This document shows, in pieces, positions 1 to 64,000 of a DNA stretch of 64,000 nucleotides. Location: contig JACJVZ010000003.1 of the NCBI GenBank assembly GCA_020637445.1, positions 210,150-274,149 of the forward strand, read 5' to 3'. This stretch comes from Calditrichota bacterium (lineage in GTDB: Bacteria > Electryoneota > RPQS01). The notes under the pieces were generated by a model. The model saw only the letters and a program-made list of their open reading frames with translations. It did no database searches and had not been told where the DNA came from. How positions within the stretch are numbered: the stretch's first letter is position 1; each line of letters begins with the position of its first letter. Position numbers and translations under genes: made by a program.

Positions 1-28
1 GGCATGTTTTCGGGGGAAAAATATGGTC

Positions 29-69
29 AGAAAAAAGAGCGGGGCACCTGCAGCAGGTGCCGCCGCGAG
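29..69 (-). terminator. Intrinsic terminator of the ankyrin gene, formed by copy 1 of palindromic repeat family 1
   Basis: Core cggggcacctgcagcaggtgccgccgcg (40-67) forms a 7-bp GC-rich stem; on the minus strand it is followed by a T6 tract (complement of aaaaaag at 30-36), about 50 nt after the stop at 112. Confidence 0.6.
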
Positions 70-111
70 AATTCGTAGGGCAATTCGAGGGTATTGGGAG
101 TGAAGAAAGAA

Positions 112-657
112 CTATTCTTTCGCGCCGTGTGCTTTGAGCATTTCGGCGAACTCGTAGTTCTTTTTGTATTGTGCGACGCGCATGGGCGTCCACTTGTTCT
201 CATTGACGAAATTGACGTCGGCTCCGGCGGCGATGAGAGCCTTTGCGGCTGCAAAATTGTCACGCAGAGCCGACAAACAGAGCGGCGTCATTTGGTTATT
301 GTCCATCAGATAGAGAAATGCACCGTGATCGACTAACATTCTCACGGTCATGCTGTCACCCCCCATCGCCGCGTTGTGAATGGGAGCAAATCCGTCGTCG
401 TTGACGGCGTTGACTTCCGCACCCTTCGTCAGCAACATCTGGACTATTTCGTTGTGTGCGCCGTTGGCGGCCCAATGCAAAGCCGTGTAGCCGTGGTCAC
501 AAACGTCGTTGACGTTGGAACCGTTTTCGAGAAACCACTTCACGGCTTCCATGTTGCCGTTTTTTGCGGCTTCGCAGATATTCGGTTCAGTCGGATGAAT
601 TGCGGCGGCAACGGCCACCATTCCAAGCACACTCAAAAGGACGTAACGGATCATCAT
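112..657 (-). CDS. Ankyrin-repeat protein with N-terminal signal peptide
   Basis: 181-aa ORF; hydrophobic N-terminus (MMIRYVLLSVLGMVAVAAA) followed by ankyrin-like ~33-aa repeats (GYTALHWAANGAHNEIVQMLLTKGAEVNAVNDDGFAPIHNAA...). Confidence 0.8.
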   Translation of the reverse strand: MMIRYVLLSVLGMVAVAAAIHPTEPNICEAAKNGNMEAVKWFLENGSNVNDVCDHGYTALHWAANGAHNEIVQMLLTKGAEVNAVNDDGFAPIHNAAMGGDSMTVRMLVDHGAFLYLMDNNQMTPLCLSALRDNFAAAKALIAAGADVNFVNENKWTPMRVAQYKKNYEFAEMLKAHGAKE

Positions 658-661
658 TCTT

Positions 662-1375
662 TCAATTCTCAGCTTTGGTCTTCTTTACGACAATGTTTTT
701 TCGACCGGTGTCGAGTTTCGTGCGAACTTCGCGTATTACTGCAGGTTTCAGTACCTGTTCATGATCTTGCAAAAAGCTCTCCACTTCTTCGCGCTGGGTT
801 GCAATCGCGGAGCGCAGTCCCCACGACACGGCTTTGTAGATCATCGGATCGTGATCGCCGGCCAAATCGGACATACGAACGAAGAGCTCATCGGCAAATT
901 GTCCCGTACGGACGGGGCGGACAACGAGAACGATGGATGCGCGGCGCTTCCAGAGATTTTTGGAACGCGACCACGTGGCGGATTTGTCAATCAGGTCGGG
1001 CCATTTGGTGATGAATAAACTCAGCACGTCGCAGCACAGTCCATCCACCATCGCCCACCCTTCACAATCGTCGAGCCACTTGCTGAAATTGGTCCAGTGA
1101 TTCTTTTGGAACTCTTTCTTTTTGCGGACGGCGATATCGAGTGCGAGCGTTTTCGCCTCGAAGACATTGGATGCGCGGAGCAGATTGAGCGCGCCGATCC
1201 AGTCACCGGGCAAGTTCTGCATCAATTCCTTGCCAATGTGCTCGAGGTCTTTTTTATAGACGCCGAGCAATTCGTATTTTTCCGTGCCGAGGTAGCCTTC
1301 GGGGGGGCGGTTGCGCCGCTCGACCGCGCGCAGCAGGCGGACTGCGTCTCGCGCGAATTTCTCGTTTGCGGTCAC
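662..1375 (-). CDS. DNA alkylation repair enzyme family protein (AlkC/AlkD-like HEAT-repeat fold)
   Basis: 237-aa ORF; Trp/Arg-rich pattern (WTNFSKWLDDCEGWAMVDG...SKNLWKRRASIVLVV) typical of this family; start overlaps upstream gene stop by 4 nt. Confidence 0.6.
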   Translation of the reverse strand: MTANEKFARDAVRLLRAVERRNRPPEGYLGTEKYELLGVYKKDLEHIGKELMQNLPGDWIGALNLLRASNVFEAKTLALDIAVRKKKEFQKNHWTNFSKWLDDCEGWAMVDGLCCDVLSLFITKWPDLIDKSATWSRSKNLWKRRASIVLVVRPVRTGQFADELFVRMSDLAGDHDPMIYKAVSWGLRSAIATQREEVESFLQDHEQVLKPAVIREVRTKLDTGRKNIVVKKTKAEN

Positions 1376-2847
1376 TTCAAGAGCTCTTCAGTCTGCGCCT
1401 TCAGAATTTGCATGATTTGCGGATTGTATCCGACGTGTCGATGCGCGATTTTTCCGTCTTTGTCGATAACGAACATCGTGGGAATACCGCGCACGCCGTA
1501 TTGAGCGGCAAGCTCGTTTGTTCCGAAGAGAATCGGGAACGTGTATCCACTTTTTTCGATAAACGGGCCGACGCCGCCGGTACCGCTGCGCTCCCAGACA
1601 TTCACGCCGTACACTTCTACGTCGTTGTCGCGCGCTTGATAAAACTTGTCGATCTGGGGCATCGTCATTTTGCAAGGACCGCACCACGTGGCCCAGAAAT
1701 CGAGTACGACAACTTTGCCTTTGAGATCGGAGAGCTTGACTTTTCCGCCGCCGAGTTTTTCCAGATCAAAATCCGGAGCGGGAGTGTCCGTGCGGTTTTC
1801 GACCAATTCGCGTTTCTGATCGGCCGGCAATTCGCGTTGAACGGATTGGGCCAATTCGCGCATTTCACGATTGTGACTTTCTTCGACGGCCGAGAGCAGA
1901 TCGCTCCACCGTTTGTCGTCGCGCACCGGAATCAGATCATCGTCGTCGGTGTATTGGCCGGCGTCGTTCATACCGAGTTCGGCGGACTCAAACAGATGGG
2001 CATAGGCCGAATCGGTTTGACCCGTCAAGGAAAATCCACAAGCAAGGTTGTAGTGATTGACGGCATCCGGCTCGATTGCAGTGGCCCGCTGCATGGATTT
2101 GATGTAGCACTCCCAATCCCCCAGCTCGCGGCAGACGCGTGCGCGGACGTCCAATGCGACGGCGTCTTCGGGATTAGAATCTAGGTACTCATCGATGATC
2201 TTCAAATGCGTCTTGAAATCGCCGGGATGCAGGACAAGTCTGCGCGCGACGGGTTCAAAATCGCCGGGCAACTGTTTTGCCATTTCGATGTAGAGATCTT
2301 CGGCTTGTTCGGTTTTGCCCGAACGCGCCCACAGTTCACCGAGCAAAACGGGAGCGTAGGGCAGCGAGTTGTCCGTATCAATCGCCCGCACAAGCGCGGC
2401 CTCGGCCTTGGAGAAGTCTTGGTCATCTTCGGCGGAATAGGCTGTCGCCTGCAGCAACGATCCCCAATAGCTGCCGGGATTCAGAGTCAGAATCTTGGCA
2501 GTTATGCTTTGTTTGTCGGCTACGGATTCGGAATAGCGACCGCTGATGTAGAGATCAATTTCCGAGTTGGGATTCGCGGCAGCGCGTTCGGCATAGTAGC
2601 TTTGCACCTGTACCGGGTCTTCCAGCGCAAGCAAATCGGCGGCGCGGAGCTGCACGCCGGAATCGGTCGGGTAGTTTTTTTGAAACGACCTTGCGACCGA
2701 CGTGCGCGTCTGAAACGTAGACGCCGTGTCAAGCGCAGCGACGAATTCTTTTTCCGCTTTGCTTTGGGAATAGGGTTTCAATTTGACGCTGCCCGCGAAG
2801 GCAATCTGCGCGCACAAAACGACGACAAGCCAATAATAAAGTTTCAT
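1372..2847 (-). CDS. Secreted TPR-like domain protein fused to TlpA/ResA-like thiol-disulfide oxidoreductase
   Basis: 491 aa; signal peptide; C-terminal thioredoxin fold with WATWCGPC active-site motif; N-terminal helical repeat region. Confidence 0.85.
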   Translation of the reverse strand: MKLYYWLVVVLCAQIAFAGSVKLKPYSQSKAEKEFVAALDTASTFQTRTSVARSFQKNYPTDSGVQLRAADLLALEDPVQVQSYYAERAAANPNSEIDLYISGRYSESVADKQSITAKILTLNPGSYWGSLLQATAYSAEDDQDFSKAEAALVRAIDTDNSLPYAPVLLGELWARSGKTEQAEDLYIEMAKQLPGDFEPVARRLVLHPGDFKTHLKIIDEYLDSNPEDAVALDVRARVCRELGDWECYIKSMQRATAIEPDAVNHYNLACGFSLTGQTDSAYAHLFESAELGMNDAGQYTDDDDLIPVRDDKRWSDLLSAVEESHNREMRELAQSVQRELPADQKRELVENRTDTPAPDFDLEKLGGGKVKLSDLKGKVVVLDFWATWCGPCKMTMPQIDKFYQARDNDVEVYGVNVWERSGTGGVGPFIEKSGYTFPILFGTNELAAQYGVRGIPTMFVIDKDGKIAHRHVGYNPQIMQILKAQTEELLK

Positions 2848-2889
2848 ATCGACGGATGTTCTTACTGTTGAATTTCCAAACCGAACAGG

Positions 2890-3675
2890 TTATTGTTCCG
2901 AACCGTTATTTTCAAGTTGCTCGACTTCAAAGCTGTCGACCTTTCCGGCGCCTTCAGCATCGACTGCGAGCAGTTCGCGGACGATTTTGACTTCGCCGGG
3001 TGGCCCAATTTGTTCTTTAACCAATCCCACGCCTTGAGCAAACCAACGGACCGTTTGCCAATTGGCAACACCGCGCTCTTCGCTGTAGGCTTGTTCGTCC
3101 ATTTCATTCCGTTGGTAGCGGGCTTCAATGGAATCGGCAACGGCGGGCAGCGGGGTCACAACTGTTTTCAGACAGTCTTCGAATTTTCCGGCAGGAACCG
3201 TGACGGTTTCAAATCCGGCGACAATCGTCTCCGTCCCGGTCTGCTCGTTGTACCACGCGCTGTCCAAAGCGGCGCCTTCGTCCACCCATATTTGGTTAAA
3301 CGCACTAACCTGCGTCCGGGATTCCATGGACGTGAAGGAAATGCGGGTCGCGGCTTCGACGATGACTCCGTTGGAGCTGAACTCGATACCGCCGTACGGC
3401 GTGCCTTCGTCTTCACAGACATAGACTTTCCACGCGCGGCCGCCGATATACTTCATTGTCAGCGAATAATCGTAAGATTCACCGTTACCCTTTTCGTGAT
3501 AGCGCAATTTGCGGCCGTCCATTAAGGGCATGAATTCCGTCCCTCCTCGGTAGAGAGTGCGGGTCGCGACGTCGCCGCAAGCGGAAAAAAGCAGCGCCGC
3601 GATAATCACGGCAAAGATAGCTGCGCCGTTTAGGTGCGCGGTCGAAATGCGGGGAATTGCCTTCAAACTGATCAA
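2890..3675 (-). CDS. Hypothetical lipoprotein
   Basis: 261 aa; signal peptide ending in lipobox-like LLFSAC; no recognisable catalytic motif. Confidence 0.6.
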   Translation of the reverse strand: MISLKAIPRISTAHLNGAAIFAVIIAALLFSACGDVATRTLYRGGTEFMPLMDGRKLRYHEKGNGESYDYSLTMKYIGGRAWKVYVCEDEGTPYGGIEFSSNGVIVEAATRISFTSMESRTQVSAFNQIWVDEGAALDSAWYNEQTGTETIVAGFETVTVPAGKFEDCLKTVVTPLPAVADSIEARYQRNEMDEQAYSEERGVANWQTVRWFAQGVGLVKEQIGPPGEVKIVRELLAVDAEGAGKVDSFEVEQLENNGSEQ

Positions 3676-3676
3676 A

Positions 3677-5656
3677 TTACTTCAACAAAACAAGTTTCTG
3701 AGTTTCGACGAATGATCCGGCGGAAACTCGCAGGAGATAGACTCCGGTTGCGAAAGCCGCTCTATCTACCAGCAAGCTATGCACACCGGCATCGAAAACA
3801 TCATCAGCCAACGTTGCCGCTTCGCGGCCTTCGATGGTATAGAGTTTCGCCGACACATGTGAAGTTTGGGGTAAATCGAAAGCAACGCGCGTGACGGCGT
3901 TGAAAGGATTGGGATAGGCCGGATACAACACGAAGGATTCGGCAAGATCTGGACGATCCGGCGAATCCAACGCCAAAATATAGACTCCGACTTCATCTGC
4001 TGTGTCGGGGCAGGCATTGTGGTGAATGATGACCTCGCCGAAAAATTCGGATTCAGGGTGTTCGGGGTTGGTCAAGACGGACACGACGATCTCGCCCGAA
4101 GCTCCCGCCGCAATTTCGCCGGACTCGGGCGCGACATAGAGCCATCCATACGTGGGAGTGTGTTCAACGGTCTCGCAGGTAAACTGCAGAAGTCCGTCGC
4201 CGTCGTTTTGAACAGTTAACGTGTCACGCTCCCACCGTCCAAAAGTACCGATGATGTTGACGCTGGTCTTGTTGTTCTCGTATTGAGGAGTCCCGACGGT
4301 GAAATCAACGACGTTCTCCCCTCCCAAGACCAACTCGACCGATTGCGAATCCGGGGCAATGCACGGTCCCGTAATCAGTAAGGTCGCCTCGCTTTGATTT
4401 GTACCAAGCAAGTATGCACCTTGTTCGTCGGTGATCGTGAAATCTCCGGTTTCAACGACTTCGACTCGCACGCCGGACAACGGCTCATTTGTGCCTTGCG
4501 CCCGAACGATTCCGTTGACGATATAGCCGGGACCAAAGCGGTATAAGCGCGCGGCGTAGTCCGTAGACTGGAACGTCGTTCCGAAGATCAGTCCAGCACT
4601 GCCGCGGTTGTGCATGCCGCGCAGATCCACTCCGTCTGCCGAAAGCTCCGCCGAATGGTCGCTGTTACCGGACGAGTTTAACGTATATATCCGGCCTGTG
4701 AACGGCCCGACTTCGCTCGCAGTTGACCCGCACACAGTTGCGCCGCCGTCATCCGTAGGTCGAATACCGGAGATGCCAAAGAACTCGCCGTCTAACCCCG
4801 TCAAAGTCCAAACATAATTTCCGCTTGAGGTGAGCTTGTAAGCCCACGGCCAATAGATTCCGAAATCAAAGCCCTCATTCCCCGCGACATAGATATTTTC
4901 GTCGTCATCGAGTGCGATGGCTTGCGGCATGATGCGCATGATATCCGGAGAAGGATAGTCATTCATCCAAACAGTGCTTCCCGTAGGCGTGGTTCGTGCC
5001 ACAAATGCATCAAAAGTGAACGCATCCGTGGTCAACCAACCTGCGACCGCCAAGTCGCCATTGGCGAACTCTTGAACACAAGCTCCTTGACTTCCCCCCT
5101 GTCCTGAAACACTTGCAGTCCAGAGCGTGTCGCCGTTAGAGTCGAATTTGATTAGCAGATCGGATTGGGACCCGCTGTTGTCATACATACCCGTATACAA
5201 AACGAGTCCGTTGTCACGGGTCGCACAAATTCCCGCTTTGTTTTCGGGATAGGCGATGTCCAAGTCAAAAGAGATCTCGCCTTGAACGGCTCCGACATCG
5301 TTGATTCGGAGTACCGAGAGAGACGGCAAAGAGTCATTGTCAGACGTAACAACTCCAACTAACGCGATCTGGCCGTCTTCAAATTGCTCCATGCCAAGTA
5401 GGGTGCAGTAGTCACCCTGAAATGACACGGTTCCGTTCCAAACTTGGCTTCCAGTGGCATTCAGCCGCCACAGATCGATGCCCGCATCAGCATTGTGGGC
5501 GCTGGCCACCATTGTATGCCCGTTTTGCAGAATGATTGCGGACTGAACCCATTGAAAAGAGCTCAGGTCAATTTGTTGAGACCAAAGGGTGTCGAGTTCG
5601 GCGCGAGCCGGTTGCATGACAAAGAACAGCAGGACGATGAATCCAAATGACTTCAT
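3677..5656 (-). CDS. Secreted beta-propeller-repeat protein with T9SS C-terminal sorting domain (paralog 1 of 3)
   Basis: Start taken at internal Met (MKSFGFIVLLFFVMQPARA) preceded by AAAGGAG; ORF-track model 3677..5737 begins upstream of the signal peptide. C-terminus YPAYPNPFNAV...GVYLLRVSAGSFVETQKLVLLK is a Por/T9SS CTD. Confidence 0.8.
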   Translation of the reverse strand: MKSFGFIVLLFFVMQPARAELDTLWSQQIDLSSFQWVQSAIILQNGHTMVASAHNADAGIDLWRLNATGSQVWNGTVSFQGDYCTLLGMEQFEDGQIALVGVVTSDNDSLPSLSVLRINDVGAVQGEISFDLDIAYPENKAGICATRDNGLVLYTGMYDNSGSQSDLLIKFDSNGDTLWTASVSGQGGSQGACVQEFANGDLAVAGWLTTDAFTFDAFVARTTPTGSTVWMNDYPSPDIMRIMPQAIALDDDENIYVAGNEGFDFGIYWPWAYKLTSSGNYVWTLTGLDGEFFGISGIRPTDDGGATVCGSTASEVGPFTGRIYTLNSSGNSDHSAELSADGVDLRGMHNRGSAGLIFGTTFQSTDYAARLYRFGPGYIVNGIVRAQGTNEPLSGVRVEVVETGDFTITDEQGAYLLGTNQSEATLLITGPCIAPDSQSVELVLGGENVVDFTVGTPQYENNKTSVNIIGTFGRWERDTLTVQNDGDGLLQFTCETVEHTPTYGWLYVAPESGEIAAGASGEIVVSVLTNPEHPESEFFGEVIIHHNACPDTADEVGVYILALDSPDRPDLAESFVLYPAYPNPFNAVTRVAFDLPQTSHVSAKLYTIEGREAATLADDVFDAGVHSLLVDRAAFATGVYLLRVSAGSFVETQKLVLLK

Positions 5657-5737
5657 AAGGGCTCCTTTCGGGATGCAGCGCAATGACGAAAGACATTTGG
5701 TCCGGGCGGGACCCACTCCCGGGCCGGAAAAGAACAA

Positions 5738-7726
5738 TTAGCGAATATACAGCAATTTCTGGACGGCGAAGGTATTCGGCATCGCGGCCCGAACGAAATA
5801 CAGTCCGGTCGCTTCTCCGGACAAATCAATGTTTATATTGTGATTGCCAGCAGACATGCGACCGTCGACAAGAGTTTTTACCCATTTCCCTGCAATGTTA
5901 TACACCTCCAAGCGGGCGACAGTTTCATTGGGAATCGAGAGTGTAATTGAGGTGTTGCTATTGAAGGGATTTGGATAGGCCGGCGACAGTGAGAACTGGG
6001 CCGGGAGCTCGGAGTGATCGTTGACATCGAGCACACTGACCAGAATGGGTAAAACCATCACGGTGTCTGGACAGGCGTTGCTTCGGATGGTCAGTTGCCC
6101 GTAGAACTCAAAGTTTCCATCGTTGGTGGTGTCAGCATGAGCAGTTATGACGGCGGAAGTGCTTGCATTGGGCGCCAAAACTCCGTGATCAGGCGCAACC
6201 GTGAGCCACGCTCCCGGAGGAGAAATTCCTTCGACGCTGAGAGTGTAGTTCAGGCTACCCGAACCGGAATTGGAAAAAGAAACGTTCGCGGTGCCGTCGG
6301 TCTCGTTTTGCGAAATGATATTGACGCTCGATTGGAGATTCGCAACGTTGGGTTCGCCGACTTCAAAATTTATTTGGACCGACTCGTTCTCGACCACTTG
6401 GACTCCGAAGACGGTATCCGCTTCGATACAGGCACCGTTGACAACAAGGTTATAGGTTCCGGCTTCAATATCAAATTGATAGACTCCATCTACGTCCGTG
6501 AGCGCGTAACGCAGTCCTCCCGAATCCGAGACGCGGGCACCGGGTACGGGATCTCCGGTTTCGGCGCTGCGTACGATTCCGTGAATTCCTGCGGGCGGCG
6601 CTAAAGACAAAATGTAGGCACTGACAGCGTTGTCGTCGGCAACGATTGCACCGACTGCAACAGCTCCGCCGCTGGAGTAGCGAACGATATTGTTGAATCC
6701 GCCTTCTGCGCCGAGATTTCCATAGCGCCACACCCAGCGCGTGAGGTTTTCGTCATCCACCGCGCGCATGAACGGGCCGGTGTCCGTTGCACCGGGTCCG
6801 GACTTTCCGACGAATAACATGCCACCGAACCACGGAGTCGCACCGACAAAACGATCGGCGAAACCTGTTGAGCTAAAGGCGAGCGAATAAGGCGCTCCAT
6901 CTGTAGGATGCACTCCGACAAATCCCGAAGTGCCGTTGACATCGCTTCTGCCTACGATCCAAAGAGTTCCGACCGGGTCGGCAATGACATTAAAGCACGT
7001 TTCGTAGTTGGACGTGCCATAGGTTCGACCCGTACCGATTTGATTTCCGTCCAAATCGAATTCAAGCTCCCAGACGTCCGTGGAGCCCGCGCCGTAACTT
7101 CTGGTTTGAGCGGCGACGACCAGATTACCATCGGGTTTTTGAATGATATCGTTGCCGATATCGGTGTCATTTCCGCCCACCGTACGCGTCCAAACGGTAT
7201 CGCCGTTGGCTTCACACAAGAGTACCCAGACATCTGAATGTGTGGGGTCCGTTGTGCCGCCTCGGTATCCCGTCACGGCGAAGCGGCCGTCGGTAAGTTT
7301 GCAGAGATTCCAGCTTTTGGTCCGGCCTTCGCGAGCATACCCTCTTTGCCACAGGACTTCGCCGGTGGACGCCAGGAATGAGACGAGGCTCACCTCTCTT
7401 CCGTCTTGAATATCCCATCCGGCGGCAACCATCGTGTCGCCGGACAGAGCGATCAGACCGTTGAGCGATTCATTGTCCGTGGAGGCCAAGACGGTTTGCG
7501 CGTAGACCGAATCACCGGACGTGGTGTAGGCACAGATGAGATAGTCATAGTCGGGATCGGTAAAACCGATTTGGGCATAGCCGACTCCGACGATCAGGGT
7601 ATCGTGCACCACGGCGGCGTCGTACAGATAGCATCGATCATTGACCAGAAAAGAGCGCGACCACGTAGTATCGGGCTGCGCAAAGGAAAGACACGGCAGG
7701 AGCAACAGGAGCAGCAGCGCAGGCAT
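5738..7726 (-). CDS. Secreted beta-propeller-repeat protein with T9SS C-terminal sorting domain (paralog 2 of 3)
   Basis: 662 aa; signal peptide MPALLLLLLLPCLSFA; carboxypeptidase-regulatory-like middle domain (GIVRSAETGDPVPGARV); CTD AYPNPFNSNTSI...GLYFVRAAM...KLLYIR. Confidence 0.8.
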   Translation of the reverse strand: MPALLLLLLLPCLSFAQPDTTWSRSFLVNDRCYLYDAAVVHDTLIVGVGYAQIGFTDPDYDYLICAYTTSGDSVYAQTVLASTDNESLNGLIALSGDTMVAAGWDIQDGREVSLVSFLASTGEVLWQRGYAREGRTKSWNLCKLTDGRFAVTGYRGGTTDPTHSDVWVLLCEANGDTVWTRTVGGNDTDIGNDIIQKPDGNLVVAAQTRSYGAGSTDVWELEFDLDGNQIGTGRTYGTSNYETCFNVIADPVGTLWIVGRSDVNGTSGFVGVHPTDGAPYSLAFSSTGFADRFVGATPWFGGMLFVGKSGPGATDTGPFMRAVDDENLTRWVWRYGNLGAEGGFNNIVRYSSGGAVAVGAIVADDNAVSAYILSLAPPAGIHGIVRSAETGDPVPGARVSDSGGLRYALTDVDGVYQFDIEAGTYNLVVNGACIEADTVFGVQVVENESVQINFEVGEPNVANLQSSVNIISQNETDGTANVSFSNSGSGSLNYTLSVEGISPPGAWLTVAPDHGVLAPNASTSAVITAHADTTNDGNFEFYGQLTIRSNACPDTVMVLPILVSVLDVNDHSELPAQFSLSPAYPNPFNSNTSITLSIPNETVARLEVYNIAGKWVKTLVDGRMSAGNHNINIDLSGEATGLYFVRAAMPNTFAVQKLLYIR

Positions 7727-7777
7727 CGTTAAACCTCAGTTGCTAAGTTGAACATAAAAAAGCGGCGGTAAGAACAA

Positions 7778-9772
7778 TCAGCGAATGTACAGCAGTCTTT
7801 GGGTTTGACTGCGGGAGTGATCGGACAAGCGAACAAAATACAATCCGGACGCCAGTCCCTTTGCCTCCCACGACAGGGAATGTTCTCCGGCGGGGAGTTT
7901 CGAATGACTCAGCAGCACGGCGACCTCGCGTCCCGTGACGTCATAGACCCGCAGTGAGACGTCGGACTCGTGATCGAGACCGAACCGCAAGCGTGTGACG
8001 TTGTTGAAGGGATTGGGATAGGCGGGATAGAGCGCAAATTCGGACGGCAAGGCGGGAGCGTCGTCGGCATCGAGTACGACGGCCAGCACATCAAAAGTCA
8101 AGACCGTATCGGGACACGAATTAGTGTGCAGCTTGAGTTCGCCGAAGAAATCGTAGTTTCCGCTGTCGTTGGTGTCGGCCTCGAGAATGACTTGAGCGAC
8201 AAGCGTGCTTCCCGGTGCCAGTCGTCCAAAGGGAGGTTCGACACGAAGCCAGTCATCAGGCGGAATTTCGGTCAGGGGTTCGAAGGAATAGACCAGATCG
8301 CCGCTGCCGGAATTTGAAAATCTCAGGTCGGCGGCGCCCTGTCCATGATTGGGGCCGACGACGTTGATCGAGGAGTAGCTGACGGCGAGATTGGGGACGC
8401 CGGCAGTGATATCGGCTTGAGTATTCTGGTTGGCGAAGACCTCAATACCGTGAACAGTGTCGCCGGCGAAACACGGTCCGCCCGAGAACATCGTGTAAAC
8501 TCCGGGCGGCAGAGCGAGGGCAAACCGTCCGACCGTATCTGAAACGGCATATTGCGGCAGTTCAGCGGCCTGCACGCGCACTCCGGCAACAGGTTCGTTG
8601 GTGACACGATTATGAACGACGCCAGAGATACCCGACGGCGGACTAATCCGCCACATCAGCATGTTATCATGTCCGGAGGTGTTGGCTCTTCCGCAGGCGA
8701 CAAAACCACCGTCGGAGATACGAACCAAATCTTCGAAAGCCCGGCCCAATTCCGTGTCTGTCCAGGTCCAACTTGTGTCCCCGTTGGTCGTCGTCGCCAC
8801 AAGCCACAACCTGCCGGAATTTACACTGGCGCCGGTTTGTCCGGCGAACAGGGTTCCGCCTTCAAGATAGGGAGCGACACCGGTAAATTTCTCGCTGCCA
8901 CGTCCGTCGGTATAGGTTCGTTGCCAAAGTGTTTCTCCCGCGGAATTGAGACGCATGGTGAAAGCATCGCGCAGAGAACCGGAACGGGATTCCCCCGTGA
9001 CAACGACGTCCCCGCTAACGGAATCCACGGTCGCCGCGAAAACCTGCTCGTAGTCTGAATCACCGTATGTCCGTTCACTGATAAAATTGCCGTCGCTGTC
9101 CGTAATCACGATATAGAAATCAAAGTGACGACTGGTGTCGGGATCGCTGGTCGTGCCGACGAGCAGGAGGTTTCCATTGGGCACACGTACGATCTCGTTG
9201 GGCCAATCAGGATTTGATGTGCCAAATGTCCTTGAATAGAGCGAATCGCCATTCGAGTCACAGCGCATCAGGTAGAAATCGAGCGATCCTCCGGGGCCGG
9301 TTCGTCTACCAGCTACATAAAACCCGCCGTCCTGATTGGGCAACAGCGCGGCCGCTTGGTCGGAGCCAGACCAGAAAAACTCCCTTGACCAGACGAAATC
9401 ACCTTGCTGTGAATAGCATACGACCAGTGAGTTTAGGCTTGAATCATGGCCGCACGCCACCAGATTGCCATTTGTAAGCACATCAACGTCAAATAGTTGC
9501 TGAACTGAATTGGGAACTCCGAAAATGCGGGACCAAAGAGTGTCACCAAGCGGATCGTAGCGCACGATGATTGCATCGTCAGAGTTGCCTGCGAACACAG
9601 AGCCAACCGCTACGAACCCGCCGGTGCTAAGCTCAATACAGGAATTTAGTGAAGAGGCGGATCCAAGATCGTAGATACTGGTCCATAGGGTGTCCACCTG
9701 CGCGGAGGCACGAGTCGTCAGACCTGACAAAAGAAGCAGCGCAAGGGCGAGAGTGAATGGCTTGAAACTCAT
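7778..9772 (-). CDS. Secreted beta-propeller-repeat protein with T9SS C-terminal sorting domain (paralog 3 of 3)
   Basis: 664 aa; signal peptide; same domain order as the two downstream paralogs; CTD AYPNPFNNVTRL...GLYFVRLSD...RLLYIR. Confidence 0.8.
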   Translation of the reverse strand: MSFKPFTLALALLLLSGLTTRASAQVDTLWTSIYDLGSASSLNSCIELSTGGFVAVGSVFAGNSDDAIIVRYDPLGDTLWSRIFGVPNSVQQLFDVDVLTNGNLVACGHDSSLNSLVVCYSQQGDFVWSREFFWSGSDQAAALLPNQDGGFYVAGRRTGPGGSLDFYLMRCDSNGDSLYSRTFGTSNPDWPNEIVRVPNGNLLLVGTTSDPDTSRHFDFYIVITDSDGNFISERTYGDSDYEQVFAATVDSVSGDVVVTGESRSGSLRDAFTMRLNSAGETLWQRTYTDGRGSEKFTGVAPYLEGGTLFAGQTGASVNSGRLWLVATTTNGDTSWTWTDTELGRAFEDLVRISDGGFVACGRANTSGHDNMLMWRISPPSGISGVVHNRVTNEPVAGVRVQAAELPQYAVSDTVGRFALALPPGVYTMFSGGPCFAGDTVHGIEVFANQNTQADITAGVPNLAVSYSSINVVGPNHGQGAADLRFSNSGSGDLVYSFEPLTEIPPDDWLRVEPPFGRLAPGSTLVAQVILEADTNDSGNYDFFGELKLHTNSCPDTVLTFDVLAVVLDADDAPALPSEFALYPAYPNPFNNVTRLRFGLDHESDVSLRVYDVTGREVAVLLSHSKLPAGEHSLSWEAKGLASGLYFVRLSDHSRSQTQRLLYIR

Positions 9773-10008
9773 GGAAACTAAAGATATAACAATTGGTTAG
9801 CTGTGCTCGAAGGCAGTTCTTGTAAACTATTAATATACCATAGTCTCATGGCCTCTTCAAGTTCCTCTTGGAAGATTGAGCAATTAAGTGGTGGTTACGG
9901 TGCCCAGCCGAGAATTGTGTTTGCCGGACCTCGCTGGCTCTTGAGAGTTGTTTTCTTTTAGTTTATATTTACGTTTTAGGAAAAAAGTCAGAGTTTCGGG
10001 AGTTGACC

Positions 10009-10980
10009 ATGTATCGCATCGCTCTTAGTTTGATGATCCTTCTTTTCCCAATGCTCACCGCATCGGGATACACGGTGTCCGGCAACATATCCGGTCGCGA
10101 AGGTGCGGCACTCACGTATGTTTATACGATTCCGACGAGTCTGGACACGTTCTACATCGCGATCGCGAATTTCCTGAATGGCAATTACTCACAGGGTAAT
10201 CTGGACGAGGGAAGTTACATCATATTCTCATTTCAGGATGCGAATTTCAGCTTTTTGCCCGATCCGGACGAATCGCGGGGATTTTACGGCGGAGAAGTAC
10301 CACAGACGTTGGACGTGTCGTCCGATTTGACAGGCATCGATATAGAACTGATGCCGCCGAACACAGGAGGATTTTCCGGTACGACGACGTACGAAGGCAG
10401 TGAAACGGGACCGACGTATGTTTTTGCACACCGGACGAACACGTTTGACGGCCTGCCAAGCGGAGCGGGAATTTTGCTCAACAATTCGGGAAGTGGAGAC
10501 TACACGGCGATAGTGGACAGCTTTGGAGTTTACTACGCGTTCGCGTTCATGGATGTGAATTCGAACTTTCAGTACGACGTGGGTGAACCCTACGACGTAT
10601 ACGGCGACGATCTTGAACCTGAGCCGATTACGATTACTCAGGGACAATCGTTTCCGGACAACATAAATTTCACTCTCGTAGCGACGTCTTCCGCAGCCGC
10701 GCCGACCGTGGCCGTTTCCGATTTCGAGCTTGGCCAAGCCTATCCCAATCCGTTCAATCCAGTCGCGACGATTCCTTTCACATTGGAAAGAACGTTGAGT
10801 GTTGAGATCGTGGCTTGCGACATCCTTGGACGAACGGTGCGAACACTGCACTCGGGGGTTTTACCCGCCGGCGAACACAGCGTTACCTTTGACGGCAACG
10901 GATTGGCGAGCGGACTCTACATTATCGAATTGCGCACACAAAACCACTCATCATGCACTCCCGCCGTGCTGTTGAAATAG
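10009..10980 (+). CDS. Secreted protein with T9SS C-terminal sorting domain
   Basis: Start at first ATG (MYRIALSLMILLFPMLTASG) with GGGAG upstream; the ORF-track start 10003 is TTG. CTD AYPNPFNPVATIPF...GLYIIEL. Confidence 0.7.
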   Translation: MYRIALSLMILLFPMLTASGYTVSGNISGREGAALTYVYTIPTSLDTFYIAIANFLNGNYSQGNLDEGSYIIFSFQDANFSFLPDPDESRGFYGGEVPQTLDVSSDLTGIDIELMPPNTGGFSGTTTYEGSETGPTYVFAHRTNTFDGLPSGAGILLNNSGSGDYTAIVDSFGVYYAFAFMDVNSNFQYDVGEPYDVYGDDLEPEPITITQGQSFPDNINFTLVATSSAAAPTVAVSDFELGQAYPNPFNPVATIPFTLERTLSVEIVACDILGRTVRTLHSGVLPAGEHSVTFDGNGLASGLYIIELRTQNHSSCTPAVLLK

Positions 10981-13900
10981 TTTGGCTCATAGGGCTCCTG
11001 ATTTTAGCCGCCGGACTGCGCGTTCCGACGGCACGCGGGGAAGCTCTCTTTGTTCGGGGAGAAGTCACGGGAATTTGGAGTGCGCCGATAGACACGGTGG
11101 TGATTGACAGCTTCGCGTGGGTTCCCGCTGCGGAGACATTGCAGATAGCGCCCGGAATGGTTGTGGCCTTTTCCGGGCGTTTTTCATTGTTGGTCAACGG
11201 AACTCTGTTAGCCAACGGCGAAGGCGATGATTCCATTTTCGTACAGAGCATTCCGTACCACGATTCCAACGGTCATCTTGGAATCAGGTTCTACGAAACC
11301 ACCACGATCTCGCGGCTGAACAAGGTCAAGTTCGAGGACGGGTTCGCGAACTCGGGTAACTTTGAACGCTACGGCGGAGCGCTTGAACTCTATTTCTCGG
11401 AAGTTGAAATAGACTCTTGTTTATTTCAAGGCAATCGCGCGCGCATCGACGGCGGAGCAATTTATTGCCGCGAAGCGGGGACGCTGACGGTGCGAGCCTC
11501 GGAGTTTGAAGGCGACAGCACACGGTTTGGCGGAGGCGGCGCAATTTTGGCGCGGACGAGCGGTTACGTGCGGCTGACGCGCTGTAGATTCACGAACAAC
11601 TCGGCGGCGGTAAGCGGCGGCGCGGTCACTTCGGAGAGCGGCGTCGTGGTTGAACTTGATAGCTGCTATTTTGCGAATAACTTTGCCGTCAACAAAGCCG
11701 GCGGGCTCTACCTCTGGTCGACTCCTCCGGCAAGCTGGATTCGCAATTGCGTGATTGAAGAGTGCGTGGCCGATCAGGGCGGCGGAATCTTTACGGACAA
11801 CTGCCGGGCGACGATCGACGGATGCACGATTCGGAATTGCTTTGCCCGCTTGGGCGGCGGATTAGGCGCGCGACGGTCGAATAATCTTACGACCCTTTCG
11901 CACACGACGATTACGGGAAACGCCGCCAATGAAGACGGCGGCGGACTCTACATTACGGAGGCCGCGCGCTGCACGGTCGAGAATTGTTTGATTGCGAACA
12001 ACACGGCCACACGCGGCGGGGGAATCTTCACAGTCGCGTCCACTTCGCCGACGATTCGCTTCACGACATTTGCAGGAAATATTGCGCAAGGCGGATCGGC
12101 TCTGGATTTCTACGGCGGCGGCGAAATTTACAATTCAATTGTCACAGGTGAAACCGGAGACGCTCTGGTCAATTACGGCGCCACCGCTTCACCGACGGTT
12201 TCCTATACGAACATCTTCTCAAACTCGGTGCCTGAGTTGTCGGGAGTTCATCCTGAGTGGCTGCTGGAAAACACGAGAATGAATGTCGCGCTGGTGGAAT
12301 GTGACTCGCTGAGAAACATCTCATTCGATCCACAATTTGTAAATTCCGACAGCGGTGATTTCAATCTTTCGGACATAAGTCCGTGCTTGTTCGGTGCAGA
12401 TACAAGCTATTCGAGCGGTGCTGATCTCGCTGGAAATCCACGGGTGTCTCCGCAGGGAAGTTGGCCGGATATGGGGGCATATGAGAACGATGCGCCGCTG
12501 CCGTATTTTCAGAATTGCGGACCGCAGCGCGGAGTTTGGTTTCCGGGCGAGTACGTTGTCGGCTGTTCTTTGAGAGTTGAAACCTCTGATACTCTTGTTC
12601 TGATGGGCGGCGCGACACTCTTGTTCGCTCCCGGAGCCGGACTATATGTTGAGGGAACGCTGCTGGCGATGGGCACCGCGCACGATTCGATCGTCTTTGA
12701 CCGCTATTTTGACTTGCCGGACGCGACGTGGAACGGGATTTCGCTGGCATCCTCGACCACAAATTCACGACTGAATTATTGTTCCGTGCGGCACGTCGTA
12801 GGAGCGTCGGCACTGACGACCAGCGAACCAGCCACACAACTCAACCATTGCACGTTTTCATTGAACGAGCACGTCGGCGGTGGCGGAGGAGCCGCAAGCG
12901 CGCTGCAAAACTCGTCACCTGTTTTTACAAGGTGCACATTTAAGCAGAACCGCGCAACCACGGGCGGAGCAGTTAGTGCCCTGACAGGACACATCGACTT
13001 TCGCGGATGCTTGTTTGACCACAACGAGGCGGTAAACTTCGGTGCTCCATTCACTGCACTTGGCGGCGCGGTGAAATGCGAAAACGGGAGCTTCTCGGAG
13101 TGCTTGTTTGTTTCCAACACGGCCTACGAGGGCGGCGGCGTCGCATTGGATCATACGGGGATTTTTACAGACTGCGAATTCGACTCATGCGCGGCATGGA
13201 AAGGCGGCGGCCTGTCGCTCGGCGGGGGAACGGCGGAGCTTTACCGGGTTGAGTTTCGCGGCAATCAAGGAAAGGATTTCGGCGGAGCTGTGTGCATGGG
13301 CGAGGCGGTACTTTCGGACAGCGGCAGCTTTTACATAGGCAATCGCGGTGCAAACGGCGGAGCGATCGCGAATCTTCATGGCGGGTACTCGGGAACAGAC
13401 ACTGAGTATAGTGACAACTCGGCCGACAATGAAGGGGGAGTGATTTGGCTGGGAAATGACCGAGCGGCATTGTTTTTTACGTGCACACTCCACCGCAACC
13501 ACGCGAAGACCGGTGGAGCAGTTTGGGGAGACGCGGCAGGCATCGACTTTTTCCGCTGCTTATTGGACAGCAATTATGCGACGGAAGCGACGGGCGGAAT
13601 TTACTTGCTCGGCGGAGGCGTGTCCTTCTTGCGTTCGACGGTCGTAAATCACCATTCGCCCGGGCAAGGCACGGTCGTGCAAAACCGTTTCAATTCGGTG
13701 TTGTGGTGCAACTCGACTCTGTTTGCCGAAAACGGCGACAGCCCCATTTCCGTTCACAGCGGAGTGCAGAACGACTTCCGGTATTCGATGAGTGACGTGC
13801 TCATCGTAGCCGGCGACGATTCGATCGGATTTCCGAGCAGGGTGAATTTTAACGGCGATTCGTGCGACGCGGATTTGAATCTTGTGGCTGAACCGTTGTT

Positions 13901-14624
13901 TGTCGATTATGCGGCTCGCGACTACCGGTTGCAGAGCGAATCCAAAGCGGTGCAGGCGGCAGATTCGCTGCTTCCGCTCGACGACGACGGAACGCGCGCG
14001 GATATTGGGCTCTATCCGGGTATTCGTCCGTACCTGCTTTTGCAGCCTTTCAATCTTGCGTGGCCTGAACGGAACGCATACTTTCATCCGGGCGATACGG
14101 TGGCGTTTGCATGGAATTCATCGTGGGACGGCGATCCGGGAGACGAAATAGACTATTCACTACATTTGCACAGCGAGTCGTTTGACACGGCTATTACAAC
14201 GGGCAGCGAACTTGGCCATACGGTAATACTGCATAACGGGCAATATGAATGGTGGGTCGTGGCCGCGTCGCATCAACCGGAAACGGAACTGGAAAGTTTT
14301 GAGCGCCGGACGTTTGTCGTCACCGATCCTGACCTTGGCCTTGATGATGTTTTGTGGCCCCGGGAGTTTTCAGTTTCGATGGACGGACCGAATCCGTTTA
14401 ACAGCGCAACGCGACTGCGGATTACTCTTCCCCACTCCACTGAAGTGACGGTAACATTGGTTAACGTTTTGGGCAGAACGTCATTCGCGATTCGTGAACG
14501 TGAATTTGTAGCTGGGGTCCATAGCATTTCAATTGATGGGACTCGGCTCGGTTCGGGTGTGTATTGGGCGCATGTTAAAACGAGTTTAGGAACGAAAACT
14601 CTTCAATTACACTTGATCAAATAG
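10953..14624 (+). CDS. Pmp-like parallel beta-helix repeat protein with T9SS C-terminal sorting domain
   Basis: 1223 aa; signal peptide; ~18 GGA[IVL]/GGG[IVL] and F-x-x-N motifs (DGGAIYC, FQGN, FTNN, FANN...) as in polymorphic-outer-membrane-protein repeats; CTD NPFNSATRL...GVYWAHVK. Start overlaps upstream gene by 28 nt, so start is uncertain. Confidence 0.8.
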   Translation: MHSRRAVEIVWLIGLLILAAGLRVPTARGEALFVRGEVTGIWSAPIDTVVIDSFAWVPAAETLQIAPGMVVAFSGRFSLLVNGTLLANGEGDDSIFVQSIPYHDSNGHLGIRFYETTTISRLNKVKFEDGFANSGNFERYGGALELYFSEVEIDSCLFQGNRARIDGGAIYCREAGTLTVRASEFEGDSTRFGGGGAILARTSGYVRLTRCRFTNNSAAVSGGAVTSESGVVVELDSCYFANNFAVNKAGGLYLWSTPPASWIRNCVIEECVADQGGGIFTDNCRATIDGCTIRNCFARLGGGLGARRSNNLTTLSHTTITGNAANEDGGGLYITEAARCTVENCLIANNTATRGGGIFTVASTSPTIRFTTFAGNIAQGGSALDFYGGGEIYNSIVTGETGDALVNYGATASPTVSYTNIFSNSVPELSGVHPEWLLENTRMNVALVECDSLRNISFDPQFVNSDSGDFNLSDISPCLFGADTSYSSGADLAGNPRVSPQGSWPDMGAYENDAPLPYFQNCGPQRGVWFPGEYVVGCSLRVETSDTLVLMGGATLLFAPGAGLYVEGTLLAMGTAHDSIVFDRYFDLPDATWNGISLASSTTNSRLNYCSVRHVVGASALTTSEPATQLNHCTFSLNEHVGGGGGAASALQNSSPVFTRCTFKQNRATTGGAVSALTGHIDFRGCLFDHNEAVNFGAPFTALGGAVKCENGSFSECLFVSNTAYEGGGVALDHTGIFTDCEFDSCAAWKGGGLSLGGGTAELYRVEFRGNQGKDFGGAVCMGEAVLSDSGSFYIGNRGANGGAIANLHGGYSGTDTEYSDNSADNEGGVIWLGNDRAALFFTCTLHRNHAKTGGAVWGDAAGIDFFRCLLDSNYATEATGGIYLLGGGVSFLRSTVVNHHSPGQGTVVQNRFNSVLWCNSTLFAENGDSPISVHSGVQNDFRYSMSDVLIVAGDDSIGFPSRVNFNGDSCDADLNLVAEPLFVDYAARDYRLQSESKAVQAADSLLPLDDDGTRADIGLYPGIRPYLLLQPFNLAWPERNAYFHPGDTVAFAWNSSWDGDPGDEIDYSLHLHSESFDTAITTGSELGHTVILHNGQYEWWVVAASHQPETELESFERRTFVVTDPDLGLDDVLWPREFSVSMDGPNPFNSATRLRITLPHSTEVTVTLVNVLGRTSFAIREREFVAGVHSISIDGTRLGSGVYWAHVKTSLGTKTLQLHLIK

Positions 14625-14652
14625 TTTATCAACCAGTATAGATATCGATGCG

Positions 14653-14687
14653 GGAGGTCGGCTGCGATGCCGACCTCTCTTTTTTTC
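14653..14687 (+). terminator. Intrinsic terminator after the Pmp-like gene
   Basis: Stem ggaggtcggc / gccgacctc with loop tgcgat, followed by tctttttttc. Confidence 0.75.
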
Positions 14688-14877
14688 ACAATGTACGCAA
14701 AGTCGGCTTTTCAAGCAGATTTTGCGGGTGAATGCTGATGCAAATCATTGAATATAGTGTTCTTTGAAATTCGACAAACTTAATCAAGGTTTTTTGATAA
14801 TTGCTCTGATTCTCTTGCACTTGCGCGAACCAGAAGGTAATTTGTAGGTGACACTAACAGTAAAAGGGGATTATGTC

Positions 14878-17800
14878 ATGAGAGCAAGGATTTTGCTGTT
14901 GAGCCTTGCGGCACTGATGATGATCGGAGAGCGGGGAGTGCTCGCTGATTCAGCACAAGTATCTGAAGTCCGTGGCCAAAGATTGCGGACGGAACTGCAA
15001 AAGACGAACGATTCGGCAAAACAGAGAGCGATCAGAAAAGAGATTTCGCAGCGTGCGCAGACTCGGGAGCGGAGAGACTCGCGCGAACGGTTGGATCAGG
15101 GAGGAGAAACATGCTCTTTGCCGACGGACTTGACAGGAATGCCGATTCCGATTGTCGTGTCCGGAACCACCATCGACTTCGCGGACGACTACAATTGTGC
15201 AGGATTCGGTCCCGCGCCTCCGCCCTGCTGGACAGGCTACTACGATCAGCTGACTTCGTGTTCCGGGCCGGACGTGGTCTACAGGTTTACACCGCCGGCA
15301 GACGGGGATTACCGTTTTTCGTTGTGCAATTCGGATTACGACACGGGAATCCTGATCTTTAACGATAACTGTCCGCCGAATTTTCCGACGGACTTCGTCT
15401 GCGGAAACGACGACTATTGCAATGTTCAGACTGAGATCGTATCGCTTTCTCTGACCTCCTCGCAACCGATATTGGTTATTATCGACGGCTGGAATGGTGA
15501 TGCGGGAAACTACGAGTTGGTGATTGATTTTGCGGAGCCGCCGCCGCCCAACGACGATTGTTTCGGTGCACAGTTCATCGAGGCGCCGTCTTTGGTGTCA
15601 GGATCGACGGCCAATGCAACGTATGACGATGCGCCGTTCGTCTGCGGAGGGTCGGTCATCGACGGTCCGGGAGTTTGGTATACGACTCTGGGAACTGGAA
15701 ATACGATGACCGTGAATACGTGCTTGCTGGACGGCTATGACACTCAGATCGCCGTTTACCAAGGAGGTTGTACGGGTTTGACGTGTGTTGACGGCAATGA
15801 TCAATTCTGCCTGAATCAGAGTCAAGTGACGTGGTGCAGTCAAGCGGGAGAGCAGTATTTCATTCTCGTGCACGGTTATCAGGGACAGGCCGGAGATTTT
15901 GTGTTGGAACTCACGGACGACGGCATCCCGTGCGGAGGAACGACGCCTGTACTATCCATCCTTGAAGTTTACGAGAACTTGCCGGACTTGGTAGGTCAAC
16001 AGGTGACCATCCGGGGCTTTGGTTCCGGCCCGAATCAGGGGATTATCACGGAAACTGAAGGTGATTGGCTGCGCAACACGGAGCTTGAGCCGTATTCGGC
16101 GCTCAAAGTAGTCGGACTTGATCCTTGGAATATTTACATTCCTGAGTTGATGTGGGGGCAGTACATCGAAGTGCAAGGTATCATTGGCGCGATTCCGATC
16201 TCGCCGGACGTGCCGCCGGGATATGAGGCCACGATTGAAGTCAACGCGCCTGCGGTCGTGGTCCCGAGCACGCCGCATGTGCCGGTAACTCAGGGAAATT
16301 GGCGGCCAGCCAATTGGACTCCAGACACGACGAATTGTGATACGTGCAATTTCGGGATGTTCATCTCGGGCGGAATCGACAGTGCAAACAACCGGGACGA
16401 CTACTGGGATGATTTGGTTGATTTCTACTGTTACAAAACCGGCGCCGGGTATTGTCCGCAGAATATCAACATCTACTATTTCAAAGGCGACACGCTGGAC
16501 GGTAGAATACCTCCTGCGCGAGTGGACTCTTGCACACAGGCAAAGATTCAGGCCAGAATCAATGCGATTGCCAGCAAGGTCAAGGCTTGCAAAGATGCTG
16601 GCAAAACACCCAAGGTTGAGATTGTCGTGACGAATCACGGAAAACATCCTCCCAACGGTGGAATCAATATTCTGGGCCGCGACGGGGCCGGCAGTTCAAA
16701 CGCGATATCGCCGCATGATTTCACATCCATGATCCAGACTTTGTGCGATTCTGGAGCTGCAAATATCGAGATTGAGTTAGGCGAGTGCTTCAGCGGACAG
16801 ATGGTCAATCATCTTCGCGACAGTTTGGACACTAAAGGCGCAAATGTCACGGCAGCTTCGGCGGCGCCGGATTCACTTTCGAGTTGGAGCAAAGGCAAGA
16901 AGGGCGGCTGGAACCGTTGGCTGAATCCGTTGGTTTGCGCGAGATACTCGGGAGAAAGCCTTCCCGAAGCGATTCGTAGAGCGAATCAAAGCTACGACTC
17001 TTCTCTTGTGCAGCTTGATTCGTTGTTCCGGGCATGGGCAGCTTATCTCGATTCACTTGGTACACACGGAGACTCGGTGAAGGCCGCCAAGTACCGCCGG
17101 TGGGCCAGCGACGCCATCAACGGCAAGGGCGGAGAAACCGTTTGGTTCAGCAGAACGTTCAAAGAATCGTGCAACGGAGACACGATATCGGTTTCGCCGG
17201 GCGGCAGACTTGAATTCACGTATTCCGGTCCGAACTCGAGCTGCGGCAACAGCGAGATTATTTGCAAAAACACGGCCGGCCATTGGATCAATTACCGCCA
17301 TTGGAATTGGAACGTACCGGGCTCCGCGGGTTACCACACTGGCAACAATGTCCGCACGTTGGATGCCGGTGCGGGACACACAGGACTCTACGTCATTCAC
17401 AGTTTGAGTGATTCATTCAGGGTTTCTATCAAATCCATCAATCCACCGCTTCCTCCAAGTCTTTTGACCTCTGCTTCGAATCCTGAAGACTATGCGGGCT
17501 TCGGTGTGGGCTGGACATCGGGAAATTCGGATGAATTCGGGGCAATCAATACGGCCACACTGACACTCCCGGACGTGGACGACGACGGATTTGATCTGTC
17601 GACGGCTCCGAAACTGCTCGGCCCGGGCGGAGTGGGACAATTGTTCGCGGACTTTGACGTGTTGGCGGAGAACTATTGGTGGACGGACATGCGGGTTTAT
17701 ATGCGCGTGCTCGGAGGAACGGCCGGTGTGACGGTGACAGCGGACTGTCCCGATTGCGAATTCTCCAATGTTTCGTACGATCTCGCGGGCGGAGACGAGA

Positions 17801-18144
17801 AATTTTATTTGAACCTCGGTTCGATCAACGTGGTGGGTTCACATACGTTGTCGCTCACGGCGACCGGAACAACGGAATTGGATTGTTGGGGACTTGAATC
17901 GGCACACTCGACGGGAACACCGCTGCCTGTGACGGATCTTGTGATCATTCGTGACGGCGACAACATCAACCTTCACTGGAGCGCGGTGCCGCTTGCCGTC
18001 AGTTATTTGGTACAGAGAGCTGCATCCGAGAATGGGCCGTGGGCAACCATTGGATTGGCTTTCGGAACGACTTTCGTGCATACGGGACAAGCGGCGTCCT
18101 CAGACGAGCAGCTTTACTACCAAGTGATCGCGGTTAGTCCGTAG
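14878..18144 (+). CDS. Large secreted multidomain protein: two PPC-like jelly-roll domains, clan-CD (legumain/gingipain-like) cysteine peptidase candidate, C-terminal Fn3-like domain
   Basis: Start at ATG (MRARILLLSLAALMMIG) with AAAGGGG upstream; putative His-Cys dyad in strand-associated motifs IVVTNHGKHP and IEIELGECFSGQM; no T9SS CTD. Confidence 0.75.
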   Translation: MRARILLLSLAALMMIGERGVLADSAQVSEVRGQRLRTELQKTNDSAKQRAIRKEISQRAQTRERRDSRERLDQGGETCSLPTDLTGMPIPIVVSGTTIDFADDYNCAGFGPAPPPCWTGYYDQLTSCSGPDVVYRFTPPADGDYRFSLCNSDYDTGILIFNDNCPPNFPTDFVCGNDDYCNVQTEIVSLSLTSSQPILVIIDGWNGDAGNYELVIDFAEPPPPNDDCFGAQFIEAPSLVSGSTANATYDDAPFVCGGSVIDGPGVWYTTLGTGNTMTVNTCLLDGYDTQIAVYQGGCTGLTCVDGNDQFCLNQSQVTWCSQAGEQYFILVHGYQGQAGDFVLELTDDGIPCGGTTPVLSILEVYENLPDLVGQQVTIRGFGSGPNQGIITETEGDWLRNTELEPYSALKVVGLDPWNIYIPELMWGQYIEVQGIIGAIPISPDVPPGYEATIEVNAPAVVVPSTPHVPVTQGNWRPANWTPDTTNCDTCNFGMFISGGIDSANNRDDYWDDLVDFYCYKTGAGYCPQNINIYYFKGDTLDGRIPPARVDSCTQAKIQARINAIASKVKACKDAGKTPKVEIVVTNHGKHPPNGGINILGRDGAGSSNAISPHDFTSMIQTLCDSGAANIEIELGECFSGQMVNHLRDSLDTKGANVTAASAAPDSLSSWSKGKKGGWNRWLNPLVCARYSGESLPEAIRRANQSYDSSLVQLDSLFRAWAAYLDSLGTHGDSVKAAKYRRWASDAINGKGGETVWFSRTFKESCNGDTISVSPGGRLEFTYSGPNSSCGNSEIICKNTAGHWINYRHWNWNVPGSAGYHTGNNVRTLDAGAGHTGLYVIHSLSDSFRVSIKSINPPLPPSLLTSASNPEDYAGFGVGWTSGNSDEFGAINTATLTLPDVDDDGFDLSTAPKLLGPGGVGQLFADFDVLAENYWWTDMRVYMRVLGGTAGVTVTADCPDCEFSNVSYDLAGGDEKFYLNLGSINVVGSHTLSLTATGTTELDCWGLESAHSTGTPLPVTDLVIIRDGDNINLHWSAVPLAVSYLVQRAASENGPWATIGLAFGTTFVHTGQAASSDEQLYYQVIAVSP

Positions 18145-18175
18145 GACCCAAGAAACCAGAACTGGGGAGAGGGAA

Positions 18176-18225
18176 CGGGGCGCGGCTCGCAAGAGTCCGC
18201 CCCGTTTCTGCTTGTTTTGGGTTTT
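18176..18225 (+). terminator. Intrinsic terminator candidate after the clan-CD peptidase gene
   Basis: cggggcg...cgccccg stem followed by tttctgcttgttttgggtttt. Confidence 0.5.
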
Positions 18226-18297
18226 CAAGCCTCGCACAGGGGCGCGAAATCGTTTGTAAGGCTATAAAAACAATGGGAATAAGAGGCAAAATCGGGG

Positions 18298-18326
18298 TTG
18301 ACTCTGCGGGGGAATTTTCGTAGTAT
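18298..18326 (+). promoter_or_regulatory. Sigma70-like promoter candidate upstream of the aldehyde dehydrogenase gene
   Basis: TTGACT, 17-nt spacer, TAGTAT, about 75 nt upstream of the start; consensus for this lineage is unknown, so tentative. Confidence 0.3.
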
Positions 18327-18403
18327 TTAGAGCTATAGGTGGCAAACAGTTATTTCGGACAGCGCACGCGCCGTCCGCATAGTATTAAGTCAGGAGATTG
18401 ATC

Positions 18404-19939
18404 GTGGCGACAGCGACAGAGAAGAAGAAAGCCAGCCCGAACGGCGGCAAGGGCAAGACCAAAGTTTATCAGAATTTTATCGCCGGGAAGTGGTGCGACA
18501 GCTCGAACGGAGCAATTGTCGAAAACCGCAATCCGGCGATGTGGTCGGATTTGATTGGAACATTTCCGCACAGCACCAAGGAAGATGTGGACCGCGCGGT
18601 GAAGTCGGCGCAAAAGGGGTTTAAGAATTGGCGCTTGATTCCGCCTCCGCAGAAGGCGAAACTGTTCTTCCGTTTGGTGGAGATTTTGACCGAACGCAAA
18701 GAGCAGCTCGCGTTTGATATGACGCGCGAGATGGGCAAACCGATTTTTGAAACGCGCGGCGACGTGCAGGAAGCGATTGACACGGCGTGGTATGCCAGCG
18801 GCGAAGGCTATCGCATGTTCGGCAAGACCGTTCCGTCGGAACAGAACAACAAGTTCGCCATGACCGTGCGGATGCCGATCGGCGTGGCGGGATTGATCGC
18901 GCCGTGGAATTTCCCGATGGCGATTCCGTCGTGGAAAATTATTCCTGCGCTGATGTGCGGCAACACGGTCGTGTTCAAGCCCGCCGAATTGGTACCGCTG
19001 TCATCGCATAATTTCATTCAAGCGATTTTGGACGCGGGTTTCCCGCCGGAAATCATCAACCTCGTGCATGGGTCGGGCAAAGAAGTCGGCGCACATATGG
19101 TGACGCATCCCGATATTCCGCTGATTTCGTTTACCGGTTCATCGGCGGTGGGTCGCACGATTGGCCGCGACGCGAGCGGCATGCTGAAGCGCGTCTCGAT
19201 GGAACTGGGCGGCAAGAACGCTCAGATCGTGATGAACGACGCCGATTTGGATCACGCGGTGGAGTGTGCGATCTGGGGCGGCTTCGGCACGACGGGTCAG
19301 CGCTGCACGGCGACGTCACGGGTGATTTGTGAAGAAGGCATTCACGATGCGTTCGTCGAGAAGTACAAGAAGGCCGCGAAGAAACTTAAGATCGGTTACG
19401 GCAACAACGCCGACGTGACGATGGGGCCTTGCGTGAGCGAGGGCCAACGCAAGACGGTGCTCGACTATGTCGAAGTCGGCAAGAAGGACGGCGCGGAACT
19501 CGTATTGGGCGGCAAGGCGCTGACCAAGGGTGATCATGCCGACGGATGGTTCATGGAGCCGACGATTTTCACGGGTGTGAAGCCGAACATGCGGATTGCG
19601 CAGGAAGAAATTTTCGGACCGGTGGTGTCGGTGCTGAAGGCCAAGAATTTCGACGACGCAATCAAGATCAGCAACGGAATCGACTACGGTCTGTCGAGCG
19701 CGGTGTTTACGAAGAACGTGGATCAGGCGTTCCGCGCGTTCCGCGACATCGAAGCCGGGATCACCTACGTCAACGCGGCAACAATCGGCGCCGAAGCGCA
19801 CATGCCCTTCGGCGGCCTGAAAGCCACCGGCAACGGTCACCGCGAAGGCGGCTGGGAGGTCTACGAATTCTATTCAGAGACCAAGAGCTGCTACGTTGAT
19901 TACTCGGGCAAGCTCCAAAGAGCGCAGATTGACGAATGA
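18404..19939 (+). CDS. NAD(P)-dependent aldehyde dehydrogenase
   Basis: ALDH signatures ELGGKN and catalytic Cys in GQRCTA; GTG start 6 nt after AGGAG preferred over the ORF-track TTG at 18398. Confidence 0.9.
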
Positions 19940-19947
19940 GTTCAGGT

Positions 19948-19976
19948 CACTGGCGGAGTATGCTGCTCCGCCAGTG
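19948..19976 (+). terminator. Hairpin after the aldehyde dehydrogenase gene (terminator-like, no T-tract)
   Basis: Perfect 11-bp stem cactggcggag / ctccgccagtg with 7-nt loop, 9 nt after the stop codon. Confidence 0.4.
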
Positions 19977-19983
19977 ATTCCGG

Positions 19984-20026
19984 ATTCCGGCGGGGAACCG
20001 CTGCGCTAAATCCCCGCTCGGCGAAT
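19984..20026 (+). repeat. Conserved motif family 2, copy A
   Basis: gattccggcggggaaccgctgcgctaaatccccgctcggcgaa; 6-bp stem cgggga/tccccg around the conserved loop accgctgcgct. Confidence 0.6.
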
Positions 20027-20044
20027 TTGAACAAATTGCAACCT

Positions 20045-20521
20045 ATGCACTCCTTCCTCCAAAATCTCGTCAACTACAACACGTGGGCGAACAATGAAGT
20101 TGTTGAGTCGCTCAGGAGTTGTCCGGAAGTGCCGCGCGACGCGGTGATACGGCTGTCGCACATTCTGGAAAACAACTGGTATGTGCTGGACATTATTGAC
20201 GAGCAGGATCTTTCTAAATGGGATGCGGACCGGGATTACACCATTGACGAGTGCATCGCCGAAATTCCGAAGATTGACGCGGCGTACAAAAAGCTGCTTG
20301 GCGAGTTAAAGGACGAACAGCTTGAGTACTCCGTGCGATTCACGGACGTCGCTGGACGGAATGTTGAGCGACGGATTTCGGAATTGATATTTCACACGTT
20401 CGATCATTGCAGTCACCATCGCGGGCAGATTGCGATGATTGTTCGCGAAGCGGGCGGCGAGCCTGCACAAACTTGGTATAACCGGTGGATTCGCGAGACG
20501 GGTCGCGGAAAGAACTCTTGA
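20045..20521 (+). CDS. DinB/YfiT-like family protein
   Basis: First ATG of the ORF (MHSFLQNLVNYNTWANN...); C-terminal HTFDHCSHHRGQIAMI histidine cluster typical of the DinB fold. Confidence 0.75.
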   Translation: MHSFLQNLVNYNTWANNEVVESLRSCPEVPRDAVIRLSHILENNWYVLDIIDEQDLSKWDADRDYTIDECIAEIPKIDAAYKKLLGELKDEQLEYSVRFTDVAGRNVERRISELIFHTFDHCSHHRGQIAMIVREAGGEPAQTWYNRWIRETGRGKNS

Positions 20522-20535
20522 ATTGGTTTGAGCCG

Positions 20536-20742
20536 ATGGGTTGGATTTATCGTCCGCGTCATCTTTTGGGATGGGCAATTACACTTGCCGCCTGTGCGGC
20601 ATGTGTTTGGGTCTTTCTCGCCGTAGATCGCAATTCGCACTCGGCGAGCGACACACTTATCGGAGTTTTTCCCTACGCCGCGCTGTTTATTATTATTTGG
20701 GGCTGGATTGCTTCAAAAACTTCACTTCGACAAGGGAGCTAA
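20536..20742 (+). CDS. Small hypothetical membrane protein
   Basis: 68 aa from internal ATG; two predicted TM helices; no RBS seen; weak call. Confidence 0.3.
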   Translation: MGWIYRPRHLLGWAITLAACAACVWVFLAVDRNSHSASDTLIGVFPYAALFIIIWGWIASKTSLRQGS

Positions 20743-20744
20743 GC

Positions 20745-21161
20745 ATGGATTTGATGGACCTGATGAAAGGCGCAGGCAGTATTCTCGGCGATCAAGGCAA
20801 GGACGTGAACGTCGGCGGTCTGGCCGGTTCGGTCTTAGGTATGATTCAGAATGATTCCGGTGGTGTCGGTGGACTCGTCGAGCAATTTGCCAAGAACGGC
20901 ATGGGCGATATCGCAAAGTCTTGGGTCGGCTCGGGCAATAACCTGCCGGTGAACGGCGACCAGTTGATGCAGGTCTTCGGCGAACAAAAACTCGGCGCGA
21001 TGGCTGAACAATCCGGCATGAACTTGCAGAAGTTCCTCCCGATTCTCGTCGCCGCGCTGCCGATGATTATCGACAAACTGACTCCCGACGGCGAAGTCAA
21101 CGACAAGAGCAACAACATGCTTCAGCAAGGCATGGGTTTGCTGGGCTCGTTTCTGAAGTAA
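20745..21161 (+). CDS. YidB-like (DUF937) protein
   Basis: Start MDLMDLMKGAGSILG chosen inside ORF-track model 20541..21161; Gly/Met/Gln-rich composition typical of YidB. Confidence 0.65.
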   Translation: MDLMDLMKGAGSILGDQGKDVNVGGLAGSVLGMIQNDSGGVGGLVEQFAKNGMGDIAKSWVGSGNNLPVNGDQLMQVFGEQKLGAMAEQSGMNLQKFLPILVAALPMIIDKLTPDGEVNDKSNNMLQQGMGLLGSFLK

Positions 21162-21179
21162 TTGGTTTGGTGAAACACC

Positions 21180-22526
21180 GTGTTAAGATCCGTGATTTGC
21201 GGGTTGGTAATCTTGATGTTTGCGAATATCTCGCGAGCACAGGAAGTTTCAGTACCACTGGACAGCGCGGGAAAGCTCTTTGTCATCGACACCGACTTGG
21301 AGCGGCGGCTCGGACTGTTTGACGACTATCCGGGATTCATAGAAGCACGACTCTATCAAGCGAACGAAATCGAATTTTATCTTGAAGTCTTGCACGTCAA
21401 AGATTCGGTTACCGTTCGCTCAAGAGTTCCCGAAACTCCCGAACAAGTGGTCGAGATTCGCCGGCGAGTGACGGATGCCATAGCCTTGCGCGCTCCCGAT
21501 GCCATGTACAATCACAAAGGGCGCGGCGGCTTGCTGGTCAACAGCGCAATTTTGTCGATGGGCTATTATAGCTGGGCGGTGCCCGTCGCCACGAACGCTG
21601 AAGGCGCGGGAGCGGTGGCATCGTTTTTCTTTCTCGGATCAGCGGGAATCATGATCCCGTATTTCATAACCGAGCACTCGAACGTCGCGGTTTCGACGGC
21701 GATGATGGACTTCTACGGCGGCTCGCGCGGCATCGCGCATGGTATCGCCCTGTACTACGCGATGGATCCACAAGAAGACAGTGAGCGCGCGCCGTATGGT
21801 TGGGGAGTCGCGGGAAGTCTTGCGGAACGATTCGCGTTCAGTCAGTGGGCGCGCAAGACAGGAATGTCGGATGGCAAAGCCGCCGTAATTGGAGCCGTCG
21901 GGGATTTTGGATTGGTGTTGAGTGTTGTGCTTGGCACCGGCCACGATCTTTGGGACGGAGAACACCAGCAAGACGCTGGACTCATGGCGCTTGGGGGTTC
22001 CGCTGTTGGTTTGTTTGCCGGAAGTCAGTTGGCCGACCACGGCGATTATTCTCGCGGCGACGCATATGTGCTTCGCGCAATCGGTATTTTGGGCGCGGCC
22101 GTGCCTGCGACAATTGCCGATGCTACACACTCGGACGGACAACTGGCCTCGAATCTTGCAACAGCAGGATCAGTAGTAGGCTTAGGCGTCGGTCATGCGA
22201 TATTAAAGAACCGCGACTTCACGCGCTCGCAGGGCCTGGCGATTCTCGTTCTTGAAATCGCGGGAGCGACGCTGGCAACGGCGGTGGTCATTGAAACTGA
22301 AGCGGATGACTCAACGCCGTATTCGGTTGCGGCGACCCTCGGCGGAGCAGCAGGATTTGCGCTCTCGTATTCGATGGCAAGCAAATCCGCGCGCGTTTTA
22401 AGAAAAGCAGACAATTTGGACATAAAGCTGAATCATTGGCCTCTGTTTGCGTCGTTTCCGGAAAAGTCACGCTCTGATTACGAACACAAAGCCAAATTGG
22501 CACTTTCTCTAATCTACGAGTTTTAG
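21180..22526 (+). CDS. Hypothetical membrane protein with signal peptide and Gly/Ala-rich transmembrane segments
   Basis: 448 aa; GTG start; N-terminal soluble region followed by at least five GxxxG-rich hydrophobic segments. Confidence 0.6.
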   Translation: MLRSVICGLVILMFANISRAQEVSVPLDSAGKLFVIDTDLERRLGLFDDYPGFIEARLYQANEIEFYLEVLHVKDSVTVRSRVPETPEQVVEIRRRVTDAIALRAPDAMYNHKGRGGLLVNSAILSMGYYSWAVPVATNAEGAGAVASFFFLGSAGIMIPYFITEHSNVAVSTAMMDFYGGSRGIAHGIALYYAMDPQEDSERAPYGWGVAGSLAERFAFSQWARKTGMSDGKAAVIGAVGDFGLVLSVVLGTGHDLWDGEHQQDAGLMALGGSAVGLFAGSQLADHGDYSRGDAYVLRAIGILGAAVPATIADATHSDGQLASNLATAGSVVGLGVGHAILKNRDFTRSQGLAILVLEIAGATLATAVVIETEADDSTPYSVAATLGGAAGFALSYSMASKSARVLRKADNLDIKLNHWPLFASFPEKSRSDYEHKAKLALSLIYEF

Positions 22527-22529
22527 AGT

Positions 22530-23021
22530 ATGAACGAACATTCTTCGCACCTCAGGCAGATACAGAAAGCCTTCGAAGGCGAAGCGTGGCACGGGCCGTC
22601 GCTGATGGAGGCATTGGACGGCGTGGACGCGCACATGGCAAAACGCCGCTGGGTGGATGGCGTGCACACGATATGGGAAATCGCATTGCACACGGTGGCT
22701 TGGAAGCGCGCTGTAACCAAGTGGATCGAGGGTGACGACACAATTCGAGTGGAAGACGACGAGAATTTCCCGATGCCTGAGCAAGGCGACGACGCGGAGT
22801 GGGAACACGTTTTGAACGAACTGAAAGTTGCGCAGGCAGAGTTTCTGGCCGTCGTCTCGCGACTATCCAACGACAAACTCTATGAAAACCCGCCCGGTCG
22901 AACGACGATTTACTCGGACTACCTGTTCGGAGTGGTTCATCACGATCTTTATCATGCCGGACAGATTTCACTGTTGAAGAAGGCTGCGCAAGCGGAAATG
23001 CAGGGCAGTAAGGTAAAATAG
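22530..23021 (+). CDS. DinB_2/YfiT-like family protein (paralog A)
   Basis: 163 aa; C-terminal VVHHDLYHAGQISLLKK motif. Confidence 0.8.
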   Translation: MNEHSSHLRQIQKAFEGEAWHGPSLMEALDGVDAHMAKRRWVDGVHTIWEIALHTVAWKRAVTKWIEGDDTIRVEDDENFPMPEQGDDAEWEHVLNELKVAQAEFLAVVSRLSNDKLYENPPGRTTIYSDYLFGVVHHDLYHAGQISLLKKAAQAEMQGSKVK

Positions 23022-23024
23022 GTC

Positions 23025-23498
23025 ATGAGCGAAGTCACAAGACTTGTGGGACTGATGGGGCTTGCGTTTGACGGCGACGAGGACGGCGACGGCAGGTTTG
23101 GTCCCGCGCTTATGCCGCAACTTGTGAACGTTGACGCGAAGTTCGCCCTCAACAGACCGTTGCCGGACGCACATTGCATCTGGGAATTAGTGCTTCATCT
23201 CGCAGCGTGGAAAAGATATGTTGCGAAGAGGCTGCAAGACGAACCGGCGGACATTACACCGGAGATGAACTGGGAATCGATTCCACAAACGGACGAGCAA
23301 GCATGGAAAGGCGCACTGCAAAGCCTGCGCGAGACTCATGTGAAAGTGGTTGAGGTCGCCTCAAGACTTAAAGACGAGCAGCTTGCGACGCCTTGCGCGG
23401 GCGGCACAATCCCACGATATCAGGTTCTTCAAGATATTGTTCAACACGACGTCTATCATGGCGGACAGATCGCGATTTTGAAAAAAGCGAAGCTCTAA
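23025..23498 (+). CDS. DinB_2/YfiT-like family protein (paralog B)
   Basis: 157 aa; C-terminal IVQHDVYHGGQIAILKK motif; 3 nt after paralog A. Confidence 0.8.
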   Translation: MSEVTRLVGLMGLAFDGDEDGDGRFGPALMPQLVNVDAKFALNRPLPDAHCIWELVLHLAAWKRYVAKRLQDEPADITPEMNWESIPQTDEQAWKGALQSLRETHVKVVEVASRLKDEQLATPCAGGTIPRYQVLQDIVQHDVYHGGQIAILKKAKL

Positions 23499-23502
23499 AA
23501 TC

Positions 23503-23781
23503 ATGCCGAACGAAGAGTATCTTACGACTGCGGAGGCTGCGGCGCTCTTGAAAGTGAGTAAGAGCACCGTGCGGATGTTAGCCCGCGAGGGCCAGTTGCC
23601 AGCGGTCCGCGTCGGTGTTCAATGGCGAATTCCGCATGAAGCCCCTGAGCTTTGGCTTTACCGGCAGAAACAAGCGGCGGTGCGCGGAAAATCATCTTTG
23701 AAGACTGAGCGGCGCGCGAAAAGATCGGGATTCGACGATCTGCTCAAGATTTCGGGACCGATTAGGCTGGAGGCGAAGTGA
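23503..23781 (+). CDS. Excisionase/MerR-type helix-turn-helix DNA-binding protein (putative antitoxin)
   Basis: 92 aa; LTTAEAAALLKVSKSTVRMLAREGQLPAVRVGVQWRI is a typical HTH_17-like motif. Confidence 0.7.
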   Translation: MPNEEYLTTAEAAALLKVSKSTVRMLAREGQLPAVRVGVQWRIPHEAPELWLYRQKQAAVRGKSSLKTERRAKRSGFDDLLKISGPIRLEAK

Positions 23782-23845
23782 ACTCACCGGGCGTTTCTAC
23801 CCCCCTTGCCTCCCCCGGAGGACCGGAGGGGAATCGGAAAGTACC

Positions 23846-24295
23846 ATGCTGAAGTGTATTGATACCAGCTTGCTGCTGATCGCGACGGACACGACTCATC
23901 CGCTGTCGGAGCGCGCGGCGAAATACTTAAAATCGTGCGCGGCTGAACCGTGGGTGTCCTGCGTGTGTTACGCGAGTTTGGTAAGATGGAGCGAGCGGGT
24001 GACTTCGGCGGAATTTTGCGAAGCTCCATTGAAGTCTTCTGCGGTGCAGAATTCGATTGAAGCCATGCTGAAGCGGCGCGAGCCTCTGATTCTATACGGT
24101 GACGAGTTGATTTTGCGGCGGGCGCTGAAACTTTGCGGCAAGCACGCCGTACTGAAGGACAAACTCCACGAAGCGCACGTTGCCGCCACGGCCTTGGCAC
24201 ACGGAGTGAAAACCATTGTGACGGCCGACTCTGCTCCGTATCTTGCGGTGCGCGAGTTGACGGTTGAAAATCCGTTTGAAACTCTGTTTGCCTGA
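23846..24295 (+). CDS. PIN-domain protein (VapC-like putative toxin)
   Basis: 149 aa; N-terminal IDTSLLL, internal EAHVAATALA and C-terminal IVTADSAPY match the acidic residues of PIN nucleases. Confidence 0.65.
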   Translation: MLKCIDTSLLLIATDTTHPLSERAAKYLKSCAAEPWVSCVCYASLVRWSERVTSAEFCEAPLKSSAVQNSIEAMLKRREPLILYGDELILRRALKLCGKHAVLKDKLHEAHVAATALAHGVKTIVTADSAPYLAVRELTVENPFETLFA

Positions 24296-24301
24296 TCGCG
24301 C

Positions 24302-25111
24302 GTGACGAGTTGGTTTCAAGCGGCGGGCTACGACTTTCAGGAGTTTACGGCGAACGGGCTGCGAACGTTTGCCGTCGTGGAAGGACAGTCGGGCGGTTTT
24401 CCGCTGGTGCTGCTCCATTCGATTCCCGCGGCGTCATTTGTTTGGTCGACGACCATTCAAGCGATCGGCAGATCGAGCAGAATTATCGCACCCGACTTAC
24501 CGGGTTGGGGCAGGTCGCATAACCGGATTGCGCCGGTGGACTTCAGGCTGACTCGTGAATCCCTGAGTGCTTGGCTTACGGACGTAATATCCGCGCAACA
24601 ATGCGAGCGGTGCGATATTGCGGGATTGGGCGATGGCGCGTGGCTTGCGATGGAGTTCGTGCGCGAACATGCAAATAAGGTGCGCAGGTTGGGGCTGTTG
24701 AACTTGCCGATAGCGCCTAAGATTCTGCCAGCGCGCCGCTGGCCGTGGCAGAAACAGGATTGGACAGGTCGGCGTTTGACTAAGTGGTTGGCGGATACGG
24801 CGGGACTTACCGACGCATTGGAATCACAGTTTGACGAACTTTTTGCGGGCGGTTGGCATGTCGAGCGCTCTCCAGAATTTCCAAGCTCGGAGTATCTCCG
24901 TGAAATCAAGGCATATCGCGATAGATTGCGGAATTTCGAAGGAGAGATATTGTTAGGCTGGGGGGCGAATTCGGCCGGTTTTGACAAAGAGCGAGCCGAG
25001 TGGTTCGCACAAGGGCGGCACATTGAGGTTTGGGAAAATGCCGGAGAGTTTCCGATGTGGGAACAGCCGGAACAGTTTGCAAGTGAAATGAGAGAGTTCT
25101 TCGGACAATGA
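24302..25111 (+). CDS. Alpha/beta-fold hydrolase
   Basis: 269 aa, GTG start; LVLLHSIPAASFVW...APDLPGWGRS and nucleophile-elbow-like GLGDGAW. Confidence 0.75.
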   Translation: MTSWFQAAGYDFQEFTANGLRTFAVVEGQSGGFPLVLLHSIPAASFVWSTTIQAIGRSSRIIAPDLPGWGRSHNRIAPVDFRLTRESLSAWLTDVISAQQCERCDIAGLGDGAWLAMEFVREHANKVRRLGLLNLPIAPKILPARRWPWQKQDWTGRRLTKWLADTAGLTDALESQFDELFAGGWHVERSPEFPSSEYLREIKAYRDRLRNFEGEILLGWGANSAGFDKERAEWFAQGRHIEVWENAGEFPMWEQPEQFASEMREFFGQ

Positions 25112-25234
25112 TATTTTTGAGGCTTGATTTCTTCGCGCTGACACGGCGCAATTCCGGCTCCACGGATCCTCCGCGGTGAATGGTCTCGTTTGTCCTTAAG
25201 TAGCAGAAACCATTTAACCAAAAGGAGGTTTGCC

Positions 25235-26584
25235 ATGTCGCATATCAACCCCAAAAACGTTCACGAAACGCTTTCGAAATACATGCTGGCCGACGGATTC
25301 GATCTGGTTTTCGATCTGGAAGAATCCAAAGGCACGTTTTTCCATGACTCTCGCCACGATCGCAAGTTCATGGACTTTTTCACGTTCTTCGCTTCGAGTC
25401 CGGTCGGATTCAATCATCCGCGCCTGACGTCGCCGGAGATGATCGAGAAACTGGGTAAGCTCGCCGTCAACAACATTACGAACTCGGATCTGTACACGGT
25501 TGAGTTTGCCGAATTCGTGGACACGTTTTTCAAGATCGCGGTACCGCCGCAGTTCAAGCACTCGTTCTATGTTTCGGGCGGCGCGCTCGGCGTGGAAAAC
25601 GCGATCAAAGCTGCGATGGACTGGAAGGTGCGCAAGAATTTCAAGAAGGGCTACCGCCGCGAGATCGGCAACCAGGTGATGCACTTCGAACAGTGTTTCC
25701 ACGGCCGCACGGGCTATACGCTGTCAATGACAAACACGGCCGATCCGAACAAGTACAAGTACTTTGCGAGATTCGATTGGCCGCGCGTGCTGAATCCGAA
25801 GCTGCGCTTCCCGCTGACGGAAGGTCATCTCGAAGAAGTCGAGAAGCTCGAGAAGCTCTCAATTGCCCAGATCAAGCAGCATTTCCATGAGCGCAAAGAC
25901 GAGATTTGCGCGATTGTGCTCGAACCGATTCAAGGCGAAGGCGGTGACAACCACTTCCGCACGGAGTACATGCAGGCGCTGCGCACGCTGGCGAACGAAA
26001 ACGACGCAATGTTGATTTTCGACGAAGTGCAGACGGGCGTCGGCTTGACCGGCAAGATGTGGGCTTGGCAGCATCACAACGTCGAACCGGATATGTTCTG
26101 CTTCGGCAAGAAGGCGCAGGTGTGCGGCTTTGTCGCGGGTCCGCGCATCGACGAGATCGACGACAACGTGTTCAACGTTTCGTCGCGCATCAACTCGACT
26201 TGGGGCGGCAACTTGATCGACATGTACCGCTTCAAGACATATCTTGAGATTATCAATGACGAGAACCTCGTCGACCATGCCGCGAAGACCGGCGAGAAGG
26301 CTCTGTTCATGCTGCAGAAGGTCGCCGACGAATATCCGCAGATGGTTTCCAATGTGCGCGGACGCGGCCTGATGTGCGCGTTCGATTTCCCGAACCCGTC
26401 GATTCGCAACCGGGTCGTAGATGCGCTGTATGAAAGCGGCGTGTGCATGCTGCCGTCGGGAACGCATTCGATCCGTTTCCGTCCGCCGCTGAATATTTCC
26501 GAATCGGAAGTTGCGGAAGGCGTCGACGTGATTCGCAAGTGTACGGGCGAAGTTCTCGAACAGGTTCAAATTCAACCTGCCTGA
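25235..26584 (+). CDS. lat: L-lysine 6-aminotransferase (class III PLP aminotransferase)
   Basis: Start MSHINPKNVHETLSKYMLADGFDLVFDLEES preceded by AAAAGGAGG; class III aminotransferase motifs including FDEVQTGVGLTGKMWAWQ. Confidence 0.8.
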   Translation: MSHINPKNVHETLSKYMLADGFDLVFDLEESKGTFFHDSRHDRKFMDFFTFFASSPVGFNHPRLTSPEMIEKLGKLAVNNITNSDLYTVEFAEFVDTFFKIAVPPQFKHSFYVSGGALGVENAIKAAMDWKVRKNFKKGYRREIGNQVMHFEQCFHGRTGYTLSMTNTADPNKYKYFARFDWPRVLNPKLRFPLTEGHLEEVEKLEKLSIAQIKQHFHERKDEICAIVLEPIQGEGGDNHFRTEYMQALRTLANENDAMLIFDEVQTGVGLTGKMWAWQHHNVEPDMFCFGKKAQVCGFVAGPRIDEIDDNVFNVSSRINSTWGGNLIDMYRFKTYLEIINDENLVDHAAKTGEKALFMLQKVADEYPQMVSNVRGRGLMCAFDFPNPSIRNRVVDALYESGVCMLPSGTHSIRFRPPLNISESEVAEGVDVIRKCTGEVLEQVQIQPA

Positions 26585-26623
26585 AGAGAAGATTGGCAAA
26601 GTTGAGTAGTCGTTTAGACAAAA

Positions 26624-26666
26624 CAGGCCGGGGGCTCTCGTGCGAGGGCCCCGGCCTTGTCATTTT
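26624..26666 (+). terminator. Intrinsic terminator candidate after lat
   Basis: Long GC-rich imperfect hairpin caggccgggggctctcg / cgagggccccggcctt followed by gtcatttt. Confidence 0.5.
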
Positions 26667-26669
26667 GGG

Positions 26670-27389
26670 ATGAGCGGCGAAGCACTCTTTCCCGAGGGAT
26701 CTTTAGCGGTCGTGGCCACACCGATCGGCAACTTGGGAGATTTTTCGTTTCGCGCGGTTGAAGTCCTAAAGGCGGCGGACGTGCTGCTCTGCGAAGACAC
26801 GCGGCACTCGAAGCGACTTCTGGATCACTATGCGATTCAGGTTGCGACGACGAGTTACGGCGCGCATAACTTGAAATCGAAACTGCCGTGGGTGCTGGAG
26901 CAGCTTGCACAGGGCAAGAAAGTTGCTCTGATCAGCGACGCGGGGACGCCGGGGATTAGTGATCCGGGGACGATGCTGGTAGGTTCGGCGATTGAGGCGG
27001 GGTATGAAGTTTTTACGGTGCCGGGAGCATCAGCGATGATTTCTGCGCTGGTGGTTTCGGGTTTGCGCACGGACAGTTTTGTGTTTGAGGGGTTTCTTCC
27101 TCACAAAAAGGGCCGGCAAACCAAACTCAAACAGCTTGCCGTCGAACCGCGCACGATTGTTTTGTACGAGAGTGTCCACCGGATTCAGAAGACGCTTTCG
27201 GAACTGCGCGAGTATTTGGGGGATCGCAGAGTAGCTGTTTGCCGCGAACTGACGAAGCTGCATGAAGAGATTGTACGCGGGAATTTTAGTGACGCGATTG
27301 CTCACTTCGAGAAGAATACGCCGAAGGGCGAGTTTGTAGTGGTGGTGGCGGGGACGGAGTCGTGGGAAAGGATGAAGGATGAAGGATGA
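26670..27389 (+). CDS. rsmI: 16S rRNA (cytidine1402-2'-O)-methyltransferase
   Basis: Start MSGEALFPEGSLAVVATPIGNLGD; tetrapyrrole-methylase-like fold motifs; the ORF-track start 26640 lies inside the upstream terminator hairpin. Confidence 0.9.
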   Translation: MSGEALFPEGSLAVVATPIGNLGDFSFRAVEVLKAADVLLCEDTRHSKRLLDHYAIQVATTSYGAHNLKSKLPWVLEQLAQGKKVALISDAGTPGISDPGTMLVGSAIEAGYEVFTVPGASAMISALVVSGLRTDSFVFEGFLPHKKGRQTKLKQLAVEPRTIVLYESVHRIQKTLSELREYLGDRRVAVCRELTKLHEEIVRGNFSDAIAHFEKNTPKGEFVVVVAGTESWERMKDEG

Positions 27390-27396
27390 AGGATTA
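27369..27396 (+). repeat. Heptanucleotide tandem repeat (AGGATGA)x3 plus one imperfect unit at the 3' end of rsmI
   Basis: aggatga aggatga aggatga aggatta; encodes the final MKDEG residues and contains the stop codon. Confidence 0.8.
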
Positions 27397-27451
27397 TGTC
27401 CGCGACTAATCAGGTTTTTCGATTTACCATTTTCAATTTTCTATTTAGCTT

Positions 27452-28279
27452 TTGCATCCTGACCTTTTTAAGATAGGACCGTTTGCGCTGCACAGCTATG
27501 GGCTGATGATGGCGCTGGCATTCGGATTCGGAATATGGATCGCGGCGAAGCGCGCGCCCGGGCGCGGCGTGCCAGGACAAGCGATCATGGATATTTCCGT
27601 GGCGGCGCTTCTGTTTGGTTTGGCGGGCGGACGCATCGCCTATGTGTTTACACATTGGAGAGAGTTCGAAGGCCATTGGATCGACACGATTTCGCCTATT
27701 CAAAGCGACGGCACGATTGGAATTGCCGGATTGGTGCTGCTCGGCGGAGTTGTGTTGGGATTTGGCGGCGCGTACTGGATGGCGCGGCGAAAAGGTGCGC
27801 AGTTCTTGACCGTAACCGACATCATGGTTCCGTCGCTGGCACTGGGTATTGCGTTCGGCCGGATCGGATGTTTTTTGAACGGATGCTGTTTTGGCAACGA
27901 GTGTGATTTACCGTGGGGCGTAGTTTTTCCCGAATCAAGTCTTGCGGGATCGGTCTATCCGCACGTGCATATTCATCCGACTCAGCTCTATGAATCCATC
28001 GCGATGGTCATGTTGTTCCTGTTCTTGTTGTGGCGCGACCGTACGCCGCTGGGCAAAGGAGTATTGACGGGCACGTTCTTGATACTTTACGGTATCTGGA
28101 GATACTACGTCGAGGGCCTGCGTTGGTACGAAGACGGGATGATCTTTGGACATATTGGCGATCACCGAATAACATTCTCGCGGATCATTTCCGCGGCCAT
28201 GGTGGTGATCGGAGTTTATTTGATTTCGCGAAAATCCGAACCCGATTCACCCCAACCCTCAGAACCCGATGTTTATTAG
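27452..28279 (+). CDS. lgt: Prolipoprotein diacylglyceryl transferase
   Basis: TTG start; Lgt signatures HSYGLMMALAFGFG and FGRIGCFLNGCCFG. Confidence 0.9.
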   Translation: MHPDLFKIGPFALHSYGLMMALAFGFGIWIAAKRAPGRGVPGQAIMDISVAALLFGLAGGRIAYVFTHWREFEGHWIDTISPIQSDGTIGIAGLVLLGGVVLGFGGAYWMARRKGAQFLTVTDIMVPSLALGIAFGRIGCFLNGCCFGNECDLPWGVVFPESSLAGSVYPHVHIHPTQLYESIAMVMLFLFLLWRDRTPLGKGVLTGTFLILYGIWRYYVEGLRWYEDGMIFGHIGDHRITFSRIISAAMVVIGVYLISRKSEPDSPQPSEPDVY

Positions 28280-28886
28280 TTTTGAAGGGATCGACGGATC
28301 GGGGAAATCAACTCAGATTGCGCGCACGGTCGCGTGGTTGAAAGAGCTTGATTTTGACGTGCTGGTGACACGGGAACCGGGGGGAACCACAGCGGGCGAA
28401 GCGGTACGGGAGTTGCTGCTTGATCCGAAGAGCCATTTGACGGGCAAAGCCGAGTATTTGCTTTATTCTGCTTCACGGGCACAATTGGTTGAAGAAATCC
28501 TGTTGCCGCACCTGAGAAAACACCGCGGCGTGGCCTTGGTCGACCGTTATGCGGATTCTTCGACGGTATATCAAGGCTCCGGCCGGGAGTTGGGACTCGA
28601 TGAAATCGAAGCGGTCAACATGTTCGTGACCGGGAACTTAGCTCCCGATTTGACGATTTACTTAGATGTGGATTATGAAACTTCAATTGCCCGGCGCGCT
28701 GCCAATGGCGGGACGCCGGATAGATTGGAACAGAATCCACGCGAATTTTTTGAAGCGGTCCGGCACGGATATTTGGAATTGTGCCGACGCCATTCCGAGC
28801 GCATAAGAAAGATCGACGCGCGCGGGAACGAAGACGATGTATTTGCGCAGGTGAAGGCAGCGATTGCCGCTCGCCTGCCGGGTTAA
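28269..28886 (+). CDS. tmk: Thymidylate kinase
   Basis: MFISFEGIDGSGKSTQ P-loop and REPGGT motif; overlaps lgt by 11 nt. Confidence 0.9.
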   Translation: MFISFEGIDGSGKSTQIARTVAWLKELDFDVLVTREPGGTTAGEAVRELLLDPKSHLTGKAEYLLYSASRAQLVEEILLPHLRKHRGVALVDRYADSSTVYQGSGRELGLDEIEAVNMFVTGNLAPDLTIYLDVDYETSIARRAANGGTPDRLEQNPREFFEAVRHGYLELCRRHSERIRKIDARGNEDDVFAQVKAAIAARLPG

Positions 28887-28907
28887 ACCACGGGAATAGG
28901 GTGTGCT

Positions 28908-30593
28908 ATGACGCACAGACGATTGTACCTCTTGCTGATTTCGATATTGCTTCCGCTGACGGTGTTTGCCGGAGCGCGCAACATGTCGGCGGACGAGCTC
29001 TACGCGAAGATTCATCACAACATGGGGCTGTTCGGCGATATTTACCGCGAGATCAGCTTGCGCTACGTGGATCAGATCGATCCGGATGAGTTCGTGCAAG
29101 CGGGAATCGACGGCATGCTCGAGACTCTCGATCCGTACACGGTATATATTCCCGAGGAAGACACCGATGACATCGATGTGATCACGTACGGCAAGTACGG
29201 CGGCGTAGGCATCGAGATCGGTGTTCGTGGTGAAGATAAGGTGTTGACGGTGATCAGCGCAATGGATGATTCTCCCGCTCAGCGCGTGGGCATGCGCAGC
29301 GGCGACCGTGTGATCGAAGTAGACGGTCAGTCGATGATCGGCAAGTCGACTCGCGACGCGTCGCGGCTTTTGCGCGGCGAACCGGACACGCATGTCATGA
29401 TCAAAGTCGAACGGCCGGGCGCGATCGAGCCCATTGAATTCGATTTAAGCCGCCAAGTCATCAATGTAAAGGACGTTGCCTACAGCGGGTTCGTGGAGCC
29501 CGGAATTGGCTATATCAAACTGGCGCATTTTTCGACGCGCGCACAAAGCGAGCTCGACGAAGCGCTGCTTGACTTGCAAAGCAAGGGAATGCACTCTTTG
29601 ATTTTGGATCTGCGCGGAAATCCGGGCGGGTTGATGAGCGCGGCAGTCGGCGTGCTGCAGAAGTTTATGGACAAAGGTGAAGTCGTGGTTTCCACGAAAG
29701 GACGCGCGCCGGATGCGAACCGCACGTTCAAACTCGCGAGCGATCCGATAGCCAAAGACGTGCCGCTGGCGGTGTTAATAGACGGAGGGTCGGCGTCTGC
29801 ATCGGAAATTGTCGCCGGTGCGATTCAGGACCTCGACAGGGGAGTTTTGATCGGCGAACCGACTTTTGGCAAAGGGCTTGTGCAGTCGGTGATTTCATTT
29901 GAGACGGGCGAAGCTCTGAAATTGACGACCGCGAAGTATTTCACGCCGTCGGGCCGGTTGATTCAGAAGGTCGATTATTTTGGCGACGACACGACTTTTG
30001 TGATTTCACCGATTGAAGAATCGACGGACACGGCATTCACGACGCGCAACGGACGCAAAGTCGAAGGCGGAGGCGGAATAGAGCCTGACATAATGGTCGA
30101 AACTCCTCAGCCGGGACAGTTGGGCGTGGAACTCTGGCGCAAAGGGACGTTTTTCGATTTTGTGACGCAGTTCATCGCAGAAAACCCCGGCGTTACCGAC
30201 GCGAAAGTCAGCGAGCAGATGATCGATCAGTTCCGCGATTGGCTCGTAGAGAATGACTTCAATTATTCCGTGGACGGCGAGAAGGAACTTGAAACGCTGC
30301 GTGAGATTCTCACCACCTTCAATTTGGAGAACGACGCGGAAGCGGACTTTGCGCACCTTGAGCACTATTTGGAGCTTGTGCGAGACCGGGATTTCGACGA
30401 AGAGCGGCCGTTCATCAAGAACAGTTTGCAGACCGAGCTTGGAAATTCATTGTACGGCAGCACGGGCCGAATCGAAGCGAGTTTTGACAGCGATCCGCAG
30501 ATTTTGCAAGCGGTCGAGGTCTTGAACAACAACAGCGAATACGGAAAACTGCTTGCTGTGACAACGGACAGTTCGCAAACGAAAGGCGAATAG
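28908..30593 (+). CDS. Carboxyl-terminal processing protease (peptidase S41) with PDZ domain
   Basis: 561 aa; signal peptide; PDZ (GMRSGDRVIEVDG); S41 core GGSASASEIVAGA. Confidence 0.9.
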   Translation: MTHRRLYLLLISILLPLTVFAGARNMSADELYAKIHHNMGLFGDIYREISLRYVDQIDPDEFVQAGIDGMLETLDPYTVYIPEEDTDDIDVITYGKYGGVGIEIGVRGEDKVLTVISAMDDSPAQRVGMRSGDRVIEVDGQSMIGKSTRDASRLLRGEPDTHVMIKVERPGAIEPIEFDLSRQVINVKDVAYSGFVEPGIGYIKLAHFSTRAQSELDEALLDLQSKGMHSLILDLRGNPGGLMSAAVGVLQKFMDKGEVVVSTKGRAPDANRTFKLASDPIAKDVPLAVLIDGGSASASEIVAGAIQDLDRGVLIGEPTFGKGLVQSVISFETGEALKLTTAKYFTPSGRLIQKVDYFGDDTTFVISPIEESTDTAFTTRNGRKVEGGGGIEPDIMVETPQPGQLGVELWRKGTFFDFVTQFIAENPGVTDAKVSEQMIDQFRDWLVENDFNYSVDGEKELETLREILTTFNLENDAEADFAHLEHYLELVRDRDFDEERPFIKNSLQTELGNSLYGSTGRIEASFDSDPQILQAVEVLNNNSEYGKLLAVTTDSSQTKGE

Positions 30594-30648
30594 CAACCTA
30601 CAGTTGCCGCACTTTCAGCCAGCACATTAGACTCGGAGACACGTCATC

Positions 30649-31005
30649 ATGATCGTGGCCTACTTAATCCTCGGACTTGCCGCGGGAGTTCTCAGCGGGC
30701 TTGTGGGAATCGGCGGAGGAATTTTAATTGTGCCCGCGTTGGTTTTCATTTTTGGCCTGACGCAGCAACAGGCGCAGGGCACGACGCTGGCACTGATGGT
30801 TCCTCCAATCGGTATTTTGGCGGCGTGGACATACTATAAACAGGGATTCGTCGATCTTAAGATCGCGGGATTAATATGCGCGGGATTCGTGTTGGGCGGC
30901 CTGCTCGGCGCGAGATTCGCAGTCGGCATGACCAGCGCGACGCTGCAGAAAGTCTTTGCGGTTTTTCTCATCATCGTCGGCGTCAAGATGCTGTTTGGCA
31001 AGTAG
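30649..31005 (+). CDS. TSUP/TauE-SafE-like small membrane protein (DUF81 half-unit)
   Basis: 118 aa, four predicted TM helices, GIGGGIL motif. Confidence 0.55.
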   Translation: MIVAYLILGLAAGVLSGLVGIGGGILIVPALVFIFGLTQQQAQGTTLALMVPPIGILAAWTYYKQGFVDLKIAGLICAGFVLGGLLGARFAVGMTSATLQKVFAVFLIIVGVKMLFGK

Positions 31006-31063
31006 TCCGTTCCGTTTCGCAAGTCTCTCCTTTTAGCTTCTATTCACATCTTCGCTTTTCCTC

Positions 31064-31927
31064 ATGCAAACTCTCGACTTGAAACTTTTGGGTCGCGGCA
31101 AGGTCCGTGACATTTACGAATACGATGATCGTCATTTGGTGTTCGTGACTTCTAATCGCGTGTCCGCCTTCGACGTGGTCCTCCCTACTCCGATTCCGAA
31201 CAAAGGATCGACCTTGAATTTGCTGACGCGTTTTTGGATGGGCAAGTTCGCGCCGTTGTGCGGGAACCACATCGCCGCCGGAGATTACGCTGGTTTTATA
31301 AAGGAGTTCGCGGCGAGTTTGCCCGCGACGGATGCCGGTCAAGTGGAAGTCGTAAAACGCGCGGAGATGCTGCAGGTTGAGTGTGTGGTGCGCGGATTCA
31401 TCACAGGGTCAGGTTGGAAGGACTACAGAAAGACGGGCGCAGTGTGCGGGCACAAACTTCCCGACGGATTAGAACACTGCGCACAATTTCCGGAGCCGTT
31501 GTTTACACCCGCGACGAAGGCGGCATCGGGCCACGACGAAAATATCGACTTCAATCAGATGTGCAGCATCGTGGGCAAAGAGATGGGAACAAAGCTCCGC
31601 GATTTGTCGCTGGAAATTTACTCGAAGGGACGGGACTACGCTCGCGAACGGGGGATTTTGATAGCGGACACAAAATTCGAATTCGGGATGATTGACGGCG
31701 AGCTGTGTTTGTGCGACGAAGTGCTGACGCCGGACAGTTCGCGCTTTTGGCCTGCCGACGAATACGAACCCGGACGCGATCAACGCAGCTTCGACAAGCA
31801 GATTGTTCGCAACTATCTTGAGACGCTCGGTTGGGACAAGTCACCTCCGGGACCGGAACTTCCGCAGGAAATCGTGCAAAAGACCGCGGCAGCCTACAAA
31901 GAAATCACGGACAAGCTGATGGCATAG
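31064..31927 (+). CDS. purC: Phosphoribosylaminoimidazole-succinocarboxamide synthase (SAICAR synthetase)
   Basis: GKVRDIYEYDD...HLVFVTSNRVSAFD and ILIADTKFEFG motifs. Confidence 0.9.
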   Translation: MQTLDLKLLGRGKVRDIYEYDDRHLVFVTSNRVSAFDVVLPTPIPNKGSTLNLLTRFWMGKFAPLCGNHIAAGDYAGFIKEFAASLPATDAGQVEVVKRAEMLQVECVVRGFITGSGWKDYRKTGAVCGHKLPDGLEHCAQFPEPLFTPATKAASGHDENIDFNQMCSIVGKEMGTKLRDLSLEIYSKGRDYARERGILIADTKFEFGMIDGELCLCDEVLTPDSSRFWPADEYEPGRDQRSFDKQIVRNYLETLGWDKSPPGPELPQEIVQKTAAAYKEITDKLMA

Positions 31928-31946
31928 CGCTGAGCGAAAATTTAGA

Positions 31947-31980
31947 CAAAAAAACCCGCGGATATCGCGGGTTTTTTGTT
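31947..31980. terminator. Bidirectional intrinsic terminator between purC and the convergent methyltransferase gene
   Basis: A7, stem acccgcg / cgcgggt with loop gatat, then T6. Confidence 0.8.
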
Positions 31981-31997
31981 TTGGAACTTATAGCAAA

Positions 31998-32678
31998 CTA
32001 CGGCTTGACACACTTCACGGCAAGCAACTCGATCTCGTCATTGCGGGGCGGGAAGTCCGGAAAACGCGCAAGCAGATCCTCTTCGTTGACGCGCGTGACT
32101 GAAGTAAACCCGGCTTTCTCGAGTGCCCATTTCAGCAATTCAAAATCGAACAGGTTTTTGTGCTCACCGCGCTGGTGAAACATTCTATTGAGAACAAACC
32201 GTTCCGGCGCACCCTCCGGCAGGGATAACGGATCACGCCACATGACGTATTCGTGGAGTTTTTTGCCTCCCGTCTCGACGTAGTCCCGGCACAACTTCTC
32301 CATGTCCGGCGTCGACACCCAAAACTCTCCGCCCGGTTTCAACACGCGGAAAATTTCCGACAAGACGGGAAAGACCTCGTCTTCCACGTCGAGATGTTCG
32401 ACGACGTGCTGGCTTACAACGGACTCGAACGACTCGGACGTAAACGGGAAGGGTCGAATTGCCAAGTCGATGTTGACGTCCGCACCGGACAAATCGACAT
32501 TCACCCAACCGGGCAATTTTCTGGTCCCGCAGCCGAGATGCAGGCGCGAATGAGCAGGAACGCGTTGCTTCCGCGGACCAAAGAGTTTTGGCCGCAGTTT
32601 GAACAGCTCAAACTGAAGAATGCGCCGTGTCCTGAACGAAAACAAGTAGCGGGCAATAGCCCGAAGAGGTCGAATCAT
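31998..32678 (-). CDS. Class I SAM-dependent methyltransferase
   Basis: LHLGCGTRKLPGWVNVD motif I and VLKPGGEFWVSTPD motif. Confidence 0.75.
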   Translation of the reverse strand: MIRPLRAIARYLFSFRTRRILQFELFKLRPKLFGPRKQRVPAHSRLHLGCGTRKLPGWVNVDLSGADVNIDLAIRPFPFTSESFESVVSQHVVEHLDVEDEVFPVLSEIFRVLKPGGEFWVSTPDMEKLCRDYVETGGKKLHEYVMWRDPLSLPEGAPERFVLNRMFHQRGEHKNLFDFELLKWALEKAGFTSVTRVNEEDLLARFPDFPPRNDEIELLAVKCVKP

Positions 32679-32731
32679 CTGCGCACCGGAGACTTGCTAA
32701 TATCGCAAGATACGGAATCGCAAGTCGATAC

Positions 32732-34606
32732 TCAAGCGGCGGCTGCGCGGCAGTGCTGGTTGATAACACGCAGGAGCCGTTCACCGAAGGCTCGCGACTT
32801 GCGTTCGCCGATACCGGGGATTTGCACGAATTGAGCGAGCGAACGAGGTTTGTGACGCGCCAGATCGCGCAGGACAGAGTCGTGCAGCACGACATACGCG
32901 GGCACGTTTTGCTCGATTGCAATGTTCATGCGTTCGGACCGCAAGAGCGCGAACAGCTCTTTGTCCACGTCGTTCCAGTCGACTTCCGCGCGTGCAGAGG
33001 AGCCCATCATCGGCAGCTTGGGTCCGGCTTTGGGATCAACGGATAAGTTAGGCGTCACGCTGCCGCGAATAACCTCGTGTCCTGCTTCCGTGACCGACAA
33101 CGTGTTGAACTCGGGATCGGGATGCAGGAAATGCTGCTCGACCAATTGCCGCACAAAACTATTGATAACCGGAATTGTGTAGGATGACAATAGACCGTAG
33201 GTCGAGAGTTTGTCGTGACTATACAGCAATACGGTTTTGTCGGATGACCCCTTTAGGACAAGCGAGACGTGAGACTGCCCGAAGCGTTCTTTTAGCCGCA
33301 GCACACAACAGAGAATCATTTGCGACATTTGGAGAGCGTCCGCGATCTTGGGAGCCGCGGACAGAACGGCGACCTTGCTTTCGCAGACGTCGCATGCCCC
33401 GCATTTCGCTTGCTCGTAATCTTGATCGAAGTAGCGAACCAGCAGCCTGTGCCGGCAGGACTTGGCATGTGCGTAGTCGAGCATTTGCTCAAGTTTGTCC
33501 GACGCGATCTTGCGCTCGCTTTCGGGGAGTTCGGTCAGGAATCTCTTTTGCTGAACGAGATCACCGACGGAATAAAGCAGCACGCAATCGGCGACCAGTC
33601 CGTCGCGGCCGGCGCGTCCGGATTCCTGCTGATAGTTTTCGAGCGATTTCGGCAATGCGGAGTGAATCACGAAGCGGACATTCGACTTATCTATTCCCAT
33701 GCCGAAGGCGACTGTGGCAACGATAATGTCGCATTCGTCACGCAGAAACGCCTCCTGGGTCACGCGGCGCTGTTCGTTTTCCATTCCCGCATGGTAAGCA
33801 CGTGCTTTGAAGCCCGCTCGCACGAGTTTTTCGGCAAGTTTTTCCGTGGCCGACCGCGAGATGCAATAGATGATACCGGACTCGCCTTTGTGCGCATTTA
33901 GGACAGACAAGACCTGAGTGAGCAGGTCGCCGCGCTGCACGGCGGTGTACACAAGATTAGGTCTATCGAAACTGCCAATAAGGACTTCGGGCTTATGGAG
34001 TTTCAGTTGAGTCGAAATGTCTTCTCGGACACGCCGCGTGGCAGTAGCGGTTAGAGCAATCGTCGGGACGTCCGGAAAGCGCTGCTTTAAGACAGAAAGT
34101 TGACGGTACTCGGGCCGGAAGTCGTGTCCCCATTGGCTGATGCAATGCGCTTCATCCACGGCGAAGAGCGAAATCTCCAGCGATTCGAGGAATTTCAACG
34201 TGCCGTCGGCGGCGATACGCTCGGGCGACATATAGAGAATTTTGATTTGTCCGTAGCGGACTTGCCGCATGGCTGTGCGATTCTCTTCAGAAGTGGCCAT
34301 GCTTGACAGGCATACGGCGGGGATACCCTGAGCTTTGCAGGCGTCCACCTGGTCTTTCATCAAGGCAAGGAGCGGTGAGATGACCACGGCGGTGCCGGGC
34401 AAAGCGAGCGCCGGAAGCTGGTAGCAAAGTGACTTGCCGCCGCCTGTGGGAAGAACAAGTACGACATCTTTGCGGCCTGTCAGGGAAGTGATGGCCTCGT
34501 GCTGATACGGTCTAAATTGCTCAAAGCCCCAGTACTTCTTGAGAAGTGTTTCATGAAGTCCCACAGGTTGCCTCAGAGTTCGATGAACAGATGTGCATTT
34601 GAACAA
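32732..34606 (-). CDS. recQ: ATP-dependent DNA helicase RecQ
   Basis: FRPYQHEAI, Walker [19 protein letters not shown] box ([18 protein letters not shown]), C-terminal RQC/HRDC region. Confidence 0.9.
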
Positions 34607-34933
34607 ATGTAATATCTTCGAGTATCAGAGTCAATCACATTTTCGAATTTTTAATATTTTGATATTTAATAGTTTGTGGCAATAGTCTTGTAAGCCCGCG
34701 AGTCTTTAGGCTTTCGGGTACACCTCTTTGTTTGTGATCCAAAGGGATCGTGCTGCAGTATCTACAGATTATTTTCGCATTCCTAATAAGAGGCAACGAG
34801 AGCGTGTGTGGAAACCGTGGATAAGAAAATGACTTATTGCAGTTTCAATCGTTGAATTGAATCGATAGAAATCTTGACCAAATGCGTTTTGGAGGCTATC
34901 TTATTATCCTATAACTTTGTGAAAGGCTCAAGT

Positions 34934-37900
34934 ATGGCTGCTTTGACTCGGTTTGACTGCCTTTCTTATTGCTCCAAAATTGGAGCGATTGGATCTATTT
35001 TCATTATTGTTTTGATGCTTGGTGTCTTGCCATCCCTTGCATTTGGTGCAGACGGCCAGCAATCCGAGCAGCTTTCACCTTTGCATGAGGACTATGTTCC
35101 TCCCTCCCCCGCCGAGGACGTGCGCATAGAAATAATCGGCGATGCGCGGACGTTCGCCGTCAACAATCCCTTCAGTCGTGATTTCTTACGCAGATCGGGG
35201 TTGATGGCAAAAGGAAGCACGTGCGGTCAAGGCAACAACTGCGCACTGCGCCCGAGTGAAGATGTCGTGTTGTCCGTGTTTATTCCGACCAGTAGAAACT
35301 GGTCGTTTTCGCTCTGCGGCTCGTCGTTTGACACGTACATGGCAATCGGCACGACTCCTTGTTCCGCCAATTTGGGATTCAACGATGATTTTTGCGGCCG
35401 GCAGTCCCAGTCAGAGTGTATCTATCTGGACGTCGGCGTAGTCTATGTGACCATTGAGTCGGGATCCGGCGGATGCGGCACATACAAATTGATAGTCGAT
35501 ACGTGTTCGGCGGGCCGCTGCTGCTACATGGATTCAAATAACGAGCCGGCATGCACAAACTCGGGATATACCGAGTGTGCCGCAGTAAGCGGCGAATGGG
35601 ATGCGTCGACGAGGTGCGAAACGGATCCTTGTCCCTTGGGCCGTTGCTGCTACGAGATCGACGGAGTGCCGAATTGCATGGACGGGCTGTTGGAAAAAGA
35701 GTGTTTGTTCAACCTTCAAGGCACATGGACGGAAGGCGTCACGTGCAGCCAGGAGATATGTCCTGAGATGGTGGACACCCTTACTTGCGGTCCGCTGGAC
35801 TTGGTGCTGGCCATTGATGTTTCGGGTTCAATGATAGAGGAACTTTCTACTGTTCAATCGGAAGCCCAAGAAATTTTGACTCGTGCTGTTGAAGTGTCCC
35901 GCGAAGATCTGCGAGTAGGTCTGGTAACTTTTCGCGAATTCGTCAGCGTACCTTCATCCCTGACGAACGATATCGGATCTGTGTCTTCCGCCATTGGCCA
36001 GCTTTTCGCTTATTGGGGCGGCGATCCCGGAGAAGCGTCTGACGAAGCCCTGCGCGAGATTATCACGATGGACGGTTCTTGCACACATGGTCCGGGATTC
36101 GACACGCCTTTCAGAGCGGGCGCGGACAAAGTGATCATCATCATGACGGACGAGATCAATAGCGGGTGCTCGGGAATATTCAGGCCGCAGTATGCTCATC
36201 AACGCGCATTGGACGCTCAAGCCGCGGATATCAGGATTTCCTCTATCTATATTCGAGGAGAATTGAACGAACGGAATATATCCGATGTATTGCGAGACTA
36301 CGCCGAGACGACGGGCGGCCTCTATGTGGTATCGCGCGCAGGAGAAAACATCTCTGAAAATATCGAGTACATTTTGGATCGCTGCGGTCGGTCGACGCTT
36401 GCTTTGGCCGGTGATTCGATACCCAATGTGCCGTGCGTAAACTCCACCGACTTTCCAAACCAAGTAGAGTTGAAGATCAGAGTAAGGAATGTAACAAACG
36501 AACCGATCGGTGGAGGCACGGTTCATTTGTTTTCTGACGCAGGTCCCGGAGGAACAGGTCTTGTAATCTCTCCAAATCCCGTGTCACTGGGGTACGTACT
36601 TCCTCACGACACCGTCGAAGTAGGATTCACGGTAGTCCTCGCGGCCAATCCTTCCGGGGGATGCATCAATTTTCGCGCTGTACTGACTCAAGACACTATT
36701 GAACTCGGAACGGATTCGATATGCATAAACGTTCCAAATGGGGGACTTGAATTTGGGAATCACTGGTTTCCCGCGGTACACTGCGACGGATACGGGGTTG
36801 CACCCACCAGTTTCACGGCCACGTTTGATGTGGTCAACAACTCGCTTTGCGAAGTGGATGACGCCCAAGTATCATTGGAAATTTTGAGCGGAAGCGGCGG
36901 TCAAGGCACGGTAGTTTCAGCAAATCCCGTGCAGTTGGGACACGTTCCTTACGGCCGGACCGTTACCGTACCATTTGACGTACAGATTCAACCGTTGCCT
37001 CCGGGAGGGTGTATCTACTTTCGAGCCATGCTGCACTTCGGTGATGAACCATACCAAGTGCAAGAGTCGTGTTTGAATATCCCTTCCTATGAGCTTACGC
37101 TGCTGGCAATTTCTGACTATGCCGTCAGCTGTGTAGATGGCGAAATAGTGCCTTTGTCTATGAATTTGGTTGTCGCGGCACGGAACTCATCCTCATGTCC
37201 TGCACACGGAGTACAGATATGGATGGGACCCGGCAATGGGTCCGCAGGTACCGGAACGGTCGTGACGCAGAATCCGGTTGTGATCGGCACCATGAATCTC
37301 CTCTCCACACGAGGTGCGAACTTTGGTGTTGAAATCAATCCGAATTCCACAGGCGGAATCATTTCTTTCCCCGTGAAATTGATTGTGGGTACAGACACGG
37401 TTGCCACGAGCAATGCAAACATCATTGTTCCACCTTGCGGCTGCGAGTCGACAACTGCCGTTGTGATGTCATCCAAGAGCGAGAGCTTGGGATGCACTTG
37501 TGTGCAAATGTGTGATACCGCACCAATTCCCATCACAATCTGCGGGGACGGCTACGAAACGCCAAGCCCGCCAGTTATCAGTTTTCAAGACTGTTTCGGT
37601 GACTGCGTGCAGGGCGAAGCTGCGGTTCCGGAATCACTGTGGATACACGAGAATGATTGCTGGACAAACTTCATCCATGTGGTCGTGACCGGATGCACCC
37701 AAGTATGCGCAGAGTTCCCCAGACATCTCGCCGCGGCGGATTTCAAGTTGATACGAGACTTCGACCGGATTTATGTTCGCTGGAACATGGTCTCAGAGAA
37801 GAACTTGAAACTGCTCGAAGTAGAACGCAACGGCCAAATGGTTGCTGTTGTCGACGCGACGAACGAAGTCGGTTCCGAGTACGAGTGGACGGACAGCAAC

Positions 37901-38275
37901 GTTCGTCCGGGAGCATCGTATGAGTACCGGTTATTTGCCACGGACCTTGAAGGGATGCGCGGCGAACTTGGGTTTGCAGTTGCGTCTCCGCTAGACGAAC
38001 CCTCTATCGTCAGTGGTTTCGCTTTGCTTCCAAACTATCCCAATCCGTTCAACGGCTCGACAACCATAGAATTCGATTTACCGGAAGCCTCTGACGTGCA
38101 GCTTGTGGTGTACGACATTTCCGGGCGTAAGGTGACAGAACTTGCGCATGGCTCATTTGCCTCGGGCCGTCATGCTGTAGTGTTTGGCGGAGAGGAATTG
38201 GCCTCCGGGCTCTACCTCTGCCATATGACAGCAGGGAAGTTCTCGACACGACAAAAGATGCTTTTGCTAAAGTAG
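34934..38275 (+). CDS. Giant secreted protein: PPC-like domain, Cys-rich CCY repeats, vWA domain, T9SS C-terminal sorting domain
   Basis: Start at MAALTRF... ahead of hydrophobic signal; vWA (LDLVLAIDVSGSM); two GRCCY Cys-rich repeats; CTD LPNYPNPFNGSTTIEF...GLYLCHM...KMLLLK. Confidence 0.8.
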   Translation: MAALTRFDCLSYCSKIGAIGSIFIIVLMLGVLPSLAFGADGQQSEQLSPLHEDYVPPSPAEDVRIEIIGDARTFAVNNPFSRDFLRRSGLMAKGSTCGQGNNCALRPSEDVVLSVFIPTSRNWSFSLCGSSFDTYMAIGTTPCSANLGFNDDFCGRQSQSECIYLDVGVVYVTIESGSGGCGTYKLIVDTCSAGRCCYMDSNNEPACTNSGYTECAAVSGEWDASTRCETDPCPLGRCCYEIDGVPNCMDGLLEKECLFNLQGTWTEGVTCSQEICPEMVDTLTCGPLDLVLAIDVSGSMIEELSTVQSEAQEILTRAVEVSREDLRVGLVTFREFVSVPSSLTNDIGSVSSAIGQLFAYWGGDPGEASDEALREIITMDGSCTHGPGFDTPFRAGADKVIIIMTDEINSGCSGIFRPQYAHQRALDAQAADIRISSIYIRGELNERNISDVLRDYAETTGGLYVVSRAGENISENIEYILDRCGRSTLALAGDSIPNVPCVNSTDFPNQVELKIRVRNVTNEPIGGGTVHLFSDAGPGGTGLVISPNPVSLGYVLPHDTVEVGFTVVLAANPSGGCINFRAVLTQDTIELGTDSICINVPNGGLEFGNHWFPAVHCDGYGVAPTSFTATFDVVNNSLCEVDDAQVSLEILSGSGGQGTVVSANPVQLGHVPYGRTVTVPFDVQIQPLPPGGCIYFRAMLHFGDEPYQVQESCLNIPSYELTLLAISDYAVSCVDGEIVPLSMNLVVAARNSSSCPAHGVQIWMGPGNGSAGTGTVVTQNPVVIGTMNLLSTRGANFGVEINPNSTGGIISFPVKLIVGTDTVATSNANIIVPPCGCESTTAVVMSSKSESLGCTCVQMCDTAPIPITICGDGYETPSPPVISFQDCFGDCVQGEAAVPESLWIHENDCWTNFIHVVVTGCTQVCAEFPRHLAAADFKLIRDFDRIYVRWNMVSEKNLKLLEVERNGQMVAVVDATNEVGSEYEWTDSNVRPGASYEYRLFATDLEGMRGELGFAVASPLDEPSIVSGFALLPNYPNPFNGSTTIEFDLPEASDVQLVVYDISGRKVTELAHGSFASGRHAVVFGGEELASGLYLCHMTAGKFSTRQKMLLLK

Positions 38276-38298
38276 TCCGCCCATGCCAACAAGAACAA

Positions 38299-38325
38299 AG
38301 CCCTCGGAATTTCCGAGGGCTTTTG
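38299..38325. terminator. Bidirectional intrinsic terminator between the vWA/T9SS gene and the convergent metallophosphoesterase gene
   Basis: Stem agccctcgg / ccgagggct with loop aattt, flanked by A-rich and T-rich runs. Confidence 0.75.
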
Positions 38326-38347
38326 CTGTAAGGCGAGTCGGCAAGTA

Positions 38348-39145
38348 CTATGCGAGACTTGCAGCCGCCAATCTCGGATCAATCGTGGGAATCGGAAAAC
38401 TCAGAACCGGTTTAACCGTCGTAATGAAGTCCTCTACAAAAGTGGGCTTTTCGTAACCGGCTGGCTTGGCAATATCGAAACGGTTTTTGTCCCAGTTGAT
38501 CAGGACTCCTTCCTGCGCGGTGTCCATGAACGACCCGGTGTTGATGTAGGTTCGGCCGTTTTCCGTGCAGACTTCCTGATGATGCACGTGGCCGCAAACG
38601 ACGAAGCGGAAGTCCTGCTTCTCGGCATATTCGAGTGCGCGGGAGCGAACTCGCTTAATCACGTTCAGCCACGACTTGCTGGTGTACTTGACGTATTCGC
38701 TGAAGCGGTTGCTTCTCACGCAGCGCTGAATGTAGTAATAGGCGCGCGAGGCGATTTCCGTGGTGATGGGATACTTGCGAATGAAGTTGTCGAACTGGTG
38801 TCCGTGGAGAATCCCGATTTTTCCGTGCGGAGTTTCGATGTGTAATTCCAACAGATTCTCATTGAACAAAGGAAGAATCTCCGAGTCATGATTCCCCTTG
38901 ATCCAAATGACCTCTTTGCGACGCTTGTAGAGATCCCAGATAAGAGTCAAGACCTCACGGTGAGGTCTTCTTAGTCTGTGCAGGTTCGGATTGTCGTAGG
39001 TATCGCCGTTGATGACCAAGGTGTCGAATTCGGAATTTTCGAGAGTTTCGATGATACCTTCGGCATTGCAGTTGGGTGATCCCAAATGCAAGTCCGAGAT
39101 AACGAGGACTGAACCGTTTTCTCTTAGATTACGAAGACTTGTCAT
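38348..39145 (-). CDS. Metallophosphoesterase (calcineurin-like)
   Basis: Motifs VISDLHLG, INGDTYD, GNHD, GHQFD, CGHVHH. Confidence 0.8.
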   Translation of the reverse strand: MTSLRNLRENGSVLVISDLHLGSPNCNAEGIIETLENSEFDTLVINGDTYDNPNLHRLRRPHREVLTLIWDLYKRRKEVIWIKGNHDSEILPLFNENLLELHIETPHGKIGILHGHQFDNFIRKYPITTEIASRAYYYIQRCVRSNRFSEYVKYTSKSWLNVIKRVRSRALEYAEKQDFRFVVCGHVHHQEVCTENGRTYINTGSFMDTAQEGVLINWDKNRFDIAKPAGYEKPTFVEDFITTVKPVLSFPIPTIDPRLAAASLA

Positions 39146-39330
39146 AAACCTCCGCGATAGGTGCTTGAATATGAAGAGGGTCTTTACTTATAATGCCATG
39201 CAAATGAAATTAGTGAAGATACGTTAGGTTGGCATAGGGCAAACGGTTAGTTTTATATGATTGTGTGGACAACTTGAGGGGAGAAGTGGTTTGACCGTTT
39301 GCCTTTCCGGAAGACCGAGGGGAAATCGGA

Positions 39331-39379
39331 TAACAGAAACGCGCCTGTCCCCCCTCGGACAGGCGCGTTGTTCTTTATG
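39331..39379. terminator. Bidirectional intrinsic terminator candidate between hsp20 and the metallophosphoesterase gene
   Basis: 11-bp perfect stem cgcgcctgtcc/ggacaggcgcg (39340-39350 / 39357-39367), loop cccctc, T-rich on both transcript orientations. Confidence 0.55.
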
Positions 39380-39422
39380 TCAACCTCTCCCCCGCTGGGA
39401 TAGAGGATTGTTGTCTTGGGGC

Positions 39423-39442
39423 GGGCGGATTGCCATCCGCCC
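39423..39442 (-). other. GC-rich hairpin downstream of hsp20
   Basis: gggcggat-tgcc-atccgccc, perfect 8-bp stem with 4-nt loop. Confidence 0.5.
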
Positions 39443-39471
39443 CTACACAGATTCGCCAAGAGCACAGAGTG

Positions 39472-39499
39472 CGGGGCACCCGCAGCGGGTGCCGCCGCG
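39472..39499. repeat. Palindromic repeat family 1, copy 2 (downstream of hsp20)
   Basis: cggggcacccgcagcgggtgccgccgcg; 26/28 identical to copy 1, and the two differences (t->c, a->g) are base-pairing partners in the stem. Confidence 0.7.
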
Positions 39500-39507
39500 T
39501 TAGTGAG

Positions 39508-39957
39508 TTACTTGGAAACCTTGATCGTGCGGCTCTTGGCCTCTTCGGCCTTGGGGAGCGTGACCTTCAGGACGCCGTCGCTGTAGTTGGCGGAAACGCG
39601 GTCGCCTGTGATGTTGTTCGGCAGGCTGAAACTGCGTTCGAACTTGCCGTAGCTGCGCTCGACGCGGACGAAGTTGTCCTTTTCTTCCTTGATTTCGCGC
39701 TTTTTTTCACCCGAAATGGTAAGGACATTGTTGTTCAGGGTAATGTTGATGTCCTCTTCGCGCATGCCGGGAAGTTCGGCATGAATTTCATAGCTGTCGG
39801 GATTTTCGGCGATATCGACATCGGGGGCCCAGCTTCGCATGATGCCGCCCTTGTTCCAGCCCATCAGTTCATTCAGGGCTTCATCCAGATTGCCTACGGG
39901 GAAACCCGGTTGCATGTGACGGGGAACGTACTTCGTGATCTTCATGGTGATCTCCAT
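39508..39957 (-). CDS. Hsp20/alpha-crystallin family small heat-shock protein
   Basis: Alpha-crystallin domain (APDVDIAENPDSYEIHAELPGMREEDINIT...GVLKVTLPK); alternative start at second ATG (39945), which has a GGAG-like SD. Confidence 0.9.
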   Translation of the reverse strand: MEITMKITKYVPRHMQPGFPVGNLDEALNELMGWNKGGIMRSWAPDVDIAENPDSYEIHAELPGMREEDINITLNNNVLTISGEKKREIKEEKDNFVRVERSYGKFERSFSLPNNITGDRVSANYSDGVLKVTLPKAEEAKSRTIKVSK

Positions 39958-40191
39958 ATCTTTGGTTTGTTGTAGAAAGGGTAAAGAGTTCTGCAGTCAT
40001 TGTGACACTGACCCTTAAGGCAACGGAAATGCCAATTGTGTAAAAAATTGTTTTACAAACAGATAGCGAGAATTTGAAATTTTCTGCATCTGCAACGGTG
40101 GCAGAGTGGGCTGTTAATCCGACAGGTATTATGTCGCATTGGCAGGCAGATGACAGGAGAGATTCAGAAGCCCCCCTTTATCCCCCATTTC

Positions 40192-40219
40192 TCGCGGTGG
40201 CATCTGCTGCGGGTGCCCC
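40192..40219. repeat. Palindromic repeat family 1, copy 3 (inverted, degenerate)
   Basis: cgcggtggcatctgctgcgggtgcccca is 24/28 identical to the reverse complement of copy 1; the stem is kept on the plus-strand transcript only through G-U pairs. Confidence 0.55.
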
Positions 40220-40390
40220 ATACCGAGTCATTTATCGGATTGCGGCGGGAAACCGCTCGCGAAATTCCCACTTGGTGAACAAGACGGAAATGGGGGGAGA
40301 CCGGAGGTTGCATATTCGCCTTTGAGTGGGTATCTTTTTAGATTCCAAGCTCCTTGCGAGTTTCAACCGCTAACTTTGCCCCTGCCACCA

Positions 40391-41155
40391 ATGACCTCAA
40401 AGAAGCTCTGCCCTCACTGCCTCAAAGTCATCCCACTAAAGCACCGATTCAAGTCCAAATGCCCGCATTGTTTTCGTCCGCTCCGCCGCAAGAGTGAAGG
40501 CGAACGAAGCACCCTTGCCCTCTGGTTGGAAGACCGCGGAAAATACTGGTGGTTTTTCATACTGATTATCATCTGCGTGATCGGCGCCATGATCGGACAA
40601 ATGGCGGGACGGCATTCCTCGTTTCTGAATTTTATCAGCGAACACCCGATCATGTTCATGTTGACGCTGTATTATTTGGGAGCGTTCGCGTCGCTGATTT
40701 CGCGCATGTATATTCCGCTGATGTTGGGAGCGCCGCGCATTTTGAGGCGGGAACGGTCTCAGATTACACAGTACAAAGTATTCACGGCCGTCGGCATGCT
40801 GCTGGGTTTGGGTTTGGCGCTGTTTGTCGTTGGAGCCAACCAGTTTTTCGTTATGTTTCCGGCGAGCGTGTTTTTGTTTACGCTTCCGATAGCGATCTTG
40901 TGGGCCTATCTTGCTTTGGTATTGCAGGAGCAGGACTATGAAGACGAGCGCGTCTGGTCATATTTGACGGAGCTTGGCGGAGGTGACAGACTGGACCACC
41001 GTCACAACGGCTATCTTGTGTTGATCATGGTTCCGTTGGCGGCTCTGTTGTTTTATTGGATGATGCAGAACCAGTGGATATATTATTGGTTCTCCGATTC
41101 GACACTTGTTTCAATGTTTAAGGAATTGTACATGCGCGCAACGGGCCGCATGTAA
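40391..41155 (+). CDS. Hypothetical membrane protein with N-terminal zinc-ribbon (CPHC...CPHC)
   Basis: Start at internal Met MTSKKLCPHC; several TM helices. Confidence 0.55.
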   Translation: MTSKKLCPHCLKVIPLKHRFKSKCPHCFRPLRRKSEGERSTLALWLEDRGKYWWFFILIIICVIGAMIGQMAGRHSSFLNFISEHPIMFMLTLYYLGAFASLISRMYIPLMLGAPRILRRERSQITQYKVFTAVGMLLGLGLALFVVGANQFFVMFPASVFLFTLPIAILWAYLALVLQEQDYEDERVWSYLTELGGGDRLDHRHNGYLVLIMVPLAALLFYWMMQNQWIYYWFSDSTLVSMFKELYMRATGRM

Positions 41156-41164
41156 TCCTGTTTC

Positions 41165-42253
41165 ATGTCACAATTCAAGTCGCGAGGCAAAAAGAAGAAG
41201 AGAAGAACCGCGCACAAAGCCGGCCAGCTTCCGGGCAGCGTTGTCTACGGGGGCGAAAACGGCCGGGAGTCGGTGCTTCGCGGAGTTCGGTACGACGCCG
41301 TGACTTTTGAGGAAAAGCCGCTTGCCAACGCAAGTGAGGTCAAGGAGTTTCTCGGCCAGCCCGGAGTCAAATGGGTGAATCTGGACGGGCTTTCTGACAC
41401 GAAGTTGCTCGAAGAGATTGGCAGAGTCTTGGAGTTGCATTCGCTGGTGCTTGAAGATATCGCAAACACACAGCAACGCACAAAAATTGAGGAAGACAAC
41501 AACCAATTTGTGTTGTTTCTAAGAGACTTTGACAGAAACTCAGAGACACACGGTTTGGAGGATTCGCAAGTCGCGATTGCGCTCGGCGAAGATTTTGTAT
41601 TCACATTTTGCGAGCGAGAACCGACCGAATTCACATTAATGCTCGGCAGGCTTGCCTCGAATCAAGGAATAGCCCGCAGCAACGGCGCGGACTATTTGGT
41701 GTATCGGATGCTCGACTTGCTGGTGGATCAGTATTTTGTGATGCTCGACGACGAGAGCAACAAACTGGACCAGCTCCAAGCCAAGATCATGGATGATCCG
41801 ACTGACCGGGGAATCCTAAGCGAACTTTTTGACACACGTCAAGAACTTCAAGCGCTCAGATACGGGATATTGCCGCTGCGGGACGTGCTGGCGGCACTCG
41901 AGCGGCGGGACACAGCGCTCATTCAGCCGGGAACAAAAGCGTATTTACGCGACGTATATGATCACGCGCTCAACGTCTCGGAGTCCATTGATTCGCTGCG
42001 GGACTTGCAGGCGACGGCTTTGGAGGTCTATCTTTCCCGGCTTTCGCTTCGACAGAACGACGTTGTGCGGGTACTCACTGTGATTTCGACGGTGTTCCTG
42101 CCACTGACCTTTTTTGTCGGGGTATGGGGTATGAACTTCATCAACATGCCCGAGCTGCATTGGCACAACGGCTATTTCCTGGCGCTGGGTTTCATGGCGC
42201 TGTTGTTGGTGGGCATGCTCCTGTACTTCAAAAGGAAGGGTTGGTTTTCGTAG
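41165..42253 (+). CDS. corA: Magnesium/cobalt transporter CorA
   Basis: C-terminal two TM helices with GVWGMNF (GMN) signature. Confidence 0.9.
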   Translation: MSQFKSRGKKKKRRTAHKAGQLPGSVVYGGENGRESVLRGVRYDAVTFEEKPLANASEVKEFLGQPGVKWVNLDGLSDTKLLEEIGRVLELHSLVLEDIANTQQRTKIEEDNNQFVLFLRDFDRNSETHGLEDSQVAIALGEDFVFTFCEREPTEFTLMLGRLASNQGIARSNGADYLVYRMLDLLVDQYFVMLDDESNKLDQLQAKIMDDPTDRGILSELFDTRQELQALRYGILPLRDVLAALERRDTALIQPGTKAYLRDVYDHALNVSESIDSLRDLQATALEVYLSRLSLRQNDVVRVLTVISTVFLPLTFFVGVWGMNFINMPELHWHNGYFLALGFMALLLVGMLLYFKRKGWFS

Positions 42254-42314
42254 CAGAGACAACGGCAATTCTGGTTGGTGATTACAGTCGCTGTCAACTC
42301 GATCGGAGGTTTCC

Positions 42315-42764
42315 ATGACATATCATTTCCCAAAACCGTTTGTCCACGACCATCCGCCAATTCAGAACGTAAATGACATCATTCAGGATCGGCTGACATT
42401 CGGGCAGAAAGCGGCAGATCGCATCGCTCAAATGGTCGGGTCTTGGCGGTTCATCATCATTCAATCTTGCCTGCTGGCAGCTTGGGCTGCCGTGAATGTA
42501 GTCGCGTGGACGCATCATTGGGATCCCTATCCATTTATTCTGATGAATCTTTTTCTTTCCCTGCAAGCTGCATACACGGCGCCGATGATCATGATGAGTC
42601 AGAACAGGCAAAACGCGCGGGATCGGGTGGAAGCTCACGTGGACTACTTGACAAATCAAAAAGCTGAAGTCGAGATCCGGGCGGTTCTGGATCATTTAGC
42701 CGCACAGGATCAAGCGCTTGCAAAGTTGATCGACCAAGTATCGACGATTCAAAAGGCAAATTGA
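42315..42764 (+). CDS. DUF1003-family membrane protein
   Basis: GSWRF...WDPYPFILMNLFLSLQAAYTAPMIMMSQNRQ motif block. Confidence 0.65.
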   Translation: MTYHFPKPFVHDHPPIQNVNDIIQDRLTFGQKAADRIAQMVGSWRFIIIQSCLLAAWAAVNVVAWTHHWDPYPFILMNLFLSLQAAYTAPMIMMSQNRQNARDRVEAHVDYLTNQKAEVEIRAVLDHLAAQDQALAKLIDQVSTIQKAN

Positions 42765-42820
42765 CGATATTGATTTAGCGGTACCATAAAGAAAAACACA
42801 TCACAAAAAAATATACTCGC

Positions 42821-44845
42821 ATGACACGCAAGACACGCACACAGAAGAAAGTCCCTGTTTCGATTCACGATTTCAAGAAGTTTGAAATGCCCAAATCGAT
42901 TTCGTTGTCACCTGACGGGAAGCTCGCGGCTTATACGCGCTCCTGGATCGACGAAAAGCAGAACAAGACTTTTGCGAATTTGCACATTCTCGATTTGACT
43001 ACGGGCGAAACTCGCCAGTGGACGAAGGGAGAACATACGGATCGTTCGCCCAAATGGTCGCGTGACGGAAGAAGGCTCGCGTTCTTTCGCCATGAAAAAG
43101 GCGAGGACAGAATTTATTGTTTGAGCCGTGACGGCGGCGCGGCCGACCTTGTGTGGAAGGGCCGCGGTTCGCTGGCCGGCATGGAATGGGCTCTCGACGA
43201 TGCGATGCTTGTGGTGAAATTTCGCAAAGCCGATCCGGACAAAGATGCTGAGAAGGCGATAGCCGAAGGCAAGGATCCCGAAAGCAAGACTCCCGTTGCG
43301 CGCAGAATCACGAGACTTTATTACCGTTTGGACGGCGCGGGGTATTTGCCGGAAGACCGCTACCATCTTTACACGCTCGATTTGAAGAGCAAAACATGGA
43401 AGCAGATTTCACAAGGACATGCCGATGACGGATCGTTCGCGATTTCGGCGGACGGGACGGTGCTTGCCTACATGGGCAACACACATCGTGATCCTGACCG
43501 CAATCCTTACGATAACGATTTGCACTTCGTGAATCTGAAGAGCGGCCGCCGCAATGTGTATGAAGGGCCGCAGGGCGAAAAGGGGAGTTTGAGTTTTTCG
43601 CCGGACGGAAAGTGGCTGGTCTATTTGGGGCATCACAACAAGCAGGATGCCTGGGGAGTCGAACCGGTGCACCCGTGGCGCATCGATTTGCGCAGCGGCA
43701 AGATGAAGAATCTCACGCCCGATTACGACCGTCAGCCGATGGATCTGTCGCTGGGGGACATCGGTTTTGATTTCGAAGAGCCGAAAGTTTGCTGGAGCAA
43801 AGACAGCAAGTCGCTCTACTATCCGGTTTCGGACCGCGGGGACACGGTGGTTGTGAAACTTGCCGTGAACGGTGGAACGCCGGAGAAGTTCTGGAGTGCG
43901 AAGGGTCAGGCTCCGATGTTTGACCTGCGGAACAATACGATGGCGCTGGTGCATGCGGATTTTCATTCGCTGGGTGATATCCACGTGTGCGCGGACATTT
44001 CCAAACGCGGCGCGACGTTCCGCAAAATTTTGACACACAATCAAGACTATCTGAAATCGATTGAAACGTCAAAAGTCATGGACGTGTGGGTTCCCTCAAC
44101 GGACAAGACGCGCGTGCATACGTTTGTGTTTACGCCGCCGAATTTTTCACCGCGCAAGAAATATCCCGCGATTATTTATGTCCACGGCGGACCGCGCACG
44201 CAATACGCGCGCGCCTTCTTCCACGAAATGCACTTCTTGGCGGCGAACGGGTATGTTGTGGCTTGTCCAAATCCGCGTGGCAGTCAAGGGTATGGAAAAG
44301 CCTTTGCAGAAGCGATTGTCGCGGCATGGGGTACGAAGGATTGGGAAGACATCGAAGCCGTGGCCGATTGGCTCGACGCGCAGAAATTCGTCCAGAAGAA
44401 GCACGTCGCGATTTGCGGCGGAAGTTACGGCGGCTACATGACGAACTGGGCTTTGGGACAGACGCGCAGATTCCGCTGTGGTGTGACGGACCGCTCGGTG
44501 GTTGAACTAAAGACGTTTGCGGGCTCGTCGGATATCGGTTATCTGGACAATCTTGAGTTCGGCGGATACTACTGGCAGAATCCGGAAGGCTATGAAAAAA
44601 TGTCGCCGCTGACGTACGCGCACAACATCAAGGATCCGCTGTTGATCGTACACAGTGAAATGGATCAGCGCTGCAACATCGAGCAGGCAGAACAGTTGTT
44701 CGTCGCGATTAAGGTACGCGGCAGGACGGTTGAGATGCTGCGCTTCCCGGAAGAATCGCACGGGCTTTCGCGCGGAGGAAGACCGGATCGCAGAGTCGTT
44801 AGAATGCAGGCGTATTTGGATTGGTTCAATAAGTATTTGAGATGA
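42821..44845 (+). CDS. S9 family serine peptidase (prolyl oligopeptidase/acylaminoacyl-peptidase-like) with N-terminal beta-propeller
   Basis: Catalytic serine in GGSYGGYM; IYVHGGP...; C-terminal Asp/His region. Confidence 0.85.
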   Translation: MTRKTRTQKKVPVSIHDFKKFEMPKSISLSPDGKLAAYTRSWIDEKQNKTFANLHILDLTTGETRQWTKGEHTDRSPKWSRDGRRLAFFRHEKGEDRIYCLSRDGGAADLVWKGRGSLAGMEWALDDAMLVVKFRKADPDKDAEKAIAEGKDPESKTPVARRITRLYYRLDGAGYLPEDRYHLYTLDLKSKTWKQISQGHADDGSFAISADGTVLAYMGNTHRDPDRNPYDNDLHFVNLKSGRRNVYEGPQGEKGSLSFSPDGKWLVYLGHHNKQDAWGVEPVHPWRIDLRSGKMKNLTPDYDRQPMDLSLGDIGFDFEEPKVCWSKDSKSLYYPVSDRGDTVVVKLAVNGGTPEKFWSAKGQAPMFDLRNNTMALVHADFHSLGDIHVCADISKRGATFRKILTHNQDYLKSIETSKVMDVWVPSTDKTRVHTFVFTPPNFSPRKKYPAIIYVHGGPRTQYARAFFHEMHFLAANGYVVACPNPRGSQGYGKAFAEAIVAAWGTKDWEDIEAVADWLDAQKFVQKKHVAICGGSYGGYMTNWALGQTRRFRCGVTDRSVVELKTFAGSSDIGYLDNLEFGGYYWQNPEGYEKMSPLTYAHNIKDPLLIVHSEMDQRCNIEQAEQLFVAIKVRGRTVEMLRFPEESHGLSRGGRPDRRVVRMQAYLDWFNKYLR

Positions 44846-45432
44846 GCAAGTCCCCGAAGCGCTGCGCGTGGCCGTCTGACGATGAGTTGATGATGGCCTA
44901 TCACGACGAGGAATGGGGTGTGCCGGTCTTGGATGACCGGAAACACTTCGAGTTCTTGGTGCTTGATTGTTTTCAGGCCGGGTTGTCGTGGCGCACGATT
45001 CTTTATAAGCGCGAGAACTTCCGCAAGGCTTTCGCGAATTTCGACTATAAGAAGGTCGCGAAGTTCGGCGACAAGGAATTCGAGCGGTTGATGAACGACG
45101 CCGGGATCATTCGCAACCGACTAAAGATCTTGGGAACAATTCAGAACGCGAAGATGCTTCTGGAAGTCCAGAAGGAATTCGGGAGCTTCAATAAGTATAT
45201 CTGGCAGTTCACGAAGGGCAAGCAGCTCAACAGCAAGATTGGCACGATTAAAGAAATTCCCGCGAAGACGGCTGTCTCGGATGAGATGAGTAAAGACTTG
45301 AAGAAGCGCGGGTTCAAATTTGTGGGATCAACGATTTGCTACGCATACATGCAGGCTGCGGGGATGGTAAACGACCACGAGACGATCTGTTTCCGCCACA
45401 AGGAGTGCACGGCGCTGGCCAAGCAGATGTGA
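44842..45432 (+). CDS. tag: DNA-3-methyladenine glycosylase I
   Basis: RCAWPSDDELMMAYHDEEWGVP and FEFLVLDCFQAGLSW match Tag; 4-nt overlap with upstream gene. Confidence 0.9.
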   Translation: MSKSPKRCAWPSDDELMMAYHDEEWGVPVLDDRKHFEFLVLDCFQAGLSWRTILYKRENFRKAFANFDYKKVAKFGDKEFERLMNDAGIIRNRLKILGTIQNAKMLLEVQKEFGSFNKYIWQFTKGKQLNSKIGTIKEIPAKTAVSDEMSKDLKKRGFKFVGSTICYAYMQAAGMVNDHETICFRHKECTALAKQM

Positions 45433-45448
45433 TAGCAGTGAAATCGAT

Positions 45449-46021
45449 ATGAGGCTTATGCGGATCGCAATCATACCCGGCTCGCTTAGAGCCGGTTCTT
45501 ACAACCGGAAACTTGCTCACGTCGCTGAAGAAATATTGAAACGTCACGACGGGGAGACGGATGTGATCGACTTAAAGGATCATCCGCTGCCCGTGTATGA
45601 CGGCGACCTCGAAGAGTCAGACGGTATTCCGGATGCATGTTGGAAATTGAAAGCGCGAATTGCGTCGGCGCATTCTGTCGTTGTATGTTCGCCGGAATAC
45701 AATGGCGGCACACCGGGGATGCTGAAGAACACGCTCGATTGGACGACACGCGGCGGATCGAATCCGTGGAGCGGAAAAGTGGTGATGTTGATGGGCGCGT
45801 CGGACGGTCCGTGGGGAACGAACCGTATGCAGCCGAGTTTGCGTGCGTCGTTTGCGGTGATGGGCGCGCTGGTGATTCCGCAGACGGTGACGATTCCGCG
45901 TGCGAGCACGGTTTGGGATGAAGCAGGGAAATTACTTGATGAGAACTTGCCTGGAAGAGTGGAGAAAGCTCTCGCGGGCCTGATGGATGTTACCCGAAAG
46001 ATGACGGCAGAGCGGCTCTAA
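45449..46021 (+). CDS. NAD(P)H-dependent FMN reductase family oxidoreductase
   Basis: RIAIIPGSLRAGSYNRKLA and CSPEYNGGTPGMLKNTLDW flavodoxin-like motifs. Confidence 0.8.
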   Translation: MRLMRIAIIPGSLRAGSYNRKLAHVAEEILKRHDGETDVIDLKDHPLPVYDGDLEESDGIPDACWKLKARIASAHSVVVCSPEYNGGTPGMLKNTLDWTTRGGSNPWSGKVVMLMGASDGPWGTNRMQPSLRASFAVMGALVIPQTVTIPRASTVWDEAGKLLDENLPGRVEKALAGLMDVTRKMTAERL

Positions 46022-46042
46022 CGAGCTGCTTTTGTTTGAGAG

Positions 46043-47035
46043 ATGGCTGCGATCTACCGATGGATCATGCGCGTCGCGCTGTTTGTCAGTGCGATTTTCA
46101 TTCTGTTCGTGCTGCGCGAATTGGTGACGTGGTATGTCTTTTTTGAGAAATTCGGAGCGTGGGCTGGAATTGCTTATGTAGTTGGTGTGTTAGGATTGGT
46201 GAGCTATTTTGTCGTTCTGCCGATTTGGAATATTTTCGCGCTGCCGAGTTTCGGAACACCGGTTGAAAATCCCAGCGAGAAACAGAAGCGGCAAATGCTT
46301 GAGCGGCGCGGAAGAATTTTGGGATTGTCGCGCTCTGAAGTGAAATCTCGCGGTGAAGCGGAGCTGCTCTCCTACATACATAAGGAAATCGCAAGACGGT
46401 CGGAAGAGGCTGCAGCCATCCGGCGTAAACATGTAACTGTTACCTTCATCGGCACGGCGGCGTCGCAAAGCGCGGTGGTGGATTTGTTCGTGGTGATTTC
46501 GGCGGCGCTGAAAGTGACGTGGAAGACGTTTCAGGTGTACGGTGTACGCACACCGTTGAAAGATACGCTGGCGATTTTCAGAGAGATTGCGGTCGGCGGT
46601 GCGCTGGGAGCGAGTGAAATCGCGGAGACCGGAGGTGAAGTGTTCAGCCACTTTGCTTTCAAGAGCTTCTCAAAATTTCCGGCATGGAATTTCTTCGTGG
46701 AGTGTTTGGCCGACGGATTGGTGAACAGCTATTTGGTCTGCCGGATTGCGATGATTGCTGAAAATTATTGCGCGACGGCTTACACTGAGAAAGCCGCGCA
46801 CTGGCAGCCGACGGTGAAGGCGACGTACCGCGCGACGTTTGACATTTTGCATGAATCGGGCGACCAGATCAGGAAAGCGCTCGGGCCTTCGTATAAATGG
46901 GCGATAGACTTGCTATTTCGGCGCGCGAAATCCGATGCGGAACCCGCGGCGGAAGAGAGCAGTGAACAAAAAGGATTGATCACAAAATTAACTGAATATT
47001 TCAACAAGTGGCGAACAGGACCAGAGACAACATAA
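46043..47035 (+). CDS. Hypothetical membrane protein (possibly YcjF/DUF697-like)
   Basis: 330 aa; two N-terminal TM helices, charged linker, hydrophobic C-terminal region; 3' end overlaps typA by 28 nt; family assignment is tentative. Confidence 0.5.
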   Translation: MAAIYRWIMRVALFVSAIFILFVLRELVTWYVFFEKFGAWAGIAYVVGVLGLVSYFVVLPIWNIFALPSFGTPVENPSEKQKRQMLERRGRILGLSRSEVKSRGEAELLSYIHKEIARRSEEAAAIRRKHVTVTFIGTAASQSAVVDLFVVISAALKVTWKTFQVYGVRTPLKDTLAIFREIAVGGALGASEIAETGGEVFSHFAFKSFSKFPAWNFFVECLADGLVNSYLVCRIAMIAENYCATAYTEKAAHWQPTVKATYRATFDILHESGDQIRKALGPSYKWAIDLLFRRAKSDAEPAAEESSEQKGLITKLTEYFNKWRTGPETT

Positions 47036-48846
47036 GGAACGTGGCGATTATCGCGCACGTGGACCACGGTAAAACAACACTGGTGGATGCGATGCTGCAT
47101 CAGGCGGGCGTATTCCGCGACAATCAGCATGTGGCAGAGCGCGTGATGGATAAACTCGATCTCGAACGCGAAAAGGGAATCACGATTCTTTCGAAGAACA
47201 CGACGATTCACTGGCAAGACAATCTTGTCAATATTTTGGATACGCCGGGTCACGCGGACTTTGGCGGACAGGTGCAGCGGGTACTGCGTATGGTGGATGG
47301 ATGTTTGCTGCTGGTGGACGCGAGTGAAGGCCCGCTGCCGCAGACGAGGTATGTGCTTTCGAACGCACTCGAACTCGGTTTGTCACCGATTGTGGTGATC
47401 AACAAGATCGACCGTCCGGACGCGCGGATCGGTGAAGTGCTCGATGAAGTGCTTGAGCTGTTCTTGGATTTGGATGCTTCGGAAGAGCAATGTCATTTTC
47501 CTGTAGTGTACACGAACGCGAAAATAGGCACGGCGACGATGGATTTGAGCACTGAGGGCGAAAATTTGATGCCGCTGTTCAGATTGATATTCGACAAGGT
47601 TCCGCCGCCGAAGTATGACGATGAAGCTCCGCTCCAACTGCAGATTACGACGCTCGACTACAGTGACTACGTGGGACGCATCGGCATCGGCAGAATCGCA
47701 AATGGCACGATCAAACACGCGGAACAGATAGCGTTAATCAAACGCGACGGGACAAAGTCGCAGGCAAAGATTGCGCAGCTCTATACGTATGACGGATTGG
47801 CTCGCGTCGACGCAAAGAGCGCTTCCGCGGGTGAAATCGTGGCGGTGGCCGGAGTGGAAGACATGGACATCGGCGATACGATTACGTCGCTGACCGATCC
47901 GCGCCCGCTGCCTCCGCTGAAAATCGACGAGCCGACGCTCGAAATGGTGTTCGGTGTAAATACGTCGCCGTTTGCCGGACGGGAAGGGCAGTTTGTCACG
48001 ACACGTCAGATACGCGACAGGCTCTTCAAAGAGATTCAGGGCAATCCCGCGCTGCGAGTAGAAGATGCGGAAAGCGTCGAAGGCTACCGTGTGTATGGCC
48101 GCGGAGAATTGCAGATGGCAATTCTGATCGAGACCATGCGTCGCGAAGGTTTTGAGATGGGAGTCGGCAAGCCGCGCGTGTTGTTTAAGACGATAAACGG
48201 AGTGCGCGTCGAACCGTACGAAGAAGTATTGATGGATTGCCCGGAAGAATTCGTCGGAGTGGTCACCAGCACATTGGGCATGCGGCGCGGACGGATGACG
48301 CACATGACCGATCACGCAACGGGTTGGGTGCGGCTCACGTTTGAGATTCCGATGCGCGGTTTGATCGGCATTCGCCCGATTATGCTGACGATGACGCGCG
48401 GCACGGCGATCATGAACACGAACTTCCTCGAATACCGTCCGGTAGAGGGCGAAGTGACGCAGCGCGCGACGGGTGTTTTGGTGGCTGACCGCGAAGGCAA
48501 GGTGACGGCCTATGCTTTGAACAGCTTGCAGGATCGCGGTGAAGTATTTGTCGCGCCGGGAACACCGGTTTATGAAGGGATGATTTGCGGAGAAAATTCG
48601 CGCGACAACGACCTCGTCGTGAACATCGTGCGTGACAAGAAGTTGACGAACATGCGCGCGTCGGGAAGTGATGAGAATTACAAAATTGCGCCGCCGCGCC
48701 CGATGTCACTGGAAGAAGCGATTGCATTCATCAATGACGACGAGTTAGTGGAAGTGACCCCCAAGACTGTGCGGCTCAGAAAGTACTATTTGCGGGAAGA
48801 AGAGAGGAAACAAGCGGCTAAACGGGCGGCAGCGGCAGTCTCATAA
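47008..48846 (+). CDS. typA: Translational GTPase TypA/BipA
   Basis: GTG start; G-domain motifs [24 protein letters not shown]. Confidence 0.95.
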
Positions 48847-48888
48847 TTCTGCCCCAACTTCAGAGGACTCAATTATTTTGACCCGAAA

Positions 48889-48915
48889 AGGCAGGAGAAA
48901 TCCTGCCTTTTTTTG
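48889..48915 (+). terminator. Intrinsic terminator after typA
   Basis: Stem aggcagga / tcctgcct with loop gaaa, followed by T7. Confidence 0.85.
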
Positions 48916-49025
48916 TTGCAGAATTATGACACTTAGTGGCATATTTTTATTGCTTTGTAAGAATATGTTGTTATGTTCAATAATAATTCATTTGACATAA
49001 CATCCAATAAATCGAGGGAATAGCT

Positions 49026-50114
49026 ATGAAGAAGCTGATTTTAGTATTGGTCGTGGCCGGACTGGTTTCCAGCGCCACAGCAACGATTCGGACGGTGAGT
49101 CAGTTTGGGACAGCAGATTACACATCTGTTTCATCGGCGGTCAGTGCAAGCTCAACGGGCGACACGATTCTGGTATCGCCGGGATCTTACAACGACGCTA
49201 TCACCATCACATTTCGGACGATTACCATCATCGGCGCGGGTTGGGACGCGACTCAGATTTCGCCTTCAAGCGGAGCAGCGCTTACCCTGAGTACCAGTTC
49301 CAATGGATCAGTTCTTGAGGGAATGGCGATAGTGGCAAATACGACCGTGCTAAACACCGGAGGCAACACCGACTCGGTGACTATTCGGAGGTGCACAATG
49401 CAGACACCTCAGAATTTTGGATATTCATTGACCAACTGCCGGAGGATATATTTTGAGGATTGTGTCTTGACGTCCACTGCCAACAGCACAATGTTCAATG
49501 TTTCAGTTCAGACCAACTCAACGCTGACGCTGCGGGGCTGCATACTTGGATTCAACGGAACGTCAGCAAGTTCTTCTGTTTACTTTAGTGGAAACAACGG
49601 CAGTCCGGTCGAGATTACGAATTGTACATTCGTCAATTGCCGTCAGATTTTCAATTTGAGTGGGGCGCAGCCAGTTGTGGCGATCAACAATGTCCTTTAC
49701 GATTGGACGGGTGGCGTAAGTTGGGGATCCTATCTTGCGGGAAGCGTATTTGACTATAATGCATCGGATGCCACAGGTCCGGCGATTCCGGGTGACTTCA
49801 CGAATCATGTTTCACTTGGAGCAAACGATCCGTTCGTGAACTATGACGAGTCGCTAAATTATCAGCACGGAGTTAGTGATTTACACTTGAATGGCGGCAC
49901 GGGTGGATTATTGCTTACGGACGCAGGCAATCCTCTGATTTTTGATGTAGACGCGTCACAATCAGACGTGGGCGCCTATGGCGGCCCGAAGCCGCTGGTG
50001 GACAACGGAGTTCCGTCGTATCCGTTCGTGATCTCGCTTGATGTGCCGAACTTACTTGAGTCCGGCGACGATCTAAATGTATCTTCGACAGGCCGAGTCG
50101 GACCACGATATTAA
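49026..50114 (+). CDS. Secreted right-handed parallel beta-helix repeat protein
   Basis: Signal peptide MKKLILVLVVAGLVSSATA; repeated short beta-helix rungs rich in N-x-[ST]; no T9SS CTD. Confidence 0.7.
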   Translation: MKKLILVLVVAGLVSSATATIRTVSQFGTADYTSVSSAVSASSTGDTILVSPGSYNDAITITFRTITIIGAGWDATQISPSSGAALTLSTSSNGSVLEGMAIVANTTVLNTGGNTDSVTIRRCTMQTPQNFGYSLTNCRRIYFEDCVLTSTANSTMFNVSVQTNSTLTLRGCILGFNGTSASSSVYFSGNNGSPVEITNCTFVNCRQIFNLSGAQPVVAINNVLYDWTGGVSWGSYLAGSVFDYNASDATGPAIPGDFTNHVSLGANDPFVNYDESLNYQHGVSDLHLNGGTGGLLLTDAGNPLIFDVDASQSDVGAYGGPKPLVDNGVPSYPFVISLDVPNLLESGDDLNVSSTGRVGPRY

Positions 50115-50135
50115 ACAAACTCAGGAGGATTTCTC

Positions 50136-51371
50136 ATGAGACTCATGAGTTTGCTGGCCTGTGTTGTGATAACGAGTGTGCTTGCGCACGCTCTCACCAT
50201 CACGCAGGCTGAATATTATGTCGACAGTGATCCGGGCGAAGGCTTCGGAACGTCGATCGCGATTACAAGCGGCGAGAGCGTTTCGTTTTCGTCTCTGCCA
50301 ATTTCAACGGTCGGACTTGACCCGGATAAATTGCACAGTTTGTATGTTCGTTATCTATCGAACGAAGGGTACTGGAGTTTGGGCGAAGGCCGGTACTTCT
50401 ACCCGCTCCAGGCAAGTTCCGGCGCGCTGAATCAGATCAATATCGTTTCCGGTGAATACTGGTTTGACGGCGATGCGCCGACCGCATTTGACGTGCCGGA
50501 TTCACCGGAAGTAAGCTATCCCGCGCTTGTCCCGTCAAGTAGTCTCCAGGACAATACACTACACACATTTCACCTGCGGTACTTGGACGACGATGGAAGC
50601 ATCGCATTGGCTGAGGGCAGGTATTTCTATGTTTTGGCAACACAAGCAGGAAACGTGCAAATCAAGACGGTGACACAGCTTGAATATTGGTTTGACAGCG
50701 ATGCTCCGACGCAAGTTGACTTGACGGACGCCCCGGAAGTGAATTTTGCTGACTTAATTCCGCCGGGAACGGACAGCGGAATACACACATTCAATCTTCG
50801 CTTTTTGGATGACGAAGGAGTTTGGAGTTTTGCGGAAACACGGAGGTTTGTAATTATCTCCGAACTTGCAGGTTCAATCACTCCGAAAAATATCGTCGCG
50901 GCGGAGTACTTCATTAACGGTGATCCGGGTCCCGGAGGTGCGATTGCAATCCCGACCCCCGTGGACGGAACCTATGATGAAGGGGATGAAGAGGCTGCGG
51001 TCGTGGTGTCCGGCTTGCCGATCGGACTGCATCTCTTCTGTATTCGTTATCAGGACAGCGAAGGAATTTGGACACCGGCCTTTTGCGACTCTGTGTATAT
51101 GTCGCCCATTTTAGTGATTCAGCCATCAGGGACTGACATTGTCTTGTCGTGGTTCGCCGATCCGCTGCACGTTCCATTTCACGTGTACCGGTCGCCGACT
51201 CCGGACGGAACTTTCACGGAAATCGGTACAAGCGATTCGCTGGGCTATTTGGATGCGGGAGTTCTCGGTACTTCGGATGAACAGAACATTTATCATGTGA
51301 GAACGACCTCGGGAGCATTGTCGACATTTCGTTTGCCGGAAGCATCGGGGAGTCAACGCCGAGTGAAGTAA
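50136..51371 (+). CDS. Secreted protein with four internal ~75-aa repeats
   Basis: Signal peptide; repeats begin AEYYVDSDPGEG / GEYWFDGDAPTAFD / LEYWFDSDAPTQVD / AEYFINGDPGPGG and share an H-x-F-x-L-R-[YF]-L-D-[DN]-[DE]-G core. Confidence 0.7.
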   Translation: MRLMSLLACVVITSVLAHALTITQAEYYVDSDPGEGFGTSIAITSGESVSFSSLPISTVGLDPDKLHSLYVRYLSNEGYWSLGEGRYFYPLQASSGALNQINIVSGEYWFDGDAPTAFDVPDSPEVSYPALVPSSSLQDNTLHTFHLRYLDDDGSIALAEGRYFYVLATQAGNVQIKTVTQLEYWFDSDAPTQVDLTDAPEVNFADLIPPGTDSGIHTFNLRFLDDEGVWSFAETRRFVIISELAGSITPKNIVAAEYFINGDPGPGGAIAIPTPVDGTYDEGDEEAAVVVSGLPIGLHLFCIRYQDSEGIWTPAFCDSVYMSPILVIQPSGTDIVLSWFADPLHVPFHVYRSPTPDGTFTEIGTSDSLGYLDAGVLGTSDEQNIYHVRTTSGALSTFRLPEASGSQRRVK

Positions 51372-51397
51372 ATCCTGCAATAATACACTTTGGGAAG

Positions 51398-51433
51398 AGT
51401 CCGCGTGTTAGAAGCGCGGACTTTCTCATTTTA
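51398..51433 (+). terminator. Intrinsic terminator candidate after the repeat-protein gene
   Basis: Stem agtccgcg / cgcggact with 9-nt loop, followed by ttctcatttta. Confidence 0.6.
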
Positions 51434-51597
51434 TTAGCTAGCACTATGCAAGCATATTGTGAGCTAATGAAAGTTCAACCTCTCCTCAACGTCAGCATAG
51501 CAAAAGTCTCACGCGAGAAACACGAGGAAGTGATAGATTTCGCGTTCTGACTGAGAAGTCGAAGCACACTCTGAAAAAAATATGCAAGGAGAGAAAG

Positions 51598-54384
51598 ATG
51601 AGAAACTTAGGCAAGGCTTTGTTGATGACGTTGATCGTCTTGAGCTTGAACGCGGGTTCGGCTTGGGCGAATTTCACGCTGACGATTCTGCACAACAATG
51701 ACGGCGAATCGAAGCTGTCGACACTTGGAACGACGCAGCCTGATTACGCCGGCGCTGCCCGCTTTGTAACGAAGGTCAACGACCTCAAGACTTGGGCAAA
51801 CACGAACACGGACGGTTTTGTAATGCTGTCCTCGGGCGACAACTTTTTTGCGGGTGCTCAGTACAACGCGGGTGTGAACAACGGCGTGTACTATGACGCT
51901 CTGGTGTTGGACAAGATTGGCTACAGCGCACTGGCGTTCGGTAACCACGATTTCGATTTCGGCTGCAACACGCTTGCCGCATTCATGGATGACTATTCGA
52001 CGCTGCCCTATCCTCTGTATGTCATCTGCAACATGGATTTCTCGGCTGAGCCCGCGATGCAGGCTCAGGTGAACGCGGGCCGCATTGTTCCGAGCACGAT
52101 TTTGAACGTGAACGGTACGTTGGTCGGCGTGGTTGGCGCGATTTATCCGGATTTGGCTTCAATTTCCAGCCCCGGTAACGCCGTGGTGGATCCAAACCTT
52201 GCAGCCGCGGTTCAGGCTCAAGTGGATGCCATGGTTTTGAACGGCGCGAATATTATCATCATGATTTCGCACCTTCAGGACACGGCCAACGAAGAAGCTC
52301 TGGTTGCTCAGCTTCAGGGTGTGGACGTTGTGATCGCCGGCGGCGCGGACGAGTTCCTTGCCAACGCGGGCATCTCGCCTGTGTACCCCGGTGACGTTGT
52401 GAACCCGGTTCGCACCTATCCGTTGGTTCGTCAGGACTTGAACGGTGACGACGTGCTGGTAGTTACGACGACGGGCGAATATAAGTATGTTGGCCGTTTA
52501 GTGGTTGAGTTTGACAATAACGGCGACGCGATTGCCGTGGATCCGATTTCGAATCCGGTTTGTGTGTTGGATGCTTCGATTGACGCGGTGAACGGTGTGA
52601 CGGCGGACCCGGCTTGTGTGGCCGCAGTAATCAACCCGGTTGAAACCTACATCAACAATCTGGCCACGCACGTGATTGCGACGACCGACGTTCCGCTGAA
52701 CGGCACGCGTCCGTTGATCCGCCAGGTTGAGACGAACCAGGGCGACATTTTCGCCGATGCCATGCTGTGGGAAGGCCAGCGCAGAGCCGCATCGTTTGGC
52801 GTTTGCGTTCCTAACGTCGCGTTCCAGAACGGCGGTGGTATGCGTAAGAACGACGGTGAAATCCCCGTGGGCAACGTGTCGGAATTGAACACCTACGAAA
52901 TCGCGGCGTTTGACAACCAGGTTTCGATTACGCCGAACATTCCGGTTCAGCAGTTCAAGGAAATGCTGGAAGCGGCTGTTCGCCTTTCGCCCTCGCAGAA
53001 CGGCGGCTTTTTGCAGGTTGCGGGTTTCAAGTACACGTACGACAACACCCGTCAAGCTCAAGTTTTGGACGGCAGCTTGAACGTGGTGACTCCGGGCGAG
53101 CGCGTGCGCGACGTCGTGCTGAATGACGGAACGGTAATCGTCAGCTGCGGCGAAGTCGTCTCGGGCGCACCAGACCTCTGCATCGCGACGAACAACTTCA
53201 CGGCCGGTCAGAGCGGCGACAATATTCCGTTCCGCGGCGCTCCGCTGACGTTGATTGGTGTGACCTATCAGCAGGCTCTGTACAACTACATCGTTGAAGC
53301 GACCGGCTTGAACGGCGTGATCACGGGTGCTCAGTATCCTGTGACGCCGGGACAGTACCGTATCGTCGAGCGCACGTTCACGCAGACGTTCACGAACAAT
53401 AACACGGCTGCGATCTTCACGGCGACGGCAACGACGGACGCGATGACAAACTTGAGCAGCGGATTCAGCGTGAACTTCTACCCGTCGAATGCGCCGACTT
53501 CGATGACGGGCAGCTTCTCGCGCGTTCGTCCGGCTTTGTCGGATATCGATTACAACCTGCCCGAAGCGTTTGCGGTGGGTCGTTACTTCAACTTCACGAC
53601 GGAGAACGACGGTTCGTCAAGCACGAACGCCGACCTTTACTTCAATGCCTGCGAAGTTCCGGCGGGCCTGTCGCTGAACAATCTCGTAGCGGTGCGCACG
53701 GAAGACGGCGGCGCAAACTGGTATACGGTTGCCCCGATTTCCGTTACGAGTATCGGCAACGGCATCTACAAAGCCGAGTTTGAGAATGTCGGCACTATCG
53801 AAGGTTTCTGGGGCTTGGGAGTTCGTGACCGCGTGCTGCCGGTTGAGCTGACGAGCTTTGACGCTGAAGCCATCAACGGCGAAGTTGCTTTGATGTGGAC
53901 GACAGCTTCGGAATCAGACGTCGCACGATTCGAACTTTCGCGCAACGGCGATAAGATTGCCGAGATCACGGCGCAGAACAACCCGACCGGCGCGACCTAC
54001 AGCTTCACCGACCGCGTCGAAGCGGGTTCATACACGTATGAACTTTCCGAAGTGTCGATGAACGGTGAGCACATCGTTTTGGGTACGACCTCAATTGAAC
54101 TTTCCGACGGCGCAGTCGCCAATGAGTACGAATTGGGCGAGGCCCATCCGAACCCGTTCAACCCGACAACCAGCATCGACTTCGTGATTGCCAATGCCGA
54201 AAACGTGAAGCTCGACGTCTTCAACCCGCTGGGTCAAGTTGTGGCCACGTTGGCCGACGGCCGGATGGAAGCCGGCAGCCACACGGTGCAGTTTGACGGC
54301 GCGAACCTGACGAGCGGTATTTACTTCTACCGTTTGGAAGCCGGTTCGTTCTCCGCGATGAAGAAGATGGTTCTGGTCAAGTAG
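51598..54384 (+). CDS. Secreted 5'-nucleotidase/metallophosphoesterase family protein with T9SS C-terminal sorting domain
   Basis: LTILHNNDGESKL and GNHDFDFG motifs; CTD EAHPNPFNPTTSIDF...GIYFYRLEAGSFSAMKKMVLVK. Confidence 0.85.
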   Translation: MRNLGKALLMTLIVLSLNAGSAWANFTLTILHNNDGESKLSTLGTTQPDYAGAARFVTKVNDLKTWANTNTDGFVMLSSGDNFFAGAQYNAGVNNGVYYDALVLDKIGYSALAFGNHDFDFGCNTLAAFMDDYSTLPYPLYVICNMDFSAEPAMQAQVNAGRIVPSTILNVNGTLVGVVGAIYPDLASISSPGNAVVDPNLAAAVQAQVDAMVLNGANIIIMISHLQDTANEEALVAQLQGVDVVIAGGADEFLANAGISPVYPGDVVNPVRTYPLVRQDLNGDDVLVVTTTGEYKYVGRLVVEFDNNGDAIAVDPISNPVCVLDASIDAVNGVTADPACVAAVINPVETYINNLATHVIATTDVPLNGTRPLIRQVETNQGDIFADAMLWEGQRRAASFGVCVPNVAFQNGGGMRKNDGEIPVGNVSELNTYEIAAFDNQVSITPNIPVQQFKEMLEAAVRLSPSQNGGFLQVAGFKYTYDNTRQAQVLDGSLNVVTPGERVRDVVLNDGTVIVSCGEVVSGAPDLCIATNNFTAGQSGDNIPFRGAPLTLIGVTYQQALYNYIVEATGLNGVITGAQYPVTPGQYRIVERTFTQTFTNNNTAAIFTATATTDAMTNLSSGFSVNFYPSNAPTSMTGSFSRVRPALSDIDYNLPEAFAVGRYFNFTTENDGSSSTNADLYFNACEVPAGLSLNNLVAVRTEDGGANWYTVAPISVTSIGNGIYKAEFENVGTIEGFWGLGVRDRVLPVELTSFDAEAINGEVALMWTTASESDVARFELSRNGDKIAEITAQNNPTGATYSFTDRVEAGSYTYELSEVSMNGEHIVLGTTSIELSDGAVANEYELGEAHPNPFNPTTSIDFVIANAENVKLDVFNPLGQVVATLADGRMEAGSHTVQFDGANLTSGIYFYRLEAGSFSAMKKMVLVK

Positions 54385-54448
54385 CCAGCCAGCATAGACG
54401 CTGGACTCAATGCGCTTCGCGGGCGCTTGGGTTTATTGAACAAGAAAA

Positions 54449-54481
54449 CGCCCCGACCGTTTGGCCGGGGCGTTTTTTGTT
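54449..54481. terminator. Bidirectional intrinsic terminator between the 5'-nucleotidase gene and the convergent ABC operon
   Basis: Stem cgccccgacc / ggccggggcg, preceded by aaaa and followed by ttttttg. Confidence 0.8.
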
Positions 54482-54486
54482 TGAGG

Positions 54487-54527
54487 ATTCCGACAGGGAA
54501 CCGCTGCGCTTGGTCCCTGCTCGGAGA
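54487..54527 (+). repeat. Conserved motif family 2, copy B
   Basis: gattccgacagggaaccgctgcgcttggtccctgctcggagag; 34 of 41 positions identical to copy A; stem caggga/tccctg differs from copy A by a compensatory pair. Confidence 0.6.
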
Positions 54528-54533
54528 GTTATG

Positions 54534-55868
54534 TTATCCCAACTCCGTTGCCAGTCTCTTTCTAAAAATGACAATTGCGATGCCGGTCATGATCGCGGCC
54601 ATACCGAGACAGACTCCGCATTCGAGCAGGATTCCGGAGATTCCTTGATTGCGCCAAAAGATGTCATTGAATCCGCGCATCGCCCAGTAGACGGGCGTAA
54701 CTTCACTTATTGCGCGAATAAACGGCGGGAGCATGAAGCTGGGAAACATCGCGCCGCCGATGGACGAGATGCTTAGGATCACTACGACTTGAATGCCGCT
54801 TGCTTGCTCTTCGGTGCCGGACAGCGCGGAGATAATCAATCCGACGCCGCTCATCACAATCGCGGTCACCACAATCATCAGAAGCAGCGCGGGCAAGTGA
54901 TCCCAAATCTGCAAGTCGAAAATCAACCAGCCATAAACCATCATCGCAAAAAGTTGAAAGCTGCCGAGCGTGACGGCATACAGAAGTTTCGAGAGCAGAA
55001 TATCGCCTCCGGTCGCACCCATCAACAAGAGTCTTTGCGCCGTGCCCGAGCGCATTTCGCGCAGCAGCGACGCGGCGATTGCACCGACGCCGAAGAGCAT
55101 GAACATCACGGCCGTGCCGGCGGTCGTATGTGACACGGCGGAATTGACGACTTGTTGACCGACGACTTGCGTGCGGGTGATTTGATTTACTTTGTCAAAA
55201 CTCTGCGCCATGTTGAAACCGCCGCTATCCGCGGCCGCGTTGTTCTCACCGAGCAGCATGTCTTCAGGCACGAGGTCCTTGAAGCTCATACCACTGTCGG
55301 GAAGTTCTACGCCGAAGTTTTTCTCAATCGCCGAAGCGAGATCCTTGTTGAACATCGACGTTGACATTGAGTCCAGCATGCCGGACATCATCGCCGACGG
55401 CATCAGCATTGGAAAGGTCTCGAACGAAGTCTTTTGCATCAGCCCGAGCAAAACTCCGGCAGTTATTGGATCACGAGTATCTTCGAGAATGTGCGCGCGG
55501 ATTTCACCGTCTTTAATGCCTTCGGTGAAATCCGAGGGAATCACCAAAGCAGCCGAGTAGGTTCCACCGTAAACAAGTTTTGCCGCGGCGGCACTGTCAT
55601 ACATGGAGCTGTCCTTAGGCGAACGGTCGATCATCTGCAGTTCTTCGAGTTTGTCGAGCGAAGAAATGAACCGCGCGCCCGCCGGGCCGAGGTCCTCGTT
55701 GACGGCAATCACTCTCAGCTCTTTCAGTCCTTCACTGCCTTGACCGCCGAACACAAATCCAAACACGACGATCATCACCATAGGCACAATAAAAGCAAGC
55801 CCGAGTGCGACGGGGTCCGCGAGAAAGATCGCGAGGTCTTTGCGGGCCAGATACCAGATTTTTTTCAT
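54534..55868 (-). CDS. ABC-2 family transporter permease with large extracytoplasmic loop
   Basis: 444 aa; N-terminal TM, ~200-aa soluble domain, C-terminal TM bundle; overlaps upstream ATPase gene by 4 nt. Confidence 0.8.
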   Translation of the reverse strand: MKKIWYLARKDLAIFLADPVALGLAFIVPMVMIVVFGFVFGGQGSEGLKELRVIAVNEDLGPAGARFISSLDKLEELQMIDRSPKDSSMYDSAAAAKLVYGGTYSAALVIPSDFTEGIKDGEIRAHILEDTRDPITAGVLLGLMQKTSFETFPMLMPSAMMSGMLDSMSTSMFNKDLASAIEKNFGVELPDSGMSFKDLVPEDMLLGENNAAADSGGFNMAQSFDKVNQITRTQVVGQQVVNSAVSHTTAGTAVMFMLFGVGAIAASLLREMRSGTAQRLLLMGATGGDILLSKLLYAVTLGSFQLFAMMVYGWLIFDLQIWDHLPALLLMIVVTAIVMSGVGLIISALSGTEEQASGIQVVVILSISSIGGAMFPSFMLPPFIRAISEVTPVYWAMRGFNDIFWRNQGISGILLECGVCLGMAAIMTGIAIVIFRKRLATELG

Positions 55869-56776
55869 GCGTCGCGCAGCTCCCGCCCCGTTAATTCAAG
55901 AAACAGCATTTCCAAATTTGGCGCCACGACTTCGACGCGCTGCGCACCTGTGAAGCCCGCGAGCGTTCCGAGGATATCGGGCAAACCGTCTTCACCTTGG
56001 GGAATGTAATCCACCCGCAAGCCGGAGAGCTTTCGTTCGACTCCGTTCAAACTCGGTGGAGTTTCATTTTCGCTGCGCAGAATAAGCCGGACGAACCGCG
56101 GAGTCTTGACGAGCTTGACCAACTCATTTAGCGAGCCGACTCCGAGCAACTTACCGTGATCGAGTATGGCGATGGTGCGGCAAAGTCGCTCCGCTTCTTC
56201 CATGTAGTGAGTCGTGTAGAGAATCGTCATGCCCGATTGATGCAGCGATTCGAGCAAATCGAAGATGCTCGCGCGCGACTGCGGATCGACTCCAACCGTC
56301 GGTTCATCGAGCAAAAGAATTTTAGGTTCGCTCAGTAGCGCGACGCCGAGGTTCAAACGCCGTTTCATGCCGCCGGAAAAAGTCTTGACTCGCGACTTTC
56401 TGCGATCGGAAAGCCCGACTTGTTCGAGTACGCGGTCAATCCGTTTGTCGAGCTCTTTTCCGGTCACTCCGCGAAGTTTGCCGAAGAGTTCGAGATTTTT
56501 TTGCGCGGAGAGCACATCATACAGAGCAATGTCTTGCGGAACGACGCCCATGGCATACGGAATTTGCCAACGCTCGAGTTTGCTGTCGAAAATTCGCAGT
56601 TCACCGCTGTCGGGCGCAACCAATCCGCAGAGCACGCGCATCAGGGTCGTCTTCCCCGCTCCGTTGGGCCCAAGCAAGCCAAAGAAATCACCTTTCGCAA
56701 CCGAGAACGAGACGTCATTCAGTGCGCGCACGTCGCCGAAGGACTTGCTGATACTCTTGATATCAAACGCACTCAC
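55865..56776 (-). CDS. ABC transporter ATP-binding protein
   Basis: Walker [10 protein letters not shown], signature FSGGMKRRL, Walker B ILLLDEP. Confidence 0.9.
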
Positions 56777-58218
56777 GATTTTTTCCCCAAAAGTCCACCG
56801 AGCAAGCCGCGAATGAGCGACCGTCCCGCTTGCGAAGCGGCGGCGCGCGCGGCAGATTTCATCACGGCAGTCATGACGTCCTCCGGTCCTTTCGCAGATT
56901 TCTTCTTTGCTTTGCTGACTTCTTCGGCTTTCTCGGAAGCAGCGGCCTGTTCCGCTTTTTGTTTTAGTTTTTCGTAAGCGGATTCACGGTCGACGCTTTG
57001 TTCGTAGACTCCCGCCACAATCGAACTTTGCATCGTAACGAGCCGCTCGTTGTCTTCAAGCGGCCCGATGCGCGAGAACGGCGGCAGGATGTAGGCGCGT
57101 TCAGCGGGTGCGGGCACGCCTTTTTCGTCGAGAAAACTCACCACAGCTTCACCGATTCCAAGTTCCGGAATTGCCTTTTCGAGATCCAGCCCGGGGTTGG
57201 CGCGAAACGTCTCGGCAGCCGCTTTCAATTTCTTTTGTTCGGCGGGCGTGAACGCACGGAGCGCGTGCTGCACACGATTTCCGAGCTGAGTGAGAACTTT
57301 TTCGGGCACGTCCATCGGATGCTGCGTGACAAAAAACACTCCGACACCTTTTGAACGAATGAGCCGCACGACCTGCTCGATCTTGTCAAGCAGTGCAGCG
57401 GGCGCGTCGTCGAACAGCAGATGTGCTTCGTCAAAGAAGAAGACGAGTTTGGGCTTTTCGGGATCGCCCACTTCGGGAAGCCGCTCGAAGAGTTCGGAGA
57501 GCATCCACAGCAGAAATGTCGCGTAGACTTTGGGAGCGCGCACGAGTTCTTCGGCATGGAGTATATTGATATATCCGTGACCGTTGGCGTCCGTCTGCAG
57601 CAAGTCCATCAAATCAAAGGCAGGTTCGCCGAAGAATTTGTCTCCGCCCTGCTCTTCAAGCGTCAAGAGCGCGCGCTGAATTGCGCCGACGCTTGCGGGT
57701 GAAACGTTACCATATTCTGTGGTGAGTTCCTTGCGAATCTCGCCGACGTGGGCCAGCATCGCCCGCAGGTCTTTCAAGTCGAGCAAGAGCAGACCTTCGT
57801 CATCGGCATAGCTGAAAATAATCTGCAGCACGCCGGCTTGGGTTTCATTGAGATTCAGGAGCCGCGACAGGAGCAGGGGTCCCATCTCGGATATCGTCGT
57901 GCGGATCGGATGTCCCTTTTTTCCGAACACGTCCCAGAAAATGGTAGAATTCCCGGAGAACTCGTGTTCTTTGATTCCCAGCAAGTCAAGCCGCTTTTGA
58001 AATCTCTCGGACATTTTACCTGCCGTGGCGACACCGGACAGATCGCCTTTGACATCGGCGGCGAAAACCGGGATTCCTGCACGGGACATGCGCTCGGCCA
58101 TGACCTGCAATGTGACGGTCTTGCCTGTTCCCGTCGCTCCGGTAACGAGACCGTGACGGTTAAGTCTTTTAGGAAGTACGGAGATTTCGACGGAGTCTTT
58201 GAGAGCTATGGGCAGCAT
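56773..58218 (-). CDS. DUF853 family P-loop NTPase (YjgR/HerA-like)
   Basis: N-terminus [24 protein letters not shown]...[11 protein letters not shown] as in YjgR-type DUF853; Walker B-like [12 protein letters not shown]; Lys/Ala-rich C-terminal tail. Confidence 0.75.
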
Positions 58219-58466
58219 AACGAAATTGAGTAGAGTTGAAGGTAGGTTGAGGGAATTCAGGAGATTGAGGTCAAACGCGAAGGAGGGCTCGCGTTTAATT
58301 TAGTCAGATTTTCCGTAGGAAGTCAAGATAACGTCTCAAACGCCTTTTGAACGATGTTAAGGAAGAGAGCGGTGTTCACATGGCCTCGCAGGGGAGAATC
58401 AGTCCGTAAGTTCAATGTTTACAAATTGCATCCCGTGGCTCAGATGCCTACCATATTAGGTTAACG

Positions 58467-59891
58467 GTGAATCAGAGGAGCGGAGTTTTGACGGACCAGA
58501 CGATTCAGTGGATGATCATTATCGCGTATGTCACCTTTATTTTTGTGAAGGGCGTGATGAAGAGCAAGAACATCCATTCGACGGATGACTACTTGGTCGC
58601 GGGCCGTAATGTTGGCTGGTGGCTTTTGTTTGCGACGATGGGTGCAACGGTAATTGGCGGCGGGTACTCGATCGGTGCGACCGCAAAGACATACGAGTAC
58701 GGAGTGCTGTGGGTACTGATCTCCATGGGCGGCTATCTGCACTTTATTTTTTCGGGGATGGTCGTCGCGCCGAAATTCCGGGAAGCTGAACTCTATACGG
58801 TCGCAGGCTACTTCAAATACCGGTTTGGCGAGCGTCCGCGATTTGTTGCGATGCTGCTCTCGCTGCTGTTTTCGGTATTCATCATCGCGGCCCAGATGGC
58901 AGCCTTTGGTTCAATCTTGGCGACCTTGATGCCAGGCGCGGCGGAAGGCGGTTTCGACGTGCGCTGGGCAATCTTGATCGGCGGGTTTATCGTCATCGTG
59001 TACAGCACAGCAGGCGGATTGTTGGCCGTGATATACACGGACGTCTATCAATTCGTGGTCTTGTTCATCGGATTTGCGGTGACGCTTGCGATGTGCGCGC
59101 CGGATTTGATTTCTTCATGGGGACACGTACAAGCCACCCTTCCCGACAAGTGGTTTTCTTTTGACGGCGGCAAGGGGATCAGCTTTTTAGTAACGACGTT
59201 CTTTGCATTTTTGCTGGGAGAGACGTTTGCGCCGGGGTATGCGACACGCTATTGCATCGGCCGCGACATCAAGCACACGCAACGCGGTATTGCCGGTGTG
59301 GGAATCGTACTGGCACTGACCTTTCCGCTGGTTTTGTTCTTCATCGCCTTGTACGGCAGGCTGCATTTCCCGAACATAGATTCACAGCTTGCACTTTCTT
59401 TGGTCATAAAGAATCTTCACAGCCCGTGGATCGCGGGACTAATCATCGCGGCTCTGCTGTCGGCGGTGATGTCGTCAGCGGACTCGGCTCTTAACTCGTG
59501 CACGGCGATTTTCGTCAAGGACGTTTTCGAAGACCAATTCAAGACGCAATTCAAAAGCGACAAGGAAACGTTGAAATGGGCGCGGCGTTTGACGATGGGC
59601 GTGGGAGTCGCGGCGACGCTTGTGGCATTCTTTTGGCCGGACATTATCGGGCTGCTGCTTTTCACTTACCACTTGTGGGCGCCGGGAATCATTCTTCCGG
59701 TCGTATACGGGACACTAACCAAGAAGAAGTCGCCGGCTCTGACAGAGGCCATTTTCTTGACGATGGTCCTTTCCGTAATCGTCACGTTGTTCTATCGCAA
59801 AACAAGTTACGCCGAAACTTTTGATCCTGCTGTCTTCGGCGTCATCGCAAGCATTGTGATTTTCGCGATTATAAGGTTATTCAAGAAATGA
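58467..59891 (+). CDS. Sodium:solute symporter family (SSF) transporter
   Basis: DDYLVAGRNVGWW...ATVIGGGYSIG motif; multiple TM helices; GTG start, alternative TTG at 58488 after AGGAG. Confidence 0.85.
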   Translation: MNQRSGVLTDQTIQWMIIIAYVTFIFVKGVMKSKNIHSTDDYLVAGRNVGWWLLFATMGATVIGGGYSIGATAKTYEYGVLWVLISMGGYLHFIFSGMVVAPKFREAELYTVAGYFKYRFGERPRFVAMLLSLLFSVFIIAAQMAAFGSILATLMPGAAEGGFDVRWAILIGGFIVIVYSTAGGLLAVIYTDVYQFVVLFIGFAVTLAMCAPDLISSWGHVQATLPDKWFSFDGGKGISFLVTTFFAFLLGETFAPGYATRYCIGRDIKHTQRGIAGVGIVLALTFPLVLFFIALYGRLHFPNIDSQLALSLVIKNLHSPWIAGLIIAALLSAVMSSADSALNSCTAIFVKDVFEDQFKTQFKSDKETLKWARRLTMGVGVAATLVAFFWPDIIGLLLFTYHLWAPGIILPVVYGTLTKKKSPALTEAIFLTMVLSVIVTLFYRKTSYAETFDPAVFGVIASIVIFAIIRLFKK

Positions 59892-61027
59892 ACACTATCA
59901 TTTCCACGGCCATCGCTCAGCGGCATGCGCTGCACCGGCTGGCGGAACTCTCCAATCAGGAGAAATTGACATCCGAATTCGTACAGGGGTTTGTGCAAGG
60001 CTGCAAGCCGCTGGCAATTCACGCGCATCTTGGCGGACATGGTTTGATCGCGGAATTCGGCATCAAAGATGCGCAGCCTGTTACTTTGTTTCGTGCGGAA
60101 CTCGACGCACTGCCGATTCCCGAAACGATCGATGCTCCGCACGCGTCGGACGCACCGTTCGTGAGTCACAAATGCGGTCACGACGGTCACATGGCGATTT
60201 TATGCGGCATCGCACAACATTTGCGTGACCATCCTCTCAAAAGGGGCCGCTTGGCTTTGCTCTTTCAACCGGCGGAAGAGACAGGAGACGGCTGTGCGAA
60301 AGTCATGAAGACGGCAGTCTTCAAGAAATTGAAACCGACGACTTGTTTTGCGCTGCATAACCTTCCGGGCTACGACGCAGGTCAAGTTGTCGTTCGCGAG
60401 AATCTCTTTGCCGCGGCGTCGCTCGGTCTAATCATTCGACTGCACGGCAGTACGTCACATGCTGCGGAACCGCACAAGGGCAACTCGCCGACGCGCGCTT
60501 TGGCAACACTGCTTGATCAACTTCCGTCCGTACCGCACTATCATGCGGGGCTGTTCGACTCCGCGCAAGTGACCGTTATCCACGCTCAACTGGGCAAAGA
60601 AGCATTTGGAACATCACCGGGCGACGCGGACATCATGCTGACCTTGCGGGCCGAATCGGACACTCTTTTAGACATTTTGCTTCAAACCTGCGTTCAATTT
60701 GCAAAGTCGATCGCGCTCCTTCATTCTCTCAAATGTTCCACGGACGTCACCGAGCGCTTTCCGGCCACCGTTAACGACGGTGCTTGCGTGGCCAGAGTGA
60801 CCAGCGCCGCTCAACGCTCCAATATACCATTGCTGGTCACTGAACGTCCTTTCGCTTGGTCGGAAGATTTCGGTCATATGTTAAAGAAATGTCCCGGAGC
60901 ACTTTTCGGCATCGGCGCAGGCAAGAAGCATCCGTCTCTGCATCATCCCGAATACGATTTCCCCGACGAGATCATCGAGCCCGCCCTTCGAATTTTCACC
61001 GAACTTCTTAAAGATGAACATTACTGA
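59888..61027 (+). CDS. M20-family amidohydrolase (M20D/aminoacylase-like)
   Basis: FRAELDALPI, HKCGHDGH and FQPAEETGDG metal-binding motifs; 4-nt overlap with symporter gene. Confidence 0.8.
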   Translation: MNTIISTAIAQRHALHRLAELSNQEKLTSEFVQGFVQGCKPLAIHAHLGGHGLIAEFGIKDAQPVTLFRAELDALPIPETIDAPHASDAPFVSHKCGHDGHMAILCGIAQHLRDHPLKRGRLALLFQPAEETGDGCAKVMKTAVFKKLKPTTCFALHNLPGYDAGQVVVRENLFAAASLGLIIRLHGSTSHAAEPHKGNSPTRALATLLDQLPSVPHYHAGLFDSAQVTVIHAQLGKEAFGTSPGDADIMLTLRAESDTLLDILLQTCVQFAKSIALLHSLKCSTDVTERFPATVNDGACVARVTSAAQRSNIPLLVTERPFAWSEDFGHMLKKCPGALFGIGAGKKHPSLHHPEYDFPDEIIEPALRIFTELLKDEHY

Positions 61028-62222
61028 AATTGAAGATACGACTCTCTCCGGACTATTCTCAAGTTCACGCATAGAGATATCGAAGTCCGCGCTGCAAAGC
61101 AATTTAAGTTTTTTGCGCAAAGTCATCGGCAAGAACGTCATCATTTGCTCGGTCGTCAAAGGCAACGCCTACGGTCACGGCATGGAGCAATTTGTGCCGC
61201 TTGCCGAGACTTGCGGCGTGCGCTGGTTCGCCGTTTATTCCGCGGACGAAGCCTTACGAGTCTTCAACAGCAGCACGGCGGGATCGTCGATCATGATCAT
61301 GGGCGGTATGTCGCGGGACCAAGTCGAGTGGGCTATCGAACACGGAATTACGTTCTACGTGTTCGATCTCAATGAACTGACTTTCGCAATCGAATCTGCC
61401 CGAAAGGTCGGCAAGCGGGCACAAGTTCATCTCGAAATTGAAACGGGCATGAACCGCTTGGGTTTTGGAGAAACCGCGCTTGAACAAGCGGCGGAACTGA
61501 TAAAATACAACAACGAGCTTGTCGACGTGGTCGGAGTATGCACGCACTTTGCGGGAGCCGAAAGCGTCGCCAATCACTTGCGCATTCAGCACCAGATTCA
61601 GACTTTTGAAACGCGGTTGGAGTGGTTGTTCGGACTGGGAATTGAACCTCGATTGCGGCACGCGGCAAGTTCGGCGGCGACTTTCAGCTATCCGTATACG
61701 CGGTACGACATGGTGCGGGTTGGTATTGCACAATACGGATTTTGGCCAAGCATAGAGACTCGAATGCAGTATGTCCTTCAGCAGCAAGCCAACGGCGGCA
61801 AGCAGCTTGCGCGCGATCCTCTGACACGCGTGCTGCGCTGGAAATCACATGTCATAAATGTGAAAGACGTGCGAGCAGGCGAGTTCATCGGTTACGGCAC
61901 GTCGTTCCTGACTACCCGGCCGTCGCGAGTTGCGGCGGTTCCGGTCGGATACTACCACGGATTCAATCGCAATCTAAGCAACGTCGGGCACGTCTTGGTG
62001 CGCGGCAAACGCGTTCCCGTCGCCGGAGTCGTGAACATGAATCTGATGCTCGTGGACGTGACGGACGTACGCCACGTGGAAAACGGCGACGAGGTTGTGT
62101 TGATCGGAAAGCAAGGCCGCAGCGAAATCACGGTGGGCGCATTCAGTGATTTGACAAAGCTCCTGAACTACGAAGCTCTCGTCAGACTGTCGCCGGATAT
62201 CGCGCGAACGGTCGTGCCGTAA
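61014..62222 (+). CDS. alr: Alanine racemase
   Basis: PLP-binding SVVKGNAYGHG motif; C-terminal beta domain; 14-nt overlap with upstream gene. Confidence 0.9.
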   Translation: MNITEIEDTTLSGLFSSSRIEISKSALQSNLSFLRKVIGKNVIICSVVKGNAYGHGMEQFVPLAETCGVRWFAVYSADEALRVFNSSTAGSSIMIMGGMSRDQVEWAIEHGITFYVFDLNELTFAIESARKVGKRAQVHLEIETGMNRLGFGETALEQAAELIKYNNELVDVVGVCTHFAGAESVANHLRIQHQIQTFETRLEWLFGLGIEPRLRHAASSAATFSYPYTRYDMVRVGIAQYGFWPSIETRMQYVLQQQANGGKQLARDPLTRVLRWKSHVINVKDVRAGEFIGYGTSFLTTRPSRVAAVPVGYYHGFNRNLSNVGHVLVRGKRVPVAGVVNMNLMLVDVTDVRHVENGDEVVLIGKQGRSEITVGAFSDLTKLLNYEALVRLSPDIARTVVP

Positions 62223-62241
62223 CAACAATTTGCAACAAATG

Positions 62242-62271
62242 AAAAAGGACTCGCAATTGCGAGTCCTTTTT
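62242..62271. terminator. Bidirectional intrinsic terminator between alr and convergent ccsB
   Basis: Perfect palindrome ggactcgcaa / ttgcgagtcc flanked by A5 and T5. Confidence 0.8.
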
Positions 62272-62287
62272 GCTCAGAGAAAGGAGA

Positions 62288-63880
62288 TTAATAGCTGACG
62301 ATATCCGGCTGCACGCTCATCTTGACATTACAGCCGTCCTTCTTGGATACGTCTTCGATATCATGCTCAAACGCGCGCACCATTTTCTTGCTAAAAGCAT
62401 AGAGGCGCACGAGTGGCTGTTCGGGAGTCGGCATTTCAACGTAGACAATGCGGTGCGTGACATAAAAACACAAGATCAAACCGATCGTCGAAACAATGAA
62501 ACCGAGCCACAGGAACTCCGTGCCCATGGATTGACGGATGTCAAAAATCGTAGCGATGTCTTGCCCGGCTTCTGCTCCCGTAAGGTCGGCGGCTTCAAAG
62601 CGGAGATCGCCGATCGTAATCTGATGACCCTGCATTGTCAAGAACGACCACATCGACCGGTGGAAACCGTCAGGACCGTTTGCGATCAATTCAACCGCGG
62701 GATTCGAGAAACTGCCGCTTGCGGAATAGGCATTTCGCTGCGCGTCCATCTTGAAATCAGGCAGCAACCGGCCCGCCGTGATGGTAATGCTGTCGCCGGG
62801 AATTGACACAGTTTGGCCTTGCTTCACCGGGATTCTGTCCACGACGTTTCCCGCCGTGTCACTGACGACAATCGTAAGTTGATCGTAGCTCGCATGCACG
62901 CGCGGCGCAGACGGGTCGTAAGAACTTTGATAGAGTCTAAATCCCGAGCGGCGCAAGGGACTATTCACAGAGATTTGCCGTTCGTCAACAACTTGTCCGT
63001 CTTCAATGATAGACACGCTGCTGATATATTGCTTGATATTGCCGGAAGCCTGTTTGACGTCCCAACTATTGGAAATCCACTCATCTTCCATCGAGACGAG
63101 TTGAGTGTTTCCGTTTTGATCGAAGCGTTCGATTTGCCACGTGCCGGGACTGTCTTCTTTAACCAGCCTTCCGAACCACTCACCGTCCACAAGCACCCAT
63201 TGACGGGCTTGCAAGGGATAGAATTCGACTCTGAAACTGTCGATGCGGACTTCAAACGGCAGTTCTTCGAAAGCAATCGTGTCGCCGGGATAGCCGCCCG
63301 CGCGGTACTCGTTGTCACCGAACGAACCGACCAATCCTCCGATTGCCAAGAATAACAAGCCGAGGTGAGTCAGCAACGGACCCCAGAGCGCGAGCCTGCC
63401 GGATTCCCCGACCCAAAGTTTGTCCGTGCTGAGACGCGGAGAAAGTTTCGTGGACAACCGTTCGATGAACGACGCGGGAGCTTCGTCGGTCGTCAAATAG
63501 ATCGGCGAAGTTTTTTCGTTGATCGTGCGCGGATCAAGTTCAGGTTTTTTGCTCCAACGGCGCCAAACGATCGGCGTGCGCTCGAGAATGCATGCGAACA
63601 GAGAAAGAGAAAGTAAGCCGACCAGTCCGCGATACCACCACGAGCGGAACGGATCGTTCAAATGCATTGCCTTATACAAGAACTGACCGAAAGCGCCGGC
63701 TGTGGTCTCAGGTTGGTTCGCCAGCCACTGCGGATCGATCAACTCGTCGCTAAAGAGAGACGCGAGCGATAAGACACTCAAGATGATGAGAATCCAAATC
63801 GCGAATTTCATCGTCGAGAGCATCGCCCACAGTTTGGGCTTGCGGCTCACCGGTGCGGTCAAAGAGTTTGTGGAAGTCAT
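62288..63880 (-). CDS. ccsB: Cytochrome c biogenesis protein ResB/Ccs1 (System II)
   Basis: N-terminal TM MKFAIWILIILSVLSLASLF, large soluble domain, C-terminal TM; ResB-like topology. Confidence 0.8.
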   Translation of the reverse strand: MTSTNSLTAPVSRKPKLWAMLSTMKFAIWILIILSVLSLASLFSDELIDPQWLANQPETTAGAFGQFLYKAMHLNDPFRSWWYRGLVGLLSLSLFACILERTPIVWRRWSKKPELDPRTINEKTSPIYLTTDEAPASFIERLSTKLSPRLSTDKLWVGESGRLALWGPLLTHLGLLFLAIGGLVGSFGDNEYRAGGYPGDTIAFEELPFEVRIDSFRVEFYPLQARQWVLVDGEWFGRLVKEDSPGTWQIERFDQNGNTQLVSMEDEWISNSWDVKQASGNIKQYISSVSIIEDGQVVDERQISVNSPLRRSGFRLYQSSYDPSAPRVHASYDQLTIVVSDTAGNVVDRIPVKQGQTVSIPGDSITITAGRLLPDFKMDAQRNAYSASGSFSNPAVELIANGPDGFHRSMWSFLTMQGHQITIGDLRFEAADLTGAEAGQDIATIFDIRQSMGTEFLWLGFIVSTIGLILCFYVTHRIVYVEMPTPEQPLVRLYAFSKKMVRAFEHDIEDVSKKDGCNVKMSVQPDIVSY

Positions 63881-63887
63881 ACTGAGT

Positions 63888-64000
63888 TTATGCGTAGGCG
63901 TGCAAACCGCCGAAGAAATAGTTGCCGAACAGCGAGAGCATCATCATCGCGAAGCCGATCAAAGACAGCACGGCGGTTTTGGGACCGTTCCATCCGCGTT
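63888..64000 (-). CDS. ccsA: Cytochrome c biogenesis protein CcsA/ResC, C-terminal fragment (truncated by window edge)
   Basis: Minus-frame translation ends ...AVLSLIGFAMMMLSLFGNYFFGGLHAYA*, resembling the conserved CcsA C-terminus; stop 8 nt upstream of the ccsB start. Confidence 0.5.
   Translation of the reverse strand, partial: RGWNGPKTAVLSLIGFAMMMLSLFGNYFFGGLHAYA

Follow-up and report, generated by a model that had tools for sequence, protein, structure and literature searches.

Two closely similar copies of a short intergenic motif, about 34 kb apart, lie in a stretch of 64,000 nucleotides from a Calditrichota bacterium (hereafter the window), and the question that they raise is what kind of element they represent. 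The preliminary description of this DNA proposed a structured element recognised by a protein or an RNA, in which an invariant loop sits on a covarying stem. Our analysis confirmed the observation itself and partly supported its interpretation, while the emphasis proved to be wrong: conservation does not reside in the loop, and the element is independent of neighbouring genes and terminators.

Both sequences are present as they were quoted, although the coordinates had to be moved by one base and the length of each copy is 43 nt instead of 41, with an identity of 35/43 (Table 1). The window contains the 15-mer GGGAACCGCTGCGCT, described as common to both copies, two times and no more: at 19993 and at 54496, in each case on the + strand. 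Copy A is located between the aldehyde dehydrogenase gene (Aldedh) and a DinB-family gene and ends 19 nt before the DinB ATG (20045), in agreement with the distance of about 20 nt first given. By its DinB protein, the window was assigned to contig JAGQRY010000015.1 of MAG GCA_020439805.1; close homologues bear the name Calditrichaeota or Calditrichota, and a literature search on the assembly gave no result. Copy B lies, as had also been described, between convergent genes, which encode a type-IX-secreted 5'-nucleotidase and an ABC-2 permease, at 5 nt from the stop codon of the permease gene. When we compared the window with itself by BLAST, the pair reached 48.2 bits, whereas the best score among 40 dinucleotide-preserving shuffles was 37.4 bits. 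At 53 nt and 79% identity, it exceeds in length every other two-copy direct repeat reported for the window. Since the similarity stops at 53 nt, the pair does not come from a larger duplication.

Two other repeats were noted in the window. The strongest direct repeat in the window, 3882-3925 against 7987-8029 (50 bits), stems from three tandem paralogous genes of about 660-690 aa at 3677-9772 (-), whose versions in relatives carry CarboxypepD_reg domains and type-IX secretion tails. The match of 21965-21992 with 54389-54417 (29 nt, 90%), which pairs the interior of a 448-aa ORF with the spacer after the 5'-nucleotidase stop codon, is probably due to chance, its 36.5 bits being inside the shuffle range, and was discarded.

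Table 1. Positions of the repeat copies, their parts and the adjoining features (window coordinates unless a related locus, designated by an L number, is named).
Feature	Position	Strand	Remarks
Copy A	19983-20025	+	Covariance model 75.4 bits, E=1e-20; 43 nt identical to copies in L017, L071 and L075
Copy A, outer stem	19987-19990/20018-20021		
Copy A, bulged C	20017		
Copy A, inner stem	19991-19996/20011-20016		
Copy A, loop	19997-20010		14 nt
Copy B	54486-54528	+	Covariance model 64.8 bits, E=2e-17
Copy B, outer stem	54489-54493/54521-54525		
Copy B, bulged C	54520		
Copy B, inner stem	54494-54499/54514-54519		
Copy B, loop	54500-54513		
Third, decayed copy	40236-40283	+	CGGATTGCGGCGGGAAACCGCT-CGCGAAATTCCCACTTGGTGAAC; 28.5 bits, E=2e-6; 48.1 bits with model R2
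Further members	L102, tandem pair		Covariance model
Further members	L103, tandem pair		Covariance model
Further member	L102, 16981-17047		Covariance model
Further member	L101, 14490-14530		Covariance model
Further member	L104, 9675-9715		Covariance model
Aldedh gene	18398-19939		
Hairpin after Aldedh	19947-19977	+	12 bp; not part of the repeat; equivalent hairpin in relatives without the repeat
5'-nucleotidase gene	51598-54384	+	
Bidirectional terminator-like hairpin	54445-54478	.	5'-nucleotidase/ABC-2 permease spacer; G+C-rich stem, U-runs on both strands; kept in relatives without copy B
ABC-2 permease gene	54534-55868	-	
fam1 copy	40196-40219	-	16 nt upstream of the third copy
fam1 copy	41-64	+	
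fam1 copy	39473-39496	+	
fam3 copy	39423-39446	-	Canonical GTAG-headed REP (GTAGGGGCGGATGGCAATCCGCCC); identical 24-mer in L069 1011-1034 and L075 5949-5972

Each copy had been described as forming a 6-bp stem around the core. This stem is real, and the hairpin continues from it through a one-base bulge into an outer stem, giving about 10-11 bp. In copies A and B the inner stem is C(G/A)GGGA/UCCC(C/U)G, the outer stem is CCG(G/A)/(U)CGG and the loop has 14 nt. Folding energies of the two copies were -20 to -21 kcal/mol as RNA and -10.6 to -12.3 kcal/mol as DNA, with similar values on both strands, and the z-scores of the RNA fold ranged from -1.5 to -3. Copy B carries the A-U version at pair 12-35 and also A-U at pair 10-38. 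When all 19 sequences of the family described below were aligned, 89% of cells were paired; pair 12-35 was G-C in 11 copies, A-U in 4, C-G in 1 and U-G in 1, and pair 15-32 was G-C in 16 and A-U in 2. The covariation score of this alignment was reached by none of 500 shuffles, and slid registers were far worse. RNAalifold, run independently, gave the same helix with the bulge shifted by one position. The coordinated change between G-C and A-U noted from the two window copies is therefore genuine, and compensatory change maintains the stem of the repeat family. An alternative hairpin with a GNRA tetraloop (GGCGG-GGAA-CCGCU) is feasible in copy A and in the third window copy; it was rejected because both substitutions of copy B destroy it.

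A pattern search, covariance modelling and a comparison with RNA family databases had been suggested for this motif, and the first two showed that it is present in relatives. A scan of GTDB species-representative genomes with the core pattern gave four loci with matching flanks (L005, L069, L017 and L020) in three related MAGs, and a metagenome scan in which the stem was left free added L071, L073 (identical to L074), L075 and L082; the remaining 11 metagenome matches lie inside genes and were set aside as chance. The first covariance model was built from ten copies, 90% identical column by column, and it recovered new members in loci fetched for other reasons (L101, L102, L103 and L104) together with a third copy in the window. 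A second model, R2, was built from all 19 sequences and found no copies beyond the 19-20 in 303 kb. These 19-20 copies occupy 13 independent intergenic sites in about 303 kb from the window genome and at least six related Calditrichota genomes; about half of them were found by searching for the motif itself, and the count refers to 303 kb of clade DNA, not to complete genomes. The viral contigs, phages and plasmids searched gave no match other than a single weak 25-nt plasmid hit (E=0.7), and a loose flank-to-flank regular expression returned mainly coding false positives and no added members. Rfam placed nothing on the motif, either at gathering thresholds (window and 14 related loci) or in E-value mode (copy A), and no Rfam family reached threshold anywhere in the window.

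Comparison of the members showed which parts of the unit are conserved. First, the hairpin base, the bulge and the flanks, cAGATTCCGGC...GCTCGGCGAa, are shared by the whole family, and sequences outside the conserved 43 nt are unrelated between copies. Second, the loop that had appeared invariant in the two window copies is the mark of one subfamily. The top of the hairpin is elsewhere a GGGA or UGGA tetraloop on a 7-bp stem (L104, L101) or an unrelated loop of 12-16 nt, which in L102 and L103 is a 12-nt loop on CyGGGTT/AACCCGG, and the separate L102 member carries the usual loop with an 18-nt hairpin inserted. The unit accordingly measures about 37-65 nt, with the 3-4 outer base pairs, the one-base bulge and the first pairs of the inner stem conserved, while the top varies in sequence and length and remains paired. 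Third, units are found in compound forms. In the tandem pairs of L102 and L103 a gap of 3 nt separates the two model matches and the two units differ, and L101 contains a partial internal duplication of the unit. Finally, the degree of preservation differs greatly among copies. The copies identical to copy A stand at non-orthologous sites in different species, in genomes whose proteins are only 75-86% identical to those of the window. The third window copy, in the divergent spacer between the Hsp20 and zinc-ribbon-CorA genes, shows an additional compensatory pair at 15-32 (G-C to A-U), but three of its cells are non-standard pairs.

All sites are intergenic. Of the 13, eight lie between unidirectional genes, three between convergent genes and one between divergent genes, and one is cut by a contig end, leaving its class unknown. 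The unit is mostly 0-12 nt from a stop codon, several copies are 7-47 nt from a start codon, and at the unidirectional sites it is in sense orientation to the flanking genes in four cases and antisense in four. The neighbours are functionally unrelated, and include genes for DinB, ABC-2 permease, Hsp20, CorA, SufB-like, TMEM175-like, glyoxalase, Phd antitoxin, methyltransferase, AhpC-like, adenine glycosylase and PyrE-like proteins. No transposase was found among the flanking genes of the repeat sites, and neither a RAYT/Y1 (PF01797-type) gene nor another HUH gene was found among the called genes or tested ORFs of the approximately 303 kb sampled. No promoter-like site or U-tract terminator accompanying the unit was found. 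The three window copies share one orientation, which their flanking genes do not. GC skew was positive on the motif strand in 7 of 9 independent loci, a bias that falls short of significance (one-sided p about 0.09) and is not separable from gene strand.

We then compared orthologous positions in relatives, using Aldedh orthologue loci (84-98% identical) and ABC-2 permease orthologue loci (75-86% identical). The position of copy A after Aldedh is empty in L093, L094, L095, L097 and L107 (L107 was judged by reading), and a copy is found at the orthologous place only in the sister species (Aldedh 96% identical). There, three independent assemblies (L104-L106) all terminate inside the motif, which is the signature of a multicopy sequence in short-read assembly. 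Copy B is absent after the ABC-2 permease gene in L099, L101, L102 and L103. In the other direction, a copy lies in L104 at 3 nt from the stop codon of a 1100-aa gene, on its 3' side, whereas the window has seven unrelated bases there. Some sites are older: the S9-peptidase/adenine-glycosylase spacer is occupied in L101 and L102 by very different variants, and the position of the third window copy matches that of the tandem pairs of L102 and L103. These filled and empty orthologous sites and the older shared sites show that, as species diverge, copies are acquired, stay in place, degrade and disappear. No insertion boundary or target-site duplication could be defined, since the empty sites come from relatives too diverged to give an exact boundary; the only repeat that flanks a unit is GATTCCG, a 7-nt local duplication at 19976-19982 directly 5' of copy A. 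Gain and loss could in principle also proceed by recombination or deletion instead of transposition.

The same loci clarified the relation to terminators. Both window copies do adjoin a terminator-like hairpin, as had been stated, but the two do not form a functional unit. The hairpin after Aldedh is of the same kind as in the window in L095 and L097 and a different one in L094 and L107, and the terminator of the 5'-nucleotidase/permease spacer is retained in all four relatives that lack copy B. Since relatives without the repeat also have the terminator, the terminator predates the repeat, and copies A and B were inserted beside a hairpin that was already there.

Gene content beside both window copies also differs among relatives (window 19940-20044 and 51598-54533 against L093-L097, L107 and L099-L103). 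In these relatives the place after Aldedh is taken by a DUF4256 gene, by an additional DinB gene, by three genes or by no gene at all, and L101-L103 lack the 5'-nucleotidase gene that neighbours copy B. The repeats are located at gene-content breakpoints.

Taken together, we propose, with a probability of roughly 0.65, that the motif is a family of short, dispersed, palindromic intergenic repeats that is REP-like and specific to this Calditrichota clade. The copies land beside gene ends in either orientation and next to unrelated genes; young copies are nearly identical between genomes and old copies decay; and tandem, partial and mosaic arrangements with other palindromic repeats occur. As a mechanism, a trans-acting enzyme may recognise and cut the unit at its conserved base, bulge and flanks when the hairpin is extruded in single-stranded DNA. 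The closest model for such an enzyme would be an HUH/Y1 transposase of the RAYT or IS200-IS605 type, which would copy the unit to new sites. Recognition of this kind would explain why young copies are nearly identical across species although the top of the hairpin may vary freely. Once resident in a 3' untranslated region, a copy may slow 3' exonucleases or transcriptional read-through by its RNA hairpin (about -20 kcal/mol), like REPs of E. coli. The exact core pattern gave only 1-2 matches per GTDB representative genome, from which we estimate that copies per genome are possibly tens and not hundreds.

If this reading is correct, the family is an undescribed one, now provided with a covariance model and a consensus, in a phylum known almost only from metagenome bins. 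It would explain the short-read assembly breaks at the motif, and annotators should then not call the hairpin a riboswitch or a small RNA. The combination of a conserved base, a replaceable top and a canonical GTAG REP nearby would also make a natural case for studying what a REP-mobilising enzyme recognises. The object itself would be of a fairly ordinary kind in an under-studied phylum, and it opens no new biological principle.

The likeness to REP/BIME elements, which are associated with RAYT (TnpA-REP Y1) transposases, is extensive. Both are short, G+C-rich, imperfect palindromes with a bulge, and in both the stem is kept by compensatory changes. REPs are mostly found between unidirectional and convergent ORFs at no more than 20 bp from their 3' ends (PMC3733652), and the site classes and stop-codon proximity of the present repeat match this published pattern: it lies strictly outside genes, as a rule no more than about 12 nt from the 3' end of an ORF, in either orientation, at unidirectional or convergent sites and rarely in divergent spacers. 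Several families per genome, mosaics, and copies that are homogeneous across related species while sites turn over are common to both as well. There are also clear differences. According to PMC2817692 and PMC3733652, REPs are marked at one end by an unpaired GT(A/G)G head or CGTC tag. The present repeat has neither, its ends being cAGATTCCGG and CTCGGCGAa on one strand and TTCGCCGAG and CCGGAATCTg on the other, and for lack of such a tag we class the family as REP-like but outside the GTAG/CGTC superfamilies. In addition, the unit is longer (43 nt against the usual 20-40 bp), with an interrupted 11-bp stem and a 14-nt loop in the main subfamily, and its top is modular, ranging from a tetraloop to an insert of 37 nt. 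Instead of inverted (REPIN-type) dimers, of which none was seen, direct tandem pairs occur in L102 and L103. Finally, no RAYT, a single-copy gene that in REP systems is flanked by two inverted REP copies, was found in the 303 kb sampled, and the copy number may be only tens, where REPs number tens to hundreds per genome.

Other mobile or hairpin-based systems share part of these features. The subterminal hairpins of IS200/IS605 elements and the ORF-less PATEs resemble the repeat in being imperfect hairpins with conserved base and flanks that are putative sites of single-stranded-DNA recognition and cleavage, and possibly in a replication-strand orientation bias; however, the present unit is a single hairpin, without a left-end/right-end pair around cargo and without tnpA or tnpB nearby, and no cleavage tetranucleotides were identified. 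The repeat also shares with integron attC sites a hairpin whose base is conserved, whose centre varies and which has an extrahelical base, and gene content next to both window copies differs between relatives. Unlike attC sites, it has neither RYYYAAC/GTTRRRY cores nor an integron integrase, forms no cassette array in which every ORF has its site, and occurs in both orientations relative to genes. MITEs have terminal inverted repeats and a target-site duplication and usually measure 100-500 bp, whereas the present unit of 37-65 nt is itself one hairpin and probably not a typical MITE.

Several further identities were tried and rejected. A CRISPR repeat does not fit, as the window copies are 14-34 kb apart with no regular array and tandem pairs occur only in L102 and L103. 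An intrinsic terminator does not fit either: there is no U-tract, the tails being GCGAA... and GGAAUC..., and a separate terminator hairpin already stands beside copies A and B. The segment AGCGCAGCGGTT presumably resembles a tRNA D-arm, but ARAGORN found no tRNA in the window and the idea of a tRNA fragment was dropped. The adjoining stop codons are TAA or TAG and none is TGA, which argues against a SECIS or read-through signal. For an ECF-sigma promoter with GGGAAC as the -35 box there is no fitting -10 box; no gene lies downstream of copy B or of three other sites, and short-loop members lack GGGAAC.

In another reading, the element would be the substrate of a mobilisation or processing system so far undescribed for REPs: an enzyme confined to Calditrichota, and different from a GTAG-recognising RAYT, would read an untagged modular hairpin on single-stranded DNA by its conserved base, bulge and flanks (AGATTCCGG/CTCGGCGAA). 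Alternatively, the host would have domesticated the hairpin for a strand-polar chromosomal role, which we considered because 7 of 9 loci share their orientation with the GC skew. We hold this reading, in either form, to be improbable.

It is also unlikely that the motif is a double-stranded DNA site for a host protein, such as a nucleoid, topology or replication-polarity factor or a global regulator, kept at dispersed intergenic sites by selection and not spread by transposition. The high conservation of base and flanks across species would suit such a site, as would the common orientation of the three window copies despite their flanking genes and the positive skew at most loci, and REP/BIME sequences of E. 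coli are well known to bind gyrase and IHF (PMC2817692). What speaks for a hairpin instead of a duplex half-site is the compensatory pairing within one strand together with the replacement of the centre by unrelated hairpins. Moreover, orthologous positions are not conserved, and the orientation bias is the non-significant, gene-strand-confounded one given above.

We consider it quite unlikely that the motif is a structured cis-acting RNA, binding a protein or a ligand in a 5' or 3' UTR and regulating the adjacent gene, which is the part of the original proposal that found no support. The description as a structured, covarying element holds, and the stable RNA hairpin, its conserved bulge and base and the copies close to start codons are all compatible with regulation. 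The equal split between sense and antisense at unidirectional sites, with three more sites convergent, is not, and the flanking genes (for instance DinB, ABC-2 permease, SufB-like, TMEM175-like and glyoxalase) have nothing in common. Orthologous UTRs of relatives lack the element, and the loop, the usual point of contact for a ligand or protein, is not conserved across the family, which has no Rfam match.

A small independent RNA gene or antisense RNA present in few copies per genome is very unlikely: the unit is compact, structured and conserved in intergenic DNA, but it comes without a promoter-like site or U-tract terminator, its conserved part is just 43 nt with unrelated flanks outside, and tandem, half and decayed copies exist. 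Chance similarity, which the preliminary description had also discounted, or membership in a larger segmental duplication is practically negligible, for although a shared 15-mer alone is unremarkable (about 1-2 expected in 64 kb by our own estimate) and 8 of 100 shuffles reach the match number of the real window in a core search with up to 3 mismatches, the score of the pair exceeds that of every shuffle, its similarity is confined to 53 nt, and near-identical units with different flanks occur in other genomes.

Matches to the core outside the phylum were examined as possible family members. A GTAG-headed repeat of Gastranaerophilales (cttgcGGTGGGAACCGCTGCGCTwTTCCCACCCTAC; CALUPP01, URHD01 and DVOA01) shares a 21-nt hairpin top, GGGAACCGCTGCGCT-NN-TCCC, and is likewise intergenic and multicopy, with about 35 copies in the loci fetched. 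The likeness ends exactly at the searched pattern, and phylum, flanks and the GTAG head are different, so these matches were not accepted as members. They come from CALUPP01 (L010, L015, L018, L027, L028, L030, L036, L039, L040, L051, L053, L054, L063, L068 and L070), URHD01 (L002, L008, L016, L032, L057 and L064) and DVOA01 (L019, L033 and L055), and in L051 an inverted copy (GCGGCGGTTCCCACC) lies upstream and pairs with the repeat, an arrangement that resembles a REPIN. The Acidobacteriota matches (MFD01633/MFD03399; L001, L026, L050, L058 and L065) were also rejected, the simplest account being one chance match multiplied by copy number; the 21-mer there is inside a multicopy element of more than 600 nt with nearly identical copies, probably an insertion sequence.

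The repeat, which we number fam2, shares its genomes with other palindromic repeats. One of these, fam3, is the canonical GTAG-headed REP of Table 1, and its identity in three different genomes points to the existence of a RAYT/REP system in this clade of Calditrichota. In L069, a full copy of fam2 is followed by a 20-nt half copy fused to fam3. The other, fam1 (GGGGCACCyGCAGCrGGTGCCGCC, with a longer consensus GGGGCACCyGCAGCrGGTGCCGCCGCG), is probably what the preliminary description listed as its first motif. L069 has four same-strand copies of fam1 within 8 kb, at 7-30, 5091-5114, 6243-6266 and 7499-7522. In the window, two oppositely oriented fam1 copies flank the Hsp20 gene; the 149-aa gene at 39508-39957, considered as a candidate RAYT between inverted fam1 copies, is this Hsp20 gene and not a transposase. 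A mosaic of fam1, TAaCCGAG and fam2 is found both in the window at 40196-40283 and in L017. In L017 the mosaic is bracketed by a hairpin repeat, CCCCCCATTCCTGCCGCAGGAATGGGGGG, in direct orientation at 1895-1923 and 2097-2125 with about 25 nt of shared upstream sequence, and in the window a weaker pair, CCCCCATTTC ... GGAAATGGGGG, brackets the corresponding mosaic at 40183-40297.

Follow-up and report, generated by a model that had tools for sequence, protein, structure and literature searches.

A pair of adjacent genes in the window (the whole stretch of 64,000 nucleotides analysed here, from a Calditrichota bacterium) is proposed to encode a domesticated complex between a helix-turn-helix (HTH) protein and a PIN-fold protein, derived from a VapBC toxin–antitoxin (TA) system and having an attenuated or lost nuclease activity. 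This reading, which we consider somewhat probable, draws on sequence comparisons, structural models and analogy with known PIN systems. The preliminary description of this DNA had read the pair as a VapBC-like type II module; the VapC homology, the antitoxin-like partner and the gene order agree with that proposal, but the catalytic acids are eroded, the locus is fixed and no operator was found. The features of the locus are compiled in Table 1.

Table 1. Features of the HTH–PIN locus and its neighbours (positions are those of the window)
Feature	Position	Strand	Basis or remark
DinB_2 gene, upstream neighbour	23025-23498	+	stop 4 nt before HTH start
HTH_17/excisionase-type (truncated MerR-like) gene, antitoxin-like partner, 92 aa	23503-23781	+	ORF, Pfam HTH_17, TIGR01764
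Predicted winged helix-turn-helix domain, residues 6-51	23518-23655	+	HMM envelopes, AF2 model
C-terminal motif KRSGFDDLLK, residues 73-82, candidate PIN-binding helix	23719-23748	+	conservation, AF2 model
Intergenic spacer HTH to PIN, 64 nt	23782-23845	+	about the longest in the family
VapC-like PIN-fold gene, degenerate catalytic centre, 149 aa	23846-24295	+	ORF, Pfam PIN, profile match to 7vwo_A
Codon D6, canonical acid after strand 1 (IDTS)	23861-23863	+	99% Asp in outgroup, 84% in family
Codon R47, column of the canonical catalytic Glu after strand 2	23984-23986	+	Glu in outgroup, 143/146
Codon E109, N-terminus of crossover helix (EAHVAATA)	24170-24172	+	Asp in relatives, outgroup 143/146
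Codon D128, acid after strand 4 (TADS)	24227-24229	+	family alignment
Family-specific C-terminal tail VENPFETLFA	24263-24292	+	43/43 identity at residues 140-145, 147, 148
Alpha/beta-hydrolase gene, downstream neighbour	24302-25111	+	begins 6 nt past PIN stop
Class-III aminotransferase gene	25190-26584		downstream, present in all relatives with sequence there
RsmI gene	26640-27389		downstream, present in all relatives with sequence there

Gene organization and inheritance of the pair

The ORF list bears out the two reading frames (92 and 149 amino acids) and the 64-nt gap initially reported. The N-termini of the HTH protein (MPNEEYLTT) and of the PIN protein (MLKCIDTS) agree with those of all homologues, and both start calls are therefore right; no start codon further upstream was found in the PIN frame of the window. 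When scanned, the spacer between the two genes contained no terminator-like site, Rfam match or tRNA, and its RNA fold is not unusual (z=0.24).

The pair occupies the same chromosomal position in 25 further distinct loci, all from FCB-group MAGs. The HTH gene is located directly 5′ of the PIN gene and on the same strand in 24/24 of the loci with that sequence, the remaining one (L019) being outside this count as its sequence ends 40 nt short of its PIN gene. A 4-nt overlap (ATGA) joins the two genes in nine relatives and 0–9 nt separate them in ten, while a spacing of 41–66 nt is found in five further loci plus the window. It had been doubted that the two genes are co-transcribed; for the family, this doubt is answered by the ten relatives in which they overlap by 4 nt or abut, but the gap in the window itself is 64 nt. 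The pair has the layout of a type II TA module, in which two small co-directional genes lie close together or overlap, the partner being upstream. Such strict adjacency, with the ATGA overlap of nine relatives, favours the view of a working type II VapBC system of the classical kind, i.e., an active RNase toxin and a labile autoregulating HTH antitoxin which are chromosomally stable. Taken with the evidence discussed below, this alternative appears rather doubtful.

In most of the closest relatives, the HTH gene starts 2–6 nt past the stop codon of the upstream gene (4 nt in the window). With DinB_2 stopping this close to the HTH gene, no intergenic space is left for a promoter belonging to the pair. 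No σ70-like site was found upstream of the pair (the host consensus may be non-σ70), no inverted repeat was shared across 21 upstream regions, and only trivial repeats surround the HTH start in the window. An autoregulated promoter with a palindromic operator, by which TA modules are recognised, was not found at the pair, and this counts against a classical TA. A promoter may lie within the upstream coding sequence. GC-rich hairpins are present upstream of the pairs in L005, L018 and L022; their sequences are not alike, and they may serve to terminate the gene before.

The genomic frame Aldedh…DinB…HTH-PIN…α/β-hydrolase…class-III aminotransferase…RsmI is kept among relatives whose PIN identity ranges from 82% to 40%. 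The MAGs carrying it are labelled Calditrichaeota/Calditrichota, KSB1 (Ca. Zhuqueibacterota) and AABM5, and the 19 species representatives have one pair locus per assembly. PIN identity tracks aminotransferase identity across relatives (Pearson 0.95, n=18). The dN/dS values, which are only approximate because dS is saturated, range from 0.06 to 0.15 for PIN and are 0.08 and 0.12 for the two unsaturated HTH estimates, to be set beside 0.06–0.11 for the aminotransferase and 0.11–0.21 for RsmI. Purifying selection is therefore as strong on the pair as on these housekeeping neighbours. The GC content is flat across the locus. No integrase, transposase or att-like repeat was found within ±10 kb of the pair, and the initial remark that no mobile-element genes flank it holds over about this distance. 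Relatives of the pair were not found in plasmid, phage and IMG/VR collections, a silence which is weak evidence alone because uncultured FCB phyla are under-sampled there. The pair is vertically inherited at one chromosomal locus and is non-mobile in this lineage.

A mobile, patchy or multi-copy distribution, which is typical of VapBC systems without defining them, was not seen for the pair. The nearest outgroup PINs have the look of ordinary mobile VapBC modules, one being encoded with a Phd/YefM partner next to a HEPN/MNT module and a second adjoining an integrase fragment. Synteny this deep is unusual for VapBC, as is the lack of matches in mobile-element collections, and both argue against a classical TA. 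Most TA loci of M. tuberculosis, including vapBC43, which is confined to the M. tuberculosis complex, are located in genomic islands and are not conserved beyond this complex (PMC2781298), while the window-type pair is syntenic across a deep lineage. Nevertheless, the classical reading can point to Rv0909-Rv0910 as a precedent for a TA system that belongs to the core genome and is kept throughout a genus (PMC2781298).

The PIN protein and its acidic centre

The HMM search suggested in the preliminary description placed the PIN protein above the gathering score of the Pfam PIN domain (PF01850), by a narrow margin (26.1 vs 23.6 bits, E=1.4e-5, residues 4-129). With 42.7 bits against TIGR00028 (Mtu_PIN_fam, VapC family ribonuclease toxin), below the cut-off of 73.6, it is, judged by its sequence, a relative of this family and not a member at the curated threshold. 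A search of PDB sequences with the window PIN protein alone returned nothing, while a profile including outgroup PINs reached VapC43 from M. tuberculosis (PDB 7VWO, 7vwo_A) at E=1.9e-20. The AF2 model (pLDDT 82, pTM 0.78, with low confidence for residues 136-142) predicts an α/β/α sandwich whose β-sheet is parallel and which can be superimposed on VapC proteins of known structure, and its best Foldseek matches are VapC43 (TM 0.73, E=1e-6), VapC20, VapC26 and FitB. Profile and model together indicate that the PIN protein is a VapC-family homologue. Some family members carry the database label 'VapC family toxin'. Homology, fold and label are all points on the side of a classical TA.

The metal site of PIN proteins is formed by at least four conserved acids, which follow strands 1, 2 and 4 (that of strand 2 varying in position) and stand where the crossover helix begins (PMC5499597). 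In the window PIN, D6, E109 and D128 are kept and position 47 is Arg, so that four acids are not present. The preliminary description had pointed to the acidic residues of IDTS, EAHVAATA and TADS, which are indeed there, but it did not account for the replacement of the strand-2 Glu by Arg47; the loss of catalytic acids on alignment, which it had named as grounds for refutation, is thus partial. Positions 42 and 43 being Tyr and Ala, a substitute acid near position 47 is absent as well, and both observations weigh against a classical TA. VapC43, the closest solved relative of the window PIN, similarly has no Glu in the column of position 47, which indicates that this position is movable in the subfamily. 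However, at the site of Tyr42 in the window PIN, one turn of helix ahead of position 47, VapC43 carries an Asp, and it has another Asp at the position of E109.

In the outgroup, defined as the 146 nearest PIN clusters, D6, E47 and D109 are 98–99% conserved and rank 1st to 3rd of 149 columns, whereas in the 43 family sequences the same columns rank 42nd (position 6), 112th (47) and 62nd (109), and position 128 ranks 98th. Position 6 is Asp in 84% of the family and Gly in one subclade. Position 47 is occupied by Glu (16), Arg (15), Lys (8), Ala (2), Ser (1) or Asp (1), position 109 by Glu (36), Asp (2) and one each of Gly, His, Arg, Gln and Pro, and position 128 by Asp (29), Gln (5), Asn (3), Glu (3) and one each of His, Arg and Val. 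No catalytic column is invariant across the family, and 22 different residue patterns occur at the tetrad positions. The full acidic tetrad is present in 3/43 family sequences under a strict count, and in 10/43 under a lenient one prompted by VapC43, whose acid at position 42 is an alternative to position 47, as compared with 128/146 of the nearest PINs; the Fisher test applied to these counts treats sequences as independent and ignores phylogeny. One variant (P0001), 99% identical to the window PIN, differs from it by A127G and D128V only, TADS becoming TGVS. This near-identical protein without D128, together with catalytic columns relaxed family-wide while the rest of the PIN protein is strongly constrained, argues against a classical TA.

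Three of the four acids are nevertheless found in the window PIN and all four in some relatives, as a classical TA would have it. D6, E109 and D128, described as the 'almost always invariant' acids, are still present, and D6 and E109 are fully conserved inside the subclade of the window protein. As these three residues are kept, the window PIN may retain residual metal binding or nuclease activity, and a fourth carboxylate might come from D86, which is nearly invariant and follows strand 3, or from D15, which is invariant. In addition, a few family members (L005, L015, L016 and L031) combine the full tetrad with ATGA-overlapped genes and could be active TA systems. From the alignments, we infer that the nuclease activity and the toxicity have been attenuated or lost; the eroded tetrad argues against strong toxicity of the PIN protein without deciding it.

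While the canonical acids have drifted, other positions have become fixed. Twenty-two columns are invariant in the 43 family PINs, several of which are hypervariable in the outgroup. The C-terminal tail is the clearest instance, with V140, E141, N142, P143, F144, E145, L147 and F148 identical in all family sequences, E141, E145, L147 and F148 being hypervariable among the 146 outgroup PINs. Furthermore, D15, H119, E141 and E145 are invariant and D86 is found in 42/43 sequences, none of them being conserved in the outgroup. This pattern raises the possibility that the PIN protein is still an enzyme with a remodelled site (e.g., D15, D86, H119, E141 and E145), that is, a housekeeping RNA-processing nuclease under control of the HTH protein, neither a toxin nor a pseudo-enzyme. 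D86 follows strand 3 in the model and lies on the C-terminal edge of the sheet, which harbours the active site in PIN proteins (PMC5499597), conservation is at housekeeping level, and the neighbouring genes include RsmI and Tmk. However, residues 136-142 are modelled with low confidence, such a site is not used by any known PIN family, and the neighbourhood, although syntenic, is functionally heterogeneous. Such an enzyme is improbable.

The HTH partner and comparison with known systems

The second HMM search put forward at the outset, for an HTH_17 domain, gave a clear match for the upstream protein (E=5.5e-14, 52.6 bits, cut-off 27). It also scores 57.6 bits against TIGR01764 'excise' (cut-off 28.8, E=1.2e-15) and stays under the cut-off of Pfam MerR (23.8 vs 28.2 bits). 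The family comprises about 108 clusters with a sharp E-value boundary. The AF2 model predicts two helices (residues 9-16 and 20-29) and a wing (residues 35-44); the closest structural matches are RacA, Pukovnik Xis, NmlR and BldC, and the fold of RdfS is similar too. T8, T9, A13, L16, S19, T22, A27, R28, G30, G38, W41 and R42 are invariant, distant members included. In the model, the winged domain is followed by a basic, disordered linker and a helix (residues 76-84), and R74 and G76 of the C-terminal motif are at least 90% conserved among 16 divergent partners. Model and alignment together give an architecture like that of type II antitoxins (N-terminal winged HTH, disordered linker and conserved C-terminal helix), a further point in favour of a classical TA, and by likeness to VapB antitoxins the KRSGFDDLLK helix may be the PIN-binding element.

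The 'excise' match and the resemblance to Pukovnik Xis and RdfS would also suit a protein that serves an integrated element as its excisionase or recombination directionality factor. In view of the synteny of the locus in every relative examined and the absence of integrase, transposase and att-like repeats around it, this identity is effectively refuted. It is very improbable, as is the related view that the HTH and PIN genes are unrelated neighbours: they strictly co-occur and co-diverge (r=0.94 between PIN and HTH identities across relatives). Identity with the MADS protein MAD1 was rejected, the match being far under the cut-off (32.6 vs 80 bits), which also speaks against an excisionase, and no MADS genes being found nearby. 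Weak HTH-level PADLOC matches (mad1 at 26.8 bits, AbiEi) were likewise set aside as domain-level similarity.

By sequence, the HTH protein matches none of all PDB chains, which implies that VapB43 is not of the HTH-partner type. VapC43 is a VapC of the TIGR00028 type, and the likeness to VapBC43 (Rv2871-Rv2872) also lies in the two-gene module with a small upstream partner. The combination of a PIN protein with a truncated MerR-like HTH protein resembles a class of type II TA systems that Makarova, Wolf and Koonin predicted in 2009 (PMC2701414), which lends support to a classical TA. As in this class, the PIN protein is paired with a small partner devoid of the dimerisation helix. However, the partner in the predicted class carries a small additional domain at its N-terminus, for which PIN binding has been proposed (PMC2701414), whereas the window HTH domain starts at residue 6, leaves no such domain and has its extra conserved motif at the C-terminus. 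Moreover, the predicted class is enriched on plasmids (PMC2701414), unlike the window-type family, which had no plasmid match and is vertically inherited.

Another relevant system is FitAB from Neisseria gonorrhoeae (PDB 2BSQ, 2H1C and 2H1O), in which the PIN protein FitB, deposited as 'trafficking protein B', is tightly bound by its DNA-binding partner, the solved entries including DNA-bound FitAB. FitB is among the structural matches of the window PIN model; the similarity is remote, the profile match being weak (E about 0.6). FitAB provides a functional analogy for a PIN subunit inside a DNA-binding complex; FitA is a ribbon-helix-helix protein, whereas the window partner is a winged HTH protein.

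A PIN fold that selection has kept after loss of catalytic carboxylates, for binding or scaffolding, is described for inactive paralogues such as Utp23 (versus Utp24) and SMG5 (versus SMG6) (PMC5499597, PMC12923823). Both are eukaryotic proteins with another sequence context and no HTH partner, and the analogy concerns the evolutionary mode only.

A proposed route to domestication

In the scheme favoured here, the pairs of the window and its relatives are orthologous, and their VapBC-type ancestor would have become a permanent part of the chromosome in an FCB-group lineage. The upstream protein would bind DNA via its N-terminal winged HTH of the MerR/excisionase class and, as suggested by analogy with VapB antitoxins, hold the PIN protein via its conserved C-terminal R-x-G…helix. 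We infer both a physical HTH–PIN interaction and a DNA target. The PIN protein would keep the VapC fold, its four-carboxylate metal site being presumably no longer maintained by selection, and Arg47, in place of Glu, would bring a positive charge into the acidic pocket. A different set of residues and the new C-terminal tail VENPFE.LF are strictly conserved instead. The pair most likely functions at present as a stable nucleoprotein or regulatory complex of the HTH and PIN proteins, in which the PIN subunit would serve as a non-catalytic or weakly catalytic module for oligomerisation or binding, and not as a growth-arresting RNase released upon antitoxin decay. It is from the far-reaching loss of the conserved catalytic residues that a tamed regulatory complex is deemed likelier than a working poison–antidote pair.

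A more specific form of domestication can be envisaged, though more tentatively: a TA system captured early would now be a core two-subunit factor, the PIN protein being a pseudo-nuclease with a new surface (W36, R23, R136 and VENPFE.LF) and a housekeeping regulatory or nucleic-acid-binding role. This version is plausible but falls short of being probable.

TA modules are usually taken as selfish, mobile and of fast turnover, and current annotation calls any pair of a PIN gene and a small DNA-binding gene a 'VapBC toxin-antitoxin'. The pair behaves in the opposite way, with one fixed locus, housekeeping-level constraint, a nuclease centre apparently unmaintained and other surfaces now invariant. 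If domestication is confirmed, the pair would represent a clean natural case of a tamed TA system and a bacterial parallel to the inactive PIN paralogues of eukaryotes. With its intact and eroded subclades, it would also offer a tractable two-protein system for studying the role of the PIN fold after loss of the nuclease, and it would warn against scoring pairs of this kind as toxins when the TA systems of uncultured phyla are counted.

The two genes and their setting

The two open reading frames of the HTH–PIN pair were confirmed on the forward strand, separated by 64 nt. In the PIN frame, no alternative start codon was found upstream, and the N-termini of both proteins agree with those of all homologues. 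Searches with profile models place both proposed domains above Pfam thresholds. The first protein is of the HTH_17/excisionase DNA-binding type (Pfam HTH_17, 5.5e-14; TIGR01764, 57.6 bits for a cut-off of 28.8) and scores slightly under the thresholds of MerR and Rv2175c_wHTH. The second clears the Pfam PIN gathering score by a small margin (26.1 versus 23.6 bits) and falls under the cut-off of the VapC model TIGR00028 (42.7 versus 73.6 bits). The 64-nt spacer contains neither a terminator-like site nor an Rfam match, and its fold is unexceptional (z=0.24).

Features of the window discussed in the text
Feature	Coordinates	Strand	Description
β-helix/PMP-repeat protein	10953-14624		1223 aa; weak Por_Secre_tail (type IX secretion sorting signal)
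Following ORF	14848-18144		1098 aa; no Pfam match at all
Gene array	18398-30593	one strand	~14 genes, unbroken
DinB/DinB_2-superfamily gene	20027-20521
448-aa ORF	21180-22526		No Pfam family; sub-threshold Sugar_transport match alone
DinB_2 gene, first tandem copy	22530-23021
DinB_2 gene, second tandem copy	23025-23498
HTH gene	23503-23781	+	92 aa; N-terminus MPNEEYLTT
PIN gene	23846-24295	+	149 aa; N-terminus MLKCIDTS

Over ~±10 kb, the pair is flanked on the same strand by housekeeping genes: upstream, an aldehyde dehydrogenase (Aldedh), DinB, YidB, a 448-aa unknown ORF and two DinB_2 genes; downstream, an α/β-hydrolase, a class-III aminotransferase, RsmI, Lgt, Tmk and an S41 protease. As the preliminary description had it, no integrase or transposase occurs within this distance; the GC content is flat (0.54-0.58). 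Since several junctions of the array running from Aldedh to the S41 protease are just 3-6 nt long and relatives largely keep its gene order, one or a few long operons are suggested.

Within 3.5 kb there are three genes of the DinB/DinB_2 superfamily. The two that directly precede the HTH gene are tandem paralogues, and the second copy evolves much faster than the first (49-58% versus 71-82% identity in five of the closest relatives). In closer relatives the 448-aa ORF, rich in Gly and Ala with hydrophobic stretches, likewise immediately precedes the DinB_2 genes, at 53-59% identity. The sorting signal of the 1223-aa protein is consistent with an FCB-group organism. Neither tRNA genes nor Rfam families at gathering threshold were found in the whole 64-kb window.

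A fixed chromosomal locus

Among 5.8 billion proteins, initial database searches returned just 32 clusters for PIN and 17 for HTH, each of them from MAGs that are labelled 'Calditrichaeota' or 'KSB1' or carry no label. The family is sharply bounded: an exhaustive PIN profile search recovered three 50%-identity clusters at E ≤ 1e-33, the next matches being at 1e-19, and the profile of the HTH partner (~108 clusters) has a likewise sharp boundary. Excluding duplicate copies, 25 further distinct loci were collected (19 from species-representative genomes, 2 via PIN homologues and 4 via divergent HTH homologues). In all 24 that cover the sequence, the HTH gene immediately precedes the PIN gene, with both on one strand; the remaining locus, L019, ends 40 nt before its PIN gene. 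The genes overlap by 4 nt (ATGA) in nine loci, are 0-9 nt apart in ten, and 41-66 nt apart in five and in the window, whose 64 nt is the longest reliable gap because the locus with 66 nt (L032) is indel-rich. The doubt initially raised about co-transcription across this gap is thus answered at the family level. In L032, many genes are split (Aldedh, aminotransferase, NAD synthase and the PIN N-terminus), as is typical of an indel-rich assembly. In one homologue, P0049 (112 aa), reading continues from the HTH gene into the PIN N-terminus, probably by a frameshift.

The pair sits in a constant frame (Aldedh, DinB, HTH–PIN, α/β-hydrolase, class-III aminotransferase, in some cases NAD synthase, and RsmI) which is kept at PIN identities between 82% and 40%. 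PIN identity to the window correlates with that of the aminotransferase (Pearson 0.95, n=18), of RsmI (0.85) and of the HTH protein (0.94). Both genes are under purifying selection: against seven relatives, dN/dS ratios, which are approximate because dS is saturated, are 0.06-0.15 for PIN and 0.08 and 0.12 for HTH (two unsaturated estimates), alongside 0.06-0.11 for the aminotransferase, 0.11-0.21 for RsmI and 0.14-0.20 for the α/β-hydrolase. No relatives of the pair were found in 72,556 plasmids, 50,697 phage genomes and 2.9 million viral contigs. The HTH–PIN pair is a fixed chromosomal locus and not a mobile module. Synteny and co-divergence also reject an excisionase of an integrated element, or a chance juxtaposition of unrelated neighbours, either of which we consider highly improbable.

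The nearest PIN proteins beyond the family resemble ordinary mobile VapBC modules, one having a Phd/YefM partner and an adjoining HEPN/MNT module, another an adjoining integrase fragment. In M. tuberculosis, by comparison, most toxin-antitoxin loci, vapBC43 among them, are in genomic islands and not conserved beyond the M. tuberculosis complex (PMC2781298).

Only 2-6 nt separate the HTH start from the DinB_2 gene before it, both in the window and in most of its closest relatives, and no inverted repeat common to 21 upstream regions was found; the usual autoregulated promoter/operator is therefore not evident. In the three loci with long upstream spacers (115-187 nt; L005, L018 and L022), a GC-rich hairpin with perfect pairing and a 4-nt loop stands 60-70 nt ahead of the HTH start; its sequence differs from locus to locus (GGTGACTCT-caag-AGAGTCACC in L005), and it may represent a terminator of the gene before it or a lineage-specific operator.

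Two distant relatives carry insertions of Y1_Tnp genes (IS200/REP-associated tyrosine transposase-like) within the syntenic block, a few kb ahead of the pair (L030, 1168-1746; L032, 1439-1927); the neighbourhood tolerates insertions and the pair remains in place. Nine loci (L007, L009, L014, L017, L019, L020 and L023-L025) are titled 'uncultured Alphaproteobacteria bacterium'. They have their gene order in common with Calditrichaeota/KSB1 MAGs, with up to 81% PIN identity, and these titles seem to be placeholders or a mistaken taxonomy.

Erosion of the catalytic centre

PIN active sites contain three almost invariant acids, after strand 1, at the N-terminus of the crossover helix and after strand 4, and a fourth of variable position, usually after strand 2; activity requires at least four (Matelska et al., PMC5499597). 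The catalytic columns were fixed by aligning the family (n=43) with its 146 nearest PIN clusters (outgroup). Positions 6, 47 and 109 are the three most conserved of 149 columns by entropy in the outgroup.

Catalytic columns of the PIN protein
Position	Outgroup	Family	Family entropy rank
6	Asp 99%	D36, G7	42/149
47	Glu 98%	E16, R15, K8, A2, S1, D1	112/149
109	Asp 98%	E36, D2, G/H/R/Q/P once each	62/149
128	Asn 75% / Asp 23%	D29, Q5, N3, E3, H, R, V	98/149
131	Asp 76%	mostly Pro (P19, G7, T6 …)

The full acidic tetrad is present in 3/43 family members versus 128/146 in the outgroup (nominal Fisher p=2e-23, uncorrected for phylogeny). Since M. tuberculosis VapC43 carries its strand-2 acid at the equivalent of position 42, a lenient count admits positions 42, 43 or 47 and gives 10/43 versus 128/146. 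The family displays 22 different residue patterns at these columns, with losses differing by subclade. The window protein reads D6, Y42-A43-R47, E109 and D128. The expected acidic residues reported in its IDTS, EAHVAATA and TADS motifs are borne out by the alignment as three carboxylates; in the Glu column there is an Arg. P0001, a homologue from an ENA metagenome contig of another sample and 99% identical to the window protein, differs only by the adjacent A127G and D128V changes; with TADS turned into TGVS, the near-invariant catalytic aspartate is lost too. Either a genuine polymorphism or an assembly error could account for these changes.

A classical active VapBC module, merely stable in this lineage, is a tentative alternative: three acids persist, D6 and E109 are conserved in the subclade to which the window belongs, and the strand-2 acid can change position, as VapC43 shows. 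Of the features defining such a module, the acidic tetrad is incomplete, no operator or own promoter was found, and toxicity may have been lost.

Twenty-two columns are invariant in the family, including K3, T7, D15, R23, W36, C39, C41, P80, H119, T126, R136 and the C-terminal V-E-N-P-F-E-x-L-F; among them, K3, R23, W36, R136, E141, E145, L147 and F148 are hypervariable in the outgroup. This is a rate shift, in which constraint left the nuclease centre and moved onto other surfaces. A remodelled enzyme using D15, D86, H119, E141 and E145 appears unlikely.

Kinship to VapBC and proposed role

A PDB search with the single PIN sequence returned no match; a profile of the family and its nearest relatives retrieved M. 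tuberculosis VapC43 (7VWO, E=1.9e-20), followed by other VapCs and FitB. The AlphaFold model of the PIN protein (pLDDT 82, pTM 0.78) superimposes best on VapC43 (TM 0.73), then on VapC20, VapC26, R. felis VapC2 and FitB. In its model (pLDDT 73), the HTH protein has a winged HTH (9-44) followed by a long helix (46-62), then a disordered basic linker and a short helix at the conserved GFDDLLK; this predicted layout matches type II antitoxin architecture. The HTH domain is similar to those of RacA, Pukovnik Xis, NmlR and BldC. Homology makes the pair a VapC-family PIN protein and a partner of MerR/excisionase type, and some members are already named 'VapC family toxin' in databases. The VapBC-like module proposed in the preliminary description is upheld to the extent of VapC homology, fold and antitoxin-like partner. 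A 2009 study predicted a 'PIN–MerR' toxin-antitoxin class whose antitoxins are truncated MerR-like proteins (PMC2701414); the present pair differs from it in domain order and in being non-plasmid.

We somewhat favour a domesticated, vertically inherited VapBC derivative, now a fixed two-protein factor with a disabled or weakened nuclease site. An active VapBC system is its most likely ancestor: the deepest-branching members keep overlapping genes and a few of them complete tetrads (L005, L015, L016 and L031). The module would then have become fixed lineage-wide. The HTH protein would bind DNA through its winged HTH and, by analogy with VapB antitoxins, may hold the PIN protein through a C-terminal R-x-G…helix motif. 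With its metal site disabled or weakened, Arg47 in the window protein probably neutralising the acidic pocket, the PIN subunit would have a mainly structural, oligomerising or binding role. FitAB is the closest functional analogy to such a proposed complex; Utp23 and SMG5, in which PIN folds are kept without catalysis, are evolutionary analogies only.

Inactive PINs and core-genome toxin-antitoxin loci both have precedents. What would be novel is a VapBC derivative uniting an eroded nuclease site, new invariant surfaces and vertical inheritance, its deep synteny and active-site rate shift being noteworthy to specialists of toxin-antitoxin systems.

What the first reader, a model, noticed from the sequence alone, without database searches (positions are those of the whole stretch)
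34934..38275. Giant vWA/Cys-rich T9SS protein sharing a domain with the peptidase candidate
The 1113-aa protein combines a PPC-like domain (FSLCGSSFDTYMAIG...GTYKLIVD) closely resembling that of the 14878-18144 protein, two GRCCY Cys-rich modules, a vWA domain with the DxSxS MIDAS start (AIDVSGSM), several Ig-like repeats and a T9SS CTD. Domain sharing between two otherwise different secreted proteins 17 kb apart suggests domain shuffling among surface proteins. It is preceded by a 327-nt AT-rich divergent promoter region shared with recQ.
Basis: partly seen in the sequence, partly recalled or inferred. Interest (0 to 1): 0.45.

Follow-up and report, generated by a model that had tools for sequence, protein, structure and literature searches.

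The report
Secreted vWA surface protein, iRhom-like modules
This is an ordinary multi-domain surface protein of a Calditrichaeota bacterium, probably a sticky, metal-dependent binding protein exported by the type IX secretion system, but its two small cysteine-rich modules belong to a large family of bacterial repeats with no Pfam or NCBIfam model that looks related to the "unprecedented" extracellular domain of animal iRhom proteins.

Summary

The shared domain is a widespread mobile module. The target's copy is 38-43% identical to copies in Chitinophagales, Zixibacteria and other proteins, but 27% and 21% to its neighbour's two copies. An ortholog at a syntenic locus has the same architecture. 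So there was no recent local shuffling. The protein is already in NCBI as "VWA domain-containing protein". It is most likely a non-enzymatic, surface-anchored binding protein.

The unexpected result concerns the GRCCY module:
- It has no Pfam or NCBIfam hit.
- It occurs in at least 2344 protein clusters.
- A profile of 125 modules hits only iRhom1 and iRhom2 in the whole PDB (E 2.4e-6; reversed control E 3.1).

The parts
34607..34933 (.). 327-nt AT-rich spacer between the divergent recQ gene (32732-34606, -) and the target gene
   Evidence: GC ~0.39 against ~0.50-0.59 in the flanks. 7 sigma-70-like matches against 1.0 +/- 0.9 expected. No Rfam match. RecQ is confirmed by DEAD, Helicase_C, RQC, HRDC and RecQ_Zn_bind hits.
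34934..38275 (+). Whole gene: 1113-aa secreted multi-domain protein
   Evidence: It is 99.9% identical over 1082 aa to the NCBI entry 'MAG: VWA domain-containing protein [Calditrichaeota bacterium]' (P0001).
34934..35047 (+). Probable Sec signal peptide (aa 1-38, ...SLAFG|ADG)
   Evidence: Read from the sequence: a hydrophobic core IGAIGSIFIIVLMLGVLPSLAFG. Homologs have comparable N-termini. No signal-peptide predictor was run.
35201..35503 (+). PPC-like beta jelly-roll domain (aa ~90-190)
35513..35632 (+). GRCCY 6-Cys module 1 (aa 194-233)
   Evidence: AF2: beta-hairpin, short helix and strand, pLDDT above 90.
35639..35761 (+). GRCCY 6-Cys module 2 (aa 236-276)
35798..36373 (+). vWA domain (aa ~289-480) with DxSxS (D295, S297, S299) and invariant T405-D406
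   Evidence: Pfam VWA, VWA_2 and VWA_4 are above their cut-offs. D295, G298, S299, T405, D406, E367 and D370 are invariant in 15 family members.
36395..37441 (+). Three tandem ~115-aa Ig-like (CARDB/NEW3-like) repeats (aa 488-602, 603-717, 718-836)
   Evidence: Pairwise E 5e-10 to 2.5e-13. Some repeat units of homologs hit NPCBM_assoc (best E 7.5e-5), DUF11 and CARDB, all below family thresholds. The target's first repeat gives no hit; repeats 2 and 3 were in the scanned alignment but per-member results were not returned. Copy number in the family varies from 1 to 5.
37442..37708 (+). Cys-rich segment of unknown fold (aa 837-925)
   Evidence: Conserved cysteines in the family alignment. No Pfam or NCBIfam hit.
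37721..37993 (+). Probable Fn3-like beta-sandwich (aa ~930-1020)
   Evidence: Conserved W950, S954, E955, Y983, Y996 and Y998. No family hit. The fold is inferred only.
38036..38263 (+). T9SS type A C-terminal sorting domain (aa 1035-1110)
   Evidence: PF18962 35.2 bits (cut-off 27) and TIGR04183 33 bits (cut-off 23). It sits at the extreme C-terminus.
38297..38323 (.). 12-bp GC-rich hairpin between the convergent stop codons of the target and the metallophosphoesterase gene (38348-39145, -)
   Evidence: Terminator-like site.
15097..15933 (+). Two tandem PPC-like domains of the other subtype in the 14848-18144 protein (aa ~84-232 and 232-362)
   Evidence: HMM scores are 86 and 73 bits.

Best explanation
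The gene encodes a non-enzymatic, multi-domain binding protein that ends up on the cell surface.

Export route (inferred from the signals present): it crosses the inner membrane by Sec using the N-terminal signal peptide. It folds and forms its many disulfides in the periplasm. Its type A C-terminal domain then takes it across the outer membrane through the type IX secretion system. By analogy with characterised type A cargo, the CTD is removed and the protein is attached to the surface.

Layout (inferred): the C-terminal half is three CARDB-like Ig repeats, a Cys-rich segment and an Fn3-like domain. It acts as a stalk. The N-terminal half is a PPC-like jelly roll, two disulfide-locked GRCCY modules and a vWA domain whose MIDAS-type site (DxSxS...TD) would bind a ligand through a divalent cation. 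It acts as the binding head.

Shown here: the ORF, the domain order, family membership of the vWA and CTD domains, the PPC fold (from a confident model), the repeat structure, and conservation of the architecture in orthologs. Inferred: export route, surface anchoring, metal-dependent binding, and the adhesin role. The ligand is unknown.
For: - vWA and CTD are above the curated cut-offs.
- DxSxS, TD and other vWA positions are invariant in 15 homologs.
- No catalytic domain was found by Pfam, NCBIfam or PDB sequence search over the whole protein.
- Ig-like repeat number varies from 1 to 5 among homologs while the head and the CTD stay constant, as expected of a spacer.
- At least six other proteins in the window carry Por_Secre_tail, so T9SS cargo is common in this genome.
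- The gene is monocistronic, between a divergent recQ and a convergent gene with a hairpin.
- T9SS CTD biology (beta-sandwich signal, PorU cleavage, A-LPS anchoring) is taken from PMC4804311 and PMC10202324.
Against: - No T9SS machinery gene was looked for outside the window, and T9SS has been characterised experimentally mainly in Bacteroidota.
- The middle MIDAS threonine is not obvious. The family has a conserved GGxxxPEA(S)DEAL loop instead of the usual GGT, so metal binding is not certain.
- About 270 aa have no fold evidence: the N-terminal linker (aa 39-89), the Cys-rich segment (aa 837-925) and the Fn3-like segment (aa 930-1020). They could hide an activity.
- Type A CTD cargo can also be released into the medium rather than anchored.
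Confidence: 0.65

Rival explanations
1. The two proteins 17 kb apart exchanged the PPC-like domain recently. This is local domain shuffling among surface proteins of this genome.
For: The two domains align significantly. Both proteins are predicted to be secreted. In the window the domain is found only in these two proteins.
Against: - The target copy is 38-43% identical to copies in proteins of other phyla, but 27% and 21% to the neighbour's two copies.
- The neighbour's two copies resemble each other, and resemble the first PPC-like domain of P0005-P0010, more than they resemble the target's copy.
- Both proteins have full-length orthologs with the same architecture elsewhere: P0002-P0004 for the target and P0202-P0204 for the neighbour.
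- The P0003 locus is syntenic.
Confidence: 0.05
2. The protein is a released, soluble accessory that targets insoluble substrates for secreted hydrolases. This is the usual setting of PPC domains. It would not be a surface-anchored adhesin.
For: PPC domains are typical of secreted peptidases and act as substrate-binding modules, as in the ColG, ColH and KP-43 hits. Related PPC-like copies occur in proteins with P-domain, GEVED and PKD modules. T9SS cargo can be released (PMC10202324).
Against: The protein has no catalytic domain, and no hydrolase gene is in an operon with it. The long Ig/Fn3 stalk next to the CTD fits a surface-tethered protein better.
Confidence: 0.2
3. The similarity between the GRCCY module and the iRhom homology domain is convergence between small disulfide-rich motifs, not common ancestry.
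Against: - Only iRhom sequences are hit among 177,635 PDB sequences.
- E improves from 2.4e-3 to 2.4e-6 when the profile is broadened from 34 to 125 diverse modules.
- The reversed-sequence control gives a best E of 3.1.
- The match includes non-Cys positions: G before CC, T/S-T and E before C4, and G-x-aromatic after C4. The spacings C3-x7-C4 and C5-x4-C6 are the same.
Confidence: 0.3

Closest known systems
Bacterial vWA-domain surface proteins and adhesins (Pfam PF00092/PF13519/PF25106), with integrin I-domains and pilus-tip adhesins as functional models
   Same: The vWA fold family is matched above the Pfam cut-offs. The DxSxS and TD MIDAS residues are conserved. The domain sits in an extracellular, multi-domain protein with a stalk.
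   Different: The protein is exported through a T9SS CTD rather than a sortase or an autotransporter. The central MIDAS Thr loop is replaced by a conserved PEA(S)DEAL loop. No MoxR or BatA-type partner genes are nearby.
Pre-peptidase C-terminal (PPC) / collagen-binding domains of ColG, ColH, B. anthracis collagenase, Tk-SP and KP-43 (PF04151)
   Different: Pfam PPC does not hit the target. This subfamily has its own signature (G-x-T-C-G-x-G-N-D-C...SED...W-x-F-S-L-C-G-S-x-F-D-T-Y...N-D-D-x-C-G-x-Q-S) with conserved cysteines. It lies at the N-terminus of a protein that is not a peptidase.
iRhom homology domain (IRHD/IHD) of metazoan iRhom1 and iRhom2 (PDB 8SNL, 9O58, 9Q7Y, 9XY4)
   Different: The IRHD is a ~240-aa domain inserted between TM1 and TM2 of a rhomboid pseudoprotease, with 8 disulfides and extra elements. 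The bacterial module is a free-standing ~42-aa unit, used singly or in arrays of up to ~35 copies. Foldseek does not detect the similarity.
T9SS type A cargo such as P. gingivalis gingipains and F. johnsoniae adhesins (CTD models TIGR04183 / PF18962)
   Same: A C-terminal ~75-aa sorting domain above both curated cut-offs, preceded by Ig/Fn3-like domains.
   Different: The organism is a Calditrichaeota MAG, outside Bacteroidota. Its machinery was not examined, and the cargo head is a combination of vWA, PPC-like domain and GRCCY modules.
CARDB / NPCBM_assoc (NEW3) / DUF11 Ig-like repeats
   Same: ~115-aa beta-rich tandem repeats. Several repeat units of homologs hit these families weakly (best E 7.5e-5).
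   Different: The target's first repeat gives no hit, and per-member results for repeats 2 and 3 were not returned. No structure was predicted for the repeats, so the assignment is provisional.

Membership tests
vWA domain (PF00092 / PF13519 / PF25106) | Score above Pfam's gathering cut-off | tested here: met
   VWA 35.1 bits (cut-off 23.8), VWA_2 29.2 (27) and VWA_4 27.7 (27), over aa 289-445.
vWA domain (PF00092 / PF13519 / PF25106) | Complete MIDAS: DxSxS, a Thr in the next loop, and an Asp after beta-4 | tested here: inconclusive
   D295-x-S297-x-S299 and T405-D406 are present and conserved. The usual GGT Thr is replaced by the loop GGDPGEASDEAL, with E367 and D370 invariant. No vWA structure was modelled.
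PPC, bacterial pre-peptidase C-terminal domain (PF04151) | Score above Pfam's gathering cut-off (25.9 bits) | tested here: not met
   No PPC hit on the target even at E up to 10. Homologous copies in P0016 and P0024 score 19.1 bits, E 0.0025.
PPC, bacterial pre-peptidase C-terminal domain (PF04151) | Beta jelly-roll fold of the collagenase CBD/PPC type | tested here: met
   [not shown]
PPC, bacterial pre-peptidase C-terminal domain (PF04151) | Located C-terminal to a secreted peptidase catalytic domain | tested here: not met
   The domain is near the N-terminus, and no peptidase domain is detectable in the protein.
T9SS type A C-terminal sorting domain (TIGR04183 / PF18962) | Score above the curated cut-offs, at the extreme C-terminus | tested here: met
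   TIGR04183 33 bits (cut-off 23) and PF18962 35.2 bits (cut-off 27), aa 1035-1110 of 1113.
T9SS type A C-terminal sorting domain (TIGR04183 / PF18962) | The genome encodes the T9SS machinery (SprA/Sov, PorK-N, PorU, PorV) | not tested
   Only the 64-kb window was available. It holds at least six further CTD proteins, but no machinery gene was identified.
CARDB / NPCBM_assoc Ig-like repeats | Match to the family model | tested here: inconclusive
   4 of 17 repeat units of the family hit NPCBM_assoc (best E 7.5e-5), 4 hit DUF11 and 3 hit CARDB. The tool reports per-member hits only for the first row, the target's first repeat, which gave none; the hitting members were not identified. The PDB profile search was empty.
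iRhom homology domain | Significant sequence similarity to the IRHD | tested here: met
   The profile of 125 modules hits iRhom1 at E 2.4e-6 and 3.1e-6 and iRhom2 at 1.4e-3 and 1.7e-3, and nothing else in the PDB at E up to 10. The reversed control gives a best E of 3.1.
iRhom homology domain | Structural similarity to the IRHD | tested here: inconclusive
   [not shown]
iRhom homology domain | Same disulfide connectivity; whole-domain architecture (~240 aa, 8 disulfides, between TM1 and TM2 of a rhomboid fold) | not testable with these tools
   Model coordinates cannot be inspected. The target has no rhomboid membrane domain, so at most it shares a sub-module and is not an IRHD.

The most novel reading that the evidence does not exclude
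The GRCCY/GxCC 6-Cys module has two copies in this protein and occurs in at least 2344 protein clusters, in arrays of up to ~35 copies. No Pfam or NCBIfam model hits it. The novel reading is that it is homologous to the two structured halves of the metazoan iRhom homology domain, whose fold was reported as unprecedented (PMC11248996). If so, the IRHD arose by duplication and elaboration of a module that is abundant in bacterial secreted proteins, either inherited from an ancient pool or acquired from bacteria. The bacterial arrays would then offer simple soluble models for the ADAM17-binding domain.
Probability: 0.6. Interest if true: 0.65.

Novelty: new member of a known kind. Interest (0 to 1): 0.42.

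Why it matters
The gene itself adds one more vWA-bearing T9SS cargo protein from a poorly studied phylum, and the public annotation of its start codon needs correcting.

The wider value lies in its small cysteine-rich modules. They define a very large family of bacterial repeats that no Pfam or NCBIfam model hits. They give the first sequence and structure link I could find between bacteria and the iRhom homology domain. That domain is essential for ADAM17-dependent release of TNF and EGFR ligands, and the authors of its cryo-EM structure could find no structural relative.

If the link holds, it gives a testable origin for the domain and easily expressed bacterial homologs for studying its fold.

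Tried and rejected
- Pfam and NCBIfam scans of the isolated PPC-like segment, the module pair, the repeat region and the C-terminal Cys-rich/Fn3-like region gave no usable hits. FOLN and Ornatin on the modules are below their cut-offs and were judged spurious.
- A phmmer search of the whole protein against PDB sequences found nothing. A profile of the Ig-like repeats against the PDB found nothing.
- Foldseek of the two-module model against the PDB found no significant match and no iRhom. The afdb50 library was not available.
- I tried to collect iRhom sequences for a reciprocal profile. The protein database returned only short exon fragments of vertebrate iRhom genes, which are too uniform to build a profile.
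- An Rfam scan of the intergenic region gave no match.
- The peptidase nature of the 14848-18144 protein was tested with Pfam, NCBIfam, phmmer against the PDB and an ortholog profile against the PDB. All were negative except for the C-terminal Fn3.
- An operon or partner hypothesis (MoxR/BatA-type) was rejected. The gene is flanked by a divergent gene and a convergent gene, and the neighbours differ between family members.
- Literature searches for bacterial relatives of the IRHD, for 'GC-type dockerin' and for T9SS in Calditrichaeota found nothing relevant.
Full report
**1. The observation**

The + strand ORF that ends at 38275 starts at TTG 34874 (1133 aa) or ATG 34934 (1113 aa). The full-length orthologs P0002-P0004 align from the ATG-encoded Met, so 34934 is the likely start. 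The N-terminus then reads MAALTRFDCLSYCSK-IGAIGSIFIIVLMLGVLPSLAFG|ADG, which looks like a Sec signal peptide (read by eye; no predictor was run). The same protein is in NCBI as 'MAG: VWA domain-containing protein [Calditrichaeota bacterium]'. There it is 1082 aa long, because its start was called 31 codons downstream, inside the hydrophobic core.

Pfam and NCBIfam place two domains above their curated cut-offs: a vWA domain at aa 289-445 and a T9SS type A sorting domain at aa 1035-1110. Three ~115-aa repeats (aa 488-602, 603-717, 718-836) are 28-33% identical pairwise, with E from 5e-10 to 2.5e-13.

**2. The shared domain**

Target aa 110-189 align with aa 142-227 of the 14848-18144 protein at 31% identity over 86 aa, E 2e-7. 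With SEG hard masking the alignment is unchanged at E 2.5e-7, and none of 1000 shuffles reaches the observed score (z 15.5). The neighbour carries a second tandem copy (aa ~245-357). It is clearly related to the neighbour's first copy (z 10.4) but hardly to the target's copy (z 2.1).

**3. Is it a PPC domain?**

Pfam PF04151 does not hit the target, even at E up to 10. Its homologous copies in P0016 and P0024 reach only 19 bits against a cut-off of 25.9. A profile of 28 copies weakly finds the Vibrio metalloprotease PPC domain 2luw (E 0.053).

So 'PPC-like' is right at the fold level. It is a distinct, Cys-containing subfamily that fails the Pfam membership test.

**4. Domain shuffling?**

The module is widespread and comes in two subtypes. 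The target's subtype recurs in several places:
- four times in a Chitinophagales protein (P0016);
- in Zixibacteria GEVED proteins (P0019);
- at the N-terminus of PKD, HYR and SprB proteins (P0024, P0027-29);
- next to a proprotein-convertase P-domain (P0023).

Local BLASTP identity to the target is 44-50% over the domain for most of these and 32-38% for P0019. In the common alignment these copies are 38-43% identical to the target, against 27% and 21% for the neighbour's two copies.

The neighbour's subtype also occurs in arrays in many unrelated proteins, including one attributed to the diatom Nitzschia. It forms the first of two PPC-like domains in the target's paralog family P0005-P0010. 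In the window, only these two proteins carry the domain.

Both proteins have full-length orthologs with unchanged architecture. The P0003 locus is syntenic with the window: LGT, thymidylate kinase, S41 peptidase and SAICAR synthase upstream, and HSP20, CorA and S9 peptidase downstream. Modular evolution on a long time scale is obvious. A recent exchange between the two genes is not supported.

**5. Family and context**

Fifteen family members share this order: signal peptide, zero or one subtype-B PPC-like domain, a subtype-A PPC-like domain, one or two GRCCY modules, vWA, one to five Ig-like repeats, a Cys-rich segment (replaced by a longer unrelated insert in P0013, P0014 and P0017), an Fn3-like domain, and the CTD.

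In the vWA domain, D295, G298, S299, T405, D406, E367 and D370 are invariant. The usual GGT loop is replaced by GGxxxPEA(S)DEAL, so a complete MIDAS is not proven.

Some repeat units of homologs hit NPCBM_assoc, DUF11 and CARDB weakly; the target's first repeat gives no hit, and the scan did not report which members hit. The segments aa 837-925 and aa 930-1020 have no family hit.

The gene stands alone. recQ is divergent upstream, confirmed by DEAD, Helicase_C, RQC, HRDC and Zn-binding domains. A metallophosphoesterase gene is convergent downstream, with a 12-bp hairpin between the two stop codons.

The 327-nt spacer has GC ~0.39 against ~0.50-0.59 around it. It holds 7 sigma-70-like matches against 1.0 +/- 0.9 expected and no Rfam match. 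recQ is not the neighbour in the syntenic ortholog locus. At least six other proteins in the window end in a Por_Secre_tail domain.

**6. Most likely function**

No catalytic domain is detectable. There is a head of binding-type domains (PPC-like, vWA). The stalk of Ig-like repeats varies in number between homologs. A type A CTD is present.

The best reading is therefore a Sec- and T9SS-exported binding protein, probably surface-anchored and adhesin-like, that binds an unknown ligand through a divalent-cation site. The 12 cysteines of the two modules, and further conserved cysteines elsewhere, fit periplasmic folding before T9SS export. The export route, the anchoring and the binding are inferences from family knowledge (PMC4804311, PMC10202324). 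They were not shown here.

**7. The unexpected part: the GRCCY module**

The ~42-aa unit has the pattern G-[RA]-C-C-x(~8)-C-x7-C-x4-G-x-[WFY]-x(~6)-C-x(3-4)-C. Neither Pfam nor NCBIfam hits it. Proteins made largely of it, such as P0056 with 23 matched stretches in 1143 aa, have no Pfam hit at all.

An exhaustive HMMER search of 1.84 billion representative proteins finds 2344 proteins at E up to 1e-3, 826 at E up to 1e-10 and 113 at E up to 1e-30, with up to 35 matched stretches per protein.

A profile of 34 modules searched against all PDB sequences returned five hits at E up to 10. Four were iRhom1 or iRhom2 (best E 2.4e-3), and the fifth was a phage baseplate protein at E 1.1. I then extracted 1150 modules from the 150 best representatives and aligned 125 diverse ones. 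With this broader profile:
- iRhom1 scores E 2.4e-6 and 3.1e-6 (31 bits, two stretches);
- iRhom2 scores E 1.4e-3 and 1.7e-3;
- these are the only four hits at E up to 10 among 177,635 sequences.

The same alignment with every sequence reversed gives a best E of 3.1, so cysteine composition does not explain the hit.

The aligned iRhom1 stretch [36 protein letters not shown] shares all six Cys. It also shares the C3-x7-C4 and C5-x4-C6 spacings, the T/S and E positions before C4, and G-x-aromatic after C4. The Gly before the CC pair is matched only in the 34-module alignment. A second stretch, [26 protein letters not shown], matches the first two thirds of the module.

The literature fits this picture. 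[quoted passage not shown] Earlier work described the IRHD as two structured regions separated by a disordered stretch (PMC8233286). That matches two module-like hits about 95 residues apart. I found no paper that mentions bacterial relatives.

**8. Verdict**

Its evolutionary inference is not supported.

As a gene, this is a new member of a known kind: a T9SS cargo with a vWA head, already annotated in NCBI. The interest comes from the repeat family that no Pfam or NCBIfam model hits and from its probable link to the iRhom homology domain. That link deserves a proper reciprocal profile and structure comparison.

Noticed in passing
[not shown]
   Followed up: yes
window 34934-35026: The public NCBI protein (1082 aa) starts at a TTG 31 codons downstream of the ATG that the orthologs support. 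This cuts off most of the predicted signal peptide, so the start is likely mis-annotated.
   Followed up: partly
window 14848-18144: The 'peptidase candidate' is annotated as a hypothetical protein (KDB65_08695). Only its two PPC-like domains (aa ~84-362) and a C-terminal Fn3 have relatives outside three orthologs. The central ~650 aa have no Pfam, NCBIfam or PDB match. An NHG ... ExGxCxSG pair of motifs is invariant in four orthologs and recalls the His/Cys dyad of clan CD peptidases. That resemblance is from memory and was not tested. The protein has no T9SS CTD.
   Followed up: partly
protein P0216 (Nitzschia inconspicua, 1012 aa): The neighbour's subtype of PPC-like domain occurs at least five times in a protein attributed to a diatom genome. 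This could be horizontal transfer, a eukaryotic family, or bacterial contamination of the assembly.
   Followed up: no
window 5738-14624 and 51598-54384: There is a cluster of T9SS cargo genes, all with Por_Secre_tail: two paralogous ~663-aa proteins with CarboxypepD_reg (one also BACON_2), a 325-aa protein, and a 1223-aa beta-helix/PMP-repeat protein. Further away lies a 928-aa 5'-nucleotidase with a CTD. The 10003-10980 and 10953-14624 ORFs overlap by 28 nt.
   Followed up: partly
window 38297-38323: A perfect 12-bp GC-rich hairpin (AAAGCCCTCGGA-AAT-TCCGAGGGCTTT) lies between the convergent stop codons of the target and the metallophosphoesterase gene. It is probably a bidirectional terminator. 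The T-run is poor on the strand that was scored.
   Followed up: no
L001 (Logan SRR10064596 contig, 92 kb) compared with window 27452-44845: The ortholog locus is syntenic, but two DUF1569 genes stand where the window has a methyltransferase gene and recQ. It also lacks the metallophosphoesterase gene between the target and HSP20. These are small local rearrangements around a conserved surface-protein gene.
   Followed up: partly
proteins P0016, P0078, P0206, P0207, P0214: PPC-like copies often occur together with Pfam GBD_T9SS_assoc (PF23759, galactose-binding-like) domains. One such protein is named 'GC-type dockerin domain-anchored protein' (Phycisphaerales). This points to a shared toolkit of modules across FCB and PVC bacteria.
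   Followed up: no

Follow-up and report, generated by a model that had tools for sequence, protein, structure and literature searches.

Which partner, if any, does a DUF853 ATPase work with? DUF853/YjgR is among the most conserved bacterial ATPase families that lack a function, and any reproducible partner would therefore be valuable. In the 64,000-nucleotide stretch of a Calditrichota bacterium genome analyzed here (hereafter the window; contig JACJVZ010000003.1 of assembly GCA_020637445.1, positions 210,150 to 274,149), a DUF853 gene heads a minus-strand unit that continues with the ATPase and the permease of an ABC-2 transporter. The initial annotation of this locus had described DUF853 as translationally coupled to an exporter, a context that seemed unusual on the premise that HerA-like ATPases are mostly partnered with nucleases or helicases. 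We asked what the three proteins are, how far their linkage extends beyond this genome, and whether it speaks for a joint function.

Gene organization and flanking signals

The three open reading frames lie exactly where they had been placed, and their Pfam matches agree with the assignment of a 481-aa DUF853 protein, an ABC ATPase, and an ABC-2 permease. In the order of transcription, the unit and the signals around it are:

58219..58466, 248 nt: divergent intergenic region 5' of the DUF853 gene, presumed site of the operon promoter
56773..58218, minus strand: DUF853/YjgR-type P-loop ATPase gene, first gene of the unit (481 aa, PF05872)
56773..56776, minus strand: GTGA junction, TGA stop of the DUF853 gene overlapping the GTG start of the ABC ATPase gene
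55865..56776, minus strand: ABC ATPase gene (303 aa, GTG start, nucleotide-binding domain [NBD] of the DrrA/NatA/ABCA-like group, PF00005)
55865..55868, minus strand: ATGA junction, stop of the ABC ATPase gene overlapping the permease start
54534..55868, minus strand: ABC-2 permease gene (444 aa, PF12698 and PF01061)
about 54439-54481, both strands: hairpin of a bidirectional intrinsic terminator, located where the permease and 5'-nucleotidase genes converge

Both junctions had been described as 4-nt overlaps of the ATGA type. The overlap is indeed 4 nt at each of them in the window sequence, but only the junction between ABC ATPase and permease reads ATGA, whereas the one between DUF853 and ABC ATPase reads GTGA. 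Inspection of the junction sequences and a consensus scan revealed neither a promoter nor a terminator between the three genes. These overlaps are real but not distinctive, because 5 of the 39 same-strand neighbor pairs in the window (with longest-ORF starts) overlap by exactly 4 nt; a transporter/peptidase pair adjacent to the unit also does so (59888-59891).

At the downstream end, the terminator hairpin is stable on both strands (minus strand, -29.6 kcal/mol, z = -7.2; plus strand, -27.6 kcal/mol, z = -4.5) and its stem is followed by a U-run on each of them, which bears out the bidirectional terminator that had been proposed for the end of the operon; a simple consensus scan did not pick up this hairpin. 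The operon promoter presumably lies in the divergent intergenic region upstream of the DUF853 gene, where a sigma-70-like sequence on the minus strand (58326-58297, TTGACT-18-TAAATT, 9/12) is a consensus match only.

The DUF853 protein as a predicted YjgR-type ATPase

The first protein of the unit matches PF05872 (HerA_C, formerly DUF853) with 725 bits against a Pfam cut-off of 22 and covers profile positions 10-500 of 502. Its Walker A motif (GATGTGKT, residues 27-34) and Walker B motif (FFFDEAH, residues 260-266) are invariant from G27 to T34 and from F260 to H266 in an alignment of 17 sequences, and the protein carries a K/E/A-rich linker followed by a conserved C-terminal tail. No transmembrane (TM) segment was found in its hydropathy profile. 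Residues 4-479 can be aligned to residues 10-500 of PDB entry 11kk (E 3.5e-177), a crystal structure titled "HerA like helicase YjgR" that contains six chains of one sequence. By its sequence, we place the protein in the YjgR/DUF853 family, as a predicted soluble P-loop ATPase within the FtsK/HerA superfamily.

E. coli YjgR, which proteomics has shown to bind ATP (bioRxiv 10.1101/2025.04.28.650974), has the same Walker A and B motifs and the same succession of a variable linker and a conserved C-terminal tail as the window protein, and it likewise lacks an N-terminal extension and a TM segment. The difference lies solely in genomic context, with E. coli yjgR appearing monocistronic and convergent with lptG, whereas the window gene heads a three-gene unit. 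Across phyla, YjgR/DUF853 proteins are about 60-65% identical, and in Betaproteobacteria-like loci the gene keeps a conserved position divergent from yebC. Our literature search found no functional study of YjgR/DUF853. The C-terminal tail is conserved family-wide, E. coli YjgR included, and is not peculiar to the clade in which DUF853 is linked to the ABC genes. We also considered the tail as a strongly amphipathic, membrane-targeting helix and rejected this idea, as its hydrophobic moment falls outside the top segments of the protein.

Archaeal HerA of the HerA-NurA pair and the HerA proteins of bacterial defense systems (Sir2-HerA, DUF4297-HerA) have the RecA-like P-loop core in common with the DUF853 protein. 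However, this similarity is local, i.e., confined to the surroundings of Walker B and the following helices (DUF853 residues about 245-406), and HerA proper has an N-terminal HAS-barrel for which the window protein, with Walker A at residue 27, leaves no room. The NCBIfam equivalog cut-offs for HerA are not reached (NF040937, 38.7 bits versus 800; NF040819, 29.1 bits versus 970). No effector gene for a nuclease or NADase (NurA, Sir2, DUF4297) adjoins DUF853 in the window, where its neighbors are the genes for the ABC ATPase and ABC-2 permease on one side and a divergent gene for an SSF transporter on the other.

A predicted two-gene ABC-2 exporter

The ABC ATPase matches PF00005 (ABC_tran) with 116 bits, while its score for the drrA subfamily model TIGR01188 (253 bits) stays below the cut-off of 312 so that this subfamily is not assigned. 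Its best relatives of solved structure are the NBDs of ABCA3, ABCA4, and ABCA1 (E 1e-72 to 1e-77), 4yer (over the full length), and NosF. The permease matches PF12698 (ABC2_membrane_3, 116 bits) and PF01061 (74 bits), and its hydropathy profile comprises TM1 at residues 22-40, a ~200-aa loop without hydrophobic segment, and a TM cluster at the C-terminal end (251-435), in agreement with the large extracytoplasmic loop noted before. Two-gene ABC-2 exporters of the DrrAB/NatAB/YbhFSR type (type V fold, ABCA/ABCG-like) show the same NBD resemblance to ABCA proteins and the drrA subfamily as well as the same PF12698/PF01061 permease, in which TM1 is followed first by a large outward loop and then by a TM bundle. 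We thus predict an exporter of the ordinary two-gene ABC-2 (type V) kind, which by analogy would probably assemble from two NBDs and two 6-TM permeases with the large loop facing outward. No equivalog cut-off of a known exporter is reached, and no substrate can therefore be assigned.

The orthogroup of the permease is narrow, as identity is at least 50% for 61 proteins and then falls to 30% or less, and the few members bearing a name are Calditrichota/KSB1-like. NBD and permease genes are adjacent in every orthologous locus that we examined, down to 51% permease identity, and all six of the more distant orthologous pairs (L093, L095, L097, L098, L179, and L180) retain the overlap of 4 nt. Several of these loci, situated on Calditrichota-like contigs and in KSB1, have the pair with its overlap but no DUF853 gene, namely L179 (63% permease identity), L093 (58%), and L095 and L097 (51-53%), which argues against a dependence of the pair on DUF853. 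In L095, which is from a KSB1 assembly, and in L097, hrcA-grpE-dnaJ lie upstream and the gene overlapped by the ABC pair is that of an unrelated methyltransferase (PF03602). The KSB1 assembly GCA_016214895.1 encodes both units on different contigs (DUF853 on JACRMR010000020, the ABC pair on JACRMR010000012). Linkage changes neither the domain content of any of the three proteins nor their lengths (NBD, 297-308 aa; permease, 444-449 aa; DUF853, 480-483 aa).

Distribution of the DUF853-ABC linkage

The complete trio was found in the window's own species and in relatives with 93%, 85% (L048), and 81% (L089) DUF853 identity. In addition, contigs with sizes of 3359242, 1932077, 857448, 279604, 82553, 17659, and 8025 are common to the DUF853 and permease matches, which fits co-location of the two genes in further members of this clade. 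Within the linked clade, the spacing between the DUF853 and ABC ATPase genes ranges from -4 to +2 nt, i.e., the 4-nt overlap is present in the 93% relative, while L048 has a 2-nt spacer with an ATG start and L089 a 1-nt spacer. The three genes remain together although their surroundings differ on either side. The window has an SSF-M20-racemase block upstream of them, the 93% and 85% relatives have ResB in this place, and the 81% relative has a WG-repeat gene; on the downstream side, L048 lacks the 5'-nucleotidase gene.

Outside this close clade, our survey covered 160 DUF853 loci (79 from species genomes, 80 from metagenome contigs, and one from KSB1) and found the permease family of the window in none of them, a sample that is taxonomically skewed with many Betaproteobacteria and is set against a close clade of a handful of genomes. 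Among 80 species-representative loci, an ABC ATPase and an ABC-2 permease follow DUF853 only in L048, which belongs to the same clade, and the other 79 are without them. The metagenome loci, taken from among the matches listed (54-64% identity), served as a second independent sample; none of these 80 has the permease, and in 59 the sequence downstream of DUF853 is at least 1 kb long. An exporter context is thus as unusual for DUF853 as had been suspected, though the recurrent linkage that a survey of gene neighborhoods might have revealed is confined to one shallow clade, largely as expected for a chance adjacency. About 10 of the 160 unrelated DUF853 loci also have an ABC ATPase gene somewhere in their flanks of 5-6 kb, so that chance would be expected to place the two side by side in one lineage.

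Upstream of DUF853, the gene content of the nearest outgroup (P0016/L088, 75% DUF853 identity) matches that of the 81% relative, the Por_Secre_tail proteins of the two being 56% identical over 1135 aa and their WG-repeat proteins 53% identical. On the downstream side, however, the outgroup lacks ABC genes and instead has an ORF of 142 aa that is unrelated. This synteny with an unlinked locus implies that the linked DUF853 is an orthologue of the unlinked one and not a specialized paralogue. With ABC pair orthologues that lack DUF853 and an outgroup DUF853 that lacks the ABC pair, the proposed functional coupling finds no support.

No conserved same-operon partner of DUF853 emerged across 162 loci, and the usual partnering of HerA-like ATPases does not extend to YjgR/DUF853. 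Two other neighbors were considered and dismissed. In E. coli, yjgR abuts lptF-lptG, but LptF/G are encoded at no other DUF853 locus that we retrieved, two from other Enterobacterales included, and a general link to envelope ABC exporters was rejected on these grounds. Similarly, a large cluster of same-strand neighbors without Pfam match is very probably noise from antisense ORFs over yebC, purD, and hemF in high-GC genomes.

Origin and possible meaning of the arrangement

We consider it likely that the locus is a lineage-specific operon of a Calditrichota-like bacterium that joins two functionally independent units, co-transcribed without a joint function. One of them would be a YjgR/DUF853 orthologue, which in nearly all lineages is encoded without a conserved partner, and the other a two-gene ABC-2 exporter pair that, in the common ancestor of this narrow clade, would have been placed immediately downstream of DUF853. 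Since then, all three genes would probably have been read as one transcript that begins at a promoter in front of DUF853 and ends at the bidirectional terminator they share, and the overlaps of start and stop codons would permit re-initiation. While the identities of the genes, their overlaps, the hairpin, and the spread of the linkage are shown by our data, we infer co-transcription, translational coupling, and the functional independence of the two units.

The tight junctions that persist across the clade and the preservation of the trio while its flanks were rearranged also fit selection for linkage and in this respect count against the favored explanation. Such selection would be expected for a three-component system in which a YjgR-type ATPase ring was recruited to assist the ABC-2 exporter as a motor or regulator, e.g., to feed or unfold a polymeric substrate at the membrane, with the operon providing matched expression. 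FtsK/HerA-superfamily ATPases are reportedly pumping motors, and the conserved basic, Gly-rich C-terminal tail of the family on its flexible linker could dock to a partner. However, we regard a three-component system as unlikely given the lack of recurrence at any of the 160 loci outside the clade, the orthologous outgroup locus without the ABC pair, the stand-alone existence of this pair in its other orthologues, and the constant lengths and domains of the proteins with and without linkage; the tail, in turn, is shared by the whole family including E. coli YjgR and is not among the strongest amphipathic segments. Linkage might also have been selected for timing alone if both units answered the same condition (e.g., envelope or membrane stress) without physical interaction. 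The same junctions and persistence of the trio, together with the lack of a promoter or terminator between the genes, would fit such co-regulation, but the linkage is absent in sister lineages carrying both units, which makes this distinctly improbable.

A different view of the locus would be that of an anti-phage defense or mobile-element module in which a HerA-like ATPase acts with effector genes as in Sir2-HerA or DUF4297-HerA. HerA-type ATPases are frequent in defense systems (PMC11514289, PMC11291478), and the locus gives weak PADLOC matches (mad8, 59 bits; HerA models, 41 bits or less). These matches, however, represent generic P-loop similarity compared to the 725 bits for PF05872, and the permease has no PADLOC match at all. 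Moreover, the high identity of DUF853 across phyla and its conserved position next to yebC are the opposite of what patchy, fast-evolving defense genes display, no nuclease, Sir2, or similar effector gene lies beside it, and base composition over the region is unremarkable. A role as defense module is consequently extremely improbable.

For the DUF853 family, the ABC-2 neighbor is therefore a local arrangement in one clade and not a reproducible partner. With no conserved same-operon neighbor in the loci surveyed, gene context will not reveal the role of DUF853, and it is structure (PDB 11kk) and genetics that must provide the answer. Co-option of DUF853 as a cytoplasmic accessory of the ABC-2 exporter in this clade is very unlikely, though if true it would provide the first functional handle on a widespread, ~60%-identical family.

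Apart from the genes, Rfam families have no match anywhere in the whole window. The initial annotation had also pointed to a repeated element beside the terminator ("motif family 2"), and this two-copy motif is indeed present at 19985-20030 and 54488-54533, with the second copy next to the hairpin.

Organization of the DUF853-ABC locus

The DUF853/YjgR ATPase, ABC ATPase and ABC-2 permease genes at 54534-58218 most likely form a lineage-specific operon in which, within a single Calditrichota-like clade, an independent ABC-2 exporter pair lies behind the conserved DUF853 gene. ORF calls and Pfam matches bear out the three consecutive minus-strand reading frames and the identities given to them in the initial annotation:

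Features of the DUF853 locus
51598-54384, plus strand: 5'-nucleotidase/T9SS gene (928 aa, Por_Secre_tail) converging on the permease gene
~54439-54481, both strands: hairpin between the permease stop and the 5'-nucleotidase gene (fold and U-runs)
54534-55868, minus strand: ABC-2 permease gene, 444 aa (PF12698 and PF01061, ABC-2 membrane domains)
55865-56776, minus strand: ABC ATPase gene, 303 aa, GTG start (PF00005, ABC_tran)
56773-58218, minus strand: DUF853 ATPase gene, 481 aa (PF05872, HerA_C, former DUF853; whole profile, 725 bits, Pfam)

Permease hydropathy agrees with the proposed large loop: ca. 200 residues without a hydrophobic stretch separate a single N-terminal TM segment (residues 22-40) from a bundle of TM segments at 251-435. 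For the ABC ATPase, the nearest matches are ABCA-type NBDs and the drrA subfamily; paired with the PF12698 permease, it is predicted to form a conventional ABC-2 (type V) exporter encoded by two genes.

Both junctions overlap by 4 nt as had been claimed, but only the overlap of ABC ATPase stop and permease start is of the ATGA type, while that of DUF853 stop and ABC ATPase start reads GTGA. Exact 4-nt overlaps are found in 5/39 same-strand neighbour pairs of the window (based on longest-ORF starts), including an SSF transporter/M20 peptidase pair, and at two loci with more distant orthologues of the ABC pair (L095 and L097, 51-53% permease identity) the same kind of overlap joins the pair to an unrelated methyltransferase gene (PF03602). 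The overlaps are therefore not special; they are a sign of compact operons, not of functional partnership. In the NCBI annotation of the GCA_020439805.1 locus (L001:9440-10354), the ABC ATPase starts at an ATC one codon upstream of the window's GTG at 56776, which yields 304 aa and a 7-nt overlap; in the Logan gene calls, the start is the GTG and the product has 303 aa.

The hairpin at ~54439-54481 is stable on the minus strand (-29.6 kcal/mol, z -7.2) and on the plus strand (-27.6 kcal/mol, z -4.5), each time with a U-run 3' of the stem, so that a bidirectional intrinsic terminator is a fair reading. Upstream of DUF853, a 248-nt region with a single weak sigma-70-like match (consensus scan) is followed by a divergent SSF transporter gene. 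An Rfam scan of the entire 64-kb window gave no family matches.

A motif of ca. 45 nt with the core GGGAACCGCTGCGCT is present in two plus-strand copies (19985-20030 and 54488-54533), each directly 3' of a terminator-like hairpin. Copy A lies just upstream of a gene starting at 20027, and copy B separates the permease stop from the bidirectional terminator. Its 22-mer has two matches in the window at up to three mismatches, with none expected; its exact 14-mer was not found in the relative with 93% DUF853 identity.

The DUF853 protein belongs to the YjgR family

Residues 4-479 of the DUF853 protein align with PDB 11kk, "HerA like helicase YjgR" (six chains, one sequence; E 3.5e-177). Its Walker A motif spans residues 27-34 and its Walker B motif residues 260-266. 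Unlike HerA, the protein lacks an N-terminal HAS-barrel region, and HerA equivalogs with cut-offs of 800-970 bits give it scores of only 29-39, which indicates at the sequence level that it is a YjgR-family member of the FtsK/HerA superfamily and not a HerA. Conservation within the family is striking, with ca. 60-65% identity across phyla. An alignment of 17 family sequences (A1) shows a C-terminus in which a variable, low-complexity linker rich in K/E/A leads into a conserved tail, KSAARAxGSQxGRxLIRGxLGxLLGG; in the window the two span 56773-56910 (residues ~437-481), and both are present in E. coli YjgR (PDB 11kk). The tail has no TM prediction, and the protein has segments that are more amphipathic. 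The sole functional datum that we found for the family is that E. coli YjgR binds ATP (bioRxiv 10.1101/2025.04.28.650974), and our literature search found no functional role for YjgR/DUF853 beyond it.

No conserved partner of DUF853 across 162 loci

The initial annotation had named recurrence of the DUF853-ABC-2 linkage in other genomes as its own test, and outside the window's clade no recurrence was seen. A profile-based scan with one genome per species gave 80 DUF853 loci from Acidobacteriota, Beta-, Gamma- and Alphaproteobacteria, Bacteroidota, Spirochaetota, Clostridia, Chloroflexota, Deinococcota, Planctomycetota and others; their flanks were searched by tblastn, the queries being the ABC ATPase and permease of the window. 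Both genes lie downstream of DUF853 at a single locus (L048), which its 85% DUF853 identity places in the window's own clade; the flanks (up to 6 kb) of the other 79 hold no such permease. In a second, independent sample it was equally absent from the 80 metagenome-contig loci (54-64% identity) among the matches listed, 59 of which have at least 1 kb of downstream sequence. ABC ATPase genes of any sort occur somewhere in the flanks of ca. 10 of these 160 loci, the background expected from so common a gene class. At two of these, the unrelated loci L076 (Rhizobium aethiopicum, 7546-9405) and L109 (6913-8328), an ABC-F-like ATPase gene lies directly downstream on the same strand; the L076 protein (619 aa) has two ABC_tran domains and no membrane domain.

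When all ORFs within 2.5 kb of DUF853 were clustered across 162 loci, real neighbours with wide recurrence were limited to yebC (58 loci), ruvC, purD and hemF; each of these is divergent from DUF853 or encoded on the opposite strand, and each comes from Betaproteobacteria-like loci. The yebC loci (L016-L086 and many of L099-L178, e.g., L017:1551-2441 and L040:4717-5934) are, where they carry names, all from Beta- or unclassified Proteobacteria; DUF853 is divergent from the adjoining yebC, often with ruvC, purD and hemF further out. This is housekeeping synteny in one class, beside a Holliday-junction resolvase operon. Among same-strand downstream clusters, the only frequent one, seen at 14 loci, is the promiscuous short-chain dehydrogenase family. 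The yjgR gene of E. coli K-12 (NC_000913.3, 4486218-4490063) converges on lptF-lptG, which encode LPS-exporter permeases, at a distance of 160 bp, and LptF/G were seen in no other DUF853 locus fetched, including Serratia and Buttiauxella. The DUF853 family is thus in effect neighbour-less.

The ABC pair occurs independently of DUF853

The permease orthogroup is narrow, with 61 proteins at 50% identity or more before a fall to 30% or less. The ABC pair is found without DUF853 at L179 (63% permease identity), L093 and L094 (58%), L095 and L096 (53%) and L097 (51%); at L098 and L180 (61-62%) the contigs end inside the ATPase gene, which excludes them from any view of the upstream gene. The pair and its 4-nt overlap are kept in all orthologous loci looked up. 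The KSB1 assembly behind L095, GCA_016214895.1, carries the ABC pair on contig JACRMR010000012 and DUF853 on JACRMR010000020, where it adjoins acetyltransferase and LemA genes. LemA-family genes thus adjoin this unlinked DUF853 (L090:7578-8129), and LemA and M48 peptidase genes also lie beside the ABC-pair orthologue at L098 (2249-3750), where the upstream region ends at the contig edge; LemA beside both is probably a coincidence.

Origin and meaning of the linkage

An identical DUF853 protein with the same neighbours is encoded on GCA_020439805.1 (contig JAGQRY010000015.1), and the nearest named relatives are annotated as Calditrichaeota/Calditrichota. The trio is found at four levels of DUF853 identity, i.e., in the window's species and in 93%, 85% and 81% relatives, and contigs of equal length in the DUF853 and permease match lists are consistent with co-location in several more members of the clade. 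The ABC ATPase gene of the 81% relative (GCA_016703065.1, L089:7454-8361) is split into two ORF calls (181 and 121 aa), either through a frameshift, which would make it a pseudogene, or through a mistake in the assembly. The next relative out (P0016, 75% identity) has upstream genes in the same order and orientation as the 81% relative, including a Por_Secre_tail protein 56% identical over 1135 aa and a WG-repeat protein 53% identical, which places its DUF853 at the orthologous locus by synteny. An unrelated 142-aa ORF follows DUF853 there and ABC sequence was not found, which argues that the linked DUF853 is an ordinary orthologue rather than a specialised paralogue. The ABC pair would thus have been gained or lost at this locus between the 75% and 81% nodes.

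A true three-component system of DUF853 and an ABC-2 exporter appears improbable, and co-regulation alone of DUF853 and the ABC pair marginally more so. What chiefly still speaks for a functional link is that the trio stays intact across the clade, with junctions at -4 to +2 nt, despite rearrangement of both flanks. Protein lengths are equal whether linked or unlinked (NBD 297-308 aa, permease 444-449 aa), and comparison of linked and unlinked proteins revealed no docking domain accompanying linkage. We favour an independent exporter pair that would have come to lie behind DUF853 in one Calditrichota-like clade and that now probably shares a transcript with it, perhaps with translational coupling as well. 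The trio is real but ordinary, and its chief value is a negative result for gene-context inference on DUF853. A reading as a defense system was rejected after PADLOC gave weak generic hits only.

The flanks themselves vary within the clade. Compared with the 93% and 85% relatives, the window has an inserted SSF transporter/M20 peptidase/alanine racemase block with overlaps of 4 and 14 nt (58467-62222, plus strand); in those relatives DUF853 is immediately preceded by ResB, a cytochrome-c assembly gene. On the other side, most members of the clade have the 5'-nucleotidase-like T9SS gene convergent with the operon; L048 is without it and has a 411-aa gene directly after the permease.
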